Positions 1 to 35,766 of a stretch of 35,766 bases of DNA are shown piece after piece. The position numbers and the translations under genes are program-made. A model generated the notes under the pieces. That model was not told where the DNA came from and did not search any database. It was given only the letters and a program-made list of their open reading frames with translations. The stretch lies in assembly GCA_003151655.1 (NCBI GenBank), contig PLYB01000275.1:34320-70085 (forward strand). Reading direction: 5' to 3'. Origin of the DNA: Gallionellaceae bacterium. GTDB taxonomy: Bacteria > Pseudomonadota > Gammaproteobacteria > Burkholderiales > Gallionellaceae. Numbering within the stretch: position 1 is the first letter of the stretch; each line of letters opens with the position of its first letter.

Positions 1-113
1 CCCCCTCGCTACGCTCTCCCCGCGTGCGGGGGAAAGTTGGATAGGGGGGAACGGGCATGGCGAGTTTCATTATCAGGGGGCATCTTTGCAATGCCCGTTA
101 GGAGAATTTCAAA

Positions 114-695
114 ATGAGCGAATACCTGCTGCTGCTACTTTCAACTGCACTGGTGAACAATGTAGTGCTGGTAAAGTTTTTGGGACTGTGCCCGTTCATG
201 GGTATCTCAAAAAAAATGGACACCGCTTTAAGCATGGGTCTTGCCACGACTTTCGTGATCACCTTTACCACTGCAGGTGCCTGGCTGCTGGAGCACTGGC
301 TGTTGATGCCGCTGGGCATCCAATATCTACGCATCCTGACTTATATCTTGGCTATCGCTGCGGTGGTGCAGTTCACCGAGATGGTCATTCGAAAAGTCGC
401 CCCTGCGCTGTATCAAGTGCTGGGTATCTATCTGCCGCTGATTACCACCAACTGCGCGGTGCTCGGTTTGCCGCTGCTTAACGTACAAGAGAAAAGTGGT
501 TTCGCGGTCAGCCTGATGGTGGGCTTCGGTTCATCGGTCGGCTTTACTTTGGTGCTGGTGTTATTCGCTGGTTTGCGTGAACGCATCGCACTGGCAACCG
601 TATCGGCCACTTTTGCCGGCGCACCCATCGCCTTTATCACCGCCGGATTATTGGCATTGGCGTTTATGGGTTTTGCCGGGTTAGTGCCACATTAA
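114..695 (+). CDS. rnfA: Rnf electron transport complex subunit A (RnfA)
   Basis: 193-aa polytopic membrane ORF. N-terminus [30 protein letters not shown] is typical of RnfA/NqrE-type subunits. First gene of a colinear rnfABCDGE set. Confidence 0.95.
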
Positions 696-701
696 ATGCG
701 T

Positions 702-789
702 GAAGAGAGAAGGGTAAAAGAGGGAAGGGTGAAAACCTCGCTCCCTGGGTTAGGAGAGATGGTTTTACCCTTCTCCCTTCCCTCTTAAC
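702..789. repeat. Purine-rich imperfect inverted-repeat element in the rnfA-rnfB gap
   Basis: Left arm gaagagagaagggtaaaagagggaagggtgaaaacc. Right arm ggttttacccttctcccttccctcttaac. AAGAGGGAAGGG pairs with CCCTTCCCTCTT, and GGGT(G)AAAACC pairs with GGTTTTACCC. The element fills nearly the whole intergenic gap. Confidence 0.6.
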
Positions 790-812
790 GTTAATTAAAG
801 GAATAATCTGAA

Positions 813-1352
813 ATGATTGCCGCACTAACAAGTCTGACTATTCTGGGCGTGGTTCTGGGTTTGATCCTGGGCGTGGCTGCGCGCGTGTTTAGAGTAGAGG
901 GTAATAAATTAGCCGAAGAAGTGCTGGGGATTTTGCCCGGTTCGCAATGCGGGCAGTGCGGATTTCCGGGGTGCGCTGGAGCTGCGCAAGCCCTGGCCGA
1001 AGGGCGTGCGCCGGTGACGCTGTGCCCTCCGGGTGGTCGCGCTGTGGTGTTGGCCTTGGCCGCGAAGCTGGGCAAAGATGCGGACATGGCCGATGTGAAA
1101 GAATCGGTGCCGATGATTGCCGAAGTAAAAGAAGAGATTTGCATCGGCTGTACGCGCTGCTTCAAAGTGTGTCCAACCGATGCCATTATGGGCGCGGCAC
1201 AGCAAATACATTCTGTGTTCCGCGAAGCTTGTACTGCCTGCGGAAAATGCGAAGAAGTATGCCCGACCGAATCGATCAAACTGCAACCTATACCGGTGAC
1301 GCTGCAATCATGGTACTGGCATAAACCGCTGGCAACAGGGAGTGCAGCATGA
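813..1352 (+). CDS. rnfB: Rnf complex subunit B (RnfB), Fe-S protein
   Basis: N-terminal membrane anchor, then the GSQCGQCGFPGCAGAAQALAEG cluster motif and two CxxCxxCxxxCP ferredoxin motifs. The stop overlaps the rnfC ATG (ATGA). Confidence 0.95.
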   Translation: MIAALTSLTILGVVLGLILGVAARVFRVEGNKLAEEVLGILPGSQCGQCGFPGCAGAAQALAEGRAPVTLCPPGGRAVVLALAAKLGKDADMADVKESVPMIAEVKEEICIGCTRCFKVCPTDAIMGAAQQIHSVFREACTACGKCEEVCPTESIKLQPIPVTLQSWYWHKPLATGSAA

Positions 1353-2821
1353 AACTATTTAACCTGCGCGGTGGTGTGCATCCCGAGGGACGTAAAGATT
1401 TGTCGGCGGATATTCCGGTGCGCGTCTTGCCATTGCCAAAATTGCTGTTCGTTCCTTTGCAGCAACACATCGGCGCACCTGCTACACCCGTGGTGAACGT
1501 GGGCGACCATGTGCTGAAAGGTCAGCTCATCGCGGCAGCGCAAGGTACGGTTTCTTCGGCTATTCATGCGCCAACTTCGGGTGTGATTGTCGGGCTTGGC
1601 GATCATGCCGCGCCGCATCCTTCCGGTTTGCCCGTGCCGACTATTACCTTAGAGAGCGATGGTAACGATGCATGGATAACCACTGAAACCGTGACCGATC
1701 CGTTCGCGCTTAGCGCAGAAGACATTGCCGCGCGCGTGGCTGCGGCAGGTATTGTTGGTTTGGGTGGCGCGACTTTTCCGGCAGCGCTGAAACTCAACCT
1801 TAGTCGCAACAGTGGTGTGCAAACGCTCATCATGAACGGCGGCGAATGCGAACCTTATCTCACCTGCGATGACCGCATCATGCGCGAACGCGCGCTGGAG
1901 ATCGTCGAGGGCATTCGCCTGATCGCACTGGCCGTTGCCGCCAAAGAAGTGTTGGTCGGTATCGAAGACAACAAGCCAGAAGCCATCGCCGCCATGCAGT
2001 CAGCGGTGAAAGGCAGCGAGGTTAAAGTGGTGGCGATGCCGAGTATGTATCCGATGGGCTCGGAGAAACAAATCATTCAAGTGCTCACCGGAAAAGAAAT
2101 TCCAGCCGGTGGTCGTCCCGCCGACATCGGCGTGCTGGTGCATAACGTTGCCACTGCCTTTGCCGTACAGCAGGCTATTCGCTATAGCAGACCGTTGCTT
2201 TCGCGCATCGTCACCGTGAGCGGCGGCGCGATCAAGGCTGCGTGCAATGTCGAAGCCTTGGTCGGTACGCCGGTACAAGAGCTGATCGATTTCGCCGGTG
2301 GCTATTCGCAACCCGCAGCGCGTCTGGTGCTGGGCGGGCCGATGATGGGGCAACAGTTCTCCAATACCAATGTTCCTGTGGTGAAAGGAACCAGCGGTGT
2401 GCTGGCGCTGACTTCGCAAGAGATCGGTCAGGCAGAAGCCTCGCCTTGTATCCGTTGTTCGACTTGCGTGCGCGCGTGTCCGGTCGGTTTGTTGCCGCTG
2501 GAAATGGCGGCGCATATTCGCATTTCCAATCTGGCTGGAGCCGTCACGCTGGGACTCAAAGATTGCATCTCCTGCGGTTCGTGTTCGTATGTTTGTCCGG
2601 CACACATTCCGTTGGTGCATTACTTTAACTATGCCAAGGGCGATCTCGCCACGCAGGAGCGCGCCAAGTTGAAACAGGAAGCTACCAAAAAATTAGCCGA
2701 AGCGCGCAACGAGCGCATCGCGCGTATCGAGCGTGAGCGCGCAGAAGCCGCCGCAAAACGCAAAGCCGCACGCGCCGCAAAAGAAGCCGCAGCAGCAGCG
2801 GCTAAGGCGGAGGTTGTATGA
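1349..2821 (+). CDS. rnfC: Rnf complex subunit C (RnfC)
   Basis: 490 aa. GLGGATFP nucleotide-binding region. Two Fe-S motifs (CIRCSTCVRACP and CISCGSCSYVCP). Lys/Ala/Glu-rich C-terminal tail. Confidence 0.95.
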   Translation: MKLFNLRGGVHPEGRKDLSADIPVRVLPLPKLLFVPLQQHIGAPATPVVNVGDHVLKGQLIAAAQGTVSSAIHAPTSGVIVGLGDHAAPHPSGLPVPTITLESDGNDAWITTETVTDPFALSAEDIAARVAAAGIVGLGGATFPAALKLNLSRNSGVQTLIMNGGECEPYLTCDDRIMRERALEIVEGIRLIALAVAAKEVLVGIEDNKPEAIAAMQSAVKGSEVKVVAMPSMYPMGSEKQIIQVLTGKEIPAGGRPADIGVLVHNVATAFAVQQAIRYSRPLLSRIVTVSGGAIKAACNVEALVGTPVQELIDFAGGYSQPAARLVLGGPMMGQQFSNTNVPVVKGTSGVLALTSQEIGQAEASPCIRCSTCVRACPVGLLPLEMAAHIRISNLAGAVTLGLKDCISCGSCSYVCPAHIPLVHYFNYAKGDLATQERAKLKQEATKKLAEARNERIARIERERAEAAAKRKAARAAKEAAAAAAKAEVV

Positions 2822-2834
2822 GTCAAAAACTATT

Positions 2835-2960
2835 ACCACAGAGACACAGAGACACAGAGGAAAACCAAATCGAGGGCTTTGCTTCGGCGATAAATTCGGA
2901 ACTTTTTGGAGGGCAATTTAAGGGTCTTTGCCTTTCTCTGTGCCTCTGTGTCTCTGTGGT
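2835..2960. repeat. Inverted-repeat element with tandem-octamer arms in the rnfC-rnfD gap
   Basis: Left arm accacagagacacagagacacagagg (2835-2860). Right arm ctctgtgcctctgtgtctctgtggt (2936-2960). Both arms are built from CACAGAGA / TCTCTGTG octamer repeats. An 18-nt perfect pairing is possible if register slips by one octamer. The spacer is about 75 nt. Confidence 0.75.
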
Positions 2961-2978
2961 GCAAAAAGGATTTTTATC

Positions 2979-4046
2979 ATGAACCAAATCGCACATTCCC
3001 CGCACGCACACGCACCTATTTCCATCAGCAAAGTGATGGCAACAGTAATGCTCGCGCTTGCACCGGCCACGCTGTTTGGCTTCTGGTTGTACGGTTGGCC
3101 TGCGATCAATCTGTGGGTGGTATCGCTGATCGCGGCCATCATCGGCGAGGCGTTCGTGGTGCGCTGGCAGGGTCGCGCAGTGCGTCCGGTATTGATGGAT
3201 GGTTCGGGTGTGTTGACTGCGTGGTTACTGGCGTTGTCATTGCCACCGTTCGCACCTTGGTGGATCGCGGCGCTGGGCAGTTTGTTTGCTGTCGTCATCT
3301 GCAAGCAGGTGTTTGGCGGTCTGGGGCAGAACGTGTTCAACCCGGCAATGGCCGCACGCGTGATGTTATTGATTTCCTTTCCGTTAGAGATGACTACCTG
3401 GATCGCGCCAGCACCTTTGGGTTCGGCACATGCACCCAGCCTGCTGGAAAGTTTGCGCATCACTTTCCTCTCTCAACCAATAGACGGTATGGCCAGCGCT
3501 TCGCTGCTCGGTCATGTGAAAACTGAATTTACGCGCGGCATCGGTCTCGATCAATCGCTCACCGGATATTTTTCGCCGCTGCATTCGATGGTAGGCGAAC
3601 GTGCCGGTAGTTTGGGTGAAACGGCGGCTGTGTTGTTGCTGCTCGGCGGAGCGTTCCTCATCGCTCGTCGCATCATCACCTGGCATGCCCCGGTTGCGAT
3701 GTTGGCGGGTGTCGCCGTTCCGGCACTGCTGTTCAATCTGATCGACAGCAATCATTACGCCGGGCCGATGTATCACTTGCTTTCCGGCGGGCTGATGCTG
3801 GGCGCGTTCTTCATCATCACCGATCCGGTGACCTCGCCCAATACCACACTCGGACAACTTATTTTCGGCTTCAGTTGCGGCTTGCTGACTTGGATCATTC
3901 GTACCTGGGGCGGCTACCCGGAAGGCGTAGCCTTCGCCGTGATGCTGATGAATGCCGCCACGCCGATCATCGACTACTACGTCAAACCGCGTATCTACGG
4001 GCGAGATCGCAAGGGCGCAGCATTGCCGGTTAGGAAGGAGTCCTGA
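2979..4046 (+). CDS. rnfD: Rnf complex subunit D (RnfD)
   Basis: Polytopic membrane protein in the rnfD position. The start is moved to the ATG at 2979 (MNQIAHSP...) because the ORF-track start at 2928 lies inside the upstream inverted-repeat element. Confidence 0.9.
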   Translation: MNQIAHSPHAHAPISISKVMATVMLALAPATLFGFWLYGWPAINLWVVSLIAAIIGEAFVVRWQGRAVRPVLMDGSGVLTAWLLALSLPPFAPWWIAALGSLFAVVICKQVFGGLGQNVFNPAMAARVMLLISFPLEMTTWIAPAPLGSAHAPSLLESLRITFLSQPIDGMASASLLGHVKTEFTRGIGLDQSLTGYFSPLHSMVGERAGSLGETAAVLLLLGGAFLIARRIITWHAPVAMLAGVAVPALLFNLIDSNHYAGPMYHLLSGGLMLGAFFIITDPVTSPNTTLGQLIFGFSCGLLTWIIRTWGGYPEGVAFAVMLMNAATPIIDYYVKPRIYGRDRKGAALPVRKES

Positions 4047-4047
4047 G

Positions 4048-4683
4048 ATGAAGCTCGAACAATTGCGCGGCAGTTTGGCTTATCAGGGCTTTTTGCTCGG
4101 CGGTACAGCCTTGTTGACTACAGCAGCGCTGGCCTTGGCCGCGCGGGCAACCGATGCCGATATTCACGCCGCAGAAGCGCGCGACATGAAGCAATCTTTT
4201 GCCGTGGTGTTGACCGGACAATACGACAACGACTTGCTCAAAGATACGCTGACATTAAACGGCCCGAATGGTGAAGTCACGGTGTATCGCGCACGCAAAG
4301 CGGGGCAAGTGGAAGCACTGGTGTACAAGGTCAGCGGTAACGGTTACGCCGGGGCAGTTGATTGCATTATGGGCATTGATCGCACTGGAAAAATCACCGG
4401 GGTGCGCGTGATCAAGCACCGCGAAACGCCGGGCTTGGGTGACAAGATCGAAGCGGCGAAGAGTCGCTGGATATTCGCTTTCGAGGGGAAATATCTGGGC
4501 GATCCTCCCGCTGATAAATGGGGCGTGAAAAAAGACGGCGGCGTGTTCGATCAATTCGCCGGTGCCACCATCACACCGCGCGGAGTGGTTAAAGCAGTGA
4601 AGGGCGGTCTCGAATTCTTCGAAAAAAATCGTGCGCAATTGCTGGATGGAAGTGCGCCCCTAGGAGGAGCTACTCATGAGTAA
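4048..4683 (+). CDS. rnfG: Rnf complex subunit G (RnfG), FMN-binding
   Basis: ATG at 4048 is preceded by GGAAGGAG. N-terminal anchor plus an FMN_bind-type region (HRETPGLGDKI, GATITPRGV). The ORF-track extension back to 3952 overlaps rnfD. Confidence 0.9.
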   Translation: MKLEQLRGSLAYQGFLLGGTALLTTAALALAARATDADIHAAEARDMKQSFAVVLTGQYDNDLLKDTLTLNGPNGEVTVYRARKAGQVEALVYKVSGNGYAGAVDCIMGIDRTGKITGVRVIKHRETPGLGDKIEAAKSRWIFAFEGKYLGDPPADKWGVKKDGGVFDQFAGATITPRGVVKAVKGGLEFFEKNRAQLLDGSAPLGGATHE

Positions 4684-5362
4684 TCAATACGCTAGAATTT
4701 CACGCGAAAGTTTGTGGGATAACAACATCGTGTTCGCCCAAATTCTCGGCATGTGCCCGACCATGGCGGTGACTAGCAGCGCCACCAACGGTTTGGGGAT
4801 GGGGCTCGCCACCACCGCAGTGCTACTCGCCTCCAATATGATCATCTCCGCTATTCGCAACATCGTTAGCGAAGAAGTGCGCATTCCGGTTTACATCGTC
4901 ATCATCGCCACACTGGTGACGCTAGTGGATGTGAGCATCAACGCATGGGCACATGATCTGTACAAAGTGCTGGGGCTGTATATCGCACTCATCGTGGCCA
5001 ACTGCGCAGTACTCGGACGCGCCGAAGCCTTCGCCGCCAAGAATCCGGTACTGCCCTCCGGCATGGACGGCTTGATGATGGGCCTGGGCTTCACCTTCGC
5101 CTTGACCACCATCGGCGCAGTGCGCGAAATAATCGGCGCAGGTACCTTGTTCGCTGATGCGCACTTGTTGCTGGGTCAGGCATTCTCATTCATGGAATTG
5201 AAAATTATTCCCGACTACAAAGGCTTCCTGCTGATGATCTTGCCACCGGGCGGATTTCTGGTGCTGGGATTTTTGATTGCAGCTAAACGCGTGATTGATC
5301 GTAATCGTGCGCAGCGTGCGGTTGTTGCCGCAACACCTGCTGCAGAACCCGTAGCGAGTTAG
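4676..5362 (+). CDS. rnfE: Rnf complex subunit E (RnfE)
   Basis: 228-aa membrane protein paralogous to RnfA (ILGMCPTMAVTS). Its start overlaps the rnfG stop. Confidence 0.95.
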   Translation: MSNQYARISRESLWDNNIVFAQILGMCPTMAVTSSATNGLGMGLATTAVLLASNMIISAIRNIVSEEVRIPVYIVIIATLVTLVDVSINAWAHDLYKVLGLYIALIVANCAVLGRAEAFAAKNPVLPSGMDGLMMGLGFTFALTTIGAVREIIGAGTLFADAHLLLGQAFSFMELKIIPDYKGFLLMILPPGGFLVLGFLIAAKRVIDRNRAQRAVVAATPAAEPVAS

Positions 5363-5370
5363 GAGACATC

Positions 5371-5649
5371 ATGCAAATCGGCGTAGCCTATTCCGAACCC
5401 GCGCAGCAACTCTGGTTGCGCATCGAAGTGCCTGACGATGCCACGGTGCAAACCGCCATCGAACAATCCGGCATCCTTAAGAAATTTCCTGCCATTGATC
5501 TTGCCAATGACACCGTCGGCATCTTCGGTAAAGCTGCCGAACTGGATGCCTCGCTCAAACCCGGTGACCGTATTGAGATTTACCGTGCCATCACCGCTGA
5601 TCCGGCCACTGTGCCAAGAAGGGTGATTGCGGGTGAGGACGACGAATAA
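5371..5649 (+). CDS. rnfH: RnfH family ubiquitin-like small protein
   Basis: 92-aa ORF directly after rnfE. The sequence ...GDRIEIYRAITADP is typical of RnfH/UPF0125. Confidence 0.85.
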   Translation: MQIGVAYSEPAQQLWLRIEVPDDATVQTAIEQSGILKKFPAIDLANDTVGIFGKAAELDASLKPGDRIEIYRAITADPATVPRRVIAGEDDE

Positions 5650-5673
5650 GTTTAATTTGCACCAAGTCTAATG

Positions 5674-5694
5674 GGGGCGTAATGCTTACGCCCC
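5674..5694 (+). terminator. Stem-loop after rnfH (terminator-like or REP-like)
   Basis: ggggcgtaa-tgc-ttacgcccc gives a 9-bp perfect stem. No clear U-tract follows, so it may be a REP-type hairpin rather than an intrinsic terminator. Confidence 0.4.
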
Positions 5695-5799
5695 TGCATA
5701 TCTTACAGCGCAGAATTAGCACTGCATACACAGGTTGATCCCGAAATTCAATAAATTCGTGCGCTGTGCAAAAAATAACCAGCAGTGATACTATGGGTC

Positions 5800-6096
5800 A
5801 TGGCTGAAATTAAAGTGTTTGATGACTCATGGCCATTATCCTTAAAAAACGGTAACGGTGTATTGCGCCGTGAAGTTTGGGTAGATGAGCGGGAGCGGGT
5901 AGTGCGCTACAACCTCGCGTACATCAACCACTCGATTTATCGGGACGATAACGGGCGAGTAGTTGGGTATGACAATGCACACGGTCATCATCATCGGCAT
6001 TACATGGGCGTGATTACGCCAGTCAAATTCAGCAGTTTTGAAGACATCGAAGAAAAGTTTCAGGCTGACTGGATTGAGTTTAGGGGCAAAAAATGA
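5800..6096 (+). CDS. Small putative toxin, TumE/DUF6516-like
   Basis: 98-aa ORF starting at the ATG at 5800. It carries the His-rich YDNAHGHHHRHY motif. Its stop overlaps (ATGA) the start of a downstream wHTH gene. The family name is recalled from memory and is not verified. Confidence 0.5.
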   Translation: MAEIKVFDDSWPLSLKNGNGVLRREVWVDERERVVRYNLAYINHSIYRDDNGRVVGYDNAHGHHHRHYMGVITPVKFSSFEDIEEKFQADWIEFRGKK

Positions 6097-6455
6097 AGAC
6101 GACTATCAAAGTGGCAAGCACGGAAGAATTTTTCCAACGCGGCAAAAAAATTGCGAAGCTGGCAGATCAAGGCAAACGCATTCCGCATGAGCGCGTTATC
6201 TCGTTTGAAGACCCGGAAGATTTGGCACGGCTGATTACAACGGCAAAGCTTGTCCTATTTCGTGAAGTAAAGGAATGCCCCGGTTCGATAACCGATTTGT
6301 CGCAACGCTTGCACCGGGATCGCAGCGCCGTAAAGCGTGATATTGATGAACTGGAACGATTCGGCTTGGTGGAAATAGAGGAATTGCCTTTTCCCGGACA
6401 TGGACGTAAAAAAGAAGTTCGTGCTGTTGCCGAGCAAGTGTTGCTGGCTATGTGA
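6093..6455 (+). CDS. Winged-HTH DNA-binding protein, putative cognate antitoxin
   Basis: 120 aa. The segment ...ITDLSQRLHRDRSAVKRDIDELERFGLVE is a MarR/ArsR-like wHTH. Translationally coupled to the upstream small ORF. Confidence 0.6.
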   Translation: MKTTIKVASTEEFFQRGKKIAKLADQGKRIPHERVISFEDPEDLARLITTAKLVLFREVKECPGSITDLSQRLHRDRSAVKRDIDELERFGLVEIEELPFPGHGRKKEVRAVAEQVLLAM

Positions 6456-6549
6456 ACTTGCAGCGGGAAAAAGTCAGTGCCTAGGTTAATCTCTTCGGGT
6501 GCGCCAGAAGAGATGAATCTGGGCACTGGCAAGCTGTCATATTATTACC

Positions 6550-7383
6550 CTAGCTGTCTTTATCCCATGTGCGCTTGACAAGTCCAGCTATCTTGGAAAA
6601 TGACTCGGCGTTAGATTCAATCGCAGTCGAATCGACTGTGATAAGAATTAACTTTGGCTTTCGCGTAAAGGATATCTTTGCCTCATCAAGAATTTGTTGA
6701 GCATCATCTGCCAAGTGAGGAGCAATACGAAATCCGAGAAGTGATTTGTTTCCACTCCGTTTGTGTAGCCAAAAGTAGTTGTTCCGACCAATGTTGAGAG
6801 CGATGTAGTTCTTGACGTAACCAAGTTGTGGCGCTCCGAGTGCCGGTGTCACTACTGATAATATCTTATCGGCGGCATCAACCGTCCACTTAGCTTTCTT
6901 GTTCCAAAATTCGCGATTCACTTCGACTTCAAGCACAGACGAACCGTCGTCTATTTCCTCAAATGTATCGAGCACTTTCGTGAAGAACAATGAACGCTTA
7001 CCGTTGGACTCGATGAGAGATGCTTGAATAGCGATGATTGGTATAGAGTGACTGAGAATGTGGATGACATTGAAGAAGCGACGAGTGACATGCTCCGCTA
7101 CAAGAACTGCATAGTGCTGACGCTGAGGCCAGCGTCTCTTCTCATTGTCCCAGTATTCAATGGTTCGAATGATGTGCGTCTCGTCGGTCTCACCGAGCAT
7201 CACCTCGACCTCATACATGGAATCGTCTTGAGGGTCTTTGAGCAAAATGTCCAGACGTCCGCCTGAGTTCTGGCTACGTTCCTTGTTTAGCGCGTCGAGA
7301 TCACCCAAGCCCAAGGCGGCTGGATTACCCCAGATTTGATCCTGTAGCCAGTACTCGTCAAAGCCTGCTTCGCGGATAGACAC
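6550..7383 (-). CDS. Hypothetical protein, possible PD-(D/E)xK nuclease-fold N-terminal domain
   Basis: 277-aa ORF with no competing frame. GGRLDILLKD...YEVEVMLGE resembles the D...ExK restriction-endonuclease-like core, but the Lys position is not obvious. The function is uncertain. Confidence 0.45.
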   Translation of the reverse strand: MSIREAGFDEYWLQDQIWGNPAALGLGDLDALNKERSQNSGGRLDILLKDPQDDSMYEVEVMLGETDETHIIRTIEYWDNEKRRWPQRQHYAVLVAEHVTRRFFNVIHILSHSIPIIAIQASLIESNGKRSLFFTKVLDTFEEIDDGSSVLEVEVNREFWNKKAKWTVDAADKILSVVTPALGAPQLGYVKNYIALNIGRNNYFWLHKRSGNKSLLGFRIAPHLADDAQQILDEAKISFTRKPKLILITVDSTAIESNAESFSKIAGLVKRTWDKDS

Positions 7384-7545
7384 GGAATGTGCGATTGTAA
7401 TCTCTCTTGACCTCTACTAGTTATTTGAGCACCAATTACCCCCGTCAAAGTAACACGGGGGGCTGTAAATATCGGAATGCACACTAACAACTAAAGGTCG
7501 TGAGGGCAACAGGATAAATGGCCTATATGAGTTTTGGGATCCAGC

Positions 7546-7616
7546 GTAGCCCGGATGTAATCCGGGATGATCGGAGAGCGCAATCCCCGAATTCCACTGC
7601 GCTGCATTCGGGCTAC
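7546..7616. repeat. REP-like inverted-repeat element
   Basis: Outer arms gtagcccggatg and cattcgggctac match at 11 of 12 positions. An inner hairpin is cccggat-gta-atccggg. Confidence 0.6.
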
Positions 7617-7708
7617 GGGTAGCTGTAGAGCTGTATCAGAAAGTTGAGCACTGATCAGTATTCACGCCGCCAAGCGTTGGCGATCAAAGGGCGCGGGTTC
7701 ACATTGTT

Positions 7709-8059
7709 TTATTCATGCACCACCAGCGTATTGCGGGTGATTTCAACGAACCGGCTGGATGTAAAGGCTGCTTCAATGCCGGATAAGTTCGCACGCAGCA
7801 GTTTCTCCAAATCAGTGTTGCTGATGTTGCCAGTGGAGATTAATAACAGTGATGGTTCGCCCGTTATCAAGAAGGTCTGAACGAAGTCAGCATCTTTGCT
7901 GACCACGATGCGCCCATCGCGCTTGGCTCGGGTTATGACTTCGTTGTCTAGTGTGAGATTTTTGCGCGGCAGGTCAAGAGTGTGCAATGCATCGTGTCCA
8001 GCCTCGTTCAGCCAGTTGGCGAAGCGACGTGGAAGTTGCGCATCGATCAGGAATTTCAT
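7709..8059 (-). CDS. DUF5615-type PIN-like putative toxin
   Basis: 116 aa, MKFLIDAQLPRRFANWL... Typical partner of DUF433 proteins. Its ATG overlaps the stop of the upstream DUF433 gene. Confidence 0.75.
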   Translation of the reverse strand: MKFLIDAQLPRRFANWLNEAGHDALHTLDLPRKNLTLDNEVITRAKRDGRIVVSKDADFVQTFLITGEPSLLLISTGNISNTDLEKLLRANLSGIEAAFTSSRFVEITRNTLVVHE

Positions 8060-8280
8060 GCGTCCAAGCGATCCAACCGTTTAATATGAGTCAGACGCGC
8101 GGCATAAGACAACGCCGCCAAAATATCTTCACGTTCCAGATCGTTATAATCAGCCAGAATCTCTTCAGTGGTCATGCCACTGGCCAGCCATTCCAGCACG
8201 TTTTCCACCGGATAACGCAGGCCTCGAATACAAGGCTTGCCGTGACATACCAAAGGGTCAACTGTAATGCGATCACTCAT
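8056..8280 (-). CDS. DUF433 domain protein (putative antitoxin)
   Basis: MSDRITVDPLVCHGKPCIRGLRYPV... is the DUF433 signature. The start is moved to the ATG at 8280, which follows a GGAGG SD. Confidence 0.8.
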   Translation of the reverse strand: MSDRITVDPLVCHGKPCIRGLRYPVENVLEWLASGMTTEEILADYNDLEREDILAALSYAARLTHIKRLDRLDA

Positions 8281-8374
8281 TATTCTGCCTCCTGGTTTCT
8301 TAAATATCACTTAGGGTGCGATTCATAGAGGTACATCTTACACCAGATACGGGGTGCATTTTTCAACCTTGCGC

Positions 8375-9061
8375 TTATTTACAGCTAAGTCGATACACTT
8401 TGTACTCGACACGTTTTACGTCCGTATTTTGAGATGCAGGGTCGGCCTCAAACACGCTTTCCACATAAGCCAAGTCAATCTCGAAGCCATCTGAATAGAT
8501 GTTTTTGATTTCTTCGTCCACGCCAATGGCTTGGCTCATTGATACATTTTCTGCTGCGTCTTCTATGGTCAGCAGAAATACTTTTGAGGTCTTTGCTACC
8601 AGCTTGTGTAATTGTTTAACGTATAGAGCGCGAATATTTTCCGGTAAGGAAGTGAGCGCCGCTCGATCATAGGCGGCATCAAAGAAACCAATATCTGCTT
8701 TGGTTAATGCAAAATAATCGCCACACAAAATACTGATATTGCCATGACTCCATAGCGTGAATTGCCCGACAACCCGTTTGACAGGCTGCAAGTTATTCTC
8801 TTGAAAAAAGGCGCTCACTGCGACAGGACTAAGTTCTACGCCAATGACCTCATGCCCACGGTCAGCAAGCCAGATCATATCCAGACTCTTGCCGCATAGC
8901 GGAACAAATATACGGCTACCCACGCCGGATTCCAGGCTAGGCCAAAATTTGATGAGTAAGGGATTAACTTCTGTTTGATGGAAATCGGTGCGTTGATCTA
9001 GCCAGCATTGCAACCATAAATGATTGTCGCGGTTACTATGAACTAGGCCGTGGTTATCCAC
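8375..9061 (-). CDS. tpm: Thiopurine S-methyltransferase family protein
   Basis: FHQTEVNPLLIKFWP...RIFVPLCGKSLDMIWLADRGHEVIGVELSPVAVSAFF matches the bacterial TPMT signature. The GTG start is inferred. Confidence 0.85.
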   Translation of the reverse strand: MDNHGLVHSNRDNHLWLQCWLDQRTDFHQTEVNPLLIKFWPSLESGVGSRIFVPLCGKSLDMIWLADRGHEVIGVELSPVAVSAFFQENNLQPVKRVVGQFTLWSHGNISILCGDYFALTKADIGFFDAAYDRAALTSLPENIRALYVKQLHKLVAKTSKVFLLTIEDAAENVSMSQAIGVDEEIKNIYSDGFEIDLAYVESVFEADPASQNTDVKRVEYKVYRLSCK

Positions 9062-9087
9062 CGATTCGGATGCGGTGGATGCATTCT

Positions 9088-9492
9088 TTATTCAATGCGT
9101 TGCTTCTTCAAAAATGCTGCCAGCGCACCATCCATCATGGCCAGGTGCGTGTCGAACCATTCGGGCAATCCTTCGCGTACGTAGGCACGTACTAACGGCA
9201 ATCGGCCTCGTTTAAGGCTGCGGTTGAGTTGTTGCAATTCACCGAGTACGCGGTGGTGCTCGCCTTCATGCACACCCAGCCCTTGATATTTTGCATCGCG
9301 CATCAGTTTGCCCTCGGCGATGAAGTGTTCGCGGGTATGGGTGACTAGCGTTTGAAACAAAAAAGGGAAGTCGGCATCGCTGGCGGCGATGAGCGCGGCA
9401 ACTTGGGCGATGAAGTCGCGATGTGCGCCATCGATTTCATCAACGCCTAAGTTGTGACGGGATTCGTCCCAAATTGCCTGATACTTGCTCAT
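9088..9492 (-). CDS. Hemerythrin-like metal-binding protein
   Basis: 134 aa from the ATG at 9492. Ligand pattern: H in GAHRDF, HTREHFIAE, HEGEHHRV, and HLAMMD. Its ATG overlaps the stop of the upstream SIR2-like gene (ATGA). The ORF-track extension to 9624 overlaps that gene. Confidence 0.8.
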   Translation of the reverse strand: MSKYQAIWDESRHNLGVDEIDGAHRDFIAQVAALIAASDADFPFLFQTLVTHTREHFIAEGKLMRDAKYQGLGVHEGEHHRVLGELQQLNRSLKRGRLPLVRAYVREGLPEWFDTHLAMMDGALAAFLKKQRIE

Positions 9493-10349
9493 GCCGCTGC
9501 GAGGCTGCCATTCCACGCTTGTGCGGCGGTGAGAAAATCTGCCACGTCGGCATTCACGATCTCGACGTTGAGCCTGTCCAGATAACGTTTTTCTTTGTCG
9601 GTCGGATGCGGGATAAGCGCCCACCCTGCGGGCTTGTCTGCGCCGAAGATGACATCGGAAAATACCATACGGTCAGTATCGCGATTGAGGCGCAGGCCGA
9701 GCAACAGGTAGCGTTTATTCTGGCGAGAACGTTTAACAAATGAGGGGATGGCGAACCCGCCCATCAGCTCGGTGATGTAATCGACGAAGTCGGCATCCGA
9801 CGCGATGTAGTTTGATTCCGGCAGCGGCGAGCCGAGCGGCTTAAACAGAATTGGCAGGCTGGTATCAACTGCCTCATGTTCAACGGCGGAGTAACTCGTG
9901 CCATCGTATTTGTAGATACGGAAGCGATACTCTTTTCCGGACATGCGCGCGATGCCGACGATCAGTGTGTGCGGCGTGGCGGCATATTGTTTCTGCAATT
10001 GCGTGTCACGATTGGCATCGATGATGTAGGGCAACTTTTGCTGACCGAGCCATTCGTGCAGAGAAGATATGCTCCACGGCGTATCGCGATAAGTGGCATC
10101 GAGAAACTTGGTGATTGCCGAGCGTCCGCGCTTCAGTTCCACATTCATCGCCGCACGCGGAAATTCGTACATCAGCTTGGGAGCCATCGGCTGACCGTTG
10201 TTCATCGCCAGAATCAGACTATCGCTGTCGGCGGGGATGGCTTTGCCGCTTTCCGGGCAGATCACACCATTAAGAGCTCCGGGGCCGAGATAGGGAATGA
10301 CGCTGCCATCGGCAAGGCCGGTGAAGATGTTTTCGAACCGTGGATTCAT
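9489..10349 (-). CDS. SIR2-like (SIR2_2-type) domain protein
   Basis: 286 aa with a GAGGAG SD. The motif order YLGPGA / IIDANRD / LFKPLGSP / YLLLGLRLNRDTD parallels the SIR2-like layout GAG / TNYD / KLHGS / LGxSxxD. The usual His position reads Leu. Assignment is by eye only. Confidence 0.55.
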   Translation of the reverse strand: MNPRFENIFTGLADGSVIPYLGPGALNGVICPESGKAIPADSDSLILAMNNGQPMAPKLMYEFPRAAMNVELKRGRSAITKFLDATYRDTPWSISSLHEWLGQQKLPYIIDANRDTQLQKQYAATPHTLIVGIARMSGKEYRFRIYKYDGTSYSAVEHEAVDTSLPILFKPLGSPLPESNYIASDADFVDYITELMGGFAIPSFVKRSRQNKRYLLLGLRLNRDTDRMVFSDVIFGADKPAGWALIPHPTDKEKRYLDRLNVEIVNADVADFLTAAQAWNGSLAAA

Positions 10350-10386
10350 TTGGTTAACTCCTCAGGGTAACTATTGTGAGTTACCT

Positions 10387-10402
10387 TGCAAAAATCGCGC
10401 CA
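10387..10402 (-). promoter_or_regulatory. Candidate sigma54 (-24/-12) promoter for the SIR2-like/hemerythrin unit
   Basis: The minus strand reads TGGCGC-GATTT-TTGCA, against the consensus TGGCAC-N5-TTGCA. Spacing is exact. The site is 38 nt upstream of the ATG at 10349. Confidence 0.6.
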
Positions 10403-10495
10403 TATCGTTAATCCAGTATTAACGAGGGATGCGGCTTGGTGCGGCTTGGAGCAAATGCGACAAAGTTATAAATCTTGTCGTGTGCAGGTATCTAG

Positions 10496-10562
10496 GTAGG
10501 GGCGTATGGCAATACGCCTTATCACGGTGCGCAACGAAGGGCGTATTGCCATACGCCCCTAC
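10496..10562. repeat. Perfect 23-bp inverted repeat (REP-like or terminator-like) just downstream of draT
   Basis: gtaggggcgtatggcaatacgcc (10496-10518) is the exact reverse complement of ggcgtattgccatacgcccctac (10540-10562). Confidence 0.85.
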
Positions 10563-10566
10563 GATT

Positions 10567-11469
10567 TTAATACGCCGCAATGCTCACTTCATACAATCCG
10601 CCAATCACCGTGTATTCATCTTCGCCTTGCAGCATGCCGGGCAGCAATTGCGTGTGGCAGAATATTTTGGCAAGCGGTACTTGCGCGGTTAGCAGGTAGT
10701 CACCGAACTCATCGGCACGTTCTCGGTTGGCGGTGAAGGAACTCAGATTATTGAACAGCACGACACGGTTTTTGTTATCCAGCGTTGCCAGCGTCTCGTA
10801 GTCGTCTACGCTGTTTACACCGCGATATAAGGTGAGATGAGTCCTGTCTAGTTGCTGCTTGACTAGTTCATATTGGCAATATGAATAGAGTAAATCGAAC
10901 TGTGCTTCAACTGCGTTGGTGCCATACAGCGCGGTGGCGCGCATCTCCAGATAACGTCGATAGGCATCCCCGGAAAAGTCGCGTATCGGCCCGGCGTGAT
11001 GTCGTGGTAGCAAACCGAAACGCGACTCTACCCAGCCCTTGAGTGCGGCACCTTCGCTGCCATCTGCATCAAATCCCCAGCCGCGCATCATGCGCAAGTA
11101 ATCCGCTTTTTGTCGCTTGTTAGTGGTTTGTGGCGAGTAACCGGCCTGCTCCGGCTGGTCGAGATAGAACGCGGCATTCATGTGCAAAGTAAAAGCTTGC
11201 GCGCGTTCACTGGCATCGTCAAGGCGATCCAGCAACGAGAATAAACCCTGATGAAATTGGGCTACGCCGTCGAGTTCGAGCGCTACAGGCGCGCGTTGAA
11301 AAGTGAGTCCGCCCAAGATGGACGCAGGCAGATTGCAGCGATTGATCGGTAGGCGTGCGCTGCGCGGTAATTGCAGCGACGAAGTTGTAGTCACTGCGAC
11401 AAAGCAATCTGTTTTGTTGTGTTCCACTTCCGCCAATGGATTTTGAGCTGAATTATTTTTCTCTGGCAT
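10567..11469 (-). CDS. draT: NAD+--dinitrogen-reductase ADP-D-ribosyltransferase (DraT)
   Basis: LKGWVESRFGLLP, FDLLYSYCQYEL, HLTLYRGVN and GEDEYTVIGGLYEVS match remembered DraT blocks. The gene is divergent from nifH, as in Rhodospirillum and Azospirillum. Confidence 0.85.
   Translation of the reverse strand: MPEKNNSAQNPLAEVEHNKTDCFVAVTTTSSLQLPRSARLPINRCNLPASILGGLTFQRAPVALELDGVAQFHQGLFSLLDRLDDASERAQAFTLHMNAAFYLDQPEQAGYSPQTTNKRQKADYLRMMRGWGFDADGSEGAALKGWVESRFGLLPRHHAGPIRDFSGDAYRRYLEMRATALYGTNAVEAQFDLLYSYCQYELVKQQLDRTHLTLYRGVNSVDDYETLATLDNKNRVVLFNNLSSFTANRERADEFGDYLLTAQVPLAKIFCHTQLLPGMLQGEDEYTVIGGLYEVSIAAY
11386..11401 (+). promoter_or_regulatory. NifA upstream activator sequence (TGT-N10-ACA)
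   Basis: TGTagtcactgcgACA lies about 100 nt upstream of the nifH -24 element, inside the 5' end of the draT coding region. Confidence 0.6.
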
Positions 11470-11498
11470 TTCAGTCTGTTGGCAATTTCATTAGAGGG

Positions 11499-11514
11499 TG
11501 GCACGGGGTTTGCA
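11499..11514 (+). promoter_or_regulatory. sigma54 promoter of nifH
   Basis: TGGCAC-GGGGT-TTGCA is a perfect -24/-12 consensus, 68 nt upstream of the nifH ATG. Confidence 0.85.
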
Positions 11515-11563
11515 TTGGTAGAGGTGCGAGCAACAGTATTTTTAATCGCATCTTTAATTCTGA

Positions 11564-12463
<900 letters not shown>

Positions 12464-12471
12464 TGTTGCGT

Positions 12472-12493
12472 AGGTCGGGATGAATCCCGACCT
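12472..12493 (+). repeat. REP-type hairpin after nifH
   Basis: aggtcggga-tgaa-tcccgacct gives a 9-bp stem. The same core recurs after nifK. Confidence 0.7.
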
Positions 12494-12557
12494 GCAAAAC
12501 CTACGAACCTAACTCTGACGGACTCCACATATTGGTGGGTCAATTAAGGAGAATGAA

Positions 12558-14033
12558 ATGTCTGCATTAACACGCGAAGAATCCGAAGCCCTGATTCAAG
12601 AGGTGCTTGAGGTATATCCGGAAAAAGCCAAAAAAGACCGCGCGAAACACCTTGCGGTCAATGATAAATCCATCGAACAGTCCAAGAAGTGCATCACCTC
12701 CAACCGCAAATCGTTGCCGGGTGTGATGACTATTCGCGGCTGCGCTTACGCCGGTTCCAAGGGCGTGGTGTGGGGCCCGATCAAGGACATGATTCATATT
12801 TCACACGGCCCGGTTGGCTGTGGTCAATACTCACGTGCAGGTCGTCGTAATTATTACGTCGGTACCACAGGTGTAAATACATTCGGCACGATGAACTTCA
12901 CTTCCGACTTTCAGGAAAAAGACATCGTGTTCGGCGGCGACAAAAAGCTTGCCAAAGTGATGGTCGAAATCGAAGGTTTGTTCCCGTTGAACAAAGGCAT
13001 CTCGATTCAATCCGAGTGCCCGATCGGTCTGATCGGTGACGACATCGAAGCCGTCGCGAAAAAGACCGCAGTAGAAACCGGCAAGCCGGTTGTGCCGGTG
13101 CGCTGCGAAGGTTTCCGTGGCGTGTCGCAATCGCTCGGTCACCACATCGCCAACGACGCGATTCGTGATTGGGTGCTTCCTCGCCGCGAAGGCAAGGCAT
13201 TCGAAGGTACACCTTACGACGTGGCGGTGATCGGCGATTACAACATCGGCGGCGATGCATGGTCTTCACGTATCTTGCTGGAAGAGATGGGTTTGCGCGT
13301 GGTTGCGCAATGGTCCGGCGACGGCACTATTGCCGAGATGGAAAAGACACCTTACGTTAAAGTGAACCTGATTCACTGCTACCGTTCGATGAACTACATC
13401 GCGCGTCACATGGAAGAAAAGTACAACATCCCTTGGATGGAATACAACTTCTTCGGCCCGACTAAAGTTGCCGAGTCGTTGCGTGCCATCGCTGCGCTGT
13501 TTGACGACAAGATCAAAGAAGGTGCGGAGCGCGTCATCGCCAAGTATCAGCCTTTGATGCAAGCCGTGATCGACAAGTACAAGCCGCGTCTGCAAGGCAA
13601 ACGCGTCATGTTGTACGTGGGTGGGCTGCGTCCGCGTCACGTAATCGGTGCGTATGAAGATCTGGGCATGGAAGTGGTCGGTACCGGTTACGAGTTCGGT
13701 CACGGCGACGACTATGATCGCACCATCAAAGATATGGGCAACGCCACCTTGCTGTATGACGATGTTACCGGCTTTGAGTTCGAAGAGTTCGTCAAGCGCG
13801 TCAAGCCTGACTTGGTTGGTTCCGGCATTAAAGAAAAGTTCATCTTCCAAAAGATGGGCGTACCTTTCCGCCAGATGCACTCTTGGGACTACTCCGGCCC
13901 GTACCACGGCTATGACGGCTTTGCCATCTTCGCCCGTGACATGGACATGACTTTGAACAATCCGTGCTGGGGCAAGATGCAGGCACCGTGGTTGAAGAAG
14001 GCAGAACCGGAAGAAGCAAAGAAGGCTGCTTAA
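12558..14033 (+). CDS. nifD: Nitrogenase molybdenum-iron protein alpha chain NifD
   Basis: 491 aa with an AAGGAG SD. Contains the [19 protein letters not shown] and [17 protein letters not shown] blocks. Confidence 0.98.
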
Positions 14034-14040
14034 AACGTAG

Positions 14041-14061
14041 GCTGGGGTGAGCAACCCCAGC
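14041..14061 (+). repeat. Hairpin after nifD
   Basis: gctgggg-tgagcaa-ccccagc gives a 7-bp stem. It is preceded by gtagg, like the nifH and nifK hairpins. Confidence 0.55.
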
Positions 14062-14155
14062 ATATGTAACGAGTTAGGTGACGCGCAAAACATTGCCGTC
14101 CAACATCAATCTACGCTGGCATCTGCAAATTAGCAGTGCGGCTAAGGAGATAAAA

Positions 14156-15724
14156 ATGCAACAAGCTGATGACATCAAACCTTGTTACCCATTGTTCCGT
14201 CAGGACGAGTACAAGGAATCACTGACTAACAAACAGGAAAATTTCGAAGAGCGTCACGAAGCTGCCAAAGTTCAAGACACCTTCACTTGGACAACCACGA
14301 TGGAATATCGTGAGTTGAACTTCAAGCGCGAAGCGTTGACGGTGAATCCGGCTAAGGCCTGCCAACCTCTGGGCGCGGTATTGTGCGCACTGGGCTTTGA
14401 AAAGACTATGCCGTATGTGCACGGTTCGCAAGGCTGCGTGGCTTACTTCCGCTCTTACTTCAACCGTCATTTTCGCGAGCCAGTTTCTTGCGTTTCCGAC
14501 TCTATGACTGAAGACGCAGCCGTGTTCGGCGGTCAGAAAAACATGATCGACGGTCTGGAAAACTGCATCGCGATCTACAAGCCGGAAATGATTGCCGTAT
14601 CGACGACCTGTATGGCTGAAGTTATTGGTGACGACTTGAATGCCTTCATTCTCAACACCAAAAAAGCCGGAAATATTCCCGAAGAATTTCCAGTTCCATT
14701 CGCGCATACCCCGTCGTTCGTGGGTTCGCATGTAACGGGTTGGGACAACATGTTTGAAGGTATCATGGGTAACTTAACCCGTAACAGCATGGACGACAAG
14801 GTTGTTGGCAAGAACGGTAAGATCAACATCGTTCCCGGCTTCGAAACGTACCTCGGCAACTACCGCGTAATCCATCGCATGCTGGATGAGATGGGCGTTG
14901 CGCACACCATGCTGAGCGATCCAACCGAAGTGCTGGATACTCCGGCTGACGGCCAGTTCCGCATGTATGCAGGTGGTACAACACAAGCAGAAGTGAAGGA
15001 TGCGCCTAATGCGATCAACACTTTCTTGTTGCAGCCGATGCAACTCGAAAAGACCAGGAAGTATGTTGAAGGAACATGGAAACATGAAGTGCCGAAGCTG
15101 AACATTCCGATGGGCTTGGAGTGGACAGATGAGTGGCTGATGAAAGTTGCTGAAGTCACCGGCAAAACAATCCCTGACTCATTGCTGAAAGAGCGCGGTC
15201 GTTTTGTTGACATGATGACTGATAGCCACACTTGGTTGCACGGTAAGAAGTTCAGCCTGTACGGTGATCCTGACTTCGTCTTCGGTATGACCAAGTTCCT
15301 CACCGAACTCGGTATCGAGCCACTGCACGTGCTGTGCAACAACGGCAGCAAAAAGTGGACAAAGGCGATGCAAGCAATGCTGGACGCAACTCCCTACGGC
15401 AAGAATACACAACTGTTCGCCGGTGCTGACTTGTGGCACTTCCGTTCGCTGGTGTTGACCGAAAAGCCTGACTTCATGATCGGCAACTCTTACGCCAAGT
15501 TTATCCAACGCGATACCTTGCATAATGGCAAAGAGTTCGAAGTCCCGCTGATCCGTATCGGCTTCCCGATCTTCGATCGTCACCACCTGCACCGTGCTAC
15601 TACGCTGGGCTACGAGGGAGCGATGCAAATGCTCACCACGCTGACCAATGCAGTACTGGAGCGTTTGGATGAAGAGACTCGCAGCATGGGAACCACCGAC
15701 TACAACCACGATCTAGTGCGTTAA
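14156..15724 (+). CDS. nifK: Nitrogenase molybdenum-iron protein beta chain NifK
   Basis: The start is moved to the ATG at 14156, after AAGGAGA. Contains the CQPLGAV, HGSQGCVAYFR and TTCMAEVIGDD blocks. The ORF-track start at 14078 adds an unsupported extension. Confidence 0.95.
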   Translation: MQQADDIKPCYPLFRQDEYKESLTNKQENFEERHEAAKVQDTFTWTTTMEYRELNFKREALTVNPAKACQPLGAVLCALGFEKTMPYVHGSQGCVAYFRSYFNRHFREPVSCVSDSMTEDAAVFGGQKNMIDGLENCIAIYKPEMIAVSTTCMAEVIGDDLNAFILNTKKAGNIPEEFPVPFAHTPSFVGSHVTGWDNMFEGIMGNLTRNSMDDKVVGKNGKINIVPGFETYLGNYRVIHRMLDEMGVAHTMLSDPTEVLDTPADGQFRMYAGGTTQAEVKDAPNAINTFLLQPMQLEKTRKYVEGTWKHEVPKLNIPMGLEWTDEWLMKVAEVTGKTIPDSLLKERGRFVDMMTDSHTWLHGKKFSLYGDPDFVFGMTKFLTELGIEPLHVLCNNGSKKWTKAMQAMLDATPYGKNTQLFAGADLWHFRSLVLTEKPDFMIGNSYAKFIQRDTLHNGKEFEVPLIRIGFPIFDRHHLHRATTLGYEGAMQMLTTLTNAVLERLDEETRSMGTTDYNHDLVR

Positions 15725-15744
15725 TGTAATCGGATGCAGAGGAA

Positions 15745-15772
15745 TGTAGGTCGGGATGAATCCCGACCTACA
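15745..15772 (+). repeat. REP-type hairpin after nifK
   Basis: tgtaggtcggga-tgaa-tcccgacctaca gives a 12-bp stem. The core is identical to the post-nifH hairpin. Confidence 0.75.
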
Positions 15773-15798
15773 AACCCCGCACATAAAGGAAGCTTCAA

Positions 15799-16023
15799 AT
15801 GGCAAACATCATGATCCAGCGTGGCAGCAAAGGCGAGTACGTGTTCTATCTGCCCAAGCGCGACCTTGAAGACGGCATCGTTTCGATGGAGTTTGATACT
15901 CCGGAAAAATGGGGCGGCGAAATCAAGCTCAACAATGGTGGCTGTTATTACATCGAACCGCAGCCGGCACCTGCAAGGTTGCCGATTTCCCTGCGGGCAA
16001 AGCGTCTGGATGCAGCCGAGTAG
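15799..16023 (+). CDS. nifT: NifT/FixU family protein
   Basis: 74 aa. MANIMIQRGSKGEYVFYLPKRDLEDGIV...LPISLRAKRL fits NifT. The position directly after nifK is canonical. Confidence 0.85.
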   Translation: MANIMIQRGSKGEYVFYLPKRDLEDGIVSMEFDTPEKWGGEIKLNNGGCYYIEPQPAPARLPISLRAKRLDAAE

Positions 16024-16027
16024 TTCG

Positions 16028-16110
16028 GTGAAAGGTGAAAAGTGACTTGCCGCTGTGCGGCTTAGGTGAAACGTAAAACTACATTTCATGTTTCACTTTT
16101 TCCGTTTCAC
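16028..16110. repeat. GTGAAAGGTGAAA inverted-repeat element (copy 1)
   Basis: Left arm gtgaaaggtgaaaagtgac. Right arm gtttcactttttccgtttcac. An internal aggtgaaacg is also present. Confidence 0.7.
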
Positions 16111-16130
16111 ATTAGAAAAGGAGAATTATC

Positions 16131-16331
16131 ATGGCAATGAAAATTAATGCGGATTTGTGTACCTCTTGTGGTGATTGCGAACCTGAATGCCCAACGGCAT
16201 CCATCAGCGTTAAAAAAGGTTTGACTGTCATTAATGCAAGTGAATGTACCGAGTGTGACGGCGAGTACGACAAGCCTCAATGCGTAAAGGTTTGCCCGAT
16301 CAAAGGTTGCATCACGCAAATAGCAGCGTAA
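16131..16331 (+). CDS. 2[4Fe-4S] ferredoxin (nif-cluster ferredoxin)
   Basis: 66 aa. [12 protein letters not shown] plus [18 protein letters not shown], the second being a CxxC-x8-CxxxCP motif with an insertion. Confidence 0.9.
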
Positions 16332-16338
16332 GTAATTT

Positions 16339-16413
16339 GTGAAAGGTGAAACGTGATTCGTCGCGTTGCGCCTCCAGTGAAACGTAGCGCATCCACCGCG
16401 TTTCACCTTTCAC
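16339..16413. repeat. GTGAAAGGTGAAA inverted-repeat element (copy 2)
   Basis: gtgaaaggtgaaacg (16339-16353) is the exact reverse complement of cgtttcacctttcac (16399-16413). An internal cagtgaaacg is also present. Confidence 0.8.
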
Positions 16414-16435
16414 GCTTCACAAAAAAGAGGTAACC

Positions 16436-17146
16436 ATGACTTCCGCAACCGTCATCACTAAAATCGCCGCTCTGCGCATTGCGCAAGCCGCGCGCGTTCT
16501 CGCCGACGTTAATGCGGGCGCTTTCGCAGCCAAGCTGGGCGAGCAAATCGGCTTGCCTATTACCGAAGAGAAGCTTGCCAAGGTGACTGTGGCTGACATC
16601 AAGCTCATCCTCTCCGGCGAAGAGACCGTTGATCCTGATGTCGATAGTGCTTCCATCAAGCTGGCGGTGCGCCATCTGTGGGGCGCTTCCGAGGAAGATG
16701 AGAATCTGCCTAAGCCGGCCAAATATGCCGAAGGCGATATGCCCGGCAGCTTGCGCGTTGCTGTTGCGTCTAACACCGAAGAAAATCTGGACGGGCACTT
16801 TGGCTCATGCCCGCGCTTTCTCATTTATCAGGTCGGGCGTAGCGAGATACGCCTGATCGATGTGCGTTCCACCGCCATCAGCGATGATGCCGAAGATAAA
16901 AACGTGGCACGTGCCAATCTCATCAAAGATTGTCAAATCGTTTACGTGCAATCTATCGGTGGCCCTGCCGCAGCCAAAGCAGTGCGCGCCAACATCCATC
17001 CTGTGAAAGCACCGGAGGGTGGCAAAGCGAACATCGCTTTGCAACGTCTGCAAGCCGTACTCGATGCACCTCCGCCCTGGCTTGCCAAAATACTCGGCGT
17101 GGAAGCGAAATCGTTGAGCCGGTTCACGGATACGGAAGAAGAGTAG
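16436..17146 (+). CDS. nifY: NifY/NafY-like FeMo-cofactor-binding protein
   Basis: 236 aa. The N-terminal region resembles the NafY N-domain. The C-terminal core is NifX/NifB-type (RVAVASNTEENLDGHFGSCPRFLIYQV). Confidence 0.8.
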   Translation: MTSATVITKIAALRIAQAARVLADVNAGAFAAKLGEQIGLPITEEKLAKVTVADIKLILSGEETVDPDVDSASIKLAVRHLWGASEEDENLPKPAKYAEGDMPGSLRVAVASNTEENLDGHFGSCPRFLIYQVGRSEIRLIDVRSTAISDDAEDKNVARANLIKDCQIVYVQSIGGPAAAKAVRANIHPVKAPEGGKANIALQRLQAVLDAPPPWLAKILGVEAKSLSRFTDTEEE

Positions 17147-17154
17147 GGGGCAGG

Positions 17155-17433
17155 ATGATCGCCCCCGAGACACTCGAAAGTATCGCCAACGCAACTGCCC
17201 AACAGAGCGAGTTGAATGAAGCCACTCTGGCCGCGTTGAAAAAGACCTGGCCGGATTTGCGTTTTACTTTATGTAATGACGACGACATGCCTGCGCGCCT
17301 GTCGCCCGCATTGAAGCGTGAAAAATTTAACCTCTATCTGGTCAACGGCAGTGAACACTGCCTCAGTCTGACCGACGATCCGCTACAGGCGATTGGGGTT
17401 GTGTTGGCCGAGGTGGATGACGATGCGTTATAG
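17155..17433 (+). CDS. Small nif-cluster-associated protein of unknown function (intact copy A)
   Basis: 92-aa ORF starting 9 nt after the nifY stop (MIAPETLESIAN...MPARLSPALKREKFNLYLVNGSEHCLSLTDD...). Two degraded paralogous copies lie downstream. Confidence 0.7.
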   Translation: MIAPETLESIANATAQQSELNEATLAALKKTWPDLRFTLCNDDDMPARLSPALKREKFNLYLVNGSEHCLSLTDDPLQAIGVVLAEVDDDAL

Positions 17434-17511
17434 CGAAAACAGTCTGGAAATCAATTGATCCAAAGCTTGAATATGCTGTAATACTATTGGCGCGCGTAAA
17501 ATACTCACCAC

Positions 17512-17802
17512 CTACGCCCGCCCCGCCAACGTTTCCATCACGAGCTGAGGATTGCGCTCAACCAGTTGGAGTAACGCCATTGCCGGGCCGTGAGGCTGAC
17601 GGTCGCCGCGTTCCCAATGACGCAGGGTATTCACACTGATATGGCAGCGTGATGCAAACTGTTCCTGAGTCATGCCGGTTTTCTGCCGAATGCCCTTCAC
17701 GTCGGGCACGTGGGGGCGATGTATTACGGCCTCTACCGGCTCGCCTGCAGCATGGGCTATGGCTTGCTCCAAGCCCTCTCGAATACGGTCAAATGCTTTC
17801 AT
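17512..17802 (-). CDS. HTH (Xre/NadS-type) antitoxin
   Basis: 96 aa. ...IRQKTGMTQEQFASRCHISVNTLRHWERGDRQPHGPAMALL is an Xre-type HTH. Its ATG overlaps the stop of the upstream toxin gene. Confidence 0.85.
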   Translation of the reverse strand: MKAFDRIREGLEQAIAHAAGEPVEAVIHRPHVPDVKGIRQKTGMTQEQFASRCHISVNTLRHWERGDRQPHGPAMALLQLVERNPQLVMETLAGRA

Positions 17803-18161
17803 GGGTTTCTCTCCAGTGCTGTAGTGACGAGAGTGTCAACCAAGGTGGCCAGCATATTACGTTCTCTCGCAGTTAAATTCGCTTGTTCATTTTTCGCAAA
17901 CAGGGTTAGCAAGTACAGCGGCAATCGTTCGTCATGAAAGTAGTAAATCACCCGTACGCCGCCGCTTTTACCTCGCCCACCTTTGCCCCAGCGCAACTTA
18001 CGCACCCCACCAGTACCCCGCATGACATCACCAGCCTTGGGATGCTCTGCCAGATAGTCAATGATCCCTTGACGCTCTTCCGCAGACAGATGCTTTTCTG
18101 CAAAAGAGATATAGGCTGGCAATTCAGCGATGGTGTTCAACATTCGGGCATTGTAATCCAT
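17799..18161 (-). CDS. RelE/HigB-superfamily toxin
   Basis: ...GDVMRGTGGVRKLRWGKGGRGKSGGVRVIYYFHDERLPLYLLTLFAKNEQANL is typical of this toxin family. Toxin-first order as in higBA. The start is either ATG 18161 or ATG 18143. The ORF-track extension to 18263 runs antisense into repeat copy B. Confidence 0.8.
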   Translation of the reverse strand: MDYNARMLNTIAELPAYISFAEKHLSAEERQGIIDYLAEHPKAGDVMRGTGGVRKLRWGKGGRGKSGGVRVIYYFHDERLPLYLLTLFAKNEQANLTARERNMLATLVDTLVTTALERNP

Positions 18162-18193
18162 TGGACTAGTTTGGCGCAAAAGATATTTATCGG

Positions 18194-18382
18194 CTACGAC
18201 TCTCCAACGCCGCTGATTCGATGAGCGTGTTGAACGACATGCCAGCGCGCCTGCCGCCCGCATTGAAGCGCGAAAAATTCAATCTCTATCTGGTCAATGG
18301 CAGTGAGCACTGCCTGAGCCTGACCGACGATTCGCTGCAGGCGATTGGGGTGGTGCTGGCAGAGGTGGATGAAGCCGTAGGC
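18194..18382 (+). pseudogene. Degraded copy B of the small nif-associated ORF
   Basis: By eye about 90% nucleotide identity to 17283-17424, with most differences at third codon positions. It lacks the roughly 60-nt segment encoding ATLAALKKTWPDLRFTLCNDD. The original stop is lost through a 1-nt indel relative to copy C. Confidence 0.6.
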
Positions 18383-18454
18383 TACCGTAACTCAGTCTTG
18401 ATCTGTCAAAAACTATCAGACTGTTACTTGTTATTGATCACGAATTGACCATCG

Positions 18455-18699
18455 CTACTCGTCTGCGGCCTGACATGCAGCAGCTATAACATTATCGGCG
18501 ATGAAGTAACCCGATGCGCGCAATTCCAATAAGCTGGGCCGCACACTGGAAATCAGACCACGGCGCCCGCGACCGCAACTTCGTTGAAAACCGTTTGAGG
18601 AATCCAGCATTCGACAAACAAAGCGGGCAACAGACCAAGCTGATCGAGCAATGATAGCGCGATCAGAGGCCCGGAGTTAACCACCGCTCGGTCAAGCAT
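18455..18699 (-). pseudogene. DUF3368-type PIN-like toxin remnant
   Basis: The N-terminal 48 codons (MLDRAVVNSGPLIALSLLDQLGLLPALFVECWIPQTVFNEV...) end in a premature stop. A C-terminal-like fragment (...ELRASGYFIADNVIAAACQAADE) lies in another frame. The total length is far below the full-length size I recall for this family (not verified). Confidence 0.6.
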
Positions 18700-18946
18700 T
18701 CTGGTCAAATTCCATGATCAGCTCATCGTCATCAAGAGATAGCACTGGCACACCGGCGCGCCCGGCAGCAAGGAGAAATTCAACCCGCCCCATATCGCAA
18801 AGTTTACCGGCCTTGCCGGAACTCAAACGGCCAACCTCGAACAGCTTCAGCGCCAGCATGAACTTAGCCTCGCTCGCCAGCGATTCTGGTGAAACTCCGG
18901 GAGATGCCAGCGCATCTATAGGTAATTCAAGCATAACGGAATTCAT
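18692..18946 (-). CDS. UPF0175 family antitoxin
   Basis: 84 aa. ...EAKFMLALKLFEVGRLSSGKAGKLCDMGRVEFLLAAGRAGVPV is the UPF0175 signature. Its stop overlaps the ATG of the toxin remnant. Confidence 0.8.
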   Translation of the reverse strand: MNSVMLELPIDALASPGVSPESLASEAKFMLALKLFEVGRLSSGKAGKLCDMGRVEFLLAAGRAGVPVLSLDDDELIMEFDQNA

Positions 18947-19039
18947 TAGTCAGCCCTCAGGAAAAATCATCGCAACGTGTTCAATTATGGCATAACACGC
19001 CGATAATTAGTTCACATGCCGTTGTTGCAGATCAGATCA

Positions 19040-19297
19040 ATGAACGTCATACCCGCCAACGCCATCGCTCAGCAGGGCGTGTTGAACAAAGCTACTCTGG
19101 TTGCGTAGAAAAAGATCTGGCCGGATTTGCGTTTTACTTTATGCAATGACGACGACATGCCCGCGCGCCTGCCAGCCCGCATTGAAGCGCGAAAAATTTA
19201 ATCTGTATCTGGTCAACGGTAGTGAACATTACCTTAGCCTGACCGACGATCCGCAAGAGGCGATTGGAGTGGTGCTGGCATAGGTGGATGAGGCATA
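19040..19297 (+). pseudogene. Degraded near-full-length copy C of the small nif-associated ORF
   Basis: Starts with an ATG at 19040 and aligns along the whole of copy A. It has an in-frame TAG at codon 23 (19106-19108) and a 1-nt insertion in the MPARL region. Confidence 0.75.
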
Positions 19298-19499
19298 GGC
19301 TATCAGAATTCTATTTCTGATGTTACCGCCTGATTTTTACGCAATTTAAAATTGAGTTGCGGGATAGCAGACAGTCGCGATGGGCGAGAAATAACCGAAA
19401 GCCGTTATTTTTCTCTGTAATAGGTTGCTCAATAGTTGCTGTTCACCAAGTACAGCTACCGAGACGAAGTGAACGTTTAAAGTTAATTGGGGGGCATAT

Positions 19500-20099
19500 T
19501 CATTGCTGGCTAGTTTTCGCCGGCCCAAACAGAGCCAGCATTTTGGAAATGTCCTCGTCCAGTTTAACTTTGCTTGCATCATCTGTTTTCATCCACATCT
19601 CTTGAAAGCGCATGGCATCGCCACCGAATAACACTGTCTGGTTGCGGATGCGATCTCCCTTATTCGGTAAAACTTGGGTTTCTGATCCGCCTGCGTAGTG
19701 GGCTAATACCTCGGTATCCAGAACTACAGGAGTAACTCCTTCCGGATAGATGCGAACACCGAAAATACTTGAACCAAACGTACTATCGTTGTCTCCAATA
19801 TTCCAGATTCGCCAAATGTAATGCGTTCCAATGTAACCATGCCACTGCACCAGATTGCCTTCAGCGTAGTCGTGTTTGTCGTCGTCATACCAGACAATTG
19901 CTCTGTTATCTGGCAATAGCACAACCAGCATCATCTGACCGTCATCTCCAAGCACAGAGTAGGACACGGGTGTAGTAGGCGACTTCCATGGAACGATAAT
20001 TTGGCTTTTGATCCCGATGATGATTATGGCAAGCACGATAACCCCCATAATTGCTTTGCCAATCCATGCTGATACTTTGCTGACGATGGTAGATAGCAT
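19500..20099 (-). CDS. Membrane-anchored hypothetical protein
   Basis: ATG at 20099 follows GAGGTG. One N-terminal TM helix (AIMGVIVLAIIIIGI). No recognisable domain. Lies in the AT-richer region. Confidence 0.6.
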   Translation of the reverse strand: MLSTIVSKVSAWIGKAIMGVIVLAIIIIGIKSQIIVPWKSPTTPVSYSVLGDDGQMMLVVLLPDNRAIVWYDDDKHDYAEGNLVQWHGYIGTHYIWRIWNIGDNDSTFGSSIFGVRIYPEGVTPVVLDTEVLAHYAGGSETQVLPNKGDRIRNQTVLFGGDAMRFQEMWMKTDDASKVKLDEDISKMLALFGPAKTSQQ

Positions 20100-20152
20100 T
20101 GTTGTCACCTCGACGATGTCCAACAGTTATTGGCACCCAACATCATTGCACC

Positions 20153-20620
20153 TTACGCGGATTCATCATTGCGATCGATTTTATCTAGGAAGCGCTGCAT
20201 TGCTGGAGTTATTGGCTTTGAAAAACCAAACTTTCCATAGGCACTCTTGAAACTTGGCCAAATTTCAGGAAGCAAGCCGCGTGACCTAAAGTATGGATGC
20301 AACCAAATCCAGTCTAATTCATATTTACTTGAATTTATAGCAGTGTTTCGTTCACGAAAACAGCATGCACCGACATACCGTCCTTGATCTATGAACAAGT
20401 ATGCCTCATATGGAACGAACCAATCATCTCCGGGACACTCGGCAGCTTCAAACTGAATCGCGCCCCTCCTCCGTTCACGCAAGAAGTAAGTCGCAAAGCG
20501 CTCAACTTGTTTTTTGAGCATTTTAGACGAATTTGGATTGACACATTTTAGCTTTGTACTCGTAGTAAATTTTGCCTTAGGCAGAATAATCGAGTAATAG
20601 AGCGTTTCACGATCAGTCAT
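20153..20620 (-). CDS. Hypothetical protein, possible GNAT-like fold
   Basis: 155 aa. WIWLHPYFRSRGLL resembles the GNAT acetyl-CoA-binding R/Q-x-x-G-x-G/A segment. The assignment is weak. Confidence 0.45.
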   Translation of the reverse strand: MTDRETLYYSIILPKAKFTTSTKLKCVNPNSSKMLKKQVERFATYFLRERRRGAIQFEAAECPGDDWFVPYEAYLFIDQGRYVGACCFRERNTAINSSKYELDWIWLHPYFRSRGLLPEIWPSFKSAYGKFGFSKPITPAMQRFLDKIDRNDESA

Positions 20621-20638
20621 AGGTGACCTACTTTGATA

Positions 20639-21703
20639 TCAAGGTAGGTAAGAAAAATCTCTGCACTGAGATAATCGCCCCCAAGACTCATCTTCTTCCA
20701 TGCATGCTTGCAAACTTGATGATCTTGTATATTCCTCAGACTTTGTCTCAGTTGAAGTAGGTGCCCTATATCGTGCAGAGCATTCATCAACTTTTTTATT
20801 TTTTTGTATATTAGCGAAATCAGCCTCGCCGCGAGAGTATGCCACCAACATCGCCGAAGGTTTGAGATTTGGTCTGCTAAGTAAAAAAGTGTTTATACGG
20901 TCAAGCTCAGCCTCGGATTTTGACAGCAATTCCTTAATCATCACTCTCCCTTTCTCAATGCTTTCTTTATAAGGTGGATAGCGGTCCATCTTTTCGCGCT
21001 CAACTTGAGATGAAATTGCTGCATCAAATTGTGCACTTTGTTTCACATATGCTGCAAGCCCTTCTTTTGCAACAGCACTACAATATGACGCTTTTAACTC
21101 CGCTTCATTAGGCATTTGGAATTGCTGTACTATTGGAGATTGGTGATCGGTTCCCTGAGCGGGGGAAGTAGGCGCGACTGGAGCAACTGTGCCGCTCAGT
21201 TCCTTGAGTTTATCTACCACTTGTGCCCCATCACATTTTTTGCAGGGCAGGGATTCCGAATACACGACCTTGTTATCAAAAATGTTCTGAATACTTAATG
21301 CGAGATAATATATTCCTTCTTGCTTAGTGATATTCGCCGTTGCAATCAACTCAGCCTGAAATGCAATTGCGATATTCTGCATACATTTTGTTTCGTCACA
21401 TTCTTTATGGGCAGTATTGCGATTTTCCTTCATGAATATCTCATGTGCTTTTTGTGAAACTTGTTCGCCAGAATAAACATCATATTTTCGTTGAAGCCCC
21501 TTAACTAGGGCTGTCTCCATTGCTCCAGTCAGGTTTTTATCCTCATATGGGATACGCAGGGGCATGAGAACGAGTCGCTCTTTTGTCGACTCATCTGTCT
21601 GGTGCTTGTTTTTGGATGCGGCTTGAGACTGTAGGGGGATTGCACTCAAGCAGAGGGTGACGATGACAATACCGAACAGATTATGCAGCTTTAATGTGCG
21701 CAT
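20639..21703 (-). CDS. Secreted hypothetical protein
   Basis: ATG at 21703 gives MRTLKLHNLFGIVIVTLCLSAIPLQSQAAS, a signal peptide. Cys-containing N-domain. No recognised family. Confidence 0.6.
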   Translation of the reverse strand: MRTLKLHNLFGIVIVTLCLSAIPLQSQAASKNKHQTDESTKERLVLMPLRIPYEDKNLTGAMETALVKGLQRKYDVYSGEQVSQKAHEIFMKENRNTAHKECDETKCMQNIAIAFQAELIATANITKQEGIYYLALSIQNIFDNKVVYSESLPCKKCDGAQVVDKLKELSGTVAPVAPTSPAQGTDHQSPIVQQFQMPNEAELKASYCSAVAKEGLAAYVKQSAQFDAAISSQVEREKMDRYPPYKESIEKGRVMIKELLSKSEAELDRINTFLLSRPNLKPSAMLVAYSRGEADFANIQKNKKVDECSARYRAPTSTETKSEEYTRSSSLQACMEEDESWGRLSQCRDFSYLP

Positions 21704-22006
21704 GTGTTTTGGCTTTTGTTGGTTGTGATTCCCCATCCTCGACAGGGCTGGGGTTATTCTAACCGAAACCGCCAAGATTGGAAGGCGGGCGGTTGTTCTG
21801 CTTCGTGCACAATCCCGAACTTCACGGTATCAAATAGCACGCCATAAAGCAGCCTTTCCCCATCGGCAGTTCATGGACGACAGCAGAAGTTTAAGCTTAA
21901 TTATGCAACGCCGTAAAGCAGTCACTCGCGACTATTTTCATGTCGCGTTAGAAAGAAACTGCCAGCCAGACGACATCGGAGCGACAAGGCATAAATGCAG
22001 CACCGG

Positions 22007-22207
22007 TTACTTTTCTTTCTTTTTCCACTCGTCCGTCAGCATCCCGGCGAATCCCCAGTCTTCTTCATTGATTTCCTGAATAACGATGTGCGTGTGTTCC
22101 GGTTTTTTGCCGAGAACGCGTACCAGTGTATCTGTGACCTCTTTGACTAACTGGGACTTTTGTTCTCGTGTCGCGCCCTTGGTGATTTGAATATTTACGT
22201 ATGGCAT
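22007..22207 (-). CDS. 4-oxalocrotonate tautomerase family protein
   Basis: 66 aa. MPYVNIQITKGATREQKSQLVKEVTDTLVRVLGK has the catalytic Pro1 and the family signature. Confidence 0.85.
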   Translation of the reverse strand: MPYVNIQITKGATREQKSQLVKEVTDTLVRVLGKKPEHTHIVIQEINEEDWGFAGMLTDEWKKKEK

Positions 22208-22211
22208 TTTG

Positions 22212-23282
22212 CTAATTTCCTTGTGGATGAGACATCTTTAACCAGTTGGCATTGAAGTATTCAGGAATGGCACCCGGTGTCATTTCCGCGCGACTGCCAA
22301 TCGGGCAAGCTGCGCTGTCGATCTGGTGCAGCCATTCTCTAAAGCGCAGCATGCTCACCGGATTCATCACGCATGATTTTTGGCCGAAGGGATGGCCGAA
22401 TTGAAACAGCATGTGCCCGATCTCGTGCGCCAGATAAGCTCCCGACAATTCGGCGGCTTCCTCATCCGAATATGTTTCACCACCGCGTAACAGCTTGGTG
22501 TGCTTTGAACTGTCTTGAAACGGAAATGTGCTCCAGACGATATAGGTACCGAATTTGCTGTTGCGGCTGTAGGTGGTTAAGCCAACCGTGACACCGCCGC
22601 GAATTGCGGTATGGATATCAACGCCGACGTATTCTGCGCTGGCAAAAAGTTGATTTGTAATCACTAACTCATAAGGAAGATTGCCATAACCCAAAATGTC
22701 CCAATAAGTAATTTCGTTGTAGGGCGTGGCATCAAGCACCGGTGCACCGTCAGCCGCTTTAACAGTGCGCCATCCTTCCAGTCTTTCCAGCATCACATCC
22801 GACAGTAATTCAGAAAATGACCCCAAGTCTGTTGCATGTGCACCCGGTAGATAGGGTTTTACATAGGCAAGCCCGTCTTGCCATTTGGTTCCTCGTTCGG
22901 TGAGCGTGGTGTTGATTCCCTTGGTGAGTTTTTTCTTGTCGCCCGTACCGGATTTAAAGTCGTAGATGGAAGATTTTCGCAGCTCACCAAGTTGCGGCGG
23001 TATGAGCGCAAATATTTGCGCTATCCCCGTTTCCGCAACTTCGGTGAATTCGACATTGACACCGAAATTTTTCTTAACGGTTGCCTGGGCAGAAGCCAGC
23101 ATGATACGAATTTGCTCGGGAGACATCCGCGCCAGACGCTCGTTGTTTGCGTTGACGACGCGAATTTGAACTGTAGCGCCGGGCTTGGCGGAAGTGAAAG
23201 GTGCTTTCTGCCATTTGCCGCCAAATTCCTGACAGCCGCATAGCAGCATGACAATTACTAAACAAAGGTACTTAACTCGCAA
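22212..23282 (-). CDS. Lipoprotein with zinc-metallopeptidase-like motif
   Basis: TTG start preceded by GGGGAG. Lipobox LLCGC. HEIGHMLFQFGHPFGQKSCVM resembles the archaemetzincin-type motif HExxHxxGxxH...CxM. Confidence 0.6.
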   Translation of the reverse strand: MRVKYLCLVIVMLLCGCQEFGGKWQKAPFTSAKPGATVQIRVVNANNERLARMSPEQIRIMLASAQATVKKNFGVNVEFTEVAETGIAQIFALIPPQLGELRKSSIYDFKSGTGDKKKLTKGINTTLTERGTKWQDGLAYVKPYLPGAHATDLGSFSELLSDVMLERLEGWRTVKAADGAPVLDATPYNEITYWDILGYGNLPYELVITNQLFASAEYVGVDIHTAIRGGVTVGLTTYSRNSKFGTYIVWSTFPFQDSSKHTKLLRGGETYSDEEAAELSGAYLAHEIGHMLFQFGHPFGQKSCVMNPVSMLRFREWLHQIDSAACPIGSRAEMTPGAIPEYFNANWLKMSHPQGN

Positions 23283-23290
23283 TATGTTCT

Positions 23291-23358
23291 CCCCGAGAAT
23301 GCGTACCAGTGTATCAGTAACCTCTTTGACTAACTGCGACTCCTGCTCTCGTGTTGCA
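23291..23358 (-). pseudogene. Fragment of a second tautomerase gene
   Basis: About 85% identical by eye to 22109-22175. It encodes ...ATREQESQLVKEVTDTLVRILGE, matching residues 13-35 of the intact tautomerase. It has no start codon and sits directly upstream of, and in frame with, the lipoprotein TTG start. Confidence 0.65.
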
Positions 23359-23384
23359 CTTCACCTTAAAATTTGCCCATGATT

Positions 23385-24056
23385 TTATCTTCGTAAAGTG
23401 AAATTAATGGGAACAATCACTGCGGCGGCAACCGCCTTACCATCTTGGCGAGCTGGAACGAACTTCCAGCGCCAAACGGCATCTATCGACGCTTGGTCAA
23501 GATGGGGAAACCCGCTGCTACGGTAGACTGTCACTGCGTTTGGGCGACCATCTTCGGTGACGAGGATGCGCAGGATGACACGGCCTTCTTCTACTTGTAT
23601 TCTGGACTCTTGTGGATATTCTGGAGCCGGGTTGGACAAATAGTCAGTATCGAACCGAGGCGAGACCACCGCGCCTTGTGGTACGGGTGTGTTCACCGTA
23701 TCCTGTGTATTACGCATAGTCTGTGTCACTGCGACCGATGAAGAAGGGGATTCATTTGCCAGCAATATCGGTAGCGGCTGTGGCTCGGCACGGTGCAGAT
23801 CGTCGCGCAAGAGCTGCGGCTTGGGCACCCTTTTAAATTTTGGTGTTGAGGCCAATGGATTAGCTTGCGCTGCCTTCAGTAAGACGACACCGAGAGCGCG
23901 GGGTGGCCTATCGAGTTGGCGGTGAGGGGTAAATTCAGCCAGCAATAAAAACGCGAGCACATGGATTAGTAGGGCTATCGCCAAACATATAAGCAATCGA
24001 TAGCGTTCATTGCCCGATGAGTGTCCAATTGGGAAAACTGGCTCTAAGGTTTTCAT
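23385..24056 (-). CDS. tonB: Energy transducer TonB
   Basis: N-terminal anchor (LLICLAIALLIHVLAFLLL), a Pro-rich linker and a C-terminal TonB domain (YPQESRIQVEEGRVILRILV...WKFVPA). The start at ATG 24056 is preferred over 24185. Confidence 0.75.
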   Translation of the reverse strand: MKTLEPVFPIGHSSGNERYRLLICLAIALLIHVLAFLLLAEFTPHRQLDRPPRALGVVLLKAAQANPLASTPKFKRVPKPQLLRDDLHRAEPQPLPILLANESPSSSVAVTQTMRNTQDTVNTPVPQGAVVSPRFDTDYLSNPAPEYPQESRIQVEEGRVILRILVTEDGRPNAVTVYRSSGFPHLDQASIDAVWRWKFVPARQDGKAVAAAVIVPINFTLRR

Positions 24057-24295
24057 TCGCTGCCCACGATGTTTAAAGCCGTCACAGCATAGACTTATCA
24101 AAGTACGCCAGCCAAGGTACTGGTTATTTCGGAGGACGGTGTGCTTCATCACAAGCCTTCTTTTGTCATCACGAATGAATGGCAATCAAAACCTACTGAG
24201 CCTTGCCGCGCTGGACAAAGGCTCTGCGTGGAGTTCAAAAGCAATTGGCCTGTTACACGGTTTCTATAATTCGCCGAGAAACTTTCCCCTTTCGT

Positions 24296-25645
24296 TCATA
24301 GCGACTCAAGAAATTTAAGCAATGCTCGTCTATCGGGCACAGTCATGTCCTTTACTGCCCGTGCAGCTTCAACTCCTTCACCGTCATGCCACAAAACGGC
24401 TTCAAGCAAGTTTCTGGCGCGACCATCGTGTAGAAATCCTGCGCGAGGCTCGACCTTTTGTGCGAGGCCGATTCCCCATAATGGCGGTGTGCGCCATTCG
24501 CGGCCTGTTGCCAGATAGTCTGGACGCTGATCGGCAAGTGCATCACCCATGTCGTGCAGTAACAGGTCGGTGTAGGGATGGATGGTTTGGCGTGTCAAAG
24601 TCGGATAGCTTGGAAAGTTGGATGTTTTCAATTCCGATACATGGCAGGCGGCACACTGCGCTTGTTTGAATAACAATGCACCGCGTTTTACATCGGTATT
24701 TTCAACGTTACGCTGACGCGGCGCAGCCAAGGAAAAGTGATAGAATTCAGCGGCATCCAGTTGTTCTGTACTTAGTTCCGGCTTTCCGGCAGAAGGGGAT
24801 TGCTGGCAAACTATTTGAGCTTCCGTGCAATTTTCCTGTGGAAATAGTGGTGATGTGATGCCCATGTCACCTACAAATGCTCCGGCAATTTGCTGCCGCA
24901 GATTAGGCATATTGGCTTTCCATCCGAAGCGACCCAATACAGTTTTTTGCTGAACCACATCCCAGACACGATTGACTTTGCCTTTGATGCCCTTGGGTTT
25001 TGGCGTATCGACCAGTGCGACGATGTCTGCTTCCGATACGGCTTGAAGTAGCCCCAGACCAAAAATTGGCGGTGCGATGCGCGGCGATGTCAGCATGTCG
25101 AGTGAAAATTCTCCATAGGCCAGATCGACAAAGGTCAGGTTGGGTTTACGCAGCATGACCTGTTTACCGCCATTGAGTTTGATCGCTTGTTCGGTATAAC
25201 GCACTTCCGCTCTACCTTCACCGGGTACACCCGGTACACCGTTCTCATTTAATTGGCCACCGTAGGCAAGGTGCGGCTTGGGGCCACCATGCGCATCGGT
25301 GCCGGGAATACTCAAACGTACCAGCATCGAACGCATTGGTTCCTGCGGTGTAGCCGGAGCAAATCCGCGCCCGTTTCCGGCATGGCAGGCGATACACGAA
25401 ATACGGTTGTATAGCGGGCCGAGTCCCGAAATCTCGCGATTTTCACTGGGCGGAATAACCCAACTTTGCCGTACCAGAGCACGCCCTTTGAAAAATTTAG
25501 GGCGATCTGTTTCAGATAGTGCAGGCACGGGCTGGGTATAAGCTTCACGCGTGGCATCATCGGTGGTGATCAAAGATTCATCAGCGATTACCGGATGGCT
25601 CAGCGTCAAAGTGGCTATCAAACTGCATAAGTACAATGGTTTCAT
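24296..25645 (-). CDS. Di-haem c-type oxidoreductase (DUF1111-like)
   Basis: Signal peptide from ATG 25645. Two CxxCH motifs (CIACH and CAACH). Its ATG overlaps the stop of the upstream binding-protein gene. Confidence 0.75.
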   Translation of the reverse strand: MKPLYLCSLIATLTLSHPVIADESLITTDDATREAYTQPVPALSETDRPKFFKGRALVRQSWVIPPSENREISGLGPLYNRISCIACHAGNGRGFAPATPQEPMRSMLVRLSIPGTDAHGGPKPHLAYGGQLNENGVPGVPGEGRAEVRYTEQAIKLNGGKQVMLRKPNLTFVDLAYGEFSLDMLTSPRIAPPIFGLGLLQAVSEADIVALVDTPKPKGIKGKVNRVWDVVQQKTVLGRFGWKANMPNLRQQIAGAFVGDMGITSPLFPQENCTEAQIVCQQSPSAGKPELSTEQLDAAEFYHFSLAAPRQRNVENTDVKRGALLFKQAQCAACHVSELKTSNFPSYPTLTRQTIHPYTDLLLHDMGDALADQRPDYLATGREWRTPPLWGIGLAQKVEPRAGFLHDGRARNLLEAVLWHDGEGVEAARAVKDMTVPDRRALLKFLESL

Positions 25646-26919
25646 TTCTGGCTTCCCAATATTTCCTGCGCTAATTGTGTAGCCTGAGCATAATGCTTGG
25701 CGATGTCCGCATCCCATTGCTGCTCAATACTTTCTGAATGACTGTCGCGCCTGATGAATGAGTGTTGGAGATCATTGTCATTGACCTGAGCTAATGTTAG
25801 CGGTAGCCAATTGGCCTGACTGTGTGCGACTTTTAGTCGAGGATCGTCAGGGGCTTTTTGCTCGGCTTGATGAATCGTTACCCACATTGTTTTCAACGCT
25901 GCATGATGGCGAGTAATCAGCGCGTCGAATAATGCCCCGACAACTTCCTGCCGCGCTAAGCCGGATGCCATATCGTACTTGTAGGAAGCACGCTGCGCAG
26001 CGGCAAACGGATCGAAATAGCCATCCGGTTTGTGGGCATACACAGATGGTCGCACAGGCAATTTGCGGATGTCGGGATGGAACAAAATCTTTTGTCCCTG
26101 TTCTGACAGTACAAAATTGGCAAAAGCTCGCGCACCCTCAAGATGCGCAGCATCGTTAAAAATTGCAATGTGAGCCGGGGAATATCCAACCTTTTCAGGA
26201 TAAGCAAAGCGCAAAGGCTTGCCATTGGCAATCGCGGAAGTGGCAAAAAAATCTATGGTTGCGCCCACCGCTATTCGTCCACTGCCAACATCATCTGAAA
26301 TGAAAGCCGAACCGGCATCTGCCAAGCTGGCATTGGCGGCTACTTGTTCAAGAATGCTCCAACCTTGCTCCCAGCCATAGCCTTGCAGCAAAGTGTCAAC
26401 CAGCATAGGGGCATAACCAGTCTTGGACGGGATTGGAAAAGCAATATGACCGCTGAAAGCAGGTGAGGTCAGCGTCTTCCAATCAATCGGCACCGGCAAC
26501 CCCAAGCGATGCAATTCGCCTGGATTGTAGGCCATGCCGAATCCTGCTGTTTCGGTGGCGACATAGAAACCGTCAGGGTCGGAAATCTGAAATCCGCCGA
26601 TTACTTTCGGCAAGCCATTCAAGTCAATATCCAACTTACGGAATGCGCCTTCTTTTGCTAGTACAGCAAAATTGCGTTGCGCCGGAGTCCAGTACACATC
26701 AATTGCACCATGCGGCTGGTGCAGATAGGACATGGCATCTCTGGATTGCCGCCAGAGAATCTCAAGTTGGAATTGCGGATAGGCTTGCTCGAATGCCGCC
26801 TCGAATTGCGTAACGACTTCCTGCGGATAGCTGGTCAACACCACTACCTTTTCAGTGGCGCTGGCCAGTTGCGACAACAACAAAAGCACTACTGAAACGA
26901 TCCATATAATCTGCGTCAT
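25642..26919 (-). CDS. Periplasmic solute-binding protein (family-1 type) with C-terminal extension
   Basis: Signal peptide MTQIIWIVSVVLLLLSQLASA. Type-II SBP-like body (KVVVLTSYPQEV...) plus a helical tail of about 90 aa. No permease or ATPase is present in this operon. Confidence 0.7.
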   Translation of the reverse strand: MTQIIWIVSVVLLLLSQLASATEKVVVLTSYPQEVVTQFEAAFEQAYPQFQLEILWRQSRDAMSYLHQPHGAIDVYWTPAQRNFAVLAKEGAFRKLDIDLNGLPKVIGGFQISDPDGFYVATETAGFGMAYNPGELHRLGLPVPIDWKTLTSPAFSGHIAFPIPSKTGYAPMLVDTLLQGYGWEQGWSILEQVAANASLADAGSAFISDDVGSGRIAVGATIDFFATSAIANGKPLRFAYPEKVGYSPAHIAIFNDAAHLEGARAFANFVLSEQGQKILFHPDIRKLPVRPSVYAHKPDGYFDPFAAAQRASYKYDMASGLARQEVVGALFDALITRHHAALKTMWVTIHQAEQKAPDDPRLKVAHSQANWLPLTLAQVNDNDLQHSFIRRDSHSESIEQQWDADIAKHYAQATQLAQEILGSQK

Positions 26920-26949
26920 AAATATACTCCTGAAACATCAAGTGGCATT

Positions 26950-26991
26950 GGCGATACGGATAAGATTTTGTGTGCACGTATCCGAATCGCC
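26950..26991 (-). other. Intercistronic hairpin between the receptor and binding-protein genes
   Basis: ggcgatacggata and tatccgaatcgcc pair at 12 of 13 positions, with a 16-nt loop. Confidence 0.5.
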
Positions 26992-27007
26992 AAATGTTTT
27001 AACTACT

Positions 27008-29068
27008 TCAAAGGTGATAATTCAAAGCAATCTTCGCCGTGCGACCTGGCATCGGAAAACCTTGGGTAAGCTCGTAGTTTTGGTCGAGAAGGTTATAAAT
27101 TCCTCCATTGATCGACAGCTCTTTGCTTAGGTGCTCGGTAAAGCGTAGATTGGTAACCACACTACCAGCAACGGGTTCAAGACCGTTGGTAGTCGTTTGC
27201 AGGCTGCTATTTCCCTGAACATCGGCAGAAAATTCGACGGCATCAGAGGCGAGCCAAGTCACGCTAACCGCACCGCGATTGTTTGGTGTCCCCGTGGGTA
27301 CAAGACCTGCTGTTCCCAATGTTCTGTTGAGGTAGCTATAGTTAAAAGTACTCAACCAGTTTTGCGCCAGAGGTACCTTTAAGCTTAGATCCAGTCCGTT
27401 GTTGGTGGCTGTCCCTACATTTTGATTTTGAGATAGACCCGGCGAGACCGATACTGATTGAATAGCATTGTCGATTGAGTCCCAGAAAAGTGCCGCATCG
27501 TAGCTCGCAGAACCTAAACGACCAGCTACACCGATTTCACGGTTAAGTGCATGTTCCGGCCCAAGGCTTGGATTGGGAATAGAAGCGCCCAAGCTGTACG
27601 AATAGATATCTTTGATTCCCGGAAAGCGAGTTTTTTGGCCGATACCTGCACGTATGATGGGATCACCTGTGCCTAGTGAAGTCCCGAGATCTTGCTTTAC
27701 TGTGAGTTGCCAATTGTCAGCATCGGCAGGGCTTGCAATTGGCTGAGCCATTATTGCGGTATCTGCGTTGTTGGTGTAGCCTTGGGCTTGGTCGAATTCG
27801 TGACGATCATGGCGATAGCCCATCACCAGTTCAGTGGATTTACTTAGTTTCCATGTGTCCTCAATCCCCGCCGAATAAGTTCGAGCTTCAAAATTTAGCC
27901 AAGGGCTTTCATAGGGCTGTTTATTGCTAGGCAGTTGGACTTCTGTATGGACATCGTCCTTATAGAATCCGGCAACTTTGACAAAGTGCGCATTGCTAAC
28001 AGGTTCGCCTAGTTCAAGATTTACACCGCTGGAATGATCATCATACTGTGAATTAAAAGCATATGGCCTCGCAGTGGTGGTGTAACTGGCATTGTCGTAC
28101 GAATCAAGCTGGTTTATAAATTTGTCCAAGTAAACGCGTGATTTCAAATACCCCTCGCCAATACCTGTATTTCCAATGAAGTAATAACTTTGTTTGTCCC
28201 ACTGCGGCCAATCCCAGTAGGCTACTTTTTGTCCCGTGACAGTAGTATTTCCAGTATAGGGCGCATCTTGCTTTGTGCTATGAACAGTGTTTATGCCGAA
28301 GGCATACTCGTCTGTGGCGCGGGGGGTGAATCCGATTTTAAGATTGTAGTTTCCAACATCGCTGGCCGCGTTTAAACGCGTTCCCGCAGGTTGAGCAGCT
28401 ACTGGCGTGAAGCTACTTGAAAGTGGGAAGCCGGTGGAATTGTCGTAAGCAACCCCGCCCGTTATGTACCATTGGTCATTGATGCGACTGCCTAGCTGGG
28501 CGCTGCCAAAAGTTGAATTTATGCCATTCCGACCGCCGCTTATTCCCTCGCTTACATCCATTGTTAAAGGCTTGTCCGGACGCTTGGTAATGAGGTTGAT
28601 TGTGCCTCCCATATTATTGGGCCCATACATCAAAGAGCCCAAGCCTTTAGTTACGACTATTTCTGATAAGTTTGGTGTAAGCAGTCGGCTTAAATCCACG
28701 TTGCCATCATAAGGGACATAGATTGGAATACCATCGACGTTCAATGTCACTTGGTTTTGGTTGAATCCTCGTATGTACACCTGCGACTCGGATCTTTGTC
28801 CGGTTAAAGTCGGCGATATGCCTGTGACGTGAGACAGCGCTTGACCGACATCGAGAGTTTGATTGCTTTGCATGGATTGCTCGGTGACGGTTTCCTCGCT
28901 GAATCCTCGGGTGATGGTGGAAGGCTCCACTGAAGCATTGACTTCAATTTCTCCGAGTTGAAATATGTCAGAAGTGGCTGGGGTATCTGCGCCATGAGCA
29001 AAAGTCGAATATAAAAGTATCAGTGCGGCAACGGGGCGTAAACAAAATGAGCGAGGCAAGGTAGGCAT
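27008..29068 (-). CDS. TonB-dependent outer-membrane receptor
   Basis: 686 aa. Signal peptide, a plug region (QLGEIEVNA..., IYIRGF-type block VYIRGFNQNQVTLNVDGIPI) and long beta-barrel-like repeats. Confidence 0.9.
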   Translation of the reverse strand: MPTLPRSFCLRPVAALILLYSTFAHGADTPATSDIFQLGEIEVNASVEPSTITRGFSEETVTEQSMQSNQTLDVGQALSHVTGISPTLTGQRSESQVYIRGFNQNQVTLNVDGIPIYVPYDGNVDLSRLLTPNLSEIVVTKGLGSLMYGPNNMGGTINLITKRPDKPLTMDVSEGISGGRNGINSTFGSAQLGSRINDQWYITGGVAYDNSTGFPLSSSFTPVAAQPAGTRLNAASDVGNYNLKIGFTPRATDEYAFGINTVHSTKQDAPYTGNTTVTGQKVAYWDWPQWDKQSYYFIGNTGIGEGYLKSRVYLDKFINQLDSYDNASYTTTARPYAFNSQYDDHSSGVNLELGEPVSNAHFVKVAGFYKDDVHTEVQLPSNKQPYESPWLNFEARTYSAGIEDTWKLSKSTELVMGYRHDRHEFDQAQGYTNNADTAIMAQPIASPADADNWQLTVKQDLGTSLGTGDPIIRAGIGQKTRFPGIKDIYSYSLGASIPNPSLGPEHALNREIGVAGRLGSASYDAALFWDSIDNAIQSVSVSPGLSQNQNVGTATNNGLDLSLKVPLAQNWLSTFNYSYLNRTLGTAGLVPTGTPNNRGAVSVTWLASDAVEFSADVQGNSSLQTTTNGLEPVAGSVVTNLRFTEHLSKELSINGGIYNLLDQNYELTQGFPMPGRTAKIALNYHL

Positions 29069-29104
29069 TAATATTCTTTCCTAAAATAATTAAAGATTAA
29101 TTCG

Positions 29105-29126
29105 GTTATGTAAGTTGGTACATAAC
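29105..29126. promoter_or_regulatory. Candidate ModE operator (Mo-box)
   Basis: GTTATGTA-agttgg-TACATAAC is a perfect 8-bp inverted repeat with a 6-nt spacer, flanked by CG and GC. It resembles the remembered TATATA-N6-TATATA / CGTTAT...ATAACG ModE site. It lies 37 nt upstream of the receptor ATG. Confidence 0.5.
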
Positions 29127-29400
29127 GCTAAAACGTTTCAGCAAAGGGCGTGCCAAAGTCGTAGAGTGCGATGGCATGGGAGCTTTCATAATGTTGACCA
29201 ATAGCGTTGTAGCCTAAAGGTTGTAACGAATGCGCCAAATTGTTTTTAAGCCTACAAGGGAAAAGGATTTAGACGGGGGTTGCAAATAAATAACATTCAC
29301 TGAAATTCAGTCGCAGCCTGATATAGCAGGGGCGATGAATATTGTGGCATCGCTTTTGCTCAGCGTTAGGTTGTAGATAGTTATAACGAACGAGGTCATT

Positions 29401-30213
29401 ATGTCTCAATTGAATGTGAAGAAAACGAAGAATGAATCTAGTGTTGTCTCCACACTAAAAATAGCCAAAGGACGGCGCTGGGATCATTTAGAATTGTTGG
29501 AGCGTATCGACGTAACGGGTTCTATTACGGCTGCAGCGAGTGCGATGGGCATGAGCTACAAAGCGGCATGGGAAGCGGTGGAAAGTATTAATAATCTTTC
29601 CGAGCAGCCGTTGGTGGAGCGCAAGACTGGCGGGCAAAAAGGTGGCGGAACTACCCTCACCACTTATGGTCGCCGGGTAGCGGGGGCGTATCGGCGCTTG
29701 GAGCAGGAGCGTGAGCAAGTGCTCAAAAAGCTGGCTGAAGTGATGGACGACTTCGATGAGTATTACCATTTGATAAGGAGATTTGACATGAAAACAAGTG
29801 CACGCAATCAATTTCTAGGCAAGATCAAAAGCATCAAAATGGGTGCAGTCAATGCCGAAATAGTAATGGATATCGGAGGTGGTGATTCGTTGGCCGCAGT
29901 GATTACCAACGAGAGCGTAGATCATTTGGGACTCAAGGTGGGTACGGAAGCTTATGCTTTGATCAAAGCGCCTTGGGTGATCGTGACGACTTCCGAAGGC
30001 TTTAAGACCAGTGCACGCAATGAGTTGCACGGTAAGATCGCGCGTTGCCAGGAAGGCGCAGTGAATGGCGAAGTGATTATTGAGCTGGCAGGCGGTAAGT
30101 TTGTGGCGGCGGTGGTAACCAACGACAGTATCAAATCGTTGGGACTTAAAGAAGGTGTAAAGGCATGTGCGTTGATTAAAGCTTCGCACGTAATTTTGGC
30201 TGTTAATGCGTAA
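29401..30213 (+). CDS. modE: Molybdate-responsive transcriptional regulator ModE
   Basis: N-terminal GSITAAASAMGMSYKAAWEAVESINNLSEQPLVERKTGGQKGGG, plus two Mop/TOBE repeats that each begin TSARN. Confidence 0.9.
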   Translation: MSQLNVKKTKNESSVVSTLKIAKGRRWDHLELLERIDVTGSITAAASAMGMSYKAAWEAVESINNLSEQPLVERKTGGQKGGGTTLTTYGRRVAGAYRRLEQEREQVLKKLAEVMDDFDEYYHLIRRFDMKTSARNQFLGKIKSIKMGAVNAEIVMDIGGGDSLAAVITNESVDHLGLKVGTEAYALIKAPWVIVTTSEGFKTSARNELHGKIARCQEGAVNGEVIIELAGGKFVAAVVTNDSIKSLGLKEGVKACALIKASHVILAVNA

Positions 30214-30224
30214 AAGAGCGGGAA

Positions 30225-30992
30225 ATGGAATTGCGTAAATCTCATCGGTTGGTTTTGCTTGGCGCATTGCTCTTTGGAACAATGATTCGTTCGGTGTATG
30301 CCGGTGAGGTTAACGCAGCCGTAGCGGCAAATTTTACCGCGCCAGTGCAACAAATCGTCGCGCTGTTTGAAAAAGAAACCGGAAATACGGTGAAACTTTC
30401 TTTTGGTTCCAGCGGCAAGTTCTATTCACAAATTAAGGAAGGCGCGCCTTTCGATGTGTTCCTTGCGGCTGATGAAAAGAATCCCAAGTTGTTGGAGCAG
30501 GAAAGTCTGGCTGTTGCCAATACCCGTTTTGTTTACGCCTTGGGCAAGCTGGTGTTGTGGAGTGCAAAGCCGGGATTTGTCGATGACAAAGGTGCTGTGT
30601 TAAGCAAGGGCAGCTATAACAAACTTTCGTATGCCGATCCCAAGCTCGCTCCTTACGGCTTGGCGGCACAAGAGACTTTGCAAAAACTGGAACTGTGGGA
30701 CAAAGTGCAAAGTAAATTGGTGACCGGCGAAAGCATTACTCAGGCTTATCAATTTGCCGCGACGGGAAATGCCGAGTTGGCTTTTATCGCGTTGTCGCAG
30801 ATTACTAAAGACGGCAAGGTAACGGAAGGATCGTGGTGGGTTGTGCCGGAAAATTTGTATACGCCGATTAAACAAAGTGCCGTGCTGTTGTCTGCGGCAA
30901 AAGATAAAATAGCGGCGCAAGCATTCCTTGATTTTTTAAAGAGTAAAAAAGCAGCGGCGATTATTCGTAGTTTTGGGTATGAGTTGCCGTAA
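30225..30992 (+). CDS. modA: Molybdate ABC transporter substrate-binding protein ModA
   Basis: Signal peptide, then AAVAANFTAPVQQIVALFEKETGNTVKLSFGSSG. Confidence 0.9.
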   Translation: MELRKSHRLVLLGALLFGTMIRSVYAGEVNAAVAANFTAPVQQIVALFEKETGNTVKLSFGSSGKFYSQIKEGAPFDVFLAADEKNPKLLEQESLAVANTRFVYALGKLVLWSAKPGFVDDKGAVLSKGSYNKLSYADPKLAPYGLAAQETLQKLELWDKVQSKLVTGESITQAYQFAATGNAELAFIALSQITKDGKVTEGSWWVVPENLYTPIKQSAVLLSAAKDKIAAQAFLDFLKSKKAAAIIRSFGYELP

Positions 30993-31031
30993 TTCATCGT
31001 CACTTCATTCGTGATGAGGTGTCTTTTGCTT

Positions 31032-31148
31032 CCCTCGATACGGCTTTGCCTACTCGGGACGAACGGATCAATGTGCTTAGCATAAGCAAAAATAAAATTT
31101 ACGGAGGCCGTTCGCCCTGAGTGCCCGCATAGCGGGTGTATCGAAGGG
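31032..31148. repeat. Convergent pair of REP-like units in the modA-modB gap
   Basis: ccctcgatacggctttgcctactcgggacgaacgg is similar to the reverse complement of ccgttcgccctgagtgcccgcatagcgggtgtatcgaaggg. Shared pieces are cccTCGATAC...ACTC(A)GGG(A/C)CGAACGG. Confidence 0.65.
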
Positions 31149-31168
31149 TGTTTTGAAGTGAAAACATT

Positions 31169-31855
31169 ATGCAAACCCTAGACCCCTCCGACCTCCAAGC
31201 CATTTGGCTCACGCTCAAGCTAGCGAGCGTGGTCACTTTGTTGCTGCTGTTCATTGCCACACCGTTAGCCTGGTGGCTGGCGCACAGCCGCAAGTGGTAC
31301 AAAGGTATCGTGTCGGCAATGGTGGCGTTGCCGCTGGTATTGCCACCGACGGTGTTGGGCTTTTATTTGTTGTTGCTGATGGGACCGCAGGGGCTGGTGG
31401 GCGAACTAACCAGTGCGTTGCATCTGGGTAGACTGCCATTTTCTTTTGCCGGATTAGTGATCGGCTCTGTGCTGTTCTCAATGCCCTTCGCTGTGCAACC
31501 GATCCAAAATGCATTCGAAGCCATAGGTAAACGTCCGCTGGAAGTGGCGGCAACTTTGCGTGCAAACGCGTGGGATCGTTTTGTTAGCGTGGCGCTGCCA
31601 CTGGCTCGTCCGGGTTTTCTCACCGCAATCATTCTGGCCTTTGCCCACACCGTCGGCGAGTTCGGCGTGGTGTTGATGCTGGGCGGCAATATTCCGGGCG
31701 AGACGCGCGTGCTTTCGGTGGCGATTTACAACCACGTCGAAGCGATGGAATATGCTCCCGCGCATCTGCTGGCCGGTGGCATGGTGTTGTTCTCCTTCAT
31801 CGTATTGTTGTCGCTGTATCTTACGGGCGGCAAGGTGTGGAGAGTGACGCGATGA
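31169..31855 (+). CDS. modB: Molybdate ABC transporter permease ModB
   Basis: 228-aa membrane protein with an EAA-loop-like region (ATLRANAWDRFVSVALPLARPG). Confidence 0.9.
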   Translation: MQTLDPSDLQAIWLTLKLASVVTLLLLFIATPLAWWLAHSRKWYKGIVSAMVALPLVLPPTVLGFYLLLLMGPQGLVGELTSALHLGRLPFSFAGLVIGSVLFSMPFAVQPIQNAFEAIGKRPLEVAATLRANAWDRFVSVALPLARPGFLTAIILAFAHTVGEFGVVLMLGGNIPGETRVLSVAIYNHVEAMEYAPAHLLAGGMVLFSFIVLLSLYLTGGKVWRVTR

Positions 31856-32940
31856 GCGAAGGATCGTTGGGAAAAATACAAGCTAACTTCACGTTGCAAT
31901 TGGATAGCTTCGCACTGAATGCCGCGTTCAGCGCACCCGCCATAGGCGTTACCGCTTTGTTCGGCCCTTCCGGTTCCGGCAAGACCACGCTGCTGCGTTG
32001 CATCGCAGGATTGGAGCGTGCCACCGGCACACTGCAGGTGAACGGCGAAACTTGGCAGGACGCAACGACTATTGTAGCAACCCATAAACGCCCACTTGGG
32101 TATGTGTTTCAGGAGGCGAGTTTGTTTCCGCATCTGTCGGTGCGCGCCAATCTGGAATATGGTTACAAGCGCATCGCCGCTACCGAACGAAAAGTTCAAC
32201 TCGAACAAGTGGTGGAATGGCTGGGCTTGAGTCAGCTCATTGATCGTTGCGATCCGGCGCTGCTTTCCGGCGGCGAACGCCAGCGTGTCGCCATTGGCCG
32301 TGCACTGCTAACCAGTCCGCGCATTTTATTAATGGATGAACCGCTCTCCGCGCTCGACACAAACAGCAAGCAGGAGATTTTGCCGTATCTGGAACGCTTG
32401 CATCGCGAACTGGAAATTCCCGTGTTCTATGTCAGTCATGCGCTGGATGAAGTGGCGCGTCTGGCCGACCATCTGGTGCTGCTGGAGCACGGCCGCGTCA
32501 TCGCCAGTGGCGCATTACACGAAACTCTTGCGCGGCTTGATCTGCCCACTGCACATTTTGACGATGCGGGTGCGGTGATCGAGGCCGCCGTGGCACGACA
32601 CGATGACCCCTATCACCTTACGCGACTTGATTTCTCAGGTGCTAGTTTGTGGGTCGGCAAACTCGATCAGCCGATGGGCACGCGGGTGCGTGCCCGCGTA
32701 TTGGCACGCGATGTGAGCATTGCCACCGTTATGCCGCGCGATTCCAGCATCACCAATATACTCGACGGTGTCATCAATGAGATTCGCGACGAAGGGCCGG
32801 ACAAAGTCATTGTGCGCATCACGATAGGCCAATCACAAGCACTGCTCTCGCGCATCACCCGCCGTTCCCGCGACCAATTGAGTTTGGTGGTTGGCATGAC
32901 GGTATTCGTGCAGGTGAAAAGCGTGGCGTTGATGTCATAA
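31852..32940 (+). CDS. modC: Molybdate ABC transporter ATPase ModC
   Basis: ATG at 31852 overlaps the modB stop. Walker A GPSGSGKT, signature LSGGERQR and a C-terminal TOBE domain. Confidence 0.9.
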   Translation: MSEGSLGKIQANFTLQLDSFALNAAFSAPAIGVTALFGPSGSGKTTLLRCIAGLERATGTLQVNGETWQDATTIVATHKRPLGYVFQEASLFPHLSVRANLEYGYKRIAATERKVQLEQVVEWLGLSQLIDRCDPALLSGGERQRVAIGRALLTSPRILLMDEPLSALDTNSKQEILPYLERLHRELEIPVFYVSHALDEVARLADHLVLLEHGRVIASGALHETLARLDLPTAHFDDAGAVIEAAVARHDDPYHLTRLDFSGASLWVGKLDQPMGTRVRARVLARDVSIATVMPRDSSITNILDGVINEIRDEGPDKVIVRITIGQSQALLSRITRRSRDQLSLVVGMTVFVQVKSVALMS

Positions 32941-33004
32941 GGAATGGAAAGCGCATGAGCTATTTGGCGCTATACTTATGGAAACCATAGATTAGGCGTA
33001 TGAA

Positions 33005-33538
33005 ATGAAAGAAGCCCTAGTTGCACTCAACAAAGCCTGTGAATCCGGTGTTATTGACGGGTACGCCATCGGCGGCGCAATCGGTGCTTCTTTCTATATC
33101 GAGGCAGTCAACACCGAAGACGTAGACGCGTTCGTATTCCTCACCCCGCCAGCCGAATCAGCCCTGATTACGCTTACCCCGCTTTACGACGAACTGATCC
33201 GGTTGGGTGGGGTTGTCGAAAACGAGTATATTCGTTTTGGCAGTTGGCCAGTTCAAATTCTGCCTGCTTACAAGCCGCTTGTTGAGGAGGCGATTTTTAA
33301 CGCAGTCGAGGTTCTATTTGGTGACATCAAGACGAAAGTATTTACGGCTGAATACTTGTGCGCTATTGCATTGGACACTGGAAGAATCAAAGATTATTAT
33401 AGGGTCGCCATGTTTATTGAGCAATCGGCGGTGAATCTGGATGAATTAGAAGTGCTGGTTGATCGTTTTGAGTTGCAAGAGAGAGTTCGACATGTCCAAA
33501 ATTGGCCCGAAAAACACAACATTCAAAAGCCGCGATGA
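33005..33538 (+). CDS. Nucleotidyltransferase-fold hypothetical protein
   Basis: 177 aa. GGAIGASFY...TEDVDAFV fits the G-[SA]...DxD motif of minimal nucleotidyltransferases. Confidence 0.5.
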   Translation: MKEALVALNKACESGVIDGYAIGGAIGASFYIEAVNTEDVDAFVFLTPPAESALITLTPLYDELIRLGGVVENEYIRFGSWPVQILPAYKPLVEEAIFNAVEVLFGDIKTKVFTAEYLCAIALDTGRIKDYYRVAMFIEQSAVNLDELEVLVDRFELQERVRHVQNWPEKHNIQKPR

Positions 33539-33677
33539 AGCAAGTATGACCGAGTTTGTCGTTCGGGCAAAAGCTTCATATCGCAAGGCATCAGGTTCTC
33601 TCTCTTGGGAAGAAAAGGTTGCCTCCATCGAGCGCATGCGTGAGGCATCCAAGACAATAAGGCGGGCGCGGGCATAG
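33492..33677 (+). CDS. Small basic hypothetical protein overlapping the 3' end of the nucleotidyltransferase-fold gene
   Basis: 61-aa ORF from ATG 33492, with a 47-nt out-of-frame overlap. Coding status is uncertain. Confidence 0.3.
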   Translation: MSKIGPKNTTFKSRDEASMTEFVVRAKASYRKASGSLSWEEKVASIERMREASKTIRRARA

Positions 33678-33744
33678 GCTCGACTTGTATCTAAATTCAA
33701 ACTACCGGATTGGATTATTTCCGTCGCAAGCGCCCAATAGCAAT

Positions 33745-33760
33745 TGTCACAATTGCTACA
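33745..33760 (+). promoter_or_regulatory. NifA upstream activator sequence (TGT-N10-ACA)
   Basis: TGTcacaattgctACA lies about 75 nt upstream of the -24 element at 33834. Confidence 0.6.
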
Positions 33761-33833
33761 AATGTCCTTCGCGCTAGTTCTAAAATTTATCTTATCTCTC
33801 GCTGTTATTGGCTTCCTGCTTAATCTGTCCAAC

Positions 33834-33849
33834 TGGCACGTTGGTTGCT
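33834..33849 (+). promoter_or_regulatory. sigma54 promoter of the LRV operon
   Basis: TGGCAC-GTTGG-TTGCT, 49 nt upstream of the ATG at 33898. Confidence 0.75.
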
Positions 33850-33897
33850 TTTGTCCATTAAAGATTTATTGCGGAGCGATGATTGAAAGTATTGGAT

Positions 33898-34665
33898 ATG
33901 TCGGAACGTCATTTCGAGGTGTCGCCGTTGACTGAAGTTATGCTCGCCGATTGCTCGGTTTGCCCGCATCGTGCATTATTGGCGGAAGGAAAATGCGTGC
34001 AGGGTGACATCTGCGTGACAGTTCATAGCGGGCGCCAGATCGACCGGTTTTTGCGGCGCAATCCGCAATTTGCGCCGGACTATTTGAACGACAGCTTCTG
34101 GGAGCGGCGTGCTATCGCCGCTCGTCACGCGCCGCTGGAGATGCTGCGGAACAGGCCGCGTGATGCGGATGAAGTTGTACGGCGCGTGCTGGCAAGCCGC
34201 TTGCCGATTGATGAGCTGGATGATTATTTGCATGACACTGATCGTGAAGTGCGCATGACGGTGGCCGCACGTATTGCGCCGGAATGTTTGACTGCTTTGC
34301 TTGGTGATGAAGATTATCTGGTACGCTTGCAAGTTGCCAAGCGTATGCCGCACGGACAGTTGCGCCGCATGGCGCATGACCCGGATCGCGAGGTGCGCAA
34401 GGAAGTGGCACGGCGCATGCCGCCTTTTGCCCTGAGCCTGTTGGCAAAAGACGAGGATGAGGAAGTGCGTCGCCTCGTTGTGTCGCGCATGTTGCCGGAT
34501 GACGCGGCGAAGATGTTGGCGGATGCCGATTGGGTGGTGCGTTTGGAAGCGGTGCAACGTGCGCCGGTGGAATTTATCACCGAGCTGGTGGACGATGATG
34601 AGCCTGATGTGCGTGCCGCAGTGCGGCAACGTTTGGATGAATTTTTGCAGGGGGACAACCAATGA
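33898..34665 (+). CDS. 4Fe-4S-binding leucine-rich-variant (LRV) repeat protein
   Basis: N-terminal Cys cluster (CSVCPHRALLAEGKCVQGDIC) followed by repeated D.D..VR...A.R. LRV motifs. The start is moved to ATG 33898. Confidence 0.85.
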   Translation: MSERHFEVSPLTEVMLADCSVCPHRALLAEGKCVQGDICVTVHSGRQIDRFLRRNPQFAPDYLNDSFWERRAIAARHAPLEMLRNRPRDADEVVRRVLASRLPIDELDDYLHDTDREVRMTVAARIAPECLTALLGDEDYLVRLQVAKRMPHGQLRRMAHDPDREVRKEVARRMPPFALSLLAKDEDEEVRRLVVSRMLPDDAAKMLADADWVVRLEAVQRAPVEFITELVDDDEPDVRAAVRQRLDEFLQGDNQ

Positions 34666-35627
34666 GTATCTACACGCCTGATGAAGCCGCGCTGCGTAAT
34701 CTGACCGCAGAGATCGAAGCCACGCCGCCGCGCCCGCATCACAGCGCATTGCTGGAGATCGCCAATCGTCTGCGTGCGGGCTGGACTTTTCGTTATGCGC
34801 TGCATCGCGGCGGCTGGTATCGGCCCGGCGGAGTCATCGCGGCAGACGGTACGCGCATCGCGGACAATCTCGAAGCCTGGGCCAAGGCCGAGCTGGCAAC
34901 TTGCGATGATGATATGCATGAATTCGTCGAACGTTATGCCGACAGCGGATTATTGGTGACGCGTCATTCCGGTCTTACCCATTATTTTGTCGCCCCTTAC
35001 GGCCCGAGCCCCGCAGATTTTTTGCAACTGGAAGTGGAAGAGTTACAGGAAGTCTTGGATCGCAATCTGCTCGACAAGGATGCCGCACCGGAAGATATAC
35101 AAGAATTAATCGAGCCGCTGCATCCCGGCGAACTTGACGCACAAGCGGTCGGTGCGCCGCGTTATCGTTTCCGCCGCCTGCTCGATATGAGCAAAACCAT
35201 CGCCCGAGCCTCTTCCTCAGACGCGAAGACTGGCGGACTGCCGCGCCTGCTTTCCGACTGGACTCACAGCAGCGCGGCGATACGCGGCCACTTTAGCGAT
35301 CATTGGATCGTGTCACTGCGCGAGCATCAGGATCGTTACCGCAATCCGGTAACTTCAGTTTCAGTGGTGTCGCGCCATGCGCGCGAACTCAAACCGTTCC
35401 AGTGGAACACCGAACTTTCCGGCGTGGAAATGTCCTCGCAGTTGCAAGCGTTCGACCGCGCAGCCGGATATACCTCAGCTTGGTATTTTCATTTGGTAGC
35501 GGGAACTATTACACCGCCTAAAGTTGCTTACGCCGTAGCAAAGGATTTGGATGCGGGCTTTAGTTATTTGCCGGATACCGAAGCTGCGTTATTGCGGAGT
35601 TGGGTGGCTGCGCCGTATTCGGTTTGA
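34662..35627 (+). CDS. Hypothetical protein translationally coupled to the LRV gene
   Basis: 321-aa ORF. Its ATG overlaps the LRV stop (ATGA). No motif recognised and only one Cys. Confidence 0.7.
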   Translation: MSIYTPDEAALRNLTAEIEATPPRPHHSALLEIANRLRAGWTFRYALHRGGWYRPGGVIAADGTRIADNLEAWAKAELATCDDDMHEFVERYADSGLLVTRHSGLTHYFVAPYGPSPADFLQLEVEELQEVLDRNLLDKDAAPEDIQELIEPLHPGELDAQAVGAPRYRFRRLLDMSKTIARASSSDAKTGGLPRLLSDWTHSSAAIRGHFSDHWIVSLREHQDRYRNPVTSVSVVSRHARELKPFQWNTELSGVEMSSQLQAFDRAAGYTSAWYFHLVAGTITPPKVAYAVAKDLDAGFSYLPDTEAALLRSWVAAPYSV

Positions 35628-35630
35628 CCC

Positions 35631-35679
35631 CGGATTTTCTATTAGATCAAAAATCCGTCATACCGGCGAAGGCCGGTAT
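35631..35679. repeat. REP-like double hairpin at the window end
   Basis: cggatttt-(11 nt)-aaaatccg, followed by ataccggc-gaag-gccggtat. Confidence 0.55.
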
Positions 35680-35766
35680 CCAGATGATTAAAGTTCCCCA
35701 CGTAAGTGGGACAACACCATAGTTTTGTCCGCTACGCGGAGTGTTTTTATGACTGGATTCCGGCCT

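Follow-up and report, generated by a model that had tools for sequence, protein, structure and literature searches.

Background

The closest described counterpart of the genes reported here is pnfA (PST1325) of Pseudomonas stutzeri A1501, a NifA- and RpoN-dependent gene belonging to the PnfA family of nitrogen-fixation helper genes, which has been known since 2010 (PMC2820453). In one mutant study, a non-polar pnfA mutant showed unchanged transcription of nifH together with a four-fold, oxygen-dependent loss of nitrogenase, the activity standing at 23% at 0.5% O2 and at the wild-type level under strict anaerobiosis, in a strain that is reported to have neither DraT nor DraG (PMC2820453). The same work found the family in diazotrophs only, divided it into two subfamilies that are approximately 20% identical, listed homologues in Azoarcus BH72 (55%) and Dechloromonas (54%), and noted a weak resemblance to UspA or ETF-alpha, not the SIR2 fold and the lost histidine that we describe below (PMC2820453).

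A second counterpart, azo0536 of Azoarcus olearius BH72, carries RpoN and NifA sites and is regulated by NifA; RNA-seq has revealed that azo0536 and dcrH1 are induced under N2 fixation and that draT is not, and the induction of azo0536-dcrH1 has been ascribed to a probable secondary promoter (PMC3916325, PMC8467165). Hemerythrins that are embedded in nif clusters have also been proposed to serve as an oxygen defence in Thalassolituus.

We report the analysis of a related pair of genes from a Gallionellaceae bacterium (GCA_003151655.1), lying in a stretch of 35,766 nucleotides of contig PLYB01000275.1, hereafter the window, on which an earlier note had been made from the letters alone. We describe the anatomy of the locus, the fold of the first protein and the loss of its catalytic histidine, the conserved promoter, the synteny with nif genes and the co-occurrence with draG. 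What this adds to the earlier work on the family is a predicted defence-type SIR2 fold in which the catalytic histidine has been lost family-wide and the remaining pocket is invariant, a hemerythrin as a frequent, co-translated partner in many lineages, and the co-existence of the PnfA-family gene with DraG in place of a replacement. Many proteobacterial diazotrophs with an aerobic or microaerophilic way of life have a PnfA-type gene in their nif region, and these genes are relevant to the effort to move oxygen-tolerant nitrogen fixation into new hosts.

Organisation of the locus

The gene draT (positions 10567-11469, minus strand; Pfam DRAT, E 4.7e-101) is divergent from nifH (11582-12463, plus strand), which has its own -24/-12 element at 11499-11514 and whose codon 101 is CGC (11882-11884), so that Arg101 is kept. 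Just past the draT stop codon lies a perfect inverted repeat (10496-10562, minus strand), for which a repeat search gave 23-nt arms at 10496-10518 and 10540-10562 that enclose a 21-nt loop. A reading of the sequence gives no U-run after this hairpin. Further copies were found neither in the window nor in 87 related loci, which rules out a repeated element; the hairpin, unique to the window, is probably a strain-specific transcript-end or stabilising element that parts draT from the next unit.

This next unit, also on the minus strand, consists of an open reading frame for a SIR2-like, PnfA-family protein of 286 amino acids (9489-10349, start ATG at 10349) and one for a bacteriohemerythrin of the dcrH1 type with 134 amino acids (9088-9492, ATG at 9492). 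The two overlap in an ATGA, in which the TGA of the first shares bases with the ATG of the second. Just beyond the pair are toxin-antitoxin genes (DUF433/PIN-like and TumE/HTH) and a thiopurine methyltransferase (TPMT) gene, which form a local insertion not present in Ferrigenium. A search with Rfam found no RNA families anywhere in the window. The earlier note had placed draT, Arg101, the 23-bp repeat, the ATGA overlap and the toxin-antitoxin genes just as we find them.

Promoter and translation signals

The sigma54-type -24/-12 element TGGCGCGATTTTTGCA (TGGCGC-N5-TTGCA; 10387-10402, minus strand) begins 53 nt 5' of the ATG of the 286-residue frame, and a Shine-Dalgarno sequence, GAGGAG (10358-10363, minus strand), stands 8 nt before this start codon. 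Both signals had been pointed out in the earlier note and were recovered here. The pattern TGGCRC-N5-TTGCW occurs four times in the window, where 0.17 matches would be expected, and every occurrence is upstream of a gene. The inference of a promoter of the sigma54/NifA type is borne out by the relatives: of 82 loci, 62 have a GG-N10-GC element at this distance; the controls gave 2/82 on the antisense strand, 2-3/82 in two coding windows and 24 in a conserved coding stretch.

Approximately 45 nt upstream of the -24 element lies a sequence resembling a NifA upstream activator site (UAS), TGTCGCATTTGCTCCA (10447-10462, minus strand), which reads TGT-N10-CCA and is thus one mismatch away from TGT-N10-ACA. 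Most Gallionellaceae loci have the CCA variant in the corresponding position, and one locus (L009) has a perfect site, TGTCGCATTTGCAACA. Upstream of the PnfA-family gene the perfect TGT-N10-ACA is found in 47 of the 82 loci, versus 0, 0 and 3 in the coding controls. The position of the window promoter, downstream of draT, is exactly that of the probable secondary promoter in Azoarcus.

Fold and active site of the 286-residue protein

An AlphaFold2 model of the protein (pLDDT 94.4, pTM 0.92) was compared with solved structures by Foldseek, and the best matches in the PDB were the SIR2 domains of KomC, DSR2, ThsA and AVAST5, with TM scores of 0.55-0.66; the matches to SIR2 NADases had E-values from 4.5e-9 to 1e-6 and a probability of 1.00. 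On the evidence of this model, the protein has a Rossmann (dinucleotide-binding) fold of the SIR2_2 type, that is, a SIR2 of the defence type. In profile searches, the SIR2_2 family of Pfam (PF13289) scores 19.5 bits with the window protein alone, below the gathering score of 24.5; a precomputed PF13289 match is on record for many orthologues, and a family profile retrieves SIR2 NADases from the PDB at E-values of 4e-9 to 3e-3, where a search of the PDB with the single window sequence returned only noise. The earlier note had read a SIR2-like order of motifs, with Leu at the histidine position, from the translation, and structure prediction with fold search upholds the first part of this claim and the alignment given below the second.

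The motifs are at residues 21 (LGPGA), 111 (DANRD), 170 (KPLGS) and 184 (SDADFVD). In the predicted pocket these supply a glycine loop (G22/G24), D111-x-N113-R-D115 and K170-P-L172-G173, and L172 falls at the position that the KLHG motif of a solved SIR2 protein (PDB 7uxt) fills with its His. Across the 82 loci the catalytic-His position is Met in 49, Leu in 28, His in 2 and Val, Thr or Cys in one each. The surrounding residues G22, D111, N113, D115, K170, G173, D185, D187, E194, R209, G218 and R227 are invariant over the same loci, as is R76. N113, the catalytic Asn of a TNYD-like motif, is kept in 82/82 loci; in the distant subfamily, most members have Trp in its place. The order of glycine loop, TNYD-like motif, K-x-[H]-G and D-x-D-[FY] is common to the PnfA family and to the defence SIR2 NADases (ThsA of Thoeris, DSR2, KomC/HAM-SIR2 and AVAST5), which have the same fold as the window protein. 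The PnfA family differs from them in having Met or Leu for the catalytic His, in having no partner or effector domains and in belonging to the nif regulon instead of lying in defence islands. Apparent domain fusions among the cluster representatives (P0126, P0189, P0218, P0141 and P0182) resemble frameshifted or chimeric gene calls and were set aside.

With a hydrophobic residue at the catalytic-His position throughout the family, a canonical role as NAD+ hydrolase or lysine deacetylase would be very unlikely. The loss of this His does not by itself prove inactivity, as the example of the SirTM sirtuins, which are linked to macrodomains, suggests: these have Gln at the His site and are still active ADP-ribosyltransferases (PMC8120803).

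Distribution and linkage to nitrogen fixation genes

The search for relatives yielded 4471 homologues; protein clusters numbered over 4,000 and genomic loci over 572. The best 80 of these more than 572 loci belong to Gallionellaceae, Thiobacillaceae, Rhodocyclales, Chromatiaceae, Methylococcales, Sedimenticolaceae and Pseudomonadales, and among Beta- and Gammaproteobacteria it is in nif regions that the relatives of the 286-residue protein are encoded. Of the 82 loci, 70 have a nif, rnf or dra gene in the flank; in the other 12 no nif gene was detected in the flank with a limited reference set, and all of the named hosts are from lineages in which PnfA-family loci carry nif genes. Upstream, 35 of 64 loci have a divergent nifH and 38 of 76 have draT in the same orientation as the gene, and there are eight loci in which the gene stands beside nifH without draT. 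The two-subfamily split of PnfA is seen here too. Members of the distant subfamily occur in rhizobial nif operons, as in Rhizobium etli p42d, where the gene is the last of a nifA-nifB-fdx-nifZ-nifT operon, and also in the nif cluster of a Methylococcus plasmid. The nif synteny of the PnfA-family gene is kept across three proteobacterial classes, and the pair is tied to nitrogen fixation and is not here by chance.

The 286-residue gene is a probable homologue of pnfA (PST1325) and of azo0536, as judged by synteny, size, promoter, NCBI name and the published list of homologues. PnfA is a protein of approximately 31.7 kDa, the window protein having 286 amino acids; its gene, too, has its own -24/-12 promoter and NifA UAS and is linked on the chromosome to nifHDK, and PnfA is now annotated 'SIR2 family protein'. 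Two of our loci (L049 and L078) are from the genera of the published homologues, Azoarcus and Dechloromonas. P. stutzeri itself was absent among the 120 matches listed for a family member from Cellvibrionaceae, a query that returned proteins of Thalassolituus, Marinobacterium and Oceanobacter. The arrangement of the genes differs between the two organisms, in that P. stutzeri pnfA is directly divergent from nifH, without draT or an adjoining hemerythrin, whereas in the window draT lies in between and a hemerythrin is translationally coupled. Closer in this respect is Azoarcus, the order draT, SIR2-like gene, hemerythrin being read in Azoarcus indigens (L049). The pair that the earlier note held to be undescribed thus belongs to a family that was named PnfA in 2010, and corresponds to azo0536-dcrH1 of Azoarcus.

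The hemerythrin partner

The hemerythrin matches PF01814 of Pfam with 35.5 bits (gathering score 25.3; E 1.6e-8) and TIGR02481 with 57.6 (cut-off 51.75). It scores under the NCBIfam equivalog cut-offs and is therefore a distinct subfamily. As stated in the earlier note, its set of diiron ligands is complete: H24, H56xxxE60, H75xxxH79 and H116xxxxD121, and all seven of these residues (H24, H56, E60, H75, H79, H116 and D121) stay unchanged throughout a set of 25 orthologous pairs. The protein shares the four-helix diiron layout and the H/HxxxE/HxxxH/HxxxxD ligands with bacteriohemerythrins and DcrH domains, and is distinguished by being a single-domain protein that is co-translated with a PnfA protein.

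A hemerythrin gene lies on the same strand within approximately 700 bp downstream of the PnfA-family gene in about 37 of the 76 loci with enough flank (29 found automatically and eight overlapping cases by hand), and the overlapping or near-adjacent arrangement is kept among relatives. Half of the loci are without an adjoining hemerythrin, which implies that the pairing is not obligatory. In these lineages the downstream genes encode acyltransferase-like, porin-like and Fe-S oxidoreductase-like proteins and signalling proteins; they are mutually unrelated, and a second conserved partner was rejected on this ground.

Relation to DraT and DraG

The earlier note saw in the pair a possible substitute for DraG, or a modulator of the switch of NifH by DraT and DraG that would respond to oxygen or redox state, and described it as occupying the slot where draG normally follows draT. 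This last description holds for the Rhodospirillum and Azospirillum draTG operons, in which draG does come after draT; it does not fit the surveyed Beta- and Gammaproteobacteria, where draT, SIR2-like gene and hemerythrin is the usual order. That the gene directly follows draT in many of these bacteria, and that its protein has a fold of the NAD+-binding type with conserved pocket motifs, lends the proposal some appeal.

The absence of draG from the window was a further point in favour of this proposal, and it was confirmed: neither tblastn with two DraG references nor Pfam scans of the large open reading frames found a DraG-like sequence in the window. The references were a Rhodospirillum rubrum sequence and a Ferrigenium DraG with PF03747 on record; with either one the survey picked out an identical set of 25 loci, and the window gave no match. 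In Ferrigenium kumadai, however, draG is the last gene of nifB-fdx-nifO-fdx-nifQ-draG, approximately 15 kb from the pair, and amongst the Gallionellaceae relatives it closes the nifB-nifQ operon. The window ends before this block, and with the Ferrigenium spacing draG would come to lie just outside, which would make its absence an effect of the window end. Contigs of identical length turned up among the matches for either gene, which suggests that several Gallionellaceae contigs carry both the PnfA-family gene and draG. In Azoarcus (L049) draG is approximately 3 kb downstream, whereas in Gallionellaceae a rnf-nifLA block separates it from the pair.

The wider survey gives the same picture. A draG gene (PF03747) is in the flank of 25 of the 82 loci with a PnfA-family gene, usually in convergent orientation and frequently no more than 2.5 kb away; among the 62 loci with enough flank 21 have it convergent, an adjacency that might itself be taken to favour a part in the DraT/DraG switch. 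Pair and draG are thus not mutually exclusive, as a replacement would need them to be, and their co-occurrence in these loci and in Gallionellaceae genomes such as that of F. kumadai contradicts this part of the proposal; as read from these gene neighbourhoods, the pair occurs in addition to DraT and DraG and is no substitute for DraG. DraG has only the neighbourhood in common with the PnfA-family protein, being nif-linked and often adjacent, and is without relation to it in sequence or fold. The eight loci with the gene beside nifH and no draT speak against a role in the switch, as do the members of the distant subfamily in nif operons of rhizobia, which (R. etli is an example) are not known to carry draTG. 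Moreover, the P. stutzeri strain whose nitrogenase activity depends on the homologue is reported to have neither DraT nor DraG (PMC2820453). We therefore regard replacement or modulation of this switch as unlikely.

Discussion

The two-gene unit is probably the Gallionellaceae copy of a conserved nitrogen-fixation accessory unit under NifA/sigma54, made up of a PnfA-family protein and a hemerythrin, that stands beside DraT and DraG. Since the SIR2 fold is without its His, the hemerythrin is coupled and DraG co-exists with the pair, the hypotheses narrow to a protein that senses a ligand or binds another protein and so serves oxygen tolerance or electron supply. Transcription of the unit would start at its own -24/-12 promoter, downstream of draT, while nitrogenase is made, with the hemerythrin translationally coupled to the PnfA-family gene. 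If the literature on the homologues carries over, it would share their dependence on NifA and RpoN and their microaerobic phenotype, and would act after transcription, so that nitrogenase stays active in the presence of oxygen or another respiratory oxidant. PnfA may be a ligand- or protein-binding factor that aids the supply of electrons to the Fe protein, or the protection of it, to which the hemerythrin may add the binding or sensing of oxygen; this biochemical mechanism, and with it a contact between the two proteins, is what we infer.

A bolder proposal, about which we are sceptical, puts the His-less SIR2-fold protein at the centre of a second post-translational control of nitrogenase, one that responds to oxygen. 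The protein would bind NAD+, ADP-ribose or ADP-ribosyl-NifH, or perform a transfer like that of SirTM, and the hemerythrin would be the oxygen sensor that tunes the Fe protein or the DraT/DraG cycle. Were this so, it could also explain the switch-off of nitrogenase in diazotrophs without DraT, for example P. stutzeri.

The thought of a non-canonical, NAD+-dependent ADP-ribosyltransferase, acting in the manner of SirTM upon some target related to nitrogenase, deserves separate consideration. SirTM has a SIR2 fold without the catalytic His, is robustly active as an ADP-ribosyltransferase with Gln for His in an Asn/Gln/Arg trio, is paired with an ADP-ribosylhydrolase through a gene link, and is tied to the oxidative-stress response (PMC8120803); in the PnfA family N113 and the arginines R76, R209 and R227 are invariant, and draG, the gene of an ADP-ribosylhydrolase, is often adjacent. 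The likeness ends at the His site, which is Met or Leu and not polar, and at the zinc domain, which SirTM has and the PnfA family has not. The Asn, too, is lost in most of the distant subfamily, and the pnfA mutant loses nitrogenase activity and does not gain it (PMC2820453), all of which leaves such a transferase improbable.

We consider it more improbable again that the protein is a sirtuin lysine deacetylase which acts on nitrogenase or NifA. The name 'SIR2 family protein' at NCBI invites this reading, a Thalassolituus preprint makes the same suggestion, and in Z. mobilis the Nif proteins are acetylated and a SIR2 protein of the nif island, ZMO1821, is induced (PMC8600466). The protein belongs, however, to the SIR2_2 branch, the solved members of which are NADases and not sirtuins or CobB, and a Pfam scan gave no match to the sirtuin family PF02146 at E <= 0.1. 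Furthermore, 80 of the 82 members have another residue in place of the catalytic His, and the 286-residue protein has a single Cys and hence no Cys4 zinc module.

The other alternative of the earlier note, an anti-phage or stress NADase module that landed beside draT by chance, we reject as scarcely credible: the closest solved structures are indeed defence SIR2 NADases and toxin-antitoxin genes lie a few kb off, but the PADLOC defence models matched neither protein of the pair, the catalytic dyad is not intact, nif synteny is conserved across the three classes, the NifA-type promoter is conserved as well, and the toxin-antitoxin and TPMT genes are only the local insertion that Ferrigenium does not have.

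A minor observation concerns nomenclature, in that recent papers label the PnfA-type protein simply as a deacetylase.

Organisation of the draT-proximal region

The gene arrangement beside draT is a real and non-random one, and the two genes that compose it belong as a pair to a known nif accessory family. ORF listing and minus-strand reading agree with the earlier note's description of the region. On the minus strand, draT (10567-11469; Pfam DraT, E 4.7e-101) is separated by a 217-bp spacer from a 286-aa ORF (9489-10349), the TGA of which is overlapped, as had been claimed, by the ATG of a 134-aa ORF (9088-9492) that is indeed a hemerythrin (PF01814, E 1.6e-8). Codon 101 of NifH is CGC (11882-11884), confirming the Arg reported there, and the perfect 23-nt inverted repeat after draT (arms 10496-10518 and 10540-10562) was recovered by repeat search and does not recur in the window or in the 87 family loci compared.

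Positions 5785-9061, between rnfH (5371-5649) and the hemerythrin gene, are occupied by two toxin-antitoxin pairs, one DUF433/PIN-like and the other TumE/HTH, by a thiopurine S-methyltransferase gene and by a 277-aa ORF (6550-7383) without a Pfam match, for which the sole resemblance is a faint NucS-like one. This stretch looks like a local insertion hotspot within a convergent gap, since Ferrigenium kumadai has one small ORF there.

Fold and active site of the 286-aa protein

The 286-aa protein has only a sub-threshold match to the Pfam SIR2_2 model (19.5 bits, below the gathering score of 24.5); its SIR2-like reading stands at the level of structure. An AlphaFold2 model computed from a 23-sequence alignment (pLDDT 94.4, pTM 0.92) has as its top PDB matches the SIR2 domains of KomC/HAM-SIR2, DSR2, ThsA and AVAST5 (probability 1.00, TM 0.55-0.66). 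The family profile recovers the same SIR2 proteins by sequence (E 4e-9 to 3e-3) and places the family's K-P-[L/M]-G opposite K-L-H-G of a solved SIR2 protein. Because of these structure matches and this profile alignment, the guess of a SIR2 fold with its catalytic His replaced proves correct.

By column statistics over 82 genomic copies, the loss of this His is a property of the whole family: 49 of them have Met at the site, 28 Leu and only 2 His. Most members of a distant subfamily have Trp in place of the catalytic Asn. Retention of the full Asn/His dyad is not the rule in any member group. Invariant in the 82 copies are G22, D111, N113, D115, K170, G173, D185, D187, E194, R209, G218 and R227. 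The protein has one cysteine and therefore no zinc module. The two copies with His at the canonical position, both with the Asn kept, are from Rhodocyclaceae MAGs (loci L060 and L067) and may be active enzymes or revertants. The protein database holds 4471 homologues, the best 120 of which are all from Gallionellaceae, many of them named 'SIR2 family protein'; the family is small when clustered at 50% (258 clusters, many of them fragments).

Promoter and upstream activator site

The near-consensus -24/-12 element described before the 286-aa ORF, TGGCGCGATTTTTGCA (10387-10402, minus strand), matches TGGCRC-N5-TTGCW, a pattern that the window contains four times where 0.17 would be expected; the remaining matches stand before the genes for NifH, a TonB-dependent receptor and an LRV-FeS protein. 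The element is conserved, with GG-N10-GC lying 35-110 nt upstream of the start codon of the SIR2-like gene in 62 of 82 loci, compared with 2/82 on the antisense strand, 2-3/82 in two coding windows and 24 in a third, which is a conserved coding stretch. A perfect upstream NifA site (UAS), TGT-N10-ACA and often TGTCGCAAACCCGACA, is present 80-260 nt upstream in 47 of the 82 loci (0, 0 and 3 in the coding windows). The SIR2-like gene belongs to the nif regulon and carries a promoter of its own, of the NifA type.

The UAS of the window and of most other Gallionellaceae is TGTCGCATTTGCTCCA, with one mismatch; this conserved variant, TGT-N10-CCA, lies at 10447-10462 (minus strand). Thiobacillaceae have GGC-N10-ACA (Gallionellaceae/Thiobacillaceae loci L001-L019) and most other lineages the canonical site; the variants may bind the activator more weakly or in an altered manner.

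Distribution and nif synteny

A scan of one genome per species located the gene at more than 572 loci, the best 80 of which are from Gallionellaceae, Thiobacillaceae, Rhodocyclales (Azoarcus, Dechloromonas, Azovibrio and Azonexus), Chromatiaceae, Methylococcales, Sedimenticolaceae, Thiodiazotropha symbionts, Oceanospirillaceae and Cellvibrionaceae. When window proteins and Ferrigenium Nif proteins were mapped onto 82 loci, a nif, rnf or dra gene was present in the available flank of 70. The recurring order (for example at L025, L076, L069 and L052) is nifKDH, then the divergent draT, SIR2-like and hemerythrin genes, then the convergent end of a nifB...nifQ-draG operon. Among loci with enough flank, a divergent nifH lies upstream of the SIR2-like gene in 35 of 64 and draT in 38 of 76, and a hemerythrin gene follows within about 700 bp in some 37 of 76 (29 by script and 8 overlapping cases by hand). 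Eight loci (Pseudomonadales, Methylococcales and one Ectothiorhodospiraceae) have no draT, and there the gene and nifH are immediate divergent neighbours.

The distant subfamily (25-29% identity) is likewise nif-linked, its gene being the last of the nifA-nifB-fdx-nifZ-nifT operon on Rhizobium etli p42d and lying within the nif cluster of a Methylococcus plasmid. For some members (L048, L057, L072, L035, L066 and others) the reference set used detects no nif gene inside 10 kb; retention there of the -24/-12 element and TGT-N10-ACA indicates NifA control without physical linkage.

Relationship to PnfA

The earlier note suggested that the pair may be an undescribed accessory, a view that does not survive the literature: the family was named with pnfA (PST1325) of Pseudomonas stutzeri A1501, a novel NifA-sigma54-dependent gene divergent from nifHDK with a 31.7-kDa product (Yan et al. 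2010, PMC2820453). Its homologues occur in diazotrophs only (P. azotifigens 92%, Azotobacter vinelandii 72%, Azoarcus BH72 55%, Dechloromonas aromatica 54%, Halorhodospira 49%), with a second subfamily at about 20% identity (PMC2820453). A non-polar mutant transcribes nifH normally; its nitrogenase activity falls to 23% of the wild-type level at 0.5% O2, equals that of the wild type under strict anaerobiosis and is lost when nitrate serves as electron acceptor. The authors proposed that PnfA takes part in electron transfer or protects against oxygen, and noted that A1501 has neither DraT nor DraG (PMC2820453). Our literature search turned up no later study of how PnfA works.

PST1325 is now annotated 'SIR2 family protein' (PMC11332353), and our putative assignment of the window gene rests on size, position, promoter, this annotation and shared Azoarcus and Dechloromonas homologues. 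Unlike pnfA, the window gene has draT between it and nifH, an order identical to draT-azo0536-dcrH1 of Azoarcus olearius BH72, where azo0536 is under NifA regulation and carries sites for both RpoN and NifA (PMC3916325); azo0536 and dcrH1 are induced during N2 fixation, probably from a secondary promoter, and draT is not (RNA-seq, PMC8467165). Other 'SIR2 family proteins' are Rcc03262 of Rhodobacter capsulatus, adjoining NifT and absent in a nifA mutant (PMC6925177), the nif-linked ZMO1821 of Zymomonas mobilis (PMC8600466) and one of Thalassolituus, whose gene adjoins nifH in 23 genomes (preprint 10.64898/2026.08.28.747955); a Thalassolituus protein, P0465, is among our retrieved homologues. 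What is new here is limited to the SIR2 fold assignment with family-wide His loss, the frequent coupling to hemerythrin and the breadth of the synteny.

Proposed function

The 286-aa protein has a SIR2 dinucleotide-binding fold in which the pocket motifs are invariant and the general base is gone. About half of the lineages pair it with a hemerythrin, co-translated or adjacent, whose diiron site is invariant. By analogy with its homologues, nitrogenase would require the gene for its activity at a post-transcriptional stage, and solely under conditions that involve oxygen or nitrate respiration. We predict that the protein binds a ligand or partner rather than cleaving NAD+, and that it would support Fe-protein electron supply or protection under oxidising conditions, the hemerythrin contributing oxygen binding or sensing as suggested for nif-embedded hemerythrins. 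Identity of about 60% between Beta- and Gammaproteobacteria and more than 100 invariant columns in 25 orthologues are consistent with possible contact with a highly conserved partner, NifH for example. Since the macrodomain-linked SirTM sirtuins, which are active ADP-ribosyltransferases, also lack the catalytic His (PMC8120803), such an activity is conceivable here, but the Met or Leu at this site and the loss-of-activity phenotype of the pnfA mutant argue against it.

The pair does not replace DraG, contrary to one of the options raised in the earlier note. No DraG-like sequence was detected in the window by tblastn with two DraG references or by Pfam scans of large ORFs, in agreement with the earlier note. 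Searching with a Gallionellales DraG (from locus L009) yields, in many Gallionellaceae including F. kumadai, PF03747 proteins annotated as ADP-ribosyl-[dinitrogen reductase] hydrolase, and identically sized contigs (475711, 404449, 124310, 101159, 309228 and 34205 nt) in the SIR2-like and DraG match lists suggest that the same contigs carry both genes. F. kumadai has the pair between rnfH and draT-nifH, in the order of the window; its draG closes the series nifB-fdx-nifO-like-fdx-nifQ-draG on the far side of nifLA, some 15 kb away from the pair and about 9 kb past rnfA. Since the window begins at rnfA (base 114), a syntenic draG would fall just outside it, and the position of the window's edge is the simplest explanation for the missing draG. 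Across loci carrying the SIR2-like gene, draG lies downstream in 22 of 62 (21 convergent, 12 within 2.5 kb). The remaining suggestion, an NADase-type defence or stress module present by chance, is rejected, the pair belonging to a nif accessory family and PADLOC returning no match.

Other sigma54 elements and neighbouring genes

The TonB-dependent receptor gene (27008-29068), which is divergent from modE/modABC, is preceded at a distance of about 70 nt by a consensus -24/-12 element, TGGCACGCCCTTTGCT (29140-29155, minus strand); this position suggests that metal uptake may be sigma54-dependent and possibly nif-coregulated. Four consecutive ORFs of 207, 155, 378 and 356 aa without Pfam or NCBIfam match (19500-23282, minus strand) adjoin the cluster of TonB, di-haem oxidoreductase, solute-binding protein and TonB-dependent receptor genes (23385-29068). 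Another consensus element (33834-33849, plus strand) directly precedes the 4Fe-4S leucine-rich-repeat-variant (LRV_FeS) gene (33883-34665, plus strand), a type that occurs also in P. stutzeri and Methylococcus nif clusters; the preceding 177-aa (33005-33538) and following 321-aa (34662-35627) ORFs have no Pfam match. In F. kumadai (AP019536.1, loci L001 and L082, ~1.109-1.144 Mb), a gene for a 736-aa protoglobin-PAS-GGDEF-EAL protein lies directly after nifLA, between nifLA and nifB, which suggests that oxygen-sensing cyclic-di-GMP signalling may operate within the nif supercluster of this iron oxidiser.

Follow-up and report, generated by a model that had tools for sequence, protein, structure and literature searches.

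The window analysed here, a stretch of 35,766 nt from the genome of a Gallionella-type iron bacterium (family Gallionellaceae), carries a nitrogenase operon (nifHDKT-fdx-nifY-DUF6129), at the 3' end of which the last gene is present in three direct-repeat copies, separated by small toxin-antitoxin (TA) units on the opposite strand. The features of this region, in order, are as follows.

16436-17146, plus strand: nifY, encoding a NifX/NafY-type FeMo-cofactor carrier (Pfam DIMCO_N and Nitro_FeMo-Co), conserved and anchoring the array on its upstream side
17155-17433, plus strand: DUF6129 copy A, intact, 92 aa, directly after nifY in operon context
17434-17509, no strand: flank A, a unique 76-nt segment from the copy A stop to the TA1 unit
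17512-17802, minus strand: TA1 antitoxin, intact, 96 aa, HTH_3 / MqsA C-terminal-like, NadS-like (Pfam and NCBIfam)
17799-18161, minus strand: TA1 toxin, intact, 120 aa, RelE/HigB-like (PF06296), the upstream gene of the pair
18204-18382, plus strand: DUF6129 copy B, displaced, with homology to full-length copies from codon 10/11 onwards
18383-18454, no strand: flank B, 96% identical to the flank of copy 1 in the related locus L033
18455-18708, minus strand: TA2 toxin remnant, DUF3368, PIN-like (Pfam), with a 244-nt deletion and loss of frame
18692-18946, minus strand: TA2 antitoxin, intact, 84 aa, UPF0175 (Pfam, 64 bits)
18947-19052, no strand: leader C, the upstream region of TA2, 98% identical to L033
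19040-19298, plus strand: DUF6129 copy C, a displaced pseudogene with a new start (MNVIP, ATG at 19040)
19299-19465, no strand: flank C, common to copy 2 of L033 and the single-copy locus L036
19500-21775, minus strand: a lower-GC trio of uncharacterised genes (207, 155 and 378 aa), filling the gap up to the ancestral neighbour
22007-22207, minus strand: a 4-oxalocrotonate tautomerase-family gene (Pfam), the ancestral convergent neighbour of DUF6129

The ORF following nifY, which is itself syntenic in all relatives, belongs to Pfam family DUF6129 (PF19624; 47.7 bits against a gathering cut-off of 23.6). This family is mentioned in only one paper, has no PDB relative by sequence or by fold and has a confidently predicted structure with a pLDDT of 84. 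A first-pass annotation of the window had claimed that this ORF recurs twice downstream, and a mechanical search for direct repeats followed by alignment bore this out, relating 17282-17420 to 18234-18372 (90%) and to 19153-19291, and 17184-17301 to 19054-19171 (86%); the repeats flanking the cassettes measure approximately 180-245 bp. Copy B lacks codons 1-10 in the alignment and, in agreement with the in-frame loss of about 21 codons reported earlier, also codons 22-43 (66 nt), with the gap lying between short ACGA repeats. Its stop was removed by a 1-nt indel, which leaves a 75-aa ORF (18221-18448) that at 24.3 bits still scores above the PF19624 cut-off. Copy C indeed has an ATG of its own, in-frame TAG codons, two in number (19106-19108 and 19281-19283) ahead of the native stop at 19296-19298, and a frameshift, caused by an extra A at 19174 (+1); moreover, its invariant Cys69 is changed to Tyr. 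Intact 87-aa versions of copy C are found elsewhere (P0022, P0029), and the intact C-type protein from L033 reaches 44 bits against PF19624. The 3' sequence which B and C were noted to share, and which A lacks, is the family-typical C-terminus (VDEA-stop), making A the odd one out with an ending, VDDDAL-stop, that is unique among 120 homologues.

The three copies differ from each other by 10-13% at the nucleotide level. Between A and B, 14 of the 137 nt of codons 44-89 differ, consistent with the 90% identity first estimated by eye, with a dS of 0.49 and a dN/dS of 0.06, and the pairwise values over all three copies (dS 0.44-0.51, dN/dS 0.06-0.10) substantiate by calculation the proposed divergence under coding selection. 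Since copy B has no start of its own, this synonymous-biased divergence predates its displacement, which implies that the copies began as separate working alleles. Judged from these substitution patterns, the copies diverged while they were functional, most likely having been alleles of different relatives.

Each of the two intervals between the copies holds a single TA unit and nothing else. The A-B interval was described as filled by a complete higBA-like module, and it does contain an intact RelE/HTH pair, of which toxin and antitoxin overlap by 4 nt and score 32.3 bits against PF06296 (cut-off 27) and 37.3 bits against HTH_3, respectively. With two adjacent, overlapping small genes and these family matches, TA1 is, as predicted from sequence, a type II toxin-antitoxin pair. 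Homologues of the TA1 toxin with 88-95% amino acid identity occur in unrelated contexts, and none of the close TA1 homologues elsewhere adjoins DUF6129; nucleotide homology to these relatives is confined to 17510 to approximately 18205, from the antitoxin stop to a point some 45 nt before the start of the toxin gene. The UPF0175 antitoxin and broken DUF3368 toxin that were assigned to the B-C interval were found there as well, by Pfam and by the 244-nt deletion relative to L033. As the intact DUF3368 gene (162 aa) is present only in L033 (4084-4572), TA2 is not a type II pair with both genes intact in the window. An exact look-up of the UPF0175 protein, aimed at an outside source of TA2, returned only contigs of the window's own population, and the nearest match to the TA2 toxin in 150 family genomes has 65% amino acid identity and lies at a non-nif site. 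Elsewhere in the window, a TumE-like pair located after rnfH has no flanking duplicates.

Around these units, flank A has no match in any fetched locus. The last bases of leader C supply the new ATG of copy C, the junction with DUF6129 homology being situated at approximately 19050-19053. Comparison of flanks A, B and C with each other, and of leaders B and C, revealed no similarity beyond chance, which speaks against a common cassette scaffold or att-like ends, and a scan of 16900-19700 for consensus promoters and terminators gave nothing above chance. The trio downstream of flank C has a GC content of 41-46% compared to approximately 52% in its surroundings, shows no Pfam or NCBIfam match and is missing from L019, L033 and L037. 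The inserted block extends rightwards to 21991, its edge being marked by the tautomerase gene.

Related loci display this site in several states. In L037-L039 the tautomerase gene begins 13 nt after the DUF6129 stop; the empty site that had been predicted thus exists. In several genomes of the same genus, the next matched gene after DUF6129 is a homologue of orf356, which in the window lies beyond the tautomerase gene. L036 is a single-copy locus carrying flank C. Strains with fewer cassettes, also anticipated, are represented by L033-L035, which possess TA2 and not TA1. In L033 and L034, nifY is followed by an intact copy 1, an intact DUF3368/UPF0175 pair, an intact copy 2 with the MNVIP start, about 1 kb of other DNA, a copy 3 that runs from codon 32 on the ancestral flank, and the tautomerase gene. 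The window contains the same B/TA2/C block, copy B with flank B being the positional counterpart of L033 copy 1, plus copy A and TA1 on the nifY side. Related genomes therefore differ in the number and kind of their modules, from none in L037 to TA2 and a module X in L033 and TA1 and TA2 in the window. The newest intact copy adjoins nifY, and the ancestral 3' end, in L033 copy 3, adjoins the old neighbour. Array-bearing and empty-site genomes are both present in metagenomes 3300050132 and 3300037156.

That the arrangement results from collapsed or chimeric repeats in a metagenome-assembled genome is a possibility to which we give practically no weight. The genome, a draft in 354 contigs, is 80% complete, which would favour such an error; however, the same arrangement recurs with 99.6-100% identity in at least six contigs from independent metagenome assemblies, which shows that it is not an assembly artefact, contigs obtained from several independent samples and with several assemblers are the same over 8.4 kb, and copies that are 10-13% different are too divergent for mis-joining.

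In a survey of 300 Gallionellaceae genomes, all 83 other DUF6129-bearing genomes had a single DUF6129 match, and each of 39 other metagenome loci likewise held one copy. Relatives vary in what follows DUF6129, with Tag glycosylase, porin, Crp-like, HD-GYP and GGDEF genes encountered there; the suggestion that TA genes recurrently neighbour DUF6129 in the family was checked and ruled out, with other genes at that position in the sampled relatives and in every one of the 39 metagenome loci. These counts bear on the alternative put forward in the first-pass annotation, an old tandem triplication of DUF6129 whose copies were long kept, were later colonised by unrelated TA loci and, for B and C, decayed recently. 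A second copy can be maintained, as the two intact copies of L033 (dN/dS 0.08) illustrate, but the triplication is disfavoured because the divergence among the copies (dS of about 0.5) exceeds that of the lineage split (nifY dS of 0.28 between window and L033) and because the gene is single-copy throughout the family genomes. Moreover, the empty site is common to distant relatives, which identifies it as the ancestral state, each interval is occupied by one TA unit only, none of the displaced copies retains its 5' end, and TA2 shows approximately 99.4% identity between lineages that otherwise differ by 5-12%. We regard this alternative as very unlikely; the empty and intermediate states in relatives support a serial record of insertions, as first proposed, over simple old paralogy.

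The near-identity of TA2 is one of several signs of recombination at the locus. Between window and L033, only 3 mismatches occur in the 487 nt of 18566-19052, and a single one in the 252 nt of UPF0175, whereas the bodies of copies B and C adjoining TA2 differ by 12-13%. Positional counterparts (B and L033 copy 1, C and L033 copy 2) differ as much as copies that do not correspond in position, so that gene conversion must be invoked. In a tree of 50 DUF6129 segments, the array copies fall in one narrow clade together with the single-copy loci L036 and L037, with support values of 35-92%. Inspection of site patterns revealed reticulation, with variable sites forming a mosaic that has no clean breakpoints, and given this mosaic and the poorly resolved tree the donor lineages cannot be named; no donor genome with A, flank A and TA1 in a single-copy arrangement was found. 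In addition, contigs L091 and L092 contain, in this order, TA2, leader C, a hybrid of the copy 2 5' part and the copy 1 3' part, flank B and the 3' end of DUF3368. From its gene order, this contig reads as a circular permutation of the TA2 unit, as would be generated by a circle or a tandem amplification; alternatively, the assembler may have formed a chimera where 76 nt are identical.

A second alternative is that each TA unit inserted in situ with a long target duplication of about 240 bp of the resident DUF6129, the copies having later diverged or been converted by foreign alleles. The cargo is an addiction module with no mobility gene among the ORFs scanned, the direct repeats are longer than 30 bp and align to the one copy in the empty locus L037, and the boundaries of the TA1 unit are tight, all of which are in line with such an insertion. 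Conversely, A and B are by their dS and dN/dS far from near-identical, and TA1 is missing from the L033 lineage, the split from which corresponds to the nifY dS given above. Nor can later purifying selection explain the divergence, B having been startless since its displacement, and A possesses a different C-terminus and a 76-nt flank without a match. We therefore hold this explanation to be improbable.

The junctions leave some room for a third alternative. The B junction (18204/5) and the C junction (approximately 19050) coincide within about 3 nt, at the motif GCCAACGCC of codon 10/11, despite unrelated leaders; random illegitimate joining does not predict this, which hints at a preferred site. 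Site-specific integration, the mechanism to which the pattern was initially likened, would accordingly involve small circular cassettes (DUF6129 from codon 11 to the stop, flank, TA pair and leader), a recombinase encoded elsewhere, a fixed site at codon 10/11 and promoter-proximal entry. The newest copy is the closest to the operon promoter, the hybrid contig equals the expected product of an excised circle, and the copy differences are mostly synonymous, like those of the icd segment carried by e14. On the other hand, the junction of L033 copy 3, one of the three, lies at codon 32; in other respects the cassette ends show no relationship to each other, with no shared sequence, inverted repeat or att-like element; the crossover in the hybrid contig is near codon 76, within homology, instead of at codon 10; and relatives of TA1 elsewhere occur without DUF6129 flanks. 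Each import covers almost the complete gene, either from codon 11 to the stop or in its entirety, and not just a 3' part as had been suggested. The remark that no integrase or transposase is visible holds: no recombinase, integrase or transposase was present among the ORFs scanned, whether in 17434-22000 or elsewhere in the window. Taken together, we consider site-specific integration unlikely.

Our best reading, preferred over site-specific integration and old triplication and held with reasonable though not high confidence, is that the 3' end of the operon is a displacement array built serially by homology-anchored recombination, without a dedicated recombinase. The ancestral state would have been a single DUF6129 gene converging on the tautomerase gene, into which DNA from related Gallionellaceae was repeatedly recombined. 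Each incoming piece would have carried its own DUF6129 allele and a small downstream module, here an opposite-strand TA pair, with one joint in the highly conserved nif/DUF6129 homology and the other within the resident DUF6129, at codon 10/11 twice and at codon 32 once. Every such event would place a complete new copy beside nifY and move the older copy downstream without its start, where it would then decay, as seen in the internal deletion and lost stop of B and in the stops and frameshift of C. Each cassette would thereby lie between a newer copy and an older one in decay. For the route we infer a homology-facilitated illegitimate first joint, followed by homologous spread. Once formed, the DUF6129-TA-DUF6129 unit would have two gene copies serving as homology arms, by which homologous recombination could move the cassette between lineages, convert copies, and delete, loop out or amplify the cassette. 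The TA modules plausibly have a stabilising role, in that repeat-to-repeat deletion of the cargo would be punished by the toxin and the cargo would thus persist. As a more tentative extension, which we consider possible but rather doubtful, a TA cassette between two copies of a conserved operon-terminal gene might constitute a self-sufficient mobile unit, the copies acting as arms for entry by ordinary recombination into any relative having the gene, the incoming copy preserving the function of the target and the TA pair penalising deletion. If true, this would provide a general recombinase-free route for the spread of addiction modules.

The natural intermediates described here illustrate how small addiction modules may come to be stacked at the end of an essential, highly conserved operon without a transposase or integrase, and suggest that the leftover gene copies, far from being inert, function as recombination arms. 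This bears on the spread and persistence of chromosomal TA systems, on how stable the nif clusters of environmental iron oxidisers are and on annotation practice, namely the reading of 'pseudogene repeats' beside TA and defence genes. As populations with no, one and two cassettes share the same samples, the proposal is directly testable.

Several known systems resemble parts of this locus. The prophages e14 and phage 21 integrate into E. coli icd by means of an integrase and a short core site and bring along a replacement gene end. There too, the displaced part of the protein-coding target is replaced by a version from the insert that has diverged, mostly at synonymous positions, and the old part becomes a pseudogene; unlike these prophages, the units described here are about 0.9 kb in size and have no integrase among the scanned ORFs, and their junctions are not all at one site. 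In integrons, TA cassettes are thought to protect arrays from deletion. The present locus shares with integron arrays the small cassettes, some of which are TA pairs, stacked by a promoter-proximal entry point, but its separators are copies of a protein-coding gene, no IntI was seen, and inspection of the flanks by eye showed no attC-like sites. Restriction-modification units insert with long target duplications (Nobusato et al. 2000; Furuta, Abe and Kobayashi 2010, PMC2853133) and likewise are small addiction-type units without a mobility gene, bounded by long direct repeats that correspond to one copy at the empty site of a relative. Here, however, the repeats of approximately 240 bp are 10-13% diverged with a strong synonymous bias and are thus no recent duplicates of a single target; furthermore, the insertions form a serial stack and the cargo is a TA pair. 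[quoted passage not shown] 2017, PMC5361080), and, as cited in that paper, for Rhs/CdiA proteins, where 'C-terminal displacement' leaves orphan modules (Jackson et al. 2009). Like those arrays, the locus has a conserved upstream anchor with the newest complete module beside it and older modules downstream cut at their 5' side (B, C and L033 copy 3), no recombinase among the ORFs scanned, a module number that differs between related strains, and repeats that permit later homologous exchange. It differs from them in being anchored by a nitrogenase operon and in repeating a gene that does not encode a toxin and is functionally unconnected with the cargo. That cargo is an independent opposite-strand type II TA pair, whereas in those arrays the variable module consists of the toxic tip of the repeated gene together with its immunity gene. 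The layout as such is already known from toxin and restriction-gene loci; here it is formed by the nif gene DUF6129 and TA cassettes.

The first-pass annotation had noticed one intact and two decayed tandem copies of a small nif-associated gene; repeat finding and alignment confirmed two further copies besides copy A, all of the DUF6129 family, arranged as follows.

Left part of the window: rnfCDGEH, a TumE-like toxin-antitoxin (TA) pair, draT and nifHDK-nifT-ferredoxin-nifY
17155-17433: copy A, a 92-aa ORF directly 3' of nifY, with a Pfam DUF6129 match
A-B interval: intact RelE (PF06296)/HTH pair (TA1), minus strand, and a unique flank of 76 nt
18204-18382: copy B
B-C interval: intact UPF0175 antitoxin and a DUF3368 toxin broken by a 244-nt deletion (TA2), a unique flank and a 106-nt leader
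19040-19298: copy C
Right of the array region: a TonB-dependent receptor operon, modE and modABC

The complete module between A and B and the broken one between B and C thus stand as first described, and so does the decay of the copies. By alignment, DUF6129 homology in copy B begins at 18204 (codon 10/11); the in-frame gap reported earlier comprises codons 22-43 (66 nt) and is bounded by short ACGA repeats, and the stop is gone through a 1-nt indel. Copy C has its own, new ATG at 19040, reads MNVIP, and shows DUF6129 homology from codon 10/11 onward; its in-frame stop proved to be two TAG codons (19106 and 19281), its frameshift is an extra A at 19174, and the family-invariant Cys69 is Tyr. 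The 3' sequence common to B and C and absent from A is the normal C-terminus of the family, copy A carrying an unusual end. No similarity was found among the flanks and leaders within the array. Directly after rnfH lies the other TA-like pair (5785-6455; TumE toxin family and an HVO_A0114/HTH protein), and no gene duplicates flank it.

The AlphaFold model of DUF6129 (32 sequences) is confident (pLDDT 84), with two N-terminal helices and a four-stranded sheet, and Cys40, His68 and Cys69 are invariant. The displaced copies lack most of helix 1 of this model, and B also helix 2, strand 1 and Cys40. No PDB relative was found by sequence or Foldseek; a metal- or cluster-related role is only a guess.

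At least six contigs, drawn from separate ENA, JGI and Logan assemblies, carry the 8.4 kb array stretch at 99.6-100% identity; the structure is therefore stable in a natural population, and for practical purposes an assembly artefact is excluded. DUF6129 gives one match each in 14 of 40 relatives and is single-copy in all 83 of the 300 Gallionellaceae genomes that carry it, the present genome being the sole one with more, and at 39 of 39 metagenome loci, where the order nifT-fdx-nifY-DUF6129 is conserved. An old tandem triplication later colonised by TA loci, the alternative proposed at first, is disfavoured by this single-copy state. The position after nifY is strictly syntenic in Gallionellaceae and allied metagenome contigs. 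The gene 3' of DUF6129 varies by genome (Tag glycosylase, porin, Crp-like, HD-GYP, GGDEF, DUF1330-like, modE or modA), making this a variable junction; across relatives and metagenome loci, TA genes are not its usual tenants.

The empty site and a state with fewer cassettes, both anticipated, were recovered. In comparison loci L037-L039 a convergent tautomerase gene (window 22007-22207) lies 13 nt past the DUF6129 stop, followed by an orf356 homologue, modE and modABC. Loci L033/L034 carry TA2 without TA1 and have three DUF6129 copies, in the order nifY, intact 90-aa copy, flank B, intact DUF3368/UPF0175, leader C, copy 2 (an intact 87-aa C-type gene), flank C, ~1 kb with two unknown ORFs, and copy 3, which begins at codon 32 and adjoins the tautomerase gene on the ancestral flank. 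The two ORFs (L033 5281-6242; plus strand, 53 and 129 aa) have no Pfam match and form a small unknown cassette that takes up a slot like those of the TA pairs. Locus L036 has one full-length copy, then flank C, then other DNA. Empty-site and array-bearing genomes occur in the same metagenomes.

Beyond copy C, the window carries three minus-strand genes (19500-21775; ORFs of 207, 155 and 378 aa; GC lower, 41-46%) without a Pfam or NCBIfam match and absent from L019, L033, L036 and L037. They take the place of the unknown cassette and copy 3 remnant of L033; the ancestral DUF6129 3' end beside the tautomerase gene has thus been lost from the window. An internal tautomerase fragment (22110-22174, 65 nt) recurs at 23293-23357 with 88% identity, just upstream of orf356, so that this lipoprotein-like gene is bracketed by tautomerase sequence. 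The second fragment, not found in empty-site L037, may be another displacement scar at this locus.

Divergence under coding selection, suspected by eye, is upheld: A, B and C differ pairwise at 14-17 of 137 nt (codons 44-89), with dS 0.44-0.51 and dN/dS 0.06-0.10. On the scale of nifY, dS from the window is 0.28 to L033, 0.40 to L036 and 1.1 to L037. Since B has been without a start codon since its displacement, the synonymous-biased A/B divergence arose while both were working genes, and therefore as separate alleles in different genomes; L033 lacks TA1, which makes a duplication in situ upon TA1 insertion too young for a dS of 0.49. In the tree all array copies fall, with weak support, in one narrow clade with single-copy L036 and L037.

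Window and L033 differ at only 3 of 487 positions across 18566-19052 (DUF3368 5' part, UPF0175, leader C), and flank C shows 98% identity; divergence is 12-13% in the adjoining gene bodies of B and C, 3-9% in the nif genes and ~11% in the tautomerase gene. The TA2 block was thus exchanged between these lineages long after their split. The identity breaks coincide with the DUF6129 copies, as expected if recombination uses these copies as arms and other alleles convert the copies themselves, and the variable sites of eight copies form a mosaic. Contigs L091/L092 read DUF3368 5' part, UPF0175, leader C, a hybrid copy (5' part copy 2, 3' part copy 1, switch near codon 76), flank B and DUF3368 3' part: 1102 nt of a ~1167-nt unit in circular permutation. 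Judged by this order, they would be the product expected of recombination between copies 1 and 2, either an excised circle or a tandem amplification.

TA1 homologues with 88-95% aa identity sit in unrelated places, e.g. defence islands or between hemC and thiC. Their nucleotide homology to TA1 is limited to the stretch between the antitoxin stop (17510) and a point ~45 nt before the toxin start (~18205), where DUF6129 codon 10/11 takes over, microhomology at the joint amounting to a few bases at most. Native upstream DNA is thus confined to 18162-18205, beyond which homologues L041 and L042 continue differently, so that the copy B remnant must either contain the TA1 promoter or provide one. 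Among 150 family genomes, the closest relative of TA2 reaches 65% identity and occupies a non-nif site. We infer that the TA pairs stabilise the array by penalising repeat-to-repeat deletion, which fits the older module TA2, where the toxin is lost and the antitoxin survives.

Next to the conserved operon stands an intact copy; behind it come older copies, truncated at the 5' end and each accompanied by a module of its own, and the ancestral 3' end closes the series. This layout matches the sequential-displacement arrays of T6SS effector-immunity modules (PMC5361080) and, as far as that paper relates them, Rhs/CdiA loci, and its outward form matches the "insertion with long target duplication" of restriction-modification units (PMC2853133). 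On the strength of this match we favour, as on balance probable, import followed by homologous recombination. A relative's DUF6129 would have been imported along with its downstream TA module, with one joint formed in the nif/DUF6129 homology and a second within the resident gene, and the resulting repeats would then have recombined with each other. Our chief doubt concerns the junctions of B and C, which lie within ~3 nt of each other and so keep alive a site-preferring process. We consider such a process unlikely, and the serial site-specific insertion of the first-pass annotation is not borne out, as the scanned ORFs yielded no recombinase, the cassette ends do not resemble each other, one junction lies at codon 32 and the hybrid contigs cross over near codon 76. 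Exactly at the junction motif (GCCAACGCCAACGCC), the intact C-type copy of L033 carries a tandem duplication of GCCAAC (L033 4925-4945), which suggests that this motif is prone to slippage.

Arrays of this kind are already known from T6SS/Rhs displacement and restriction-modification insertion. This locus differs in its cargo, which consists of type II TA pairs on the opposite strand, and in its anchor, a nitrogenase operon's last gene with no functional relation to that cargo. It is also distinctive in that empty, intermediate, hybrid and two-cassette states are available from populations that co-occur.

What the first reader, a model, noticed from the sequence alone, without database searches (positions are those of the whole stretch)
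23385..29126. ModE-type operator at the promoter of a TonB-dependent receptor / binding protein / di-haem / TonB operon adjacent to modEABC
A perfect palindrome GTTATGTA-N6-TACATAAC (29105-29126), flanked by CG and GC, lies 37 nt upstream of the TonB-dependent receptor ATG, in the divergent region shared with modE. It resembles the ModE operator as I remember it: TATATA-like half-sites spaced by 6, and the E. coli modA operator CGTTAT...ATAACG with the same 14-nt distance between the GTTA and TAAC cores. Four genes follow on the minus strand: the receptor, a periplasmic binding protein with a C-terminal extension of about 90 aa and no cognate permease, a DUF1111-like di-haem protein (its start is ATGA-coupled to the binding-protein stop), and TonB. 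Inference: this is a molybdenum-regulated, TonB-energised outer-membrane uptake route, for example for a metallophore-bound or otherwise complexed Mo/W species. It could feed ModABC and would be physically embedded in the nif region. Such gene sets are normally annotated as iron uptake, and no convincing Fur box was seen.
Basis: partly seen in the sequence, partly recalled or inferred. Interest (0 to 1): 0.65.

Follow-up and report, generated by a model that had tools for sequence, protein, structure and literature searches.

The report
Molybdenum-regulated outer-membrane uptake operon
A TonB-dependent outer-membrane receptor operon beside the molybdate transporter genes carries a conserved binding site for the molybdenum sensor ModE just after a nitrogen-fixation (NifA/sigma-54) promoter, which marks a widespread, unrecognised receptor family as a likely route for scavenging molybdenum.

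Summary
The palindrome GTTATGTA-N6-TACATAAC (29105-29126) is real and unique in the window. It is the best match in 35.8 kb (17.7 bits) to a ModE matrix built only from sites in front of mod genes in related genomes. The footprinted E. coli modA operator scores 19.6 bits with the same matrix.

The site is a phylogenetic footprint. 25 of 35 orthologous receptor loci from beta-, gamma- and alphaproteobacteria carry a ModE box within 300 nt upstream, against 0.68 expected. About half of the loci have modE, mop, modABC or modD within 8 kb.

The receptor operon and modEABC are driven by two divergent sigma-54 promoters that share one NifA-type enhancer (TGT-N10-ACA). The ModE box starts at about +3 of the receptor promoter.

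The predicted logic is therefore: on when fixing nitrogen, off when molybdate is sufficient. No Fur box or riboswitch was found, and the binding protein lacks the FbpA iron-ligating tyrosines.

The best reading is a Mo (or W) scavenging route: receptor, then a PgtC-like binding protein and a di-haem oxidoreductase in the periplasm, then ModABC. The regulation is well supported in silico. The substrate is inferred.

The parts
29104..29127 (.). ModE operator 1 (strong): GGTTATGTA-AGTTGG-TACATAACG; perfect core palindrome at 29105-29126. It spans about +3 to +25 of the predicted receptor transcript.
   Evidence: perfect, unique palindrome; 13/16 to the consensus; 17.7 bits, best in the window; 2 of 2000 shuffles of the intergenic region reach it; arms conserved and spacer variable in L001, L002, L003, L019 and L042; the E. 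coli modA operator scores 19.6 bits with the same matrix.
29140..29155 (-). Sigma-54 (-24/-12) promoter of the receptor operon: TGGCACGCCCTTTGCT. Predicted +1 is near 29129, giving a 5'UTR of about 61 nt.
   Evidence: one of only four exact TGGCA-N6-TTGCW matches in the window, all intergenic and in front of genes. TGGCA-N6-TTGC is invariant in six related loci; no sigma-70-like promoter on this strand in the intergenic region.
29205..29228 (.). Possible weak second ModE-like site: CGTTGTAGCCTAAAGGTTGTAACG, next to the enhancer.
   Evidence: 10.3 bits, the second-best hit in the whole window and in the same intergenic region. Conserved in L001 but not in L042. L003 and L019 have stronger upstream sites at the equivalent place. 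Uncertain.
29241..29256 (.). NifA-type upstream activator sequence TGT-N10-ACA (TGTTTTTAAGCCTACA), midway between the two divergent sigma-54 promoters and about 120 nt from each predicted start.
   Evidence: 7 matches in the window, three of them 85-113 nt upstream of the four exact sigma-54 promoters (nifH, the LRV gene and this pair). TGT-N10-ACA lies 86-131 nt upstream of the predicted +1 in L001, L003, L019 and L042.
29345..29360 (+). Sigma-54 (-24/-12) promoter of modEABC: TGGCATCGCTTTTGCT.
   Evidence: exact match. The identical sequence stands in front of modE in Sideroxydans sp. CL21 and is conserved in L001.
29364..29388 (.). Candidate weak ModE-like site with 7-nt spacing (CGTTAGGTT-GTAGATA-GTTATAACG), between the modE promoter and the modE ATG.
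   Evidence: 11.9 bits on the arms alone, not clearly above window background (12.4 elsewhere). Sideroxydans CL21 has an N6 version of 11.1 bits at the same place. Weak.
27008..29068 (-). TonB-dependent receptor, 686 aa: signal peptide, TonB-box-like LGEIEVNA, Plug and 22-strand-type barrel.
   Evidence: Plug and TonB_dep_Rec_b-barrel; below the cut-off of every curated NCBIfam receptor family; nearest solved structures are BtuB, PhuR and CirA, matched mainly over the plug region; orthologues at 28-76% identity.
25642..26919 (-). Periplasmic solute-binding protein, 425 aa, labelled PgtC-like by one source. Cluster-D SBP fold plus a conserved C-terminal helical subdomain of about 110 aa. No cognate permease.
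24296..25645 (-). Di-haem oxidoreductase (DHOR/DUF1111), 449 aa, with signal peptide and two CxxCH motifs. Translationally coupled (ATGA) to the SBP.
   Evidence: PF06537, E = 1.7e-87.. One database entry (P0083) carries both the SBP and DHOR domains.
23385..24185 (-). TonB: 254 aa from 24149 by the gene caller; 266 aa for the longest ORF.
22212..23282 (-). Possible fifth gene: lipoprotein with an HEIGHxxxxxGH zinc-protease-like motif.
   Evidence: the sequence; found directly after DHOR in L001 (79% identity) but not in the other loci; no Pfam family. Operon membership uncertain.
29401..32940 (+). modE (29401-30213), modA (30225-30992), modB (31169-31855) and modC (31837/31852-32940).
   Evidence: modA, modB and modC score above the NCBIfam equivalog cut-offs. 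ModE is 39% identical to E. coli ModE.

Best explanation
The four-gene operon (receptor, binding protein, di-haem oxidoreductase, TonB) is a molybdenum-scavenging system belonging to both the ModE and NifA regulons.

Regulation (supported in silico):
- The operon is transcribed from a sigma-54 promoter at 29155-29140.
- It is activated from a NifA-type enhancer (29241-29256) shared with the divergent sigma-54 promoter of modEABC.
- Molybdate-loaded ModE binds the operator at 29104-29127. This covers about +3 to +25, so it should block open-complex formation or promoter escape.
- The operon is therefore made only when the cell fixes nitrogen and molybdate is scarce.

Function (inferred from context):
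- The receptor imports a molybdenum (or tungsten) species that cannot use porins at nanomolar levels, most likely a chelated or otherwise complexed form.
- The PgtC-like binding protein captures it in the periplasm.
- The coupled di-haem oxidoreductase frees molybdate by oxidising the ligand or the complex.
- ModA and ModBC, made from the divergent promoter, carry molybdate across the inner membrane. This would explain why the operon has no permease.
- In gammaproteobacterial sulfur oxidisers the same receptor family is joined to a BtuF/FecB-type ABC importer and a luciferase-like monooxygenase. That looks like a cytoplasmic version of the same 'import, then oxidatively release' scheme.
For: Operator:
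- Perfect, unique palindrome.
- 13/16 to the published consensus.
- 17.7 bits with a matrix trained only on 19 sites in front of mod genes. It is the top hit of the window, and 2 of 2000 shuffles reach that score.
- Positive control: the E. coli modA operator scores 19.6 bits.
- The cognate ModE is full length, with an E. coli-like recognition helix.

Conservation:
- 25 of 35 orthologous loci have a site of at least 12/16 within 300 nt upstream of the receptor start. Shuffles give a mean of 0.68 and a maximum of 3.
- Many loci have two sites.
- Isolate genomes: Sideroxydans sp. CL21 19.6 bits at -51, Methylotenera 16.4, Methylobacter luteus 28.1, Janthinobacterium sp. Marseille 14.4.

Linkage to molybdenum genes:
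- modE, mop, modABC or modD lie within 8 kb in about half of the 37 loci.
- Methylotenera has receptor-SBP-DHOR-ModA-like genes consecutively on one strand.
- In Methylobacter luteus the triad is embedded between modE, mop, a modC-like gene and modABC.

Promoter:
- Four exact sigma-54 matches in the window lie 85-113 nt downstream of three TGT-N10-ACA elements (one shared by the divergent pair), including the one in front of nifH.
- The six-way alignment shows invariant TGGCA-N6-TTGC and ModE arms amid diverged sequence.
- No sigma-70-like promoter on that strand.
- Experimental precedent for NifA/RpoN activation plus Mo-box repression: morAB of Rhodobacter capsulatus (PMC6925177).

Not iron or B12:
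- No Fur box in the window or in the loci.
- No riboswitch.
- The FbpA Tyr-Tyr iron ligands align with invariant Phe224-Phe225.
Against: - Nothing here measures binding, expression or transport.
- The SBP fold is shared with ferric-ion and sugar-phosphate binders, not specifically with ModA.
- The only functional context found in the searched literature for DUF1111/DHOR is a proposed ferrous-iron uptake operon with EfeO-like proteins (bioRxiv 10.1101/072470).
- In Oxalobacteraceae the triad sits beside a sensor kinase, a sigma-54 activator and a lactate-type MFS transporter. Herminiimonas arsenicoxydans has no recognisable ModE box.
- nifA is not in the window, so the activator is inferred from the enhancer motif.
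- The ModE-like site in front of modE is weak.
- A ModE-repressed transporter could also serve a substitute metal (W or V) or iron for Mo-independent enzymes.
Confidence: 0.6

Rival explanations
1. It is an iron (ferric, ferrous-oxidising or siderophore) uptake system dedicated to nitrogenase synthesis. It is switched on by NifA, and the ModE site only fine-tunes it. The receptor brings in iron, the DHOR oxidises Fe(II), and the FbpA-like protein binds Fe(III).
For: Homologues are annotated as iron-complex receptors and Fe3+ binding proteins. The SBP fold matches FbpA, HitA and FutA. DUF1111 has been proposed to act in ferrous-iron uptake with EfeO-like proteins. Azotobacter vinelandii has sigma-54/VnfA1-dependent TonB receptors induced without Mo and V (PMC9542535). 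Acidithiobacillus ferrooxidans has a nif-adjacent cluster of receptors, TonB and ModA that was read as Fe plus Mo supply (PMC2631029).
Against: No Fur box in the window or in 35 orthologous upstream regions. The two iron-ligating tyrosines of FbpA align with invariant phenylalanines. There is no ferric permease. ModE boxes and mod-gene linkage are conserved across three proteobacterial classes, including lineages not generally regarded as diazotrophs (my own knowledge; nif content of those genomes was not checked). A ModA-like gene follows the DHOR gene on the same strand in Methylotenera.
Confidence: 0.15
2. It takes up a substitute for molybdenum: tungstate, vanadate or a complex of either. 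It is derepressed by ModE when Mo runs out, in the way ModE controls alternative nitrogenase regulators elsewhere.
For: ModE-type repressors shut off Mo-independent systems when Mo is present, for example anfA in Rhodobacter capsulatus. The operator position implies repression by Mo. A. vinelandii induces TonB receptors under Mo- and V-free conditions.
Against: No vnf or anf genes are in the window; the nitrogenase reductase gene present is nifH. Tight linkage to modABC, modD and mop rather than to tungstate (tup/wtp) or vnf genes. The family also occurs in lineages such as Halothiobacillus and Thiomicrorhabdus, which I do not know as diazotrophs (nif content not checked).
Confidence: 0.12
3. 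The binding protein is a sensor partner like PgtC, and the triad imports or senses an organic anion such as an organophosphate or hydroxy-acid. The link to molybdenum is only regulatory or coincidental.
For: One source labels homologues PgtC. The nearest solved structures bind glucose-6-phosphate, pyridoxal phosphate and metal-citrate. There is no permease. In Janthinobacterium and Herminiimonas the triad lies beside a sensor kinase, a sigma-54 response regulator and an MFS transporter.
Against: That MFS protein is an L-lactate/oxalate-formate type, not PgtP. The kinase and regulator match PgtB and PgtA only weakly. No kinase or activator is next to the triad in the window, Sideroxydans, Methylotenera or Methylobacter, where mod genes are. 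Even Janthinobacterium has a 14.4-bit ModE box at -63. This rival is compatible with a Mo complex of an organic hydroxy-acid as ligand.
Confidence: 0.08
4. The palindrome is a chance inverted repeat or the site of an unrelated regulator.
For: AT-rich inverted repeats are common in promoters. No binding data exist.
Against: 0.04 matches expected. Top PWM hit of the window, reached by 2 of 2000 shuffles. Arms conserved and spacer free in six relatives. 25 of 35 loci against 0.68 expected.
Confidence: 0.03

Closest known systems
E. coli modABC operator repressed by ModE-molybdate
   Same: Same operator type: CGTTATATT-N6-TACATAACG in E. coli against GGTTATGTA-N6-TACATAACG here, arms 15/18 identical. 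Both sites lie within a few tens of nt upstream of the first gene's ATG (20 nt in E. coli). That the E. coli operator overlaps the modA transcription start is from my own knowledge. The regulator is homologous.
   Different: The target is a TonB-dependent receptor operon, not the ABC transporter. The promoter is sigma-54 with an enhancer, not sigma-70.
Rhodobacter capsulatus morAB (ModABC-like) operon: NifA/RpoN-activated and MopA/MopB-repressed through a Mo-box (PMC6925177)
   Same: The same two-input logic (nitrogen fixation AND low Mo) on a transport operon in a nif region.
   Different: MorABC is an inner-membrane ABC system. Here the regulated genes are an outer-membrane receptor, an orphan SBP, a di-haem oxidoreductase and TonB. 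The regulation here is predicted, not measured.
Azotobacter vinelandii VnfA1-dependent sigma-54 promoters of TonB-dependent receptor operons and modA2B2C2 (PMC9542535)
   Same: Sigma-54 and enhancer-binding-protein control of TonB receptors and a mod operon in a diazotroph, in response to Mo/V status.
   Different: There the metal signal comes through VnfA1, and modA2B2C2 is reported as apparently not ModE-regulated. Here a ModE operator sits on the receptor promoter. Homology between the receptors was not tested.
Non-iron TonB-dependent transporters placed under the cognate metal regulator (Zur-ZnuD, NikR-FrpB4, B12 riboswitch-BtuB, copper OprC/NosA, lanthanide receptors); from my own knowledge
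   Same: The same principle: a receptor family recruited for a scarce non-iron nutrient and recognisable by its regulator's site instead of a Fur box.
   Different: In the searched library I found no TonB-dependent transporter shown or predicted to be ModE-regulated or Mo-specific.
EfeO-like / DUF1111 / DUF1513 operon proposed for ferrous-iron uptake (bioRxiv 10.1101/072470)
   Same: The same periplasmic di-haem DHOR family paired with a periplasmic metal- or ligand-binding protein.
   Different: The partner here is a cluster-D SBP plus a TonB receptor. No EfeO-like/imelysin or DUF1513 Pfam domain was detected in any window ORF scanned. The regulator is ModE.
Pseudomonas aeruginosa secreted ModA docking on outer-membrane IcmP (as cited in PMC11734730)
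   Same: Another case where crossing the outer membrane is treated as a dedicated step in molybdate acquisition.
   Different: Different machinery: T6SS-secreted ModA and an imelysin-type protein, with no TonB receptor.

Membership tests
ModE operator (E. coli-type Mo-box) | Inverted repeat matching CGNTATATA-N6-TATATANCG | tested here: met
   13/16 specified positions. 17.7 bits with a matrix trained on mod-gene sites, against 19.6 bits for the E. coli modA operator.
ModE operator (E. coli-type Mo-box) | A cognate full-length ModE (wHTH plus two Mop/TOBE domains) encoded in the genome | tested here: met
   HTH_1 plus two TOBE domains. The NCBIfam ModE and Mop models hit. 39% identity to E. 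coli ModE, with conserved SYKxAW helix and TSARNQ motifs.
ModE operator (E. coli-type Mo-box) | Position overlapping the promoter or transcription start of the regulated gene | tested here: met
   The box begins 13 nt after the -12 GC of the predicted sigma-54 promoter, at about +3. The start site is predicted, not mapped.
ModE operator (E. coli-type Mo-box) | Conservation in front of orthologous genes | tested here: met
   25 of 35 loci against 0.68 expected. Six-way alignment. Isolate genomes.
ModE operator (E. coli-type Mo-box) | Molybdate-dependent binding of ModE and Mo-dependent repression | not testable with these tools
   Needs EMSA or footprinting and expression assays.
NifA-dependent sigma-54 promoter | -24 GG / -12 GC element TGGCAC-N5-TTGCW | tested here: met
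   TGGCACGCCCTTTGCT is an exact match. Only four such matches occur in the window, all in front of genes, including nifH. The element is invariant in six loci.
NifA-dependent sigma-54 promoter | Upstream activator sequence TGT-N10-ACA about 80-150 nt upstream | tested here: met
   29241-29256, 119.5 nt from the predicted +1. Present at 86-131 nt in L001, L003, L019 and L042.
NifA-dependent sigma-54 promoter | nifA and rpoN present; transcription dependent on them | not testable with these tools
   nifA is not within the 35.8-kb window. The activator is inferred from the motif shared with the nifH promoter.
TonB-dependent transporter | N-terminal plug, C-terminal beta-barrel, signal peptide, TonB box | tested here: met
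   Plug and barrel Pfam domains. The signal peptide and a TonB-box-like LGEIEVNA are conserved as LGEVLVSA and LGQIVVVA in relatives.
Curated siderophore, haem or B12 receptor families (NCBIfam equivalogs) | Score above the family cut-off | tested here: not met
   The best hits (TIGR01786, 105 bits against 324; TIGR01785, 101 against 317; BtuB, 82 against 600) are all far below their cut-offs.
Fur-regulated iron uptake operon | Fur box in the promoter region | tested here: not met
   The best match is 13/19, reached in 8% of shuffles. Orthologous upstream regions reach 13 at most. Only the E. coli-type consensus was used.
FbpA-type ferric-ion binding protein | Tyr-Tyr iron ligands and a cognate FbpBC permease/ATPase | tested here: not met
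   In the profile alignment to Moraxella FbpA (7li0) the YY pair aligns with invariant F224-F225. No permease other than modB. The fold itself is shared.
PgtC-type regulatory binding protein | SBP-like protein working with an adjacent PgtB/PgtA two-component system and the PgtP transporter | tested here: not met
   No kinase or regulator lies next to it in the window. In Janthinobacterium the neighbouring MFS is L-lactate type, and PgtA/PgtB score far below cut-off. Similarity to Salmonella PgtC itself was not tested.
EfeO / DUF1111 ferrous-iron uptake operon | DHOR flanked by EfeO-like/imelysin proteins and DUF1513 | tested here: not met
   The DHOR domain is present, but its neighbours are a receptor, an SBP and TonB. 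No EfeO-like or DUF1513 Pfam hits.

The most novel reading that the evidence does not exclude
This is the first recognisable outer-membrane leg of bacterial molybdenum acquisition. It would be a ModE-controlled family of TonB-dependent receptors specific for complexed molybdenum, such as a molybdophore or xeno-metallophore complex, a hydroxy-acid complex or a thiomolybdate. Release of molybdate would be oxidative rather than reductive: by a periplasmic di-haem enzyme with a PgtC-like carrier in betaproteobacteria and methanotrophs, or by a cytoplasmic luciferase-like monooxygenase after ABC import in gammaproteobacterial sulfur oxidisers. In iron-oxidising diazotrophs the system would be wired into the NifA regulon.
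Probability: 0.35. Interest if true: 0.85.

Novelty: new variant of a known kind. Interest (0 to 1): 0.7.

Why it matters
Molybdenum limits nitrogen fixation and nitrate use in many freshwaters and soils. Physiological work has argued for years that bacteria take up Mo bound to metallophores through Mo-regulated systems (my own knowledge of the Azotobacter metallophore literature; the term 'molybdophore' appears). I found no outer-membrane receptor for Mo described in the searched literature. The main comparative survey of Mo utilisation does not mention TonB or the outer membrane.

A receptor family that carries ModE boxes and sits among mod genes in iron oxidisers, sulfur oxidisers, methylotrophs and methanotrophs gives concrete genes to knock out and proteins to assay. 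Several are in cultured strains: Sideroxydans sp. CL21, Methylobacter luteus, Methylotenera, Halothiobacillus and Thiomicrorhabdus.

It also corrects a systematic annotation error, since these genes are labelled 'iron complex receptor' and 'Fe3+ binding protein'. Finally, it shows ModE repression superimposed on sigma-54/NifA promoters outside Rhodobacter.

Tried and rejected
- Fur box. Scanned the intergenic region, the whole window and 35 orthologous upstream regions with the 19-bp consensus. Nothing above chance.
- Riboswitches. Rfam at gathering thresholds on the window and six loci gave no cobalamin or Moco riboswitch and no other family. The first attempt exceeded the size limit.
- Sigma-70 promoter for the receptor. 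None on the minus strand of the intergenic region.
- FbpA-like iron binding. The fold matches, but the Tyr-Tyr ligands are replaced by Phe-Phe.
- A genuine pgt system. The neighbouring MFS in Janthinobacterium is lactate type, and PgtA/PgtB matches are far below cut-off.
- ModE autoregulation of modEABC. The N7-spaced site at 29364-29388 is not clearly above window background. I kept it only as a weak candidate because Sideroxydans CL21 has an N6 version there.
- Intrinsic terminators inside the operon. None convincing between the four genes.
- Literature. Nine full-text searches found no ModE-regulated or Mo-specific TonB receptor. Studholme and Pau 2003 (PMC317290) and Demtroder et al. 2019 (Mol Microbiol 111:17) are not held, and regulon databases such as RegPrecise cannot be searched here. 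A prior database-only prediction therefore cannot be excluded.
- Solved structures. The DHOR has no relative detectable by sequence.
- One look-up (P0184) returned nothing.

Full report
**1. The observation**

The sequence at 29103-29128 reads CG-GTTATGTA-AGTTGG-TACATAAC-GC.
- The repeat finder reports 8-nt arms, 100% complementary and 6 nt apart.
- The pattern occurs once in the window even with three mismatches allowed; 0.04 matches are expected by chance.
- The receptor ORF starts at 29068 on the minus strand, so 36 nt separate the ATG from the palindrome.

Pfam and NCBIfam confirm the gene content:
- A TonB-dependent receptor (Plug + barrel).
- A 425-aa solute-binding protein (SBP_bac_6).
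- A DHOR/DUF1111 di-haem protein.
- TonB.
- On the other strand, modE (HTH_1 plus two TOBE/Mop domains), modA, modB and modC. The last three score above their NCBIfam equivalog cut-offs.

Translation from 25645 yields a signal peptide and two CxxCH motifs.

The rest of the window holds rnfABCDGEH, draT, nifH, two large ORFs in the nifD and nifK positions (not scanned), an LRV Fe-S gene and several toxin-antitoxin pairs.

**2. Is it a ModE site?**

The E. coli ModE consensus published by Rodionov et al. is ATCGNTATATA-N6-TATATANCGAT (PMC545781). The window site matches 13 of the 16 specified positions of its core.

To avoid circularity I built a position weight matrix only from 19 sites lying in front of bona fide mod genes (modE, mop, modA, modD) in related loci, leaving out all receptor-proximal sites.
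- With this matrix the window site scores 17.7 bits.
- The next best hit in 35.8 kb scores 10.3 bits.
- The training sites score 10.7-27.0 bits.
- Only 2 of 2000 dinucleotide-preserving shuffles of the intergenic region reach 17.7 bits.

As a positive control, the modA operator read from E. coli K-12 (CGTTATATTGTCGCCTACATAACG, 20 nt upstream of modA) scores 19.6 bits and is the top hit of its region. Its right arm is identical to the window's.

The window ModE is 39% identical to E. coli ModE. The recognition region (SYKAAWEAV against SYKSAWDAI) and the TSARNQ motifs in the Mop (molybdate-binding) domains are conserved.

**3. Comparative evidence**

A scan of one genome per species with the receptor protein returned 37 loci, at 28-76% identity. 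They come from:
- Gallionellaceae-like and other betaproteobacteria, Thiomonas, Sulfuriferula and Methylobacillus.
- Halothiobacillus, Thiomicrorhabdus, Hydrogenovibrio and a Francisella-like MAG.
- Halarcobacter and Hyphomicrobium.

About half have modE, mop, modABC or modD within 8 kb. That is far more than the roughly 0.5% expected for a random position in a genome of a few megabases (my estimate).

A consensus match of at least 12/16 lies within 300 nt upstream of the receptor start in 25 of 35 testable loci. Shuffled upstream regions give a mean of 0.68 loci and a maximum of 3. Many loci have two boxes 60-125 nt apart.

In an alignment of six related promoters the two arms of the box are conserved while the spacer and flanks have diverged. 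This is the classical footprint of a dimeric regulator site.

Isolate genomes found through the SBP and receptor homologues agree:

| Genome | Gene order around the receptor | ModE box upstream of the receptor |
|---|---|---|
| Sideroxydans sp. CL21 | modD-C-B-A-E divergent from receptor-SBP-DHOR, next to nif genes | 19.6 bits at -51 |
| Methylotenera | small HTH gene, receptor, SBP, DHOR, ModA-like protein | 16.4 bits |
| Methylobacter luteus | modE divergent from receptor-SBP-DHOR-mop-modC-like, then an AlgE-like porin and modABC-mop | 28.1 bits (a second box of 31.0 bits lies before the porin gene) |
| Janthinobacterium sp. Marseille | no mod genes nearby | 14.4 bits at -63 |
| Herminiimonas arsenicoxydans | modEABC 3 kb downstream | none recognisable |

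**4.

The 332-nt intergenic region contains two exact sigma-54 promoter matches:
- TGGCACGCCCTTTGCT on the minus strand (29155-29140).
- TGGCATCGCTTTTGCT on the plus strand (29345-29360).

Only four exact matches to TGGCA-N6-TTGCW exist in the window. The other two precede nifH and the LRV gene.

A NifA-type enhancer, TGT-N10-ACA, lies 85-113 nt upstream of each of the four. The single copy at 29241-29256 lies midway between the divergent pair, about 120 nt from each predicted start.

The same arrangement is present in Sideroxydans CL21, L001, L003 and L019, with two tandem enhancers in the last two. L002 has the sigma-54 element with a more distant TGT-N10-ACA.

No sigma-70-like promoter is predicted on the receptor strand in this region.

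With the -12 GC at 29142-29141, transcription should start near 29129. The ModE box then covers about +3 to +25.

More distant relatives lack the sigma-54 element. NifA control is therefore a lineage-specific addition, whereas ModE control is the family trait.

The dual logic has an experimental precedent. The morAB operon of Rhodobacter capsulatus needs NifA and RpoN, and is repressed by the ModE-like MopA/MopB through a Mo-box (PMC6925177).

**5. The proteins**

*Receptor.*
- It falls below the cut-off of every curated receptor family.
- Its nearest solved structures (BtuB, PhuR, CirA) match mainly over the plug region.
- All database names are generic or 'iron complex receptor'.

*Binding protein.* It belongs to a family of about 425 aa found in Sideroxydans, Gallionella, Methylophilaceae, Methylobacter and Oxalobacteraceae. 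Sources label it Fe3+ binding protein or PgtC.
- An AlphaFold model (pLDDT 92) shows a cluster-D SBP fold plus a well-packed helical C-terminal subdomain, residues about 317-421.
- The best PDB neighbours are the sugar-phosphate binders AfuA and VcA0625, the pyridoxal-phosphate binder P5PA, ferric binding proteins and a metal-citrate binder. They cover only the first 300-335 alignment columns.
- In the profile alignment to Moraxella FbpA, the iron-ligating Tyr-Tyr aligns with Phe224-Phe225, which are invariant in the family. That argues against FbpA-type iron binding.

*DHOR.*
- It has no solved relative detectable by sequence.
- Its only discussed context is an EfeO-like/DUF1111/DUF1513 operon proposed for ferrous-iron uptake.
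- SBP and DHOR are translationally coupled here, and one database entry carries both domains.

*The gammaproteobacterial version.* In these loci the receptor is followed by a Peripla_BP_2 protein, a luciferase-like monooxygenase, a FecCD permease, an ABC ATPase and often ModD, all behind ModE boxes. Both versions thus pair the receptor with a binding protein and an oxidoreductase. This is what suggests a complexed substrate that must be chemically released.

**6. Explanation and rivals**

I consider the regulation well supported in silico: ModE operator, sigma-54 promoter and NifA-type enhancer. I put about 0.8 on Mo-dependent repression.

The function is inferred from guilt by association and from the absence of iron or B12 signals. 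The proposal is molybdenum or tungsten scavenging across the outer membrane, with periplasmic release to ModABC.

The specific chemistry, oxidative release of molybdate from a chelate or thiomolybdate, is a hypothesis.

The rivals are:
- An iron system for nitrogenase synthesis.
- Uptake of a substitute metal.
- A PgtC-like sensing role for an organic anion.
- Chance.

Each is listed in its own section with the evidence for and against it.

**7. What is known, and novelty**

ModE operators, NifA/sigma-54 promoters and TonB receptors are each ordinary. Their combination on a Mo-linked transport operon resembles two known cases:
- R. capsulatus morAB.
- The VnfA1-dependent receptors and modA2B2C2 of A. 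vinelandii.

Osorio et al. noted a nif-adjacent cluster of receptors, TonB and ModA in Acidithiobacillus ferrooxidans and read it as combined Fe and Mo supply.

In nine full-text searches I found no report of a ModE-regulated TonB-dependent receptor or of this receptor-SBP-DHOR module. The 2018 comparative survey of Mo utilisation does not mention TonB or the outer membrane.

Two key papers and the regulon databases could not be consulted.

I therefore rate this a new variant of a known kind: a non-iron TonB transport system placed under the cognate metal regulator.

**8. Verdict**

Interest is 0.7. The finding gives concrete, testable candidates, several in cultured strains, for the missing outer-membrane step of molybdenum acquisition. 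It also corrects a widespread 'iron receptor' annotation.

Noticed in passing
window 27008-29068 versus L042 7978-9990 (Sideroxydans sp. CL21): The receptor is only 34% identical between the window and Sideroxydans CL21. Yet the adjacent binding protein is 80% identical and the promoter, ModE box and enhancer are conserved. The receptor gene seems to have been swapped or to evolve much faster than the rest of the operon, possibly through a change of ligand or phage/bacteriocin pressure.
   Followed up: partly
L046 15615-17231 (Methylobacter luteus KE386569.1): A near-perfect ModE box (CGTTATATACTTATATATATAACG, 31 bits) precedes an AlgE-like outer-membrane beta-barrel gene (Pfam Alginate_exp) that heads a modABC-mop gene string. 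This would be a second, TonB-independent candidate outer-membrane channel in a ModE regulon.
   Followed up: no
loci L014, L017, L020-L028, L036 (Halothiobacillus, Thiomicrorhabdus, Hydrogenovibrio and relatives): Behind ModE boxes the receptor is followed by Peripla_BP_2, a luciferase-like monooxygenase, FecCD, an ABC ATPase and often ModD. Some loci add further TonB receptors and a small Oxidored_molyb-domain protein.
   Followed up: partly
window 33745-33849, in front of 33883-34665: An LRV (leucine-rich-variant) Fe-S protein gene has its own exact sigma-54 promoter (TGGCACGTTGGTTGCT) and a TGT-N10-ACA enhancer 89 nt upstream. It is probably another NifA regulon member.
   Followed up: partly
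window 5785-6455, 7709-8310, 17512-18263, 18692-18946: Several toxin-antitoxin-like pairs are scattered through the nif region: TumE-like with an HVO_A0114/HTH protein, DUF5615 (PIN-like) with DUF433, RelE-like with an HTH/MqsA-like protein, and a UPF0175 gene.
   Followed up: no
window 22212-23282 (-) and L001 12899-13954: A lipoprotein with a zinc-protease-like HEIGHxxxxxGH motif and no Pfam family follows TonB here, and directly follows the DHOR gene in L001. It may be an accessory gene of the operon in this lineage only.
   Followed up: partly
window 8375-11469: draT (10567-11469, -) is not followed by a recognisable draG. The neighbouring ORFs are a hemerythrin-domain protein (9088-9624), a 286-aa ORF without family hits (9489-10349) and a Se/Te-type thiopurine S-methyltransferase (8375-9061).
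   Followed up: no
L043 and L047 (Herminiimonas arsenicoxydans, Janthinobacterium sp. Marseille): In Oxalobacteraceae the receptor-SBP-DHOR triad is divergent from an L-lactate-type MFS transporter, a sigma-54 response regulator and a Cache-domain sensor kinase. This hints at a different or additional control circuit and a possible hydroxy-acid connection.
   Followed up: partly
L003 7824-7847 and L019 7823-7846: The upstream ModE-like boxes of these loci contain a TGT-N10-ACA enhancer motif within them (for example CGGTGTATATAACACTACATAACG). ModE and the sigma-54 activator might compete for the same DNA there.
   Followed up: no
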